A DNA stretch of 32,000 nucleotides, taken from assembly GCA_016699935.1 (NCBI GenBank), contig CP064992.1:660001-692000 (forward strand). Reading direction: 5' to 3'. Made by a program: the position numbers and the translations under genes. The DNA is from Candidatus Saccharimonadota bacterium. GTDB lineage: Bacteria > Patescibacteriota > Saccharimonadia > Saccharimonadales > UBA4665. Shown here piece by piece: positions 1 through 32,000 of this stretch. How positions within the stretch are numbered: the first letter of the stretch is position 1; every line of letters begins with the position of its first letter. The notes beneath the pieces were generated by a model. It saw only the letters and a program-made list of their open reading frames with translations. It was not told the DNA's origin and searched no databases.

Positions 1-1334
1 GCGTTTTATTTCTTCCACTACGGCTTTGGTACCAATGGTTTTGAGAATGATATCTGTCTCGCTGCAATCAGGACAACTACTCGGCAGTGGTTGTGTGCGG
101 CCACATATATGACAGCGAACGCAGTGCGTATCACCGTGATAGGTCATGGCAAGGTCACAATGTGAGCACAATGCTTGCCAGCCGCAGCGGCTACACAGTA
201 TGGCGCTGGCGGTACCTCGACGGTTGAGGAAGAGTAGGCTTTGCTGGTGGCTACCAAGAGCGGACCGAACGGCCGCAACAAGCGGGGTGGTGAGTATGCT
301 GCTACGGGTCAGATTGCCATTGTCGCGCAAGTCGACAGTTTTGATGCTGACCTCAGCCGTACTAGTGACCGCCAGTGACTGGAGGGTAATAATTGGGCGC
401 TTTTTTGCGCCTAAGAAGTAGTATTCTTCGATGCTGGGTGTGGCTGTGCCACTCACAAGACACGCACCATGCAGCTGAGCTAACTTTGCGGCAACGCGTT
501 CAGTTCGGTAGTGGGGTGAGGAATCACTTTTGTACGCTTGGTCATGCGACTCATCTATAACAATGAGTCCAAGCTGTTGGACCGGTGCAAAAAGAGGGCT
601 GAGCGTGGGCCGATGATTAAACATGGTGTTTGCTAGAGATGATTTCATACCAAATATCTCGGCGAGCTGCCGCGGTTAGCCGTGAGTGAAACACAAAAGA
701 CTTTCTCGGTGAACACCGCCGTAAAAACTATCGGTGAGCTGTGCGGTGAGCCCGATTTCGGGCGTGAGAATGATGGTCGATTTATTTGCCGCGAGGGCGC
801 GGCGCGTGAGCTCTATATATATGCGTGTCTTGCCACTGCCGGTGATGCCATGTAGCAGGTGGTAACCGACTGGCTGGATGGCTGAAAGTGCTGCTGATTG
901 CTCGGACGTTAACGGTGGTAGTGGGGATTGAGGGTGGTGGATGGTGGATGGCATGGAAGGGGCAGTTGCTGTTCGCGTATTTTGGATTTGGAGTTTGGAA
1001 TTTATGTGGTCATCACCGCTTTTCTTGGGAAAAGCAGTTGTGGGTGGCAAGAACTGTCGAACAACACTACCAAAAGGAGCTGGATAGTACCCATACAACC
1101 AATCAATAAGGCTTAGCAGTTCACTAGGAGCGGCGGTGCGGGTGCGATGGCAGATATGCTTTTCGCCGAAAAACTAGGTTCCATCACCTCACGCAGTACA
1201 ATACCGAGTACACTCCGACTACGCAGCGCAATTCTTACAACGGAACCAGGCAATAGTGTAGATTCCGATGAATATGTCAGGGCGCTTTTGCCGTGGTACT
1301 GCAAGTCTCCGACTAGCACCTCGTAGTAATACAT
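1..1334 (-). CDS. priA: Primosomal protein N' (PriA helicase). The C-terminus runs off the left edge, and the frame is broken at least 4 times in this assembly.
   Basis: Minus-strand translation gives MYYYEVLVGDLQYHGKSALTYSS (start 1334). It also gives Walker A LHGITGSGKTRIYIE (ORF 676-1098), DExH box LGLIVIDESHDQAYK, and a Zn-finger block CSRCGWQALCSHCDLAMTYHGDTHCVRCHICGRTQPLPSSCPDCS at 1-200. The pieces lie in different frames, with shifts near 1110, 700, 630 and at the homopolymer 589-593. Confidence 0.85.
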
Positions 1335-1475
1335 AGCATCGATTATAGATGACCACCCATCGATAATCGAATTAAACCACCAAATCCTAGAGCTTGAAAA
1401 AATCCGCTCATACACATTAATTCAAAAATGATGTTGAAATGCAGCTCAAACGTTGTTATTATGAGATGCAGTACG

Positions 1476-1505
1476 TTGTCGTAACGACAATAAAAGGCTT
1501 ATAGT
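1476..1505 (+). promoter_or_regulatory. Putative promoter of the wHTH gene with a palindromic operator overlapping the -35
   Basis: TTGTCG-taa-CGACAA is a perfect 6+6 inverted repeat at 1476-1490. TATAGT lies at 1500-1505, 18 nt after the TTGTCG hexamer. An SD-like aaaggtagggg precedes the ATG at 1525. Confidence 0.35.
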
Positions 1506-1524
1506 AAAAGGTAGGGGTACAAGC

Positions 1525-1812
1525 ATGTTAGACGTTTTCATCACTAGCCGAGTTCGCCGCAAGATTATCGTTATCTATGCCAAATATCCAGATTTTAAAA
1601 CCCACGTGCGTGGTCTGGCTAAGCTCATCAAAGAAGACGCCGGCAATATCCAGCGCGAACTGAAGCGCCTTGAGAAAGCGGGCTTCCTGATAAGCGAAAA
1701 ACAGGGCAATACCAAGATTTATCACACGAACAAGCAATTCATCATCTTCAAAGAACTTCAAAGCATTGTCCTCAAAAGCCAACGCACCCAGCAAAAACGC
1801 CACGTCTCATAA
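1525..1812 (+). CDS. Small winged-helix (ArsR/MarR-like) transcriptional regulator
   Basis: The 95-aa ORF reads ...THVRGLAKLIKEDAGNIQRELKRLEKAGFLISEKQGNTKIY.... This has the helix-turn-helix plus wing (GNTKIY) pattern. The antisense ORF 1528-1803 is judged spurious. Confidence 0.6.
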   Translation: MLDVFITSRVRRKIIVIYAKYPDFKTHVRGLAKLIKEDAGNIQRELKRLEKAGFLISEKQGNTKIYHTNKQFIIFKELQSIVLKSQRTQQKRHVS

Positions 1813-1941
1813 GAGAGATAAGGGTTAAGAGATACGAGTTAAGATCAGAAACTCGGGTCTGTCATGTATAGTTGGTCTACGAGCCGGGTGATACATGGTG
1901 AATTTTCTTGTCTCTCATCTCTTGTCTCTTATCTCTGTTCC

Positions 1942-1950
1942 TGCTATACT
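1942..1950 (+). promoter_or_regulatory. Extended -10 promoter element (TGCTATACT) 9 nt upstream of the rpsU ATG
   Basis: It matches the TGnTATAAT class. An almost identical CCTGCTATAAT is found at 15711-15721. There is no SD between it and the ATG at 1960, so the transcript is possibly leaderless. Confidence 0.4.
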
Positions 1951-1959
1951 CCTACGGTT

Positions 1960-2175
1960 ATGATAGAAGTGACACGAAAAGACGGGAAAGAAAGTGCCGA
2001 AAACCTGGTGCGACGGTTTAATCGTCGTGTGCAGCAATCGGGGCTGGTTATTGCCGTTAAATCAGGCCAGTACTTCGAGAAGCCATTGAGCAAGCGCGAT
2101 CGCCGTAAGAAGGCAATCATCCGCAATGAGCGGAAGGCTTTGAAGCTGAAGAAGATTAAACTAGGCCAAAAATAA
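1960..2175 (+). CDS. rpsU: 30S ribosomal protein S21
   Basis: An internal ATG of ORF 1864-2175 gives MIEVTRKDGKESAENLVRRFNRRVQQSGLVIAVKSGQYFEKPLSKRDRRKKAIIRNERKA.... This is 71 aa with the typical S21 length and basic tail. Confidence 0.9.
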   Translation: MIEVTRKDGKESAENLVRRFNRRVQQSGLVIAVKSGQYFEKPLSKRDRRKKAIIRNERKALKLKKIKLGQK

Positions 2176-2193
2176 TCTGAGTTCGCAGGTCTT

Positions 2194-2643
2194 ATGATTA
2201 AGCAACGCCTACAAGATGATGTGAAGGCGGCCATGTTGGCTGGTGATTCGCTGCGGCTTGAAACCTTGCGTGGTTTGAAGAGTGCTATTCTCTATGCCGA
2301 AGTTGCGACTGGTAAGCGCGAAGATGGTCTTCCTGACGAAGAAATCCTGAACTTGTTTGCCAAAGAAGCCAAAAAACGACAGGAAAGCGCAGACCTGTAT
2401 GTACAGGGCGGTGCGCAGGATAAAGCGGATAAAGAGCTTGCAGAAAAAGTCATCATTGAAGCGTATTTGCCAGCACAGCTGAGCGAAGCGGAGCTCATGG
2501 CTGTTATAGAAGAAATATTGAATGAAGTGAAACCTACAGGCTTACAACAGATGGGTCAAGTCATAGGCCAAGTGAAATCAAAGGTTGGCAATACGGCTGA
2601 TGGCAGCGTAATAGCAAGAATAGTTAAGGAGAAACTATCATGA
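2194..2643 (+). CDS. yqeY: GatB/YqeY domain-containing protein
   Basis: The 149-aa product reads MIKQRLQDDVKAAMLAGDSLRLETLRGLKSAILYAEV...IIEAYLPAQLSEAELMAVIEE, which is the classic YqeY pattern. Confidence 0.85.
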   Translation: MIKQRLQDDVKAAMLAGDSLRLETLRGLKSAILYAEVATGKREDGLPDEEILNLFAKEAKKRQESADLYVQGGAQDKADKELAEKVIIEAYLPAQLSEAELMAVIEEILNEVKPTGLQQMGQVIGQVKSKVGNTADGSVIARIVKEKLS

Positions 2644-3185
2644 TACTACTGATGGGACCGGCTGGTGCTGGGAAAAAGTTTGCAAGGACACAAACTAGCC
2701 GATGAGCACGGCTACGCGTACATATCGACCGGTGAGATTTTCCGCCTATTTTTGACTGGTCATCGCCGCGCGGCTATGCTCGAGGGTAAGCTCATGACTG
2801 ATGAAGAAACCATAGACATGATTGATAAAGTCTTCGACATTATCGATGCAAGCGGTGAATTCATCCTGGATGGCTTTCCTCGTACGACTATGCAGGTTGA
2901 TTGGTTGATGAAACAGGTCAAAAAGGTCGGTTCGGTAAGCCTGTGGTTGTGCATATGGATGTAAGTGAGAAGGAGACCCGCCGTCGTTTGGGTTTGCGCG
3001 GTCGACCAGATGATACGCCCGAGGCAATTACCGAGCGCTACAAACTATATGCGAGCAAGACACAGCCGATTTTGCAGCAGTTCCGTGAAGGTGGCGTTGT
3101 GGTGCACGACGTCAATGCCGATGGTACTCCGACCAAAGTATATTTAAACATCGTCAATGCGCTCGGTATTCCCGAAAAGTTCTAA
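2640..3185 (+). CDS. adk: Adenylate kinase, with two frame breaks at A-runs
   Basis: The ATGA overlap with the yqeY stop gives MILLMGPAGAGK (P-loop). This continues in ORF 2665-2964 (SLQGHKLADEHGYAYISTGEIFR...ILDGFPRTTMQVDWL) and then ORF 2901-3185 (GRFGKPVVVHMDVSEKETRRRLGLRGRPDDTPEAITERYKLY). The breaks sit at A-runs 2673-2677 and 2920-2924. Confidence 0.85.
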
Positions 3186-3214
3186 TAAATGTTTCTCAGA
3201 AGGACTCAACCCTA

Positions 3215-3961
3215 ATGCAGCCAAAAACTGATGCCGAAATCAAGGCCATGCGTGAAAGCGGGCGTATTCTAGCGACCGTCCTCGAGAAAATTCGCCGCGA
3301 AGTGAAAGTAGGACTAACACCGAGGCGAGTGTCTGAGCTGGCAGCGGACGAAACAGAACGCCTCGGTGGGGTGCCAGCGTTTAAGGGGTTTGAGGGGTAT
3401 CCGGATATCATATGTATATCCAACAACAATGAAGTGCAACACAGCATCCCGAATGATGTGCCGTTCAAGAACGGGGATATTGTGAATTTCGATTTTGGCA
3501 TTGTGTACGAGGGCATGATTACCGATGCGGGAATTACCGTGTGCATCGGTGGTAAGCCTGATCCTGACAGTGCTCGACTGCTGAAAGGTACCGAAGAAGC
3601 GCTCTATGCGGCGATAGGTATGGTGCGAGATGGCGTCCGAGTGGGAGATGTATCCGCCACCATAGAGAAGGTTTTGCGGTCATACAATCTTGGCATTGTT
3701 CGCGAACTTGTTGGGCATGGTGTGGGGCACGAACTGCATGAAGCGCCAGAAATACCAAACTACGGCCATACCGGCACGGGGCCGATGCTGAAAACAGGCA
3801 TGACAATAGCGATTGAGCCTATCACTACCCTTGGTGACCACAGAATCTTCGGTGCTCACGATGGCTGGACGCTTCTGACAGTCGACGGCTCACGCAGTGC
3901 CCAGTTTGAACACACCCTCCTTGTGACTCAAGATGGCTGCGAAATATTGACGCAAGTCTAG
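3215..3961 (+). CDS. map: Type I methionine aminopeptidase
   Basis: The intact 248-aa ORF contains the metal-ligand context DIVNFDFG, MITDAG, GHGVGHELHE, TIAIEP and QFEHT. Confidence 0.92.
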   Translation: MQPKTDAEIKAMRESGRILATVLEKIRREVKVGLTPRRVSELAADETERLGGVPAFKGFEGYPDIICISNNNEVQHSIPNDVPFKNGDIVNFDFGIVYEGMITDAGITVCIGGKPDPDSARLLKGTEEALYAAIGMVRDGVRVGDVSATIEKVLRSYNLGIVRELVGHGVGHELHEAPEIPNYGHTGTGPMLKTGMTIAIEPITTLGDHRIFGAHDGWTLLTVDGSRSAQFEHTLLVTQDGCEILTQV

Positions 3962-3973
3962 CGACGGTATGAG

Positions 3974-4005
3974 AGCCAAAGAATTTACAAGTAATTTCTT
4001 TGGCT
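3974..4005 (+). terminator. Stem-loop just after the map stop; weak terminator candidate
   Basis: AGCCAAAGAA (3974-3983) pairs with TTCTTTGGCT (3996-4005) in a 10-bp stem. No U-run follows, and the 3' arm is also the start of the tandem repeat. Confidence 0.3.
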
Positions 4006-4188
4006 CGTGTCACCGTTAGCCTGTCACCTGTCACCTGTCACCTTTCACCATAGATTAATCAATAGCGTGTAACGATTGAAGCTCAATAGCTACAGGGTAA
4101 TTTCTTTGGCTCGTGTCACCGTTAGCCTGTCACCTGTCACCATACATTCACCAATAGCGTGTAACGATTGGAATTTAATAGCTGCAGG
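3991..4188. repeat. Tandem direct repeat (106 bp + 92 bp) containing TGTCACC heptad iterons and a TGTAACGATT core
   Basis: Copy 1 is 3991-4096 and copy 2 is 4097-4188. Both start GTAATTTCTTTGGCTCGTGTCACCGTTAGCCTGTCACCTGTCACC and end ..CAATAGCGTGTAACGATTG..AATAGCTnCAGG. Copy 1 carries two extra heptads (TGTCACC TTTCACC), which accounts for the 14-bp length difference. Confidence 0.9.
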
Positions 4189-4205
4189 TTAATCGGTAAT
4201 GTTAG

Positions 4206-4232
4206 GTGACATGTCACAGGTAAATCGTTACA
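4206..4232. promoter_or_regulatory. Inverted copies of both repeat motifs upstream of ftsA
   Basis: GTGACA|TGTCAC is a perfect palindrome at 4206-4217. AATCGTTACA at 4223-4232 is the reverse complement of TGTAACGATT at 4068-4077 and 4160-4169. Confidence 0.4.
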
Positions 4233-4326
4233 TGCCTACATTGTTTGCAATTTGCAGCCCCCATCACAACAAGATCATAACAATAGTTGCATAGGGGCAA
4301 GCTCTAGCGCTATACTTAGGGACAAT

Positions 4327-5564
4327 ATGCGCGATGGCCATCCACCAGAACACTACGTCGGTCTAGATATCGGCACGTCCACTGTTCGCTGTGTGATTGG
4401 CACGCGTGATGTGAGCGACCCAGCCACAATATCTGTTATCGGACACGGCAGTAGTCCGAACCAGGGTATGCGCAAGGGCGTCGTCATGCACGTGGACGAG
4501 ACGGTTGAGGCCATTGTGCAGGCAATTACCGAGACTGAGCGTATATCTGGTGTGCGCATAGAACATGCCACGGTTAATGTGAACGGTGCGCATGTTAGCG
4601 GTATGAATTCGCGGGTACCATAGCCATTAGCGGCCCGAATCGAGAGATCACGCCAGAAGACCGTGACAGAGTGGAAGAAGCGGCGGCAATTGTAAAACTG
4701 CCGGCAAACCGCGAGATACTCCAGGTGTTTGCAAAGAACTACCGGCTCGACGGGCAAGATAACCTGAAAGACCCAGTTGGTATGCACGGCGTACGCCTGG
4801 AGGTTGACTGCCATATTTTGACGGCGGCGACTCCGAATGTGCGTAATCTTGAACTCGTGCTTGAAAAAGCCCAGGTGCGGCCACAGCACCGTACCGTGTC
4901 TTCGCTGGCCGCCGCAGAAGCAGTTCTTGACCGCAAGCAGAAAGAAGCTGGCACGGCCGTTGTGGATATTGGCGCAGGTACGACGAACGTTGTCGTTATA
5001 GAGGACGGCGAAATCCAGCATATTGCGGTCATACCCATGGGCGGCAACCACATTACAAACGACCTTGCGATTGGCCTAAAAACTGATCTTGACGTGGCCG
5101 AGCAGGTTAAGCTAAAACACGTCAATATAGGTGATACAACAGACAAAACCTATCGGATTATCGTCGATGGTGCGGGCTATACCTTTGAGCAGGCAGAGAC
5201 GAACATGATTGTTGAGGCGCGCGTAGAAGAGCTGTTTGAATATGTCGATAAAGAACTGCAAAAAATTCATCGTTCCCGAAAGTTGCCCGGAGGTGTTGTT
5301 ATCGTCGGCGGTAGTGCGGCTCTTCCTGGCCTCGCTGAGTTTGCCAAAGAGAGATTTCAGCTCCCAGCGCGGATCGGCAAGATACGAGGGCTTGCAGGGC
5401 TGGTCGATACTGTCGATGACCCAGCGTTTGCGACGGCCACTGGGCTAATGCTCCTGGACATCCTGCTGGCGCCATACGTCAATGACCAGGTTACCTCAAC
5501 TGATCTTTTTGGCGGAAGCTTGCAGTCTACTTTTGGTAAGCTGCTGAAACGCATCCGAAGCTAA
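4327..5564 (+). CDS. ftsA: Cell division protein FtsA, with one frame break at a G-run
   Basis: MRDGHPPEHYVGLDIGTSTVRCVIG (actin-fold phosphate-1 motif) is in ORF 4252-4623. It continues as GTIAISGPNREITPEDRDRVEEAAAI into ORF 4671-5564 (VVDIGAGTTNVVVIEDG, PMGGNHITNDLA, VIVGGSAALPGL). The break is at GGG 4613-4615. Confidence 0.88.
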
Positions 5565-5726
5565 CAATTTAGCTCAGCGAACACGCTAGCTACTCAGACA
5601 ATGTCTAGTTGAGCGGGAAAAGTATTCGACAAAAAACGTCCCAGACTAATTTTGTACCCAAGAGCAGTTGAACTCCTTAGCTTGCTCCGTTATACTGACT
5701 AATGAACCTAAGCGAGGGGACATACT

Positions 5727-7067
5727 ATGGCACAGGCAGTTGATCCAGCGATTGAAACATTTGCGCGTATTAAGGTAGTTGGTATCGGTGGTGCTGGTGG
5801 CGCAGCTATCAACCGTATGATCGATGCTGGTGTTGAAGGAGTTGAGTTCGTTGCCATAAACACCGATGCGCAGGCTCTTCATAATTCTCAGGCTGGAACC
5901 AAAATACACATAGGTCGTGAGACAACCCGAGGGCTGGGTGCTGGAGCAGACCCGATTGTGGGCGAGCAGGCAGCCAACGAGTCCCGGGATGAAATCAAAG
6001 ATGCACTTCAGGGTGCGGATATGATTTTTGTAACTATAGGTGCAGGCGGTGGTACGGGTAGCGGGGCTGGGCATATTGTGGCGCAGATTGCCAAAGATAT
6101 GGGTGTGCTCGTTGTTGGCTTTGCAACCAAGCCGTTTGCTTTTGAGGGCGATAAACGTCGTCGCAATGCCGATTCTGCTATAGAGAAACTTCGAAACGCT
6201 GTCGATACACTGATTATTATCCCGAATGATCGACTCCTTCAGACCATTGACCGCGCAACGCCACTACTTGAGGCATTCAAGGTAGCAGACGATGTGCTGC
6301 GCCAAGGAGTTCAGGGTATCTCTGACCTTATTACCGTACACGGCCTCATAAACCTTGACTTTGCCGATGTAAAAACAGTTATGAGGAATGCCGGCTCTGC
6401 GCTAATGGGTATCGGTCGCGCGAGTGGTGAAAACCGTGCCATCCAAGCCGCACAACAGGCTATCGAATCACCGCTGCTCGAAGTATCTATCGATGGTGCT
6501 CGGGGTATACTGTTTAACGTGATCGGTGGACAGGATCTGTCCATGCACGAAATCAACACGGCAGCGGAGGCTATTACGGCGGCGGCTGATCCTGATGCAA
6601 ACATCATATTTGGAGCTACTATAAGTCCTGAGCTCGATGGTGAGATTATTATCACCGTTGTTGCAACTGGTTTTGACGCCTCGTATTTTACCAACAGGCA
6701 GACGGTAACGACCTCGCTTCCTGCTCAGTCGACAGATTCCGAGACCACGACAGTTTCTCAGCCGCTTGACTCGGTGACTAAAACAACCGAGAAAGATATG
6801 GAAGAGCTGGACATGTCCATCAAAGATGACGCTGCGAAACAAGCAGACGATGCAGCCGACTTTACTAGTGAAACTCCCATGCCTAATATCTGGTCGATTC
6901 AACATGATGAAGAAGACAAAACAAGCGGCTCTCAAGAAAGTACCAGCATGCACGCACCAGTTGTTTCTGAGCATGACGAAGACGAACTCGAAAAGCCCTC
7001 TTTCCTTCGCCGCCTCACTCGCCGACGCTCAAAAGACGCGATAGATTCTGAAGACATCGATAAATAA
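5727..7067 (+). CDS. ftsZ: Cell division protein FtsZ
   Basis: The intact 446-aa ORF contains [17 protein letters not shown], the tubulin signature [16 protein letters not shown] and DFADVKTVM. It has a long acidic/Ser-Thr-rich C-terminal linker. Confidence 0.95.
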
Positions 7068-7240
7068 CAGGTACAATAAGCGGTTTGTGTATTAAATAAT
7101 ACACCATAAATACGCTTTACCTAACCCTACCTATAGTGGTATGATATGTCTACAAAACGCTATATGTAGCAAGTGGAGGCTACGAATTGCTTCCATGTTG
7201 CTTGCGCGCACTTTATAAAATAATACGAGGAGGCAGAGGA

Positions 7241-7712
7241 ATGAAATGCAGCCAATGCACGTGCGACGATACGAAAGTTATCGAAAGTCGCGATGTCGCA
7301 GAAGGTGAATCAGTCCGTCGCCGCCGTGCATGTGCCGCTTGTGGCTATCGTTTTACCACGTATGAGCAGAATTGAGCAGCCACAGTTGATTGTCGTTAAA
7401 AACGATAGCACCAGGCAGCTCTTTAACCGCCAGAAACTCTTGGGTGGGTTGTATCGAGCTTGCGAAAAACATCGGTTACCGGCATGCAGCTTGAAAAACT
7501 TGTGCAAAGTATCGAACATGAGGCTGTATGCTAAGGCCGATACCGAAGTAAGCTCGGGGAAAATCGGTGAAATGGTCATGGATAGGCTCAGCGAGCTTGA
7601 TGAAGTAGCATATGTCAGGTTTGCGAGCGTATACCGGCGTTTTAGCGACATCGCAAGTTTTGAACGCGAGTTATCGCACATACGGCAACGCAAGCATACG
7701 GTGAACGAATAG
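7241..7712 (+). CDS. nrdR: Transcriptional repressor NrdR, with a frame break and a hidden out-of-frame patch
   Basis: An RBS gaggagg precedes the ATG at 7241. The Zn ribbon reads [42 protein letters not shown], followed by the ATP-cone [24 protein letters not shown]...[13 protein letters not shown]. The break is at about 7365-7372. A conserved-looking [15 protein letters not shown] reads in another frame across about 7465-7535. Confidence 0.85.
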
Positions 7713-7819
7713 CGACAGATTGATTCTCTACGCAAAAACTACCAACACAAATTGTGAAATATAAACAGTAACGGTTCTGCGCAGGGAGTGGCGCACGGCC
7801 AAAAGAAAGTGAGGGTTAC

Positions 7820-17398: not shown

Positions 17399-18333
17399 TT
17401 AAGTTACCCAGCTTATACCGGTGAAGTTCAGGATGGTGTCACTGCGCCAGGTGTTCGTTTTGGGGTCGTAAATTTGGGTTGAAACCGTACCAGCGGGGAT
17501 ATCAAATGTACAAACTCGAGTTGGATTGCTTGAGTAGTCGTGCCAGCAATCCATCAGGTTGTATGTTTTATGCCCAGTCGTAGGGCTAGTAGAAATAGAG
17601 TTTGACCACACGGGCAAGTGGCCGGAAAAGGTAAATTTGACGTTCGGATTGTCTTTTATGATGGTGTTATACAGTGTTTGCGGGCTGGTGTCGCCGTAGC
17701 CGGCGTTACTGCCGCTAACGGCACCATTTCCCTCAAGGTACATGTGCGTCAAGATAATCACATTGTGGTTGGCATGGGACTGTATGACACCATTAGCCCA
17801 CGTATAAACGCTAGCGCGCGGGCAAAATTCTAGGTTCATTACCAACCAATGTAGCCCGGCCGCCTGGAATGTCCGGTAGGCATTGTCGACCTTTCCAGTC
17901 TCAAAAACACCTGCAATATTTGGGAAACGCGAGACCGGAAAGTAGCTGTTAAATGTGCTGGAATTACGCAGGTTGGTGTTGACATTGCCAGGTGCCGCAC
18001 CCCCGCCGTATTGCACTGCGGCGGTGTCATGGTTGCCGATGCAAAGTGCATAAGGGAAATTGACTGCATCTAGAATGGCGAGCCCAGTGTCGGCCCTTTC
18101 GTAGTGAGTGTGTGTTTCATCATCCCAGTCAACAAGGTCGCCGTTTTGCACCATAAACTTTATGTTCAGCGCCACCTGATTATCTCGTATCCAGGTCATG
18201 CGCTCGGCAAACATAGCGGTACGCACCGCGCTACTATTTTCTTGTTGCGTGTCAGGTACGGCAACGAACGTAAACTGAGTCTCCTCGAAAGCAGTGTACC
18301 TGCAGCAGCTTTAAATGATCGACGGGTAAACAT
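17399..18333 (-). CDS. Calcineurin-like metallophosphoesterase with an N-terminal RR tag, with one frame break near 18285
   Basis: An SD AAGGAG precedes the ATG at 18333, giving MFTRRSFKAAAGT. The sequence then continues (shifted) as ..EETQFTFVAVPDTQQE (motif I) into ORF 17399-18226. That ORF contains QNGDLVDW, CIGNHD, ILTHMY and FSGHL. Confidence 0.8.
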
Positions 18334-18402
18334 TCTGTGGGACTCACTCCTTTATGTAATTAGTATAGCTCATACGTTTTCATTGATGCTATAGTTGATT
18401 AC

Positions 18403-18765
18403 ATGGAAGAAAACAGCTGGTATCGCTACATAGTTTTGCTAGATGGGATCAAAAGTAACGAAGGGTTGTTGGCTCCACCTGAGCGAATTGCCTATGCCTT
18501 TCATACTTTTTCACTTCATGATGAGAACGTCTATGAACCGACAGGAGACGTCACCTTTATGTCGCCCAATCCGGACACAAAAGTCCTGGAAAGCAGCATA
18601 GAAAGAATGATTGATGCCGTTTTGCACCTTACGGTAAAGGCAAGGGTAATGAGGGTTGAAGACGTCTTGGCGCTACTAATGTCTGCCCAGGATGAGTTGT
18701 TGGAAATTGGTGGCTTCACCAGGAGCATAAACGATCTGAAGGCAACGTTACGTATATCCGGATAG
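18403..18765 (+). CDS. Hypothetical protein (120 aa)
   Basis: This is an intact ORF divergent from the phosphoesterase gene. I recognise no motif in it. Confidence 0.45.
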   Translation: MEENSWYRYIVLLDGIKSNEGLLAPPERIAYAFHTFSLHDENVYEPTGDVTFMSPNPDTKVLESSIERMIDAVLHLTVKARVMRVEDVLALLMSAQDELLEIGGFTRSINDLKATLRISG

Positions 18766-18792
18766 CGCTCTGCTGCATAGTGACCTACAGAT

Positions 18793-18850
18793 TGGCCCAA
18801 ACAGCGGCGAAAAAGTCTTTTACTGTCCCGATATGTCGATGGTATCGTAG
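18793..18850 (+). pseudogene. Relic 3' end of a paralogue of the 15747-17225 gene
   Basis: 18803-18850 matches 17178-17225 at 44 of 48 nt. It encodes SGEKVFYCPDMSMVS* versus SGENVFYCPDMSMVP*. There is no matching gene body upstream. Confidence 0.75.
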
Positions 18851-18905
18851 GGTATCGCGTAGGAAACATAGAAAATCCATTCTTATATACCATTAGCGTA
18901 TAGCG

Positions 18906-18911
18906 TATAAT
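18906..18911 (+). promoter_or_regulatory. TATAAT box 8 nt upstream of the SGNH-1 ATG (leaderless-type arrangement)
   Basis: The sequence agcgTATAATcgttgcatATG has no SD. Confidence 0.35.
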
Positions 18912-18919
18912 CGTTGCAT

Positions 18920-19805
18920 ATGGCAGCTTTTGCTAGGAGAATGTTATCGGGCGCTGCGGGTAGATATGATATCCCGGCTGAATTTGCAATCTGGGGCTCT
19001 TCATCTGCACAGGGCTACCTCGGTGGTGGTGTTAGTGTGGGTAGCGAGCTTCAAGCTCGGTTCGGTATTCCGACCTACAATGGAGGCGTTGGTGGACAGT
19101 GGTCAACCCATATTGCCGCCCGCCAAGGTGGGCGACCAGCTCTACTTTCTTTGAGCGGTGGCTCGATCCCAGCCTCTGGAACAATCGCAGCTACAACTCC
19201 GACAATGCACATACTGTCTTTTTCGGCGACGGGCAGCCTACAAGGGGTAAATGGCACGCTAGCTTCTTCGGGCGACCTCACGACCTACCAATTTACCCGT
19301 TCAGTTAGTGGTAGTGTCACGGGTGTACCAAACGATACGCCATTTATACCTACCCAGGGTAGCCAACGCCGCGCAAACGGGACAATTATATGGTCCGGGA
19401 AGAACGATATAACCAGTGGTTCTGGCAATATGACAATTTGTGCTGAATCTGTTGATTCTATGGTGGCATATCTCTTTGCCTAGAACTCGGTATCTTGTCA
19501 TGGGGCACTTCGCCAATAGCACAATGCCTGTCGGTAGCTCTGCTCGTACTAAGATGGACGCTGAAAACGCGCGACTAGCAAGTGTATACGGTGGTCGCTA
19601 CGTCGATGTCTTTGCCTATTTAAAGTCCAACCAGGTTTGGATAGATACGGGTGTAACGCCAACAGCAACCGACCTATCCGACCAAGCTGCTGGCGTTATA
19701 CCGACAAGCCTGCGCGCCGACACAGGCCATTTGAATGGAGTTGGTTATGCTGCGGTGGCCTTGTTGGTAGGCGACATGATTGTAGCCCAGGGCTGGCTCG
19801 GATAG
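18920..19805 (+). CDS. SGNH/GDSL-family hydrolase with an N-terminal RR tag, with one frame break near 19468-19478
   Basis: The product reads MAAFARRMLSGAAG. It has block I IWGSSSAQG, block II GGVGGQ and block III SGKNDI, then continues in ORF 19440-19805 with block V ADTGHLN. Confidence 0.75.
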
Positions 19806-19880
19806 TGACTAACGTTTCATGGTGATACCATCAAAATAATCTGGGCACATTATGAGTATAAAAGCTTAATCAGCTTAGGC

Positions 19881-19886
19881 TATAAT
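19881..19886 (+). promoter_or_regulatory. TATAAT box 7 nt upstream of the beta-helix gene ATG (leaderless-type arrangement)
   Basis: The sequence aggcTATAATaaatgctATG has no SD. Confidence 0.35.
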
Positions 19887-19893
19887 AAATGCT

Positions 19894-21812
19894 ATGAGCA
19901 TAGCAGCGAGGAGGATGCAAAGAGCAGCGCAGGTCACAGTCAGTGGCGGTGGTAACCCGACTGATGGCGCTGGTTCTTTGGCCGTAGGGGAGGCGAGCTA
20001 CGCCGTACCGGGAGATGCAATTTACGTCGCGACCGACGGCAATGACACGACTGGCACCGGTTTGGTCGGTGCGCCTATAGAACACTAGTGTGCAGCGATT
20101 ACGGCTGCGACTAGTGGCAAAACCATTGTTTTGAGAGCTGGCGTGTACCACGAGGGTGGCACAAATCACGTTTCTGCCATTGGTGTTCAGGTGAACAAAA
20201 ATAACCTCACCATTCAAAATTACCCGGGAGAAGCCGTTTGGTTTGACGGTTCTAGCGTTCAAACTGGTTGGACGCAGAGTGGTGCAACTTGGTCAATCCC
20301 ATGGACGAAAGTATTTGACCACAGCCCCACCAGCACTAGCGGGGCAGCTGATGGTTCTACGCCTGGCTGGCAGTGGATCAATGCAAACTACCCGGCGGCA
20401 CCGTTTCCTGAACAAGTTTTCATAGACGGCGTAGCGCAAACGCAGGTGACGTCGCTCGGCGCATGCGTTCCAGGCACGTTTTTTGTCCAGGGTACGACCA
20501 CTAACATGATATTTAGTCCGACATCGCTTTATATAGGCACGAACCCGGCTGGTAAAACGGTCAATGTGACCGACTTGCACAATTTCCTCAACCTAGGCGT
20601 TGGCTACACCGGGTTGACACTTCGTGGCTTTGGTGTTCGTCGCTACGGCAATGCCTTGCCGCAGTACTCAGCATTGCGTTTTGATGGCAACAACAATACA
20701 ACCAACTGTCTGCTAGAAAACGTTGTCATGGAAGATATTGCGACCATGGCTTTTAGCTCAAATCAATGCCATGGCAACGTGATTCGTCATGTTACCGTGC
20801 GGCGGGCTGGCTACCGTGCTCTCGGGGGATACCGTTCAGACAACCTGCTATTTGAAAAATTTCTTGTTGAATTCACCAACACAGAGAACTTCAACTCTTC
20901 GCCCGACTCTGGAGTTATCAAAGTTACCCAGTCGCAACATGTAACTGTTCACGGCAGCATCTTCCGGGATAACAAGTGCAAAGCCGTCTGGTTCGATATG
21001 TCTGTCTACGACATGAATGTCTATAACAATGACTTTTTACGCAACAAAGACACCGATGCGTTTTTCGAAATCAGTGGCACGGGATATGTGCAAACAATTT
21101 GTTTGTCGACAACCCAGCAGAGGCCATCAAAGTTAACAACACCGACAACATGGAGGTCTGGAACAACACAATTGTTCGTTGCGGCAGCCTGTCGCAGCGG
21201 CTCAATCCCGATACGTCCAATCATGGCAATGGCGATCGACGGCCACTGGCTGTCTACCAAGAAAATCGCCGGCCTGCCAATACAAGCTACGGGCTCGATG
21301 GCCGTTACCCGCTAGGTCACGCTATGTACGGCACCTTCATGACTTGGCAGATAAACGACATAGACATACACAACAACATTGTTGTCGATACGCCTGCCAA
21401 TGCTTACGCCCAGTTTTGTGTAGACGACCAGCAGGTTCAGTCTGGCGGTACAAACCAATTGCTCGCCTCATATGGCGTGGTCATGGATGGCAATGTTTTT
21501 CACTGGACGAGCGCACCGTCATCGTCTTACCCCTACCCGTATATTTTCCCACCTACAACCATTGGCGTATCGACACCGGTGGTCTATACCACTCATGCAG
21601 CAATGGTAAGTGCAACGTCAATAAACCCAAATGGAACCGAAATAAACCCCAAAAACTCTGGTACATCACTCCCGTCACCGATAGACAGTTCATACGTGGT
21701 CAAGAGAGCACATGCTGGCTTACACACCAATGCCACGGCTCTTGCCCCTACAATAGCAACGCTAATCGGCCAAACCGCTGGCACCAAACACGCCGGCGCT
21801 TGGCGCAGCTAG
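19894..21812 (+). CDS. Right-handed parallel beta-helix (pectate-lyase-fold) protein with an N-terminal RR tag, with at least 3 frame disturbances
   Basis: The product reads MSIAARRMQRAAQV, then DAIYVATDGNDTTGTGLVGAP..ITAATSGKTIVLRAGVYHEGG. It has repeated turn motifs (NCLLENVVMEDI, GNVIRHVTVRRAG, VHGSIFRDNKCKAV, NVYNNDF, EVWNNTIV, DIHNNIVV). An in-frame TAG at 20086-20088 lies in a patch where PYRTL reads in another frame. A shift near 21090 joins ORF 20131-21315 to ORF 21099-21812. Confidence 0.75.
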
Positions 21813-21827
21813 AAAAGCAAAGAAATT

Positions 21828-23054
21828 ATGTCAATCAGCGCCCGACGGTTACAACGAGTCCAGCACATCGCATCGGAGCAGCCGTTTGGTGTTTTATATG
21901 GTCGGACGATTACGCTCAATCAGCATACATTGGCTGACACGCCTGCTGTTATTAGCGCTGGTACGTCACGGTTTACCTACAAAATTCAGCAAAATGTGAC
22001 AAAAATTCGCCTGACCTTCATGAACTGGTATAACTCTAGCTACAAAGCTACGCAATATTGCACCGACAATCCAAATACGGCAGCGTTGACCGTGCAGGCT
22101 CTTGTCTTCGGGCCAGGGTCTTCTACCGGAACGGCCGTGACCGTTAGCGGTAGTGCTTCGTGGGCTGTAAATGGCGGCGGATGGGTACAGACAGACTGGA
22201 TAGCCGTACCGATGAATGCTGGCGACTTATTCGATGTGCAAACCTACGTTTCAGGTACACAGTGGTACCCAACGCTCGTCTATAGCGGTTGGTGGACGAG
22301 TGGTTCCAATCAAGCGACTGGCGGTTCTGCAAAAATTACCAGTGGTGCAGGCGTGAGCACCGGAATCTACATGCCCGCAGTCATAACTGGCGACCACTCA
22401 AGCAGTGCAGTACTTATCATGGGAGACTCAATTGCTTATAACTCAGCGCTGCCAAGCATCGGCTATATCGAAAAAGGTTTGGATGGCAGCTATGGCGCTA
22501 TAAACGCGGCAGTCGCTGGCGATCGGCTGTATTGGGCGTTGGATGGTACGCACCGCGATGAAAGCTGGTTGTTCAACGCCGATGCGAGCACGGTGGTCGT
22601 CGAATATGGACGCAACGATCTGAGCGACGGTCGCACACTTGCGCAGTTGCAGGCCAATCTTATCACGCTCTGGACGCAGCGAAGCGGTACTGGTCAGCGC
22701 GTCATTCAGACAACCATTACGCCCAATACGAACAGTACCGACTCGTGGGCGACCACGGCCAACCAGACCGTTGTAAATGCAACCGTCGAAGGTCGCCGCG
22801 TGCAACTAAATGATTGGCTGCGAGCCGGCGCACCGACAGTCGGTGGCGTAGCTGTCGCACCCGGCACGGGCGGGGCATTACTGGCTGGCCAAGCGGGACA
22901 CCCACTGTACAACTACTGGGAAATAGCCGACCATGCTGAATCAGCGCGCAACTCTGGCATATGGAAAGTCGGCTACACGGGCGATGGCCTCCACCCTACC
23001 GCAACCGGCATAAACGCACTGTCTCTAGGTGTCGATCACGCAATGATTGTCTAG
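21828..23054 (+). CDS. Two-domain SGNH/GDSL hydrolase (N-terminal beta-sandwich-like domain) with an N-terminal RR tag
   Basis: The intact 408-aa product reads MSISARRLQRVQHI. It has block I LIMGDSIAYN, block II AVAGDR, block III EYGRNDL and block V GDGLHPT. Confidence 0.8.
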   Translation: MSISARRLQRVQHIASEQPFGVLYGRTITLNQHTLADTPAVISAGTSRFTYKIQQNVTKIRLTFMNWYNSSYKATQYCTDNPNTAALTVQALVFGPGSSTGTAVTVSGSASWAVNGGGWVQTDWIAVPMNAGDLFDVQTYVSGTQWYPTLVYSGWWTSGSNQATGGSAKITSGAGVSTGIYMPAVITGDHSSSAVLIMGDSIAYNSALPSIGYIEKGLDGSYGAINAAVAGDRLYWALDGTHRDESWLFNADASTVVVEYGRNDLSDGRTLAQLQANLITLWTQRSGTGQRVIQTTITPNTNSTDSWATTANQTVVNATVEGRRVQLNDWLRAGAPTVGGVAVAPGTGGALLAGQAGHPLYNYWEIADHAESARNSGIWKVGYTGDGLHPTATGINALSLGVDHAMIV

Positions 23055-23357
23055 CTTTCCTGACCTACACTTTACTTTATTGACCACTAAAGAAAAACGA
23101 CCGAGCTGGTTCCGTCTGGCCTGGGAATATCCGTAGCGGCTTCTTCTTACGCCGCCGCTACCACCGATCCCGGTGGCTCGGTTACAACGGGGAGGGCAAA
23201 AAGTGAGCGTGGGTCAGCTAGCTTTCCTTTAGCGGACTACCGTGTGCTATATTTATAAGCAGTATGAGAGAGTCGATTCATAATATTGTGGTAGTTGTAG
23301 CTTGGGATCTCGCTGCACAATCAGCAAGAGTAGAACAGTTGGGTTGTAGGTGACCAT

Positions 23358-24207
23358 ATGACGTTTAGTCGCAGAATGGCTTCAGCTGCAAATCCGAGGC
23401 CGACCTATTATGGAGCCTGCCCAACCAATCCTGGTGGTGATTCGCTAGCCGCAGCAACGACTGTTCTTACTAAATGGGGTACCCGGGTTTCGGTGAGGCA
23501 ATTTACGGGTGCTACGCTCACGCCGCCCAATCATCCTGCGGGAGCATCGGTTGTTCATACTACCTACAAACCTAGTGTCGCAGCGGTATTAAATGGTTCT
23601 CTAGATGCTGATATAACGACACTCGTTTTAGGTACACCCGATGGCGATATTATTGAATTTTGGCACGAGCCTGATAATGATGGGCTGACTGGCCAGGGTA
23701 TAACTGATATGATTGACTGCAAAAATTATCTCTATGACATGAAGCAAACATTGAAGCCTGGAGTGCGGGTTGCGGCTACGATGACAGGCGGTTTTTTTGC
23801 CTCGTATACATCGCAAGCAACGCGTGATTTGTGGGATGGGCTTAGGGGTGACCTCGTGGGTGTCGATTGCGATGGGGTGCATGATGCAACCGGCCCCACC
23901 TACGATATGACGTATGCCGATGAGCTTACAAATGTTCTTGCGTTCATGAAAAAATCATGCCCACGGTTGGTTTGGATGGACCATACCAGAAATGGGCACG
24001 TCACGGCAGCCGTGGGATACCGACGGAACGGCACGTGCGCTATGGTTCGAGACGCAGTTCCAGCTGCTTGTAGCAATGCATCCATATGCAATCATGCTGT
24101 ATGACTACAATACGGCCGCTCACAATCTGCCTGATGACTACAATGCGGTCTATGCCACAACACCCGAATTTGATGTATGGAACGCTGCGATTGCGACCAA
24201 CCCATAA
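23358..24207 (+). CDS. Clan GH-A-like (GH26/GH5-like) TIM-barrel glycoside hydrolase with an N-terminal RR tag, with one frame break at A-run 23949-23954
   Basis: The product reads MTFSRRMASAANP, with FWHEPDND (acid/base-type HE/NEP motif). After the shift it reads NHAHGWFGWTIPEMG (nucleophile-type motif) and continues into ORF 23992-24207. The family assignment comes from motifs only. Confidence 0.55.
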
Positions 24208-24237
24208 TCTTAGCGTCAAAATTCTTTACAAACAGGG

Positions 24238-24594
24238 GTGAAGGTGCTACAATTTTTGGTATACAAAGTAAGGTTAGGTAAACGGAATGAAAAAGCAGTT
24301 ATTGCTACCGGCGGCAAACAATATGTCGTAGCCGAAGGTCAAACACTTTCCATCGAGCGGCTCAAGACTGAGGACAAAACAGTCAGTTTCGATGCAATGC
24401 TCGTTGTAGACGGCGAAAAAACTACCGTAGGTGCACCATTTGTAAAGGGTGTAGCAGTAAAAGCGAGCGTGGTTGACGCAGAAGCGCGTGCAGAAAAGGT
24501 GACAGCCATACGCTACAAAGCCAAAAAGCGCGTTCATAAGGTGCACGGACACAAACAAGCGCAAACAGTTATTCAAATTGACAGCATAGCCTAA
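24238..24594 (+). CDS. rplU: 50S ribosomal protein L21. The true start is probably the ATG at 24287, with a frame slip in A-run 24290-24294.
   Basis: The product reads (MK)KAVIATGGKQYVVAEGQTLSIERL...VTAIRYKAKKRVHKVHGHKQAQTVIQIDSI. MKKAVIATGGKQY is restored if the A5 run is read as A6. No rpmA follows. Confidence 0.88.
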   Translation: MKVLQFLVYKVRLGKRNEKAVIATGGKQYVVAEGQTLSIERLKTEDKTVSFDAMLVVDGEKTTVGAPFVKGVAVKASVVDAEARAEKVTAIRYKAKKRVHKVHGHKQAQTVIQIDSIA

Positions 24595-24610
24595 GCTTTT
24601 ACTTTTTGAG

Positions 24611-24871
24611 TTAAAGAACATCCGTTTTTAGTCGGATGTTTTTAATGGCTGTGGATAAGTTTTCATAAAATGAGTAATAGTGGTAAATAAAGCTACGATA
24701 TTTAAAGCTTGATGAATGTAGATTTGGCATATAGAAAATACAATTAACAGGGTAGAAAAATAAACGTAGTAAACAGCACAACCAAAATACTCTGTTTTTG
24801 ATAAAGAAATGAGTAAAAAATATGTATACTTTTTTTGTTTTTCTCTTGAACAACTTTTTTATTTCACGCAT
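24611..24871 (-). CDS. Possible small basic/hydrophobic protein (86 aa) in an AT-rich spacer
   Basis: An 86-codon open frame in very AT-rich DNA is less likely by chance. It has a hydrophobic stretch VFWLCCLLRLFFYPVNCIFYM. There is no SD and no recognisable motif, and the 3' end overlaps the rplU terminator. Confidence 0.25.
   Translation of the reverse strand: MREIKKLFKRKTKKVYIFFTHFFIKNRVFWLCCLLRLFFYPVNCIFYMPNLHSSSFKYRSFIYHYYSFYENLSTAIKNIRLKTDVL
24617..24643 (+). terminator. Rho-independent terminator after rplU
   Basis: AACAUCCG-uuuuuagu-CGGAUGUU forms an 8-bp stem running into a U-run (24639-24643). Confidence 0.75.
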
Positions 24872-24980
24872 ACTTTTGGGCAGGATAAGCCAAAAACAAA
24901 AACACAGGCAAAATCCGAAACAAATATTGGTCTCTCAAAACCAAACCGAGAAACCAACACAAACACCTTAAACAAACCAA

Positions 24981-27900
24981 ATGATTAAACTAAAACGCAC
25001 ACTGCTAGTTTTGCTCGCGTGCACCTCTCTGGTCTTTGACCAAAGAGGGTATTTGTGCCTATCGAGACCTAAGTTGCCTGGTTCTGGATTCGGGTTTCGG
25101 ATGTAGGTTTTCGACTTTGGGCTGTAACGTTTACTTTGCTCATCCTACCCCTGTTTTTCCTCACGCGCGGGTACACGGGCGTGCAACGCGCCTATGCCGC
25201 CACCAGTGACAACCTGAACTTCCAAGCCCGTCTGGGAAAACACTGCTGGTGCCATTGCCCCAGATGGTGACTACAACGTTGAGTTCAAGCTCTACAACGC
25301 TTCCAGCAGTGCAGGTTCTTCCCAGGGCTCTTGTACCGGAGATGCTGCTTGTCTCTGGACAGAAACCAGAACAGGAGCAAACAAGGTGAGAGTCGTCAAT
25401 GGCTACCTGACCGTCAATCTTGGCTCTGTCACCGCTTTCCCTGGCACCATGCCATGGGATCAACAGCTTTACCTCTCACCATGAACATTGGAGGTACCGG
25501 TGGACCTAGCTGGGACGGAGAAATGAACCCCAGGCTGAAGATGACAGCTGTCCCATACGCCTTCAACGCCAAGACAGCCAGCCAAACAGTCAGTAGCTCA
25601 GGAGCCAACCTCGCCACCCTGAGCATCGCCGCTCCAACTAGTGGCAATCAGACGTTCACTATCCAGGACCAGGGTGCTGCTGGCAATTACAACATTCTAA
25701 CGCAAACCCAGATAGCGCCTGGTTCATCCAAAACCAGTTTGGAGCGGCTCAGTCAACCTCAAACTTCTGGCTATCTGGAACGGGCAGGGCAGATACGGCG
25801 TTCCAGGCGCCGCTATTTGACAGCGGTACGGCGGCGGCGTGGGATAGGCACGACCAATGCGACGTCGATTAGCAGGCAAGTCAAGCATCACCACGACAGT
25901 ACAGGGGCCATTCGTTGCGAATGGCTCTCGGTTTACGAACAATGGCTCGACGCTACTAACGGGCTCGACACTCAGTGATTTTGCAGCCAGTGGGGCGATT
26001 GGGACGGCCGCAGCAACGGTGGATGCTTGAACGACATTTGTCATCCCTCAGACAACGGCTGGGCGAACGCTAAACTTGCCAACTCCTACAACGGGCACGG
26101 CTGGACGCCTGGCATATGTGCTGAACACGGGCAGCACGGCCTTCACCATGCATACTGTCAGCATCCAGGCAGGCAAAGCGCAGACATATATATATGATGG
26201 CAGTACCTGGACGGCTACCAATATAGATGGTGCGGGAATGGCGTCACCTTTGTGGGCTCTATCGACACCCAGACCAAGAGTGCTGATGGTGCCGTGGTAT
26301 CGGGTAACGGTATATACCTTCAAACGGCCGACGGGACAAATCCAGGTCTCGTCAGCACCGGCTTACAAACATTTGCTGGCAACAAGACGTTTTCGGGTAG
26401 CATTACTGCCAATTCCGGTGCATCGGTTACTGGCGCTACCACAATAAATACCTCCGGTACCGCAAACACCCAGATAGGTAATGGTAGTACTGGAACAATT
26501 ACTCTTGGTGATGGTTCTACCGGAGCTATAGCTATTCAGTCTGGTGCGAGCATAGGCCTCACCGGTACCACCAACATAAACACTTCAGGTGCAGCCACCA
26601 CAAGCATCGGTACTGGTACGGGCAATAACAGCATCGGTAACACCACTGGTACCCTTGGGCCTCACAGGTAGCACTGTTACAGTAGCCGGCAATACATCTA
26701 TTAACACCACTGGCACTAGTACTACCACCATCGGCAGCGCCACGGCCGGTGCCGTTAGCATTACATCTAATGCAGCTAGTAGCTTCACCACCAACACTGG
26801 TGCTCTAACCCTGACCAGTGCCGCTGCTGCCACCTGGGGCACTAACGCTGGTCTCCTCACCCTGCAAGGGGCGGGCGGCACCACCGTGACATCTACCGCT
26901 GGTACAACATCGAGTGGCGTCACTATCTCCACCGGCAATGCCAGCGCTGGAGCCAGTGGTAACATAACCATAGATACTGGTACCTACACCAGTGGTACTC
27001 CTACTGTGAACATCGGAACAGGTGTTGCTGGTGCAGTTACCATTGGACGAGCTGCTACGACGACTACGATACAAGGAACCCTCAGCATTACTCCTCAGAC
27101 GTCAAGCAGTACTACACTCCTATGTACAAACGGCGGTGTCGTCAGTACCTGTGATGCCACAGTTCTTGCCCCAACCGCTACTAACTTCATCCAGAACCAG
27201 AACGCTTCCGACCAAACAGCAGATCTCCGTATCTCTGGCACTGCCCGGGCAAATACCAGCGTCCTTACCCCACTGCTGGATACTGCCACTGCCGCCGCTC
27301 TCTACATCGGTACCACCAATGCTTCCAGCATAGTGCTACAGAAGAACGTTACTATTGCTGCTAACCAAAACATAACCTTCACTGCAGGGTCAGGTAACTT
27401 CGACCAATCTGCCTCCACTGGTACCTTCGCCACTGGCACTGGTGCCGTCAGTCTGAACGGAGACACCACTGTCGCGAGCGGCAAGAACCTCACGGTCACG
27501 AGTGGCACCACCAGCCTGACTGGTACGACGAACATAAATACCTCAGGTACTGCTACGACTACCATAGGTAATGCTTCTGCGACGAACAACATCACAGGTA
27601 CAAACACCGTTCTGGGTGCCACTAACATAAACACCACCGGTTCAGCTAATACCAACATAAACACTGCTACGAACACGGGCAATACTGGCATCGGTAACAC
27701 CACTGGTACCCTAGGCCTCACAGGTAGCACTGTTACAGTAGCCGGCAATACATCTATTAACACCACTGGCACTAGTACTACCACCATCGGCAGCGCCACG
27801 GCCGGTGCCGTTAGCATTACATCTAATGCAGCTAGTAGCTTCACCACCAACACCGGTGCTCTAACCCTGACCAGTGCCGCTGCTACCACCTGGAGCACAA

Positions 27901-30900
27901 CAGCTGGTGCCCTAACACTGCAAGGTGCAGCTGGTGCTACCATTCGGTCGGCTGCTGGTGCGACATCCAGTGATGTCACCATAACTACCGGCGATGCCTC
28001 AGCTGGAGCCAGTGGTAACATCACCATAGATACTGGTACCTATACTAGCGGTACTCCTACTGTCAACATTGGAACAGGTGTCGCTGGTGCAGTTACCATC
28101 GGACGAGCTACCACCACCACTACTATCCAAGGCTCTACCAAAGTAACACCTCAGACATCGACCAGTACTACACTCCTATGTACAAACGGCGGTGTCGTCG
28201 GTACCTGTGATGCCACAGTTCTTGCCCCAACCGCTACTAACTTCATCCAGAACCAGAACGCTTCCGACCAAACAGCAGATCTCCGTATCTCTGGCACTGC
28301 CCGGGCAAATACCAGCGTCAAGCCCCACTGCTGGATACTGCCACTGCGGTACCTCTGAGTATCGGGACCGGCAATGCCGGCAACATTACCATAGGTAAAA
28401 ACACCACAACAGTACTCGTGCCAAGTGCGCTTTCCTAGAAGGCACCTGGCAGCTCAAACACGCGTATGGCAATAGGAGGTACCCTAAGTTCCGTCGATAC
28501 GGCTGCCCAATATGGTAACTCACAGAACCAACTGAGCTTTAACCCCACGGGCGGATCTCTTACCGAAATATACGGTACTGTCACCAGTGCCAACCATATC
28601 TGGTAGTAACTACAACGTAAGTAGTTACTATGGTGGCTTTAACCGTATTGACACGGGTGCTGGTTACACTGGGCAGATCACAAATGGCTACGGACTGCGG
28701 ATTGGTGCGCTCCTAGCCTAAACGGCAACCCAGGAGCAGGCACGGCTAAAATCCTTAACTACAGAGGACTGAACGTAGATGGCACTACCAACAGGGGGCA
28801 ACACGAGCGGTACGATAAATAACTACGGCATACAGCTCCAAAAGGTAGTAGTGCAACCGCTGGAGCAGGTGGTGCACTCAACAACTACACCGCACACATC
28901 ACTGTCCCAACCGGCGGTGCTACCGGCACCACCACAAACTATGGTTTGTACATTACCGGTAACAGCGGTGCTGCTGCAACGCAATATGCCATCTACAATA
29001 ACTCCGGCAGACAACTACCTCCAGGGTAATACATCTATCGGTGCTGCAAACTGCAACCTAGTGGGTATGCGCTCAATGTCAGCGGCACAGCTGCTGCGAG
29101 CACCAACGTCCTTACCCCACTGCTGGATACTGCCACTGCCGCCGCTCTCTACATCGGTACCACCAATGCTTCCAGCATAGTGCTACAGAAGAACGTTACT
29201 ATTGCTGCTAAGCAAAACATAACCTTCACTGCAGGGTCAGGTAACTTCGACCAATCTGATAACTCCACTGGTACCTTCGCCACTGGCACTGGTGCCGTCA
29301 GTCTGAGTAGAGACACCACTGTCGCGATGGCAGCGGCAAGAACCTCACGGTCACGAGTGGCACCACCAGCCTGACTGGTACGACGAACATAAATACCTCA
29401 GGTACTGCTACGACTACCATAGGTAATGCTTCTGCGACGAACAACATCACAGGTACAAACACCGTTCTGGGTGCCACTAACATAAACACCACCGGTTCAG
29501 CTAGTAGTCCAACATAAACACTGCTACGAACACGGGCAATACTGGCATCGGTAACACCACTGGTACCCTAGGCCTCACAGGTAGCACTGTTAGGTAGCCG
29601 GCAATACATCTATTAACACCACTGGCACTAGTACTACCACCATCGGCAGCGCCACATTGGTGCCGTTAATTACATCTAATGCGGCTGGTAGCTTCACCAC
29701 CAACACCGGTGCTCTAACCTGACCAGTGCCGCTGCTACCACCTGGAGCACAACGGCTGGTGCCCTAACACTGCAAGGTGCAGCTGGTGCTACCATTCGGT
29801 CGGCTGCTGGTGCGACATACCAGTAACTACCGGCGATGCCTCAGCTGGAGCCAGTGGTAACATCACCATGAATACTGGTACCTATACAGCGGTACTCCTA
29901 CTGTCAACATTGGAACAGGTGTCGCTGGTGCAGTTACCATCGGACGAGCTACCACCACCACTACTATCAGGCTCTACCAAAGTAACACCTCAGACATCGA
30001 CCAGTACTACACTGCTTTGTACTAATGCCGGTGTCATCTCTACCTGTGATGCCACAGTTGTTGCCCCAACAGCTACTAACTTCATTCAGAACCAAACAGC
30101 CTCCACCCAAACAGCTGGCTTCAAGATCGATGGTACTGGTACAGCCGGTACCTTAGTCAGTACGACTGCTGTCAAGCCCGCTGTTTGACACCGCCACAGG
30201 CGTAGCTTTAAACATCGGTACCACCAATGCCACCCAGATTAACCTCAATCAAAACACTGTCGTGGCAGCTGGTAAAACCATCCGTATCACAGGCGACACT
30301 CGTACCAACATCAATGCCATTGGTTCACCCACAGAAGGCATGATGACGTACGACACAACAAACAAGCAGCTCCTCACCTACTCTAACGGCAAATGGCAAG
30401 CTGACCGAAGCGAAGCCATCTTGGTTGCCGCCAGTGACAGCTCAGATGCCGACAAAGCCTCAGCTGACTATGTAGCTGATGGTAACACTGGTGCAGCCCT
30501 TGATGGTGACCAAGTGCAGATCAACGACGCTCTTACGGCTGCCAGTGCTTCAGGTACCCGTAAGACCGGTAAGGTTTACCTCTTCGCTGGTACGTACACT
30601 GCTGATGCCACTATCCTCATCCCGAACGGTGTTACCCTCGCTGGTAGTGGTCAAAGCTCAGTCATAAAACTGGCAGACATTGATGCGACCGACAACCTCA
30701 TCGAAAACAGTGACACGGCAACTGGTGCCAACATCACTATTCGTGACCTCCGCCTAGAAGGTCAACGCAACCTCAACACGGCTGGCACCCAGCACGGTAT
30801 CTACCTGCTCGGCATGGGCAAAGAAACCAGCGGCAACAACGCCGTCAACGGCGCCTTCATTAGTAACGTCACCGTCTACTACTTCCGCACCGATGGTATC

Positions 30901-32000
30901 CGCCTCGATACCTCCTCTCACAACACGATTACCAGCAGCATCTTCCGAGACAATGAGCAGTATGGTCTCTACATCCTGAATGTAAACTCCAAGTTCAACA
31001 GCATCACCGCTAACCAGTCAGAAGGCAACAACGTCGACGGCTTCCGACTCGAATCTGGCTACAGCAACACCTTCAGTGGTAACGTTGCCTACGACAATAC
31101 TTCGGCCGGTATGGCTATAGCCGGCAGCGCCAATAACAACAACATCGTCAATAACAACTTCCGCGGCAACAATGCCTATGGTATCTATGTCGGTGCTTCG
31201 ACCCTGAACAACATCAGCTCAAACAACATCCGGGGTGGTAGCACCTACGGTATCTATGTTTCTGGCTCAGACGGCAACACGGTAACGACAACAACATCTA
31301 TGACACTGGTAGCGCAACAACCAACAACGCTATCTACTTGACTGATTCTGATCGTAACAGCATTAATGGCAACGTGATCGATGACACCTCAGCATCCACT
31401 AACAACTACGCCATCAATATCTTCAATAGCACCAGCAACAGTAACTACATATCTGGAAACATCCTCGGCGATAACGGTGCCGGTGTCACAGCTACCATTA
31501 ACGATGCTGCGACAGACACTACCTACGGTGGCCAGGCTACCGCCCTCAGCAGCACCGACATCCTCTTCAAACAGTCGGCTTCAACGGCCGCCTTCCAGAT
31601 CAAAATGCCAATGGCACCAGTATATTGAACATTGACTCAACAAACGGAGAACTTGAAGTCGGTAGCTACAATGGTGGTACTAACCCGGTAGCCGGTAAGA
31701 TAGTTATAGCTACTACTGCCAATGCCAATACTGTCACCCTGCAGTCGTCTACTCAGACTGGTAACTACACCCTCAGCATCCCAGCCTAACAGCTAATGCC
31801 AATGCATGTACCGACAACGCTATCTGCTCTGGTTACCTTGGCACTAGCACTGGTGTTCAGCTACAAGCTGCTACTCCTGGCACAGCTCAGACAGGTCACT
31901 TCAACATTACAGGTACAGGGATAGCTGGCACTAGCCTCCTCACCCCACTGCTGAACACCGCCACAGCCGTAGCCCTGAACATAGGCACCAACAATGCCTC
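24981..32000 (+). CDS. Giant repetitive surface fibre/adhesin-like protein (more than 2300 aa, continues past the window end). It is fragmented into many frames in this assembly.
   Basis: The N-terminal hydrophobic region ends ..FTLLILPLFFLTRGYTGVQRAYA|ATSDNLNFQARL. After that, one continuous reading can be followed through ORFs 25331-, 26076-, 26252-, 26589-28358, 28779-, 29180-, 29868-, 30262-31341 and 31338- by +/-1 shifts. The recurring module is FIQNQxASxQTAxxxISGTxxA..TPLLDTATAxxLxIGTTNAxxIxL, with Thr/Gly/Asn-rich runs (GNTSINTTGTSTTTIGSATAG). A PbH1-type beta-helix domain sits at about 30480-31560 (GKVYLFAGTYT, ITIRDLRLEG, NNIVNNNFRGNNAYGIYV, NNISSNNIRGGSTYGIYV). The start codon is uncertain. 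Confidence 0.75.
26661..28320 (+). repeat. Tandem near-identical repeat inside the giant gene (unit 1056 bp = 352 codons; 1.6 copies)
   Basis: CTCACAGGTAGCACTGTTACAGTAGCCGGC starts at 26661 and again at 27717. There are long identical stretches, for example around 26661-26810 vs 27717-27866 and 27150-27260 vs 28206-28316. A more diverged middle lies between them. Confidence 0.9.
29108..30170 (+). repeat. Third, indel-riddled copy of the same 1056-bp unit (tail half then head half)
   Basis: 29108-29573 matches 27261-27716. 29574-30170 matches 26661-27260 / 27717-28320. It differs by several small insertions/deletions and substitutions, for example TGTTAGGTAGCC vs TGTTACAGTAGCC and GCCACATTGGTGCCGTTAATTAC vs GCCACGGCCGGTGCCGTTAGCATTAC. 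Confidence 0.85.

What the first reader, a model, noticed from the sequence alone, without database searches (positions are those of the whole stretch)
18286..23392. Shared short N-terminal twin-arginine tag without a hydrophobic core on five neighbouring enzymes
Five island proteins begin with the same short motif:
- MSIAARRMQRAAQV (19894)
- MSISARRLQRVQHI (21828)
- MAAFARRMLSGAAG (18920)
- MTFSRRMASAANP (23358)
- MFTRRSFKAAAG (18333, minus strand)

The pattern is M-x(2-4)-R-R-[MLS]-x-x-[AGV].

The two closest copies conserve the peptide while using different codons: Ser tca vs agc, Ile atc vs ata, Arg-Arg cga cgg vs agg agg, and Arg cga vs aga. Selection therefore acts on the peptide and not on a DNA or RNA site.

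None of the tags is followed by a Sec- or Tat-type hydrophobic h-region. Catalytic motifs start within about 20-45 residues, for example GSSSAQG in SGNH-1 and FVAVPDTQ in the phosphoesterase.

This looks like a non-canonical sorting, export or docking tag shared by the whole enzyme set.
Basis: seen in the sequence. Interest (0 to 1): 0.7.

Follow-up and report, generated by a model that had tools for sequence, protein, structure and literature searches.

The report
Shared arginine tag replacing signal peptides
Five neighbouring enzymes of a Saccharibacteria (ultrasmall parasitic bacterium) genome start with the same ten-residue arginine motif, which sits exactly where related enzymes in other bacteria carry a secretion signal, so it is probably an undescribed address label for enzymes that work outside the cell.

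Summary

**What is there**
- The window is a long-read-assembled Candidatus Saccharibacteria chromosome.
- All five N-termini read as reported.
- An in-frame stop lies no more than 8 codons upstream of each, so no hidden signal peptide is possible.

**How widespread the motif is**
- Consensus: M-S-x-x-[AST]-R-R-L-Q-[RQ]-[AS].
- It is conserved in orthologues down to about 53% identity, while the next 8-20 residues vary freely.
- It is encoded by different codons and follows unrelated 5' regions.
- It also heads at least three further enzyme families in related genomes: 57 tags in 8 families.

**Why it looks like an address label**
- It has no hydrophobic core and matches no curated signal model.
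- In all three families with non-Saccharibacteria bacterial homologues (phosphoesterase, SGNH-1, GH-like), those homologues carry Sec, lipoprotein or Tat signal peptides at the same position.
- Phage homologues carry virion-attachment modules there instead.
- Two natural gene fusions lost the tag once it became internal.
- Phage contigs lack the tag.

**Verdict**
Most likely this is a lineage-specific N-terminal targeting peptide for extracytoplasmic enzymes. The receptor and route are unknown. Export itself is inferred, not shown. A decayed Tat signal, a docking peptide and a stability or translation role remain open.

The parts
19894..19935 (+). RR tag MSIAARRMQRAAQV. It heads the right-handed beta-helix (Pel9A-like) enzyme gene, 19894-21812, which is split by assembly indels near 20070-20090 and about 21100.
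   Evidence: Orthologues start MSIAARRLQR, MSIGTRRLQR, MSRFARRGQQ, MTGFARRLQR and MSISARRLQK. A TATAAT box lies 7 nt upstream of the ATG.
21828..21869 (+). RR tag MSISARRLQRVQHI. It heads SGNH-2 (GDSL esterase, 21828-23054, an intact ORF of 408 aa).
   Evidence: In 13 orthologues R6 is invariant and R7 and Q9 are at least 90% conserved, while residues 10-17 are variable. Distant homologues are Gordonia and Arthrobacter phage minor-tail esterases.
18920..18961 (+). RR tag MAAFARRMLSGAAG. It heads SGNH-1 (18920-19805, frameshift near 19470).
   Evidence: Ten orthologues are tagged, and distant homologues carry lipoprotein or Sec signal peptides at the same place. A TATAAT box lies 8 nt upstream of the ATG.
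23358..23396 (+). RR tag MTFSRRMASAANP. It heads an uncharacterised, possibly glycosidase-like enzyme (23358-24207, frameshift near 23970).
   Evidence: Tagged relatives are P0286, P0288 and P0310. Other relatives carry Tat or Sec signals or phage N-terminal modules.
18286..18333 (-). RR tag MFTRRSFKAAAGTLLS. It heads the calcineurin-like metallophosphoesterase (17399-18333, minus strand, frameshift just after the tag).
   Evidence: About 20 orthologues start MRSRRxLxAAA...ETQFTF, and homologues in other phyla carry Sec or Tat signal peptides. In the AF2 model of orthologue P0124, residues 1-9 have pLDDT below 50 and the first strand starts at residue 22.
15747..17225 (+). Untagged island gene. 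It is a tail-fibre-like protein with the N-terminal motif DVxFSNPxDGQxIQYNxxTAKWNN and a beta-helix-like C-terminal part. It has no signal peptide.
   Evidence: Family members sit next to RR-tag genes in L002, L008 and L010, but stand alone between grpE and dnaK in L001 and L030.
18403..18765 (+). Untagged small acidic ORF (120 aa, weak DUF1697 match). It is transcribed divergently from the phosphoesterase and is a conserved partner of that gene.
   Evidence: The same arrangement occurs in L038, L041, L043 and L045.

Best explanation
The five N-termini are copies of a short linear peptide motif specific to environmental Saccharimonadia. The consensus is M-S-x-x-[A/S/T]-R-R-L-Q-[R/Q]-[A/S].

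**Anatomy**
- The motif is the extreme N-terminus of the protein.
- It carries no acidic residue.
- It has no hydrophobic core.
- A variable, flexible linker of about 8-20 residues follows it, and then the first strand of a folded enzyme.

**Where it occurs**
It is attached to at least eight unrelated families of enzymes of extracytoplasmic type:
- two SGNH esterases
- beta-helix lyase/hydrolase-like proteins
- a purple-acid-phosphatase-like phosphoesterase
- an uncharacterised enzyme that starts FGACPxNPGG
- three further beta-helix-like families

**What it stands in for**
Homologues of these enzymes elsewhere are either secreted through Sec, lipoprotein or Tat signal peptides, or carried on phage tails.

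**Most likely function**
The tag is a targeting signal, read as a peptide by a dedicated receptor. It would direct these signal-peptide-less enzymes out of the Saccharibacteria cytoplasm or onto the cell surface, probably to act on the envelope of the actinobacterial host.

**Shown**
- The motif itself and its conservation.
- Its restriction to the N-terminus.
- Its lack of a hydrophobic region.
- Its positional equivalence with signal peptides.
- Its absence from phage homologues.

**Inferred**
- That the tag acts in targeting or export.
- That the enzymes act outside the cell.

**Unknown**
- The receptor and the translocon. Candidates are the conjugation-type T4SS with its VirD4-like coupling protein, a modified Tat system, or an undescribed route.
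For: 1. **Same place as signal peptides.**
   - Phosphoesterase: about 20 Saccharibacteria orthologues read MRSRRxLxAAAx(4-8)ETQFTF[IV]A[IV]PDTQ. Homologues from Bacteroidota, Planctomycetota, Myxococcota and Actinomycetota have Sec signal peptides, or Tat signals (P0160, P0147), ending just before the same FTxxVxPDTQ strand.
   - SGNH-1: tag plus about 10 residues precede YNIPxxxAxWGSSSAQG. P0257, P0259, P0261, P0262 and P0263 have lipoprotein or Sec signals there.
   - GH-like family: tagged members are P0286, P0288, P0310 and the window gene. P0306, P0307 and P0325 carry Tat signals. P0274, P0276, P0277, P0282 and P0284 carry Sec signals or anchors.
2. **Cross-family consensus beyond 'RR'.** Fifty-seven tags from 8 families were compiled:
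   - [AST] at position -1 in 48
   - L at +2 in 34
   - Q at +3 in 32
   - R or Q at +4 in 28
   - A or S at +5 in 37
   - no acidic residue before about +8
3. **Selection on the peptide.**
   - Arg, Ser and Ile codons differ between copies.
   - Upstream DNA is unrelated, and the 5' contexts are a mix of leaderless-like, Shine-Dalgarno and coupled starts.
   - The motif is conserved to about 53% overall identity while the linker is not.
4. **Needed only at the N-terminus.** In two independent beta-helix-SGNH-2 fusions (L008, P0007), the internal tag is replaced by an acidic, proline-rich linker.
5. **Not part of the fold.** In the AF2 model of P0124 (mean pLDDT 93), residues 1-9 are below 50, residues 10-20 are about 65, and strand 1 starts at residue 22.
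6. **A cellular feature, not a phage one.**
   - Viral-contig homologues of SGNH-2 and the beta-helix enzyme are only 26-54% identical over the aligned segments and are untagged.
   - A DNA pattern for the tag gave 21 matches in viral contigs. None begins a long ORF. This is near my own rough estimate of about 30 matches by chance, which assumes a collection of about 60 Gb.
7. **Ordinary signal peptides exist in the lineage**, so the tag is a distinct class.
   - L041 3647 reads MRSIIRRIVATAATSALGLLGAVTLSTPAHA.
   - Pam pilus components of a Saccharimonadia parasite all have Sec signals (bioRxiv 10.64898/2026.03.03.709456).
Against: - No experiment or localisation data. Export is inferred from what the homologues do.
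- No candidate receptor or translocon gene is consistently linked to the tagged genes in the loci examined.
- A positively charged N-terminus without a hydrophobic segment matches no known bacterial export signal. By the positive-inside rule it would tend to be retained in the cytoplasm.
- The phosphoesterase tags (for example TRRSFKAAAGTLL) look like truncated Tat signals. A few orthologues have KR, RK or RQ instead of RR. Part of the pattern could therefore be decay of an ancestral signal.
- The proteome-wide frequency of the motif could not be measured, because whole genomes were not available to the tools.
- The loci were fetched through the tagged families, which is an ascertainment bias.
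Confidence: 0.5

Rival explanations
1. Atypical Tat signal. The tag would still be a twin-arginine signal used by a TatA/TatC system of these larger-genome environmental Saccharimonadia, with an extremely reduced or dispensable hydrophobic region.
For: - The RR pair is almost invariant and is preceded by a small residue, as in [ST]-RR-x-F-L-K.
- Phosphoesterase tags read TRRSFKAAAGTLL, RRLLQAAASAAGL and RRAQQAAAGALL. These are the start of a Tat signal cut short.
- Homologues of two families carry genuine Tat signals (P0160, P0147, P0306, P0307, P0325).
- TatA and TatC were reported in some freshwater Saccharimonadia (PMC9166423).
Against: - No hydrophobic region. Max KD(10) averages 0.99, against 1.55-2.28 for the Tat signals of homologues. 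Charged residues appear within 3-10 residues after RR in most families, for example RRLQRVQHIASE and RRLQRTSRVAQEE.
- Positions +2 and +3 are L and Q, not x-F-L.
- No A-x-A cleavage region.
- No match to any NCBIfam model at E <= 1. That library is expected to include the Tat-signal model, from my own knowledge.
- Tat was reported absent from nearly all Saccharibacteria analysed in PMC6031116.
- In studied Tat systems the hydrophobic region is required for insertion into the TatBC receptor (established knowledge).
Confidence: 0.12
2. Docking peptide. The tag would not cross a membrane. It would plug the enzymes into a supramolecular structure, in the way phage tailspikes and fibres are anchored by their N-termini. 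Candidate structures are a phage-tail-like particle, the tail-fibre-like proteins of the same islands, or a pilus or surface fibre.
For: - SGNH-2, the beta-helix enzyme and the GH-like enzyme have phage homologues in which the equivalent N-terminal position is a virion-attachment module.
- Tagged genes often lie beside tail-fibre-like, LamG-like and other phage-fibre-like genes that also lack signal peptides.
Against: - No capsid, tail-tube, sheath or baseplate genes lie near any tagged gene. The islands are embedded in housekeeping genes.
- The tag was not found in viral contigs.
- Tail-fibre-like genes occur without tagged genes (L030, L031) and tagged genes without them (L003, L038, L041, L043).
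- Ten residues is short for a stable anchor.
- Docking alone does not explain replacement of signal peptides in families with no phage link, such as the phosphoesterase.
Confidence: 0.13
3. Not a targeting signal. The enzymes would be cytoplasmic in Saccharibacteria, for example acting on imported host material. The motif would serve protein stability or turnover (an N-terminal degron or protection), or translation of often leaderless mRNAs. Alternatively it would be the slowly decaying n-region of lost signal peptides.
For: - Several tagged genes appear leaderless, with TATAAT 6-9 nt before the ATG.
- Loss of the tag in fusions is equally expected for a start-linked function.
- Some orthologues have weakened RR (KR, RK, RQ).
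- No export machinery has been identified.
Against: - Independent relics would not converge on one consensus (ARRLQR[AS]) in eight unrelated families.
- Tagged genes also have Shine-Dalgarno or coupled starts, so the motif is not tied to leaderless initiation.
- Codon variation argues against an RNA-level role.
- All tagged families are extracytoplasmic-type enzymes. Among the 150 other genes sampled, including housekeeping genes, only 4 met even the loose rule and none carried the full consensus.
Confidence: 0.2
4. Chance or annotation artefact. Arginine-rich N-termini are common and the start codons are mis-assigned.
For: - Loose RR patterns occur on about 3% of other genes.
- The assembly is error-rich.
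Against: - In-frame stops lie 3-8 codons upstream of all five starts.
- The same starts occur in independent assemblies and in a finished relative.
- The motif is conserved across orthologues.
- The matrix trained on other genomes recovers the window tags.
Confidence: 0.02

Closest known systems
Twin-arginine (Tat) signal peptides
   Same: - N-terminal position.
- A nearly invariant RR pair preceded by a small residue.
- Placed in front of enzymes that fold on their own.
- Homologues of two tagged families use true Tat signals.
- The phosphoesterase tags look like the first 12-15 residues of one.
   Different: - No hydrophobic region of 12-20 uncharged residues.
- No x-F-L-K after RR; the tag has L-Q-R instead.
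- No A-x-A cleavage region.
- No hit to curated signal models.
- Total length to the mature domain is only about 17-25 residues.
Sec and lipoprotein signal peptides (n-region)
   Same: - A positively charged extreme N-terminus.
- The same position relative to the mature domain as in homologues.
   Different: - No hydrophobic core and no lipobox cysteine.
- The n-region of Sec signals is not sequence-conserved across families, whereas this motif is.
N-terminal secretion signals of type III / flagellar export substrates
   Same: - Short and N-terminal.
- Disordered.
- No hydrophobic core.
- Attached to otherwise unrelated cargo.
   Different: - T3SS signals have no sequence consensus.
- No injectisome or flagellar T3SS genes were seen in the loci examined here, and to my knowledge none has been described in Saccharibacteria.
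N-terminal marker motifs of polymorphic T6SS effectors (MIX, FIX, RIX), from my own knowledge and not tested here
   Same: - A shared N-terminal marker on many unrelated effector domains.
- It identifies cargo of one secretion machine.
- RIX is arginine-rich.
   Different: - Those are domains of about 50 residues or more.
- They are bound to T6SS spike components.
- T6SS was reported as not detected in freshwater CPR genomes (PMC9166423).
Xanthomonadales T4SS antibacterial effectors (X-Tfes with XVIPCD), from my own knowledge
   Same: - Envelope-degrading enzymes without signal peptides.
- Delivered by a T4SS to a neighbouring bacterium through a shared recognition module.
- Saccharibacteria have an essential T4SS with VirD4-like coupling proteins (PMC12857230; bioRxiv 10.1101/2025.01.22.634366).
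   Different: - XVIPCD is a C-terminal domain of about 120 residues, not a 10-residue N-terminal motif.
- No link between the tag and the T4SS was tested here.
N-terminal virion-attachment modules of phage tail fibres, tailspikes and minor tail proteins
   Same: - They occupy the same position in phage homologues of SGNH-2, the beta-helix enzyme and the GH-like enzyme.
- The architecture is modular: an anchor followed by an enzyme.
   Different: - Phage modules are tens to hundreds of residues long.
- They occur in phage genomes.
- The tag is 10 residues, chromosomal, and absent from viral contigs.

Membership tests
Tat signal peptide | Twin arginine near the N-terminus | tested here: met
   Of 57 compiled tags, 51 have RR, 5 have KR and 1 has RK. 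One further phosphoesterase orthologue, outside the 57, has RQ.
Tat signal peptide | Consensus [ST]-R-R-x-F-L-K: hydrophobic residues at the second and third positions after the RR pair | tested here: not met
   After RR the commonest residues are L (34 of 57), Q (32 of 57), then R or Q (28 of 57).
Tat signal peptide | Uncharged, moderately hydrophobic region of about 12-20 residues after the RR motif | tested here: not met
   - Max KD(10) averages 0.99, against 1.55-2.28 for the Tat signals of homologues.
- The higher values among tags come from the first strand of the mature domain.
Tat signal peptide | Recognition by a curated Tat-signal profile | tested here: not met
   NCBIfam scan of 8 tagged proteins at E <= 1 gave no N-terminal hit of any kind. 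That the library contains a Tat-signal profile is from my own knowledge.
Tat signal peptide | tatA and tatC present in the same genome | not testable with these tools
- The literature is mixed: absent from most Saccharibacteria (PMC6031116), present in some freshwater Saccharimonadia (PMC9166423).
Sec (type I) signal peptide | Hydrophobic core of at least about 7-8 residues followed by a signal-peptidase site | tested here: not met
   By contrast, homologues P0146, P0153 and P0259, and the Saccharibacteria protein L041 3647, have clear cores.
Lipoprotein signal peptide | Lipobox ending in Cys | tested here: not met
   No Cys in the first 20 residues of any tag. SGNH-1 homologues P0257, P0259 and P0261 do have LAAC- or LPAC-type lipoboxes.
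Type IV prepilin leader | Short basic leader ending in Gly, followed by a hydrophobic helix of the F-T-L-I-E type | tested here: not met
   No such segment in any tag. A true pilin in L038 (2787-3218) starts MGKYSHGFTLVEVATAIIIIG.
Phage tail-fibre or tailspike N-terminal anchor | Encoded in a phage or prophage together with tail structural genes | tested here: not met
   - Flanks are housekeeping genes or IS elements.
- No tagged ORF was found in viral contigs.
Functional N-terminal targeting motif (generic) | Conserved across orthologues and across unrelated cargo, dependent on N-terminal position, on a flexible linker | tested here: met
   conservation; lost when internal; disordered extension.
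Functional N-terminal targeting motif (generic) | Cargo is actually relocated, and relocation depends on the motif | not testable with these tools
   Needs fractionation, secretome or reporter experiments.

The most novel reading that the evidence does not exclude
The ARRLQR tag is the address label of a so far undescribed, Sec- and Tat-independent protein delivery route of Saccharimonadia. Through it the epibiont would export folded envelope-degrading enzymes against its actinobacterial host. Many of these enzymes were captured from bacteria and from actinophages. One candidate route is loading by the VirD4-like coupling protein of the essential conjugation-derived T4SS. The tag would then define the first recognisable effector repertoire of a CPR bacterium.
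Probability: 0.25. Interest if true: 0.9.

Novelty: new variant of a known kind. Interest (0 to 1): 0.68.

Why it matters
- **A missing step in a parasitic lifestyle.** Saccharibacteria and other CPR bacteria live by attaching to and exploiting host bacteria. How they deliver proteins to the host is unknown. Their T4SS is essential, yet no effector or effector signal has been identified (PMC12857230; bioRxiv 10.1101/2025.01.22.634366).
- **A practical handle.** A ten-residue motif marks signal-peptide-less esterases, beta-helix glycan-active enzymes and phosphoesterases, and stands in for Sec, lipoprotein and Tat signals. Candidate secreted or host-directed enzymes could be listed from sequence alone.
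- **A way to find the machine.** The machinery that reads the motif could be sought by phylogenetic profiling.
- **A simple test.** RR to KK substitutions and reporter fusions would test the role directly.
- **An evolutionary point.** Enzymes related to actinophage tail proteins appear to have been re-addressed for cellular use by swapping the N-terminal module.
- **If the tag is only a decayed Tat signal.** It would still document how signal peptides erode in reduced genomes.

Tried and rejected
- **AF2 of SGNH-2 (13 orthologues).** The model was poor (pLDDT 49.8) and unusable.
- **Profile search with the 16-18-column tag alignment (A2).** At E <= 10 in 5.8 billion sequences a 10-residue motif cannot score, so it was not run.
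- **Metagenome scan with the tail-fibre-like family.**
  - The 3-sequence alignment gave 8 loci, none with tagged neighbours.
  - This showed the fibre-like gene is not obligatorily linked to tagged genes.
- **Phage N-terminus MAYMKDSTGRRLDSF as a possible relative of the tag.** It occurs once per phage, is not shared between neighbouring genes, and has a different consensus. Dropped.
- **Viral-contig searches.** Searches with SGNH-2, the beta-helix family, family C and the tail-fibre-like protein gave only distant untagged relatives or nothing.
- **DNA pattern scan for the tag in viral contigs.** The second gave only chance-level hits.
- **Domain and structure searches.** Pfam, PHROGs and NCBIfam gave no model for the tag and no annotation for families A-C, the GH-like enzyme or the fibre-like protein. 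The PDB sequence search, run on the GH-like and beta-helix proteins only, found no informative relative.
- **Shared mobile 5' cassette (promoter plus the first codons).** Rejected, because upstream DNA and codons differ.
- **Hidden upstream signal peptide.** Rejected.
- **Literature.** I found no description of this motif or of leaderless secretion in Patescibacteria.

Full report
**Source and quality of the window**

The SGNH-2 protein encoded at 21828-23054 is 100% identical to an NCBI protein. That protein comes from a 'Candidatus Saccharibacteria bacterium' on a 1,226,308-bp contig.

The flanks hold priA, map, ftsA, ftsZ, nrdR, a B12-type ribonucleotide reductase, ileS, a glutamine amidotransferase and rplU. 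So this is a chromosome, with an island of about 8.5 kb (15747-24207) between the amidotransferase gene and rplU.

Essential genes are split by frameshifts: ftsA, the reductase and ileS. So are four of the five tagged genes. I read these as indel errors of a long-read assembly, not as pseudogenes. Intact versions exist in other assemblies and in a finished relative, CP064993.1 = L045.

The five N-termini are present at 19894, 21828, 18920, 23358 and 18333 (minus strand), as written. In-frame stops lie 3-8 codons upstream of each start, so no signal peptide can be hidden upstream.

The two most similar copies share eight residues and use different codons at six of them.

Domain assignments:
- calcineurin-like phosphoesterase
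- two GDSL/SGNH hydrolases
- a right-handed beta-helix (Pel9A-like) protein
- one family without any Pfam hit

Two island genes lack the motif: the tail-fibre-like gene at 15747 and the small ORF at 18403.

| Family | Starts seen in Saccharibacteria orthologues |
|---|---|
| SGNH-2 | MAIGTRRLQR, MLARRLQQ/R, MSYARRLQS, MSGFSRRLQA, MSIFARRLQT, MSRFARRLSF |
| Beta-helix | MSIAARRLQR, MSIGTRRLQR, MTGFARRLQR, MSISARRLQK, MSRFARRGQQ |
| SGNH-1 | MSGFTRRMFLG, MSRSARRLQQ, MTFGRRLQRA, MSIAVRRLQRS |
| Phosphoesterase | MRSRRSLFAAA, MRSRRLLQAAA, MLKRRAQQAAAG and similar |
| GH-like | P0286, P0288, P0310 |

- In the SGNH-2 alignment R6 is invariant and R7 and Q9 are at least 90% conserved. The following eight or so positions have no consensus.
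- For one beta-helix orthologue (MSRFARRGQQ) the gene caller had chosen a start further downstream.
- In loci L008 and L010 three further families without annotation begin the same way: MTLGRRLQRV / MTRTRRAYQA, MSIAARRLVRG, and MSIAARRLSRG / MSISARRLSRA.

Compiling 57 tags from eight families gives M-S-[IGR]-[FA]-[AST]-R-R-L-Q-[RQ]-[AS]-[AS]. There are two to five residues between Met and RR, and no acidic residue before about +8.

A matrix trained only on tags from other genomes ranks the window's tags at the top of 793 candidate starts.

**It is a peptide signal, not a nucleic-acid one**

Arg codons vary freely (CGA CGG, AGG AGG, AGA CGC and others). The 50 nt upstream are unrelated. Translation-start contexts differ:
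- TATAAT boxes 6-9 nt before the ATG, suggesting leaderless mRNAs
- Shine-Dalgarno sites
- stop-start coupling

**It is not a canonical signal peptide**

- The most hydrophobic 10-residue window in the first 35 residues averages 0.99 (Kyte-Doolittle). Tat, Sec and lipoprotein signals of homologues score 1.55-3.72. The few higher values among tags come from the first beta-strand of the mature enzyme.
- The residues after RR (L-Q-R) do not fit the Tat x-F-L-K pattern.
- No NCBIfam model of any kind hits the N-termini at E <= 1.
- Ordinary signal peptides do exist in the lineage. L041 3647 is one example. All components of the Pam pilus of a Saccharimonadia parasite are reported to carry Sec signals.

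**The key comparative result**

In each of the three families with bacterial homologues outside Saccharibacteria, those homologues carry a signal peptide where the tag sits.

- *Phosphoesterase.* Dozens of Bacteroidota-type, Planctomycetota, Myxococcota and Actinomycetota proteins have Sec signals, and P0160 and P0147 have Tat signals. All end just before the conserved FTxxVxPDTQ strand. The Saccharibacteria proteins have tag plus a 10-15-residue Ala/Ser/Pro linker plus ETQFTF.
- *SGNH-1.* Lipoprotein or Sec signals in P0257, P0259, P0261, P0262 and P0263 precede the catalytic block: VAVWGSSSAQ in the first four and the equivalent VTWGDSLTAG in P0263.
- *GH-like family.* Tat signals occur in P0306, P0307 and P0325. 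Sec signals or anchors occur in P0274, P0276, P0277, P0282 and P0284. These precede FGACP directly or through a linker of about 20-250 residues.

Other homologues of SGNH-1, SGNH-2, the GH-like enzyme and the beta-helix enzyme are phage proteins. Examples are the Gordonia and Arthrobacter phage 'minor tail protein' / esterase. In these the same position holds a long virion-attachment region.

So the tag occupies the slot of an N-terminal targeting module.

**Three further observations fit an N-terminal address label**

1. A confident AF2 model of a tagged phosphoesterase (P0124, pLDDT 93) leaves residues 1-9 unstructured (below 50). The fold starts at residue 22. The fold resembles purple acid phosphatases and SMPDL3-type phosphodiesterases; to my knowledge these are largely extracellular or lumenal enzymes.
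2. In two independent fusions of the beta-helix and SGNH-2 genes (L008, P0007), the now internal tag has been replaced by an acidic, proline-rich linker.
3. The tag is not a phage feature.
   - Viral-contig relatives are only 26-54% identical over the aligned segments and are untagged.
   - A DNA pattern for M-S-x-x-A-R-R-L-Q-R gave 21 matches in the viral collection. None starts a long ORF. The count is near my own rough chance estimate of about 30, which assumes about 60 Gb.

**What I could not establish**

- No gene is consistently linked to tagged genes.
- The tail-fibre-like family often neighbours them, but it also stands alone between grpE and dnaK. Tagged genes also occur without it.
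- I could not scan a whole proteome or test for tatA/tatC in these genomes.
- The literature says Tat is absent from most Saccharibacteria (PMC6031116) but present in some freshwater Saccharimonadia (PMC9166423).
- A T4SS with VirD4-like coupling proteins is widespread and essential, and no effectors are known.
- I found no paper describing this motif.

**Interpretation**

The best-supported reading (about 0.5) is a lineage-specific N-terminal targeting peptide for extracytoplasmic, probably host-envelope-directed enzymes. The reading machine is unidentified.

The phosphoesterase tags look like Tat signals cut short (TRRSFKAAAGTLL). This suggests the motif may have evolved from the Tat n-region.

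Rivals:
- Continued use of Tat despite the missing hydrophobic region: about 0.12.
- A docking peptide for a fibre or tail-like structure: about 0.13.
- A non-targeting role or decaying relic: about 0.2. Convergence of eight unrelated families on one consensus argues against the relic version.
- Chance or mis-annotation: essentially excluded.

**Verdict**

The interpretation as a non-canonical sorting or export tag is plausible and now has comparative support, but it remains unproven. The motif belongs to no described signal class that I could test. I rate it a new variant of N-terminal sorting signals, with a real chance (about 0.25) that it marks a new delivery route of CPR epibionts.

Noticed in passing
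window 4252-5564, 7976-9501, 11746-15010, and the island genes: Frameshifts split essential genes (ftsA, ribonucleotide reductase, ileS) as well as four tagged genes. This fits long-read assembly indels. The public protein records of this genome are truncated accordingly: P0121, the phosphoesterase, is 275 aa without its tag, and P0243, SGNH-1, is 187 aa.
   Followed up: partly
window 15747-17225; L001 714-2090; L030 9635-11152; L010 4491-7491; L008 4291-8044: A tail-fibre-like family lacks both a signal peptide and the RR tag. Its N-terminal motif is SDVxxSxPxxGQxLxYNxxTxKWVN and its C-terminal part is beta-helix-like. It is repeatedly inserted between grpE and dnaK of the heat-shock operon, sometimes in two or three divergent tandem copies.
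   Followed up: partly
window 18403-18765; L038 9563-9955; L041 9558-9929; L043 9548-9901; L045 17884-18246: A small acidic protein of 117-130 aa, with a weak DUF1697 match, is always divergently transcribed right next to the tagged phosphoesterase. This looks like a conserved two-gene unit of unknown meaning.
   Followed up: partly
window 18899-18919 and 19876-19893; L045 9980-10000 and 10915-10935; L010 9980-10000; L038 9985-10000: TATAAT-like -10 boxes lie only 6-9 nt upstream of the ATG of several tagged genes. This suggests leaderless or nearly leaderless mRNAs. Other tagged genes have Shine-Dalgarno sites or stop-start coupling.
   Followed up: no
L045 (CP064993.1) 8709-9887 and 15830-16810: In the closest finished relative, the same enzyme genes sit at a different chromosomal site, next to rpsO and pnp. 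They are in a different order and are flanked and interrupted by IS (rve) transposase genes. The island is mobile or rearranging.
   Followed up: partly
L008 8057-11185; P0007: A natural fusion joins the beta-helix enzyme and SGNH-2 into one ORF of 1042 aa. It is seen in two independent records. The internal RR tag is replaced by an acidic, proline-rich linker.
   Followed up: yes
L013 3900-6278, L015 7743-9038, L007 8827-10455; P0019, P0023, P0033, P0059, P0098, P0100, P0112: Many actinophage-type SGNH esterases or minor tail proteins begin with a conserved MAYMKDSTGRRLDSF (or MGILDAP...) peptide. It occurs once per phage. It is probably a virion-attachment N-terminus and is unrelated in consensus to the Saccharibacteria tag.
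   Followed up: partly
window 25000-32000: A giant Thr/Ser/Gly/Asn-rich surface-protein-like coding region is heavily frameshifted. It has direct repeats spaced about 1056 and about 1850 nt apart at 84-100% identity. A beta-helix segment lies at 30262-31341.
   Followed up: partly
L008 487-1902 / 1903-3006; L010 170-892 / 889-2037: A LamG- or lectin-like untagged protein is directly followed by a tagged gene (family A). In L010 the start overlaps the upstream stop by 4 nt, and in L008 it follows it immediately. This suggests translational coupling of a binding protein with a tagged enzyme.
   Followed up: no
L038 1-3218: T2SS/T4P genes (T2SSF, a T2SSE ATPase with an MshEN domain, a prepilin-type N-methyl protein) lie about 7-10 kb from a tagged phosphoesterase in one genome. 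This was not seen in the other loci, so it is probably coincidental.
   Followed up: no
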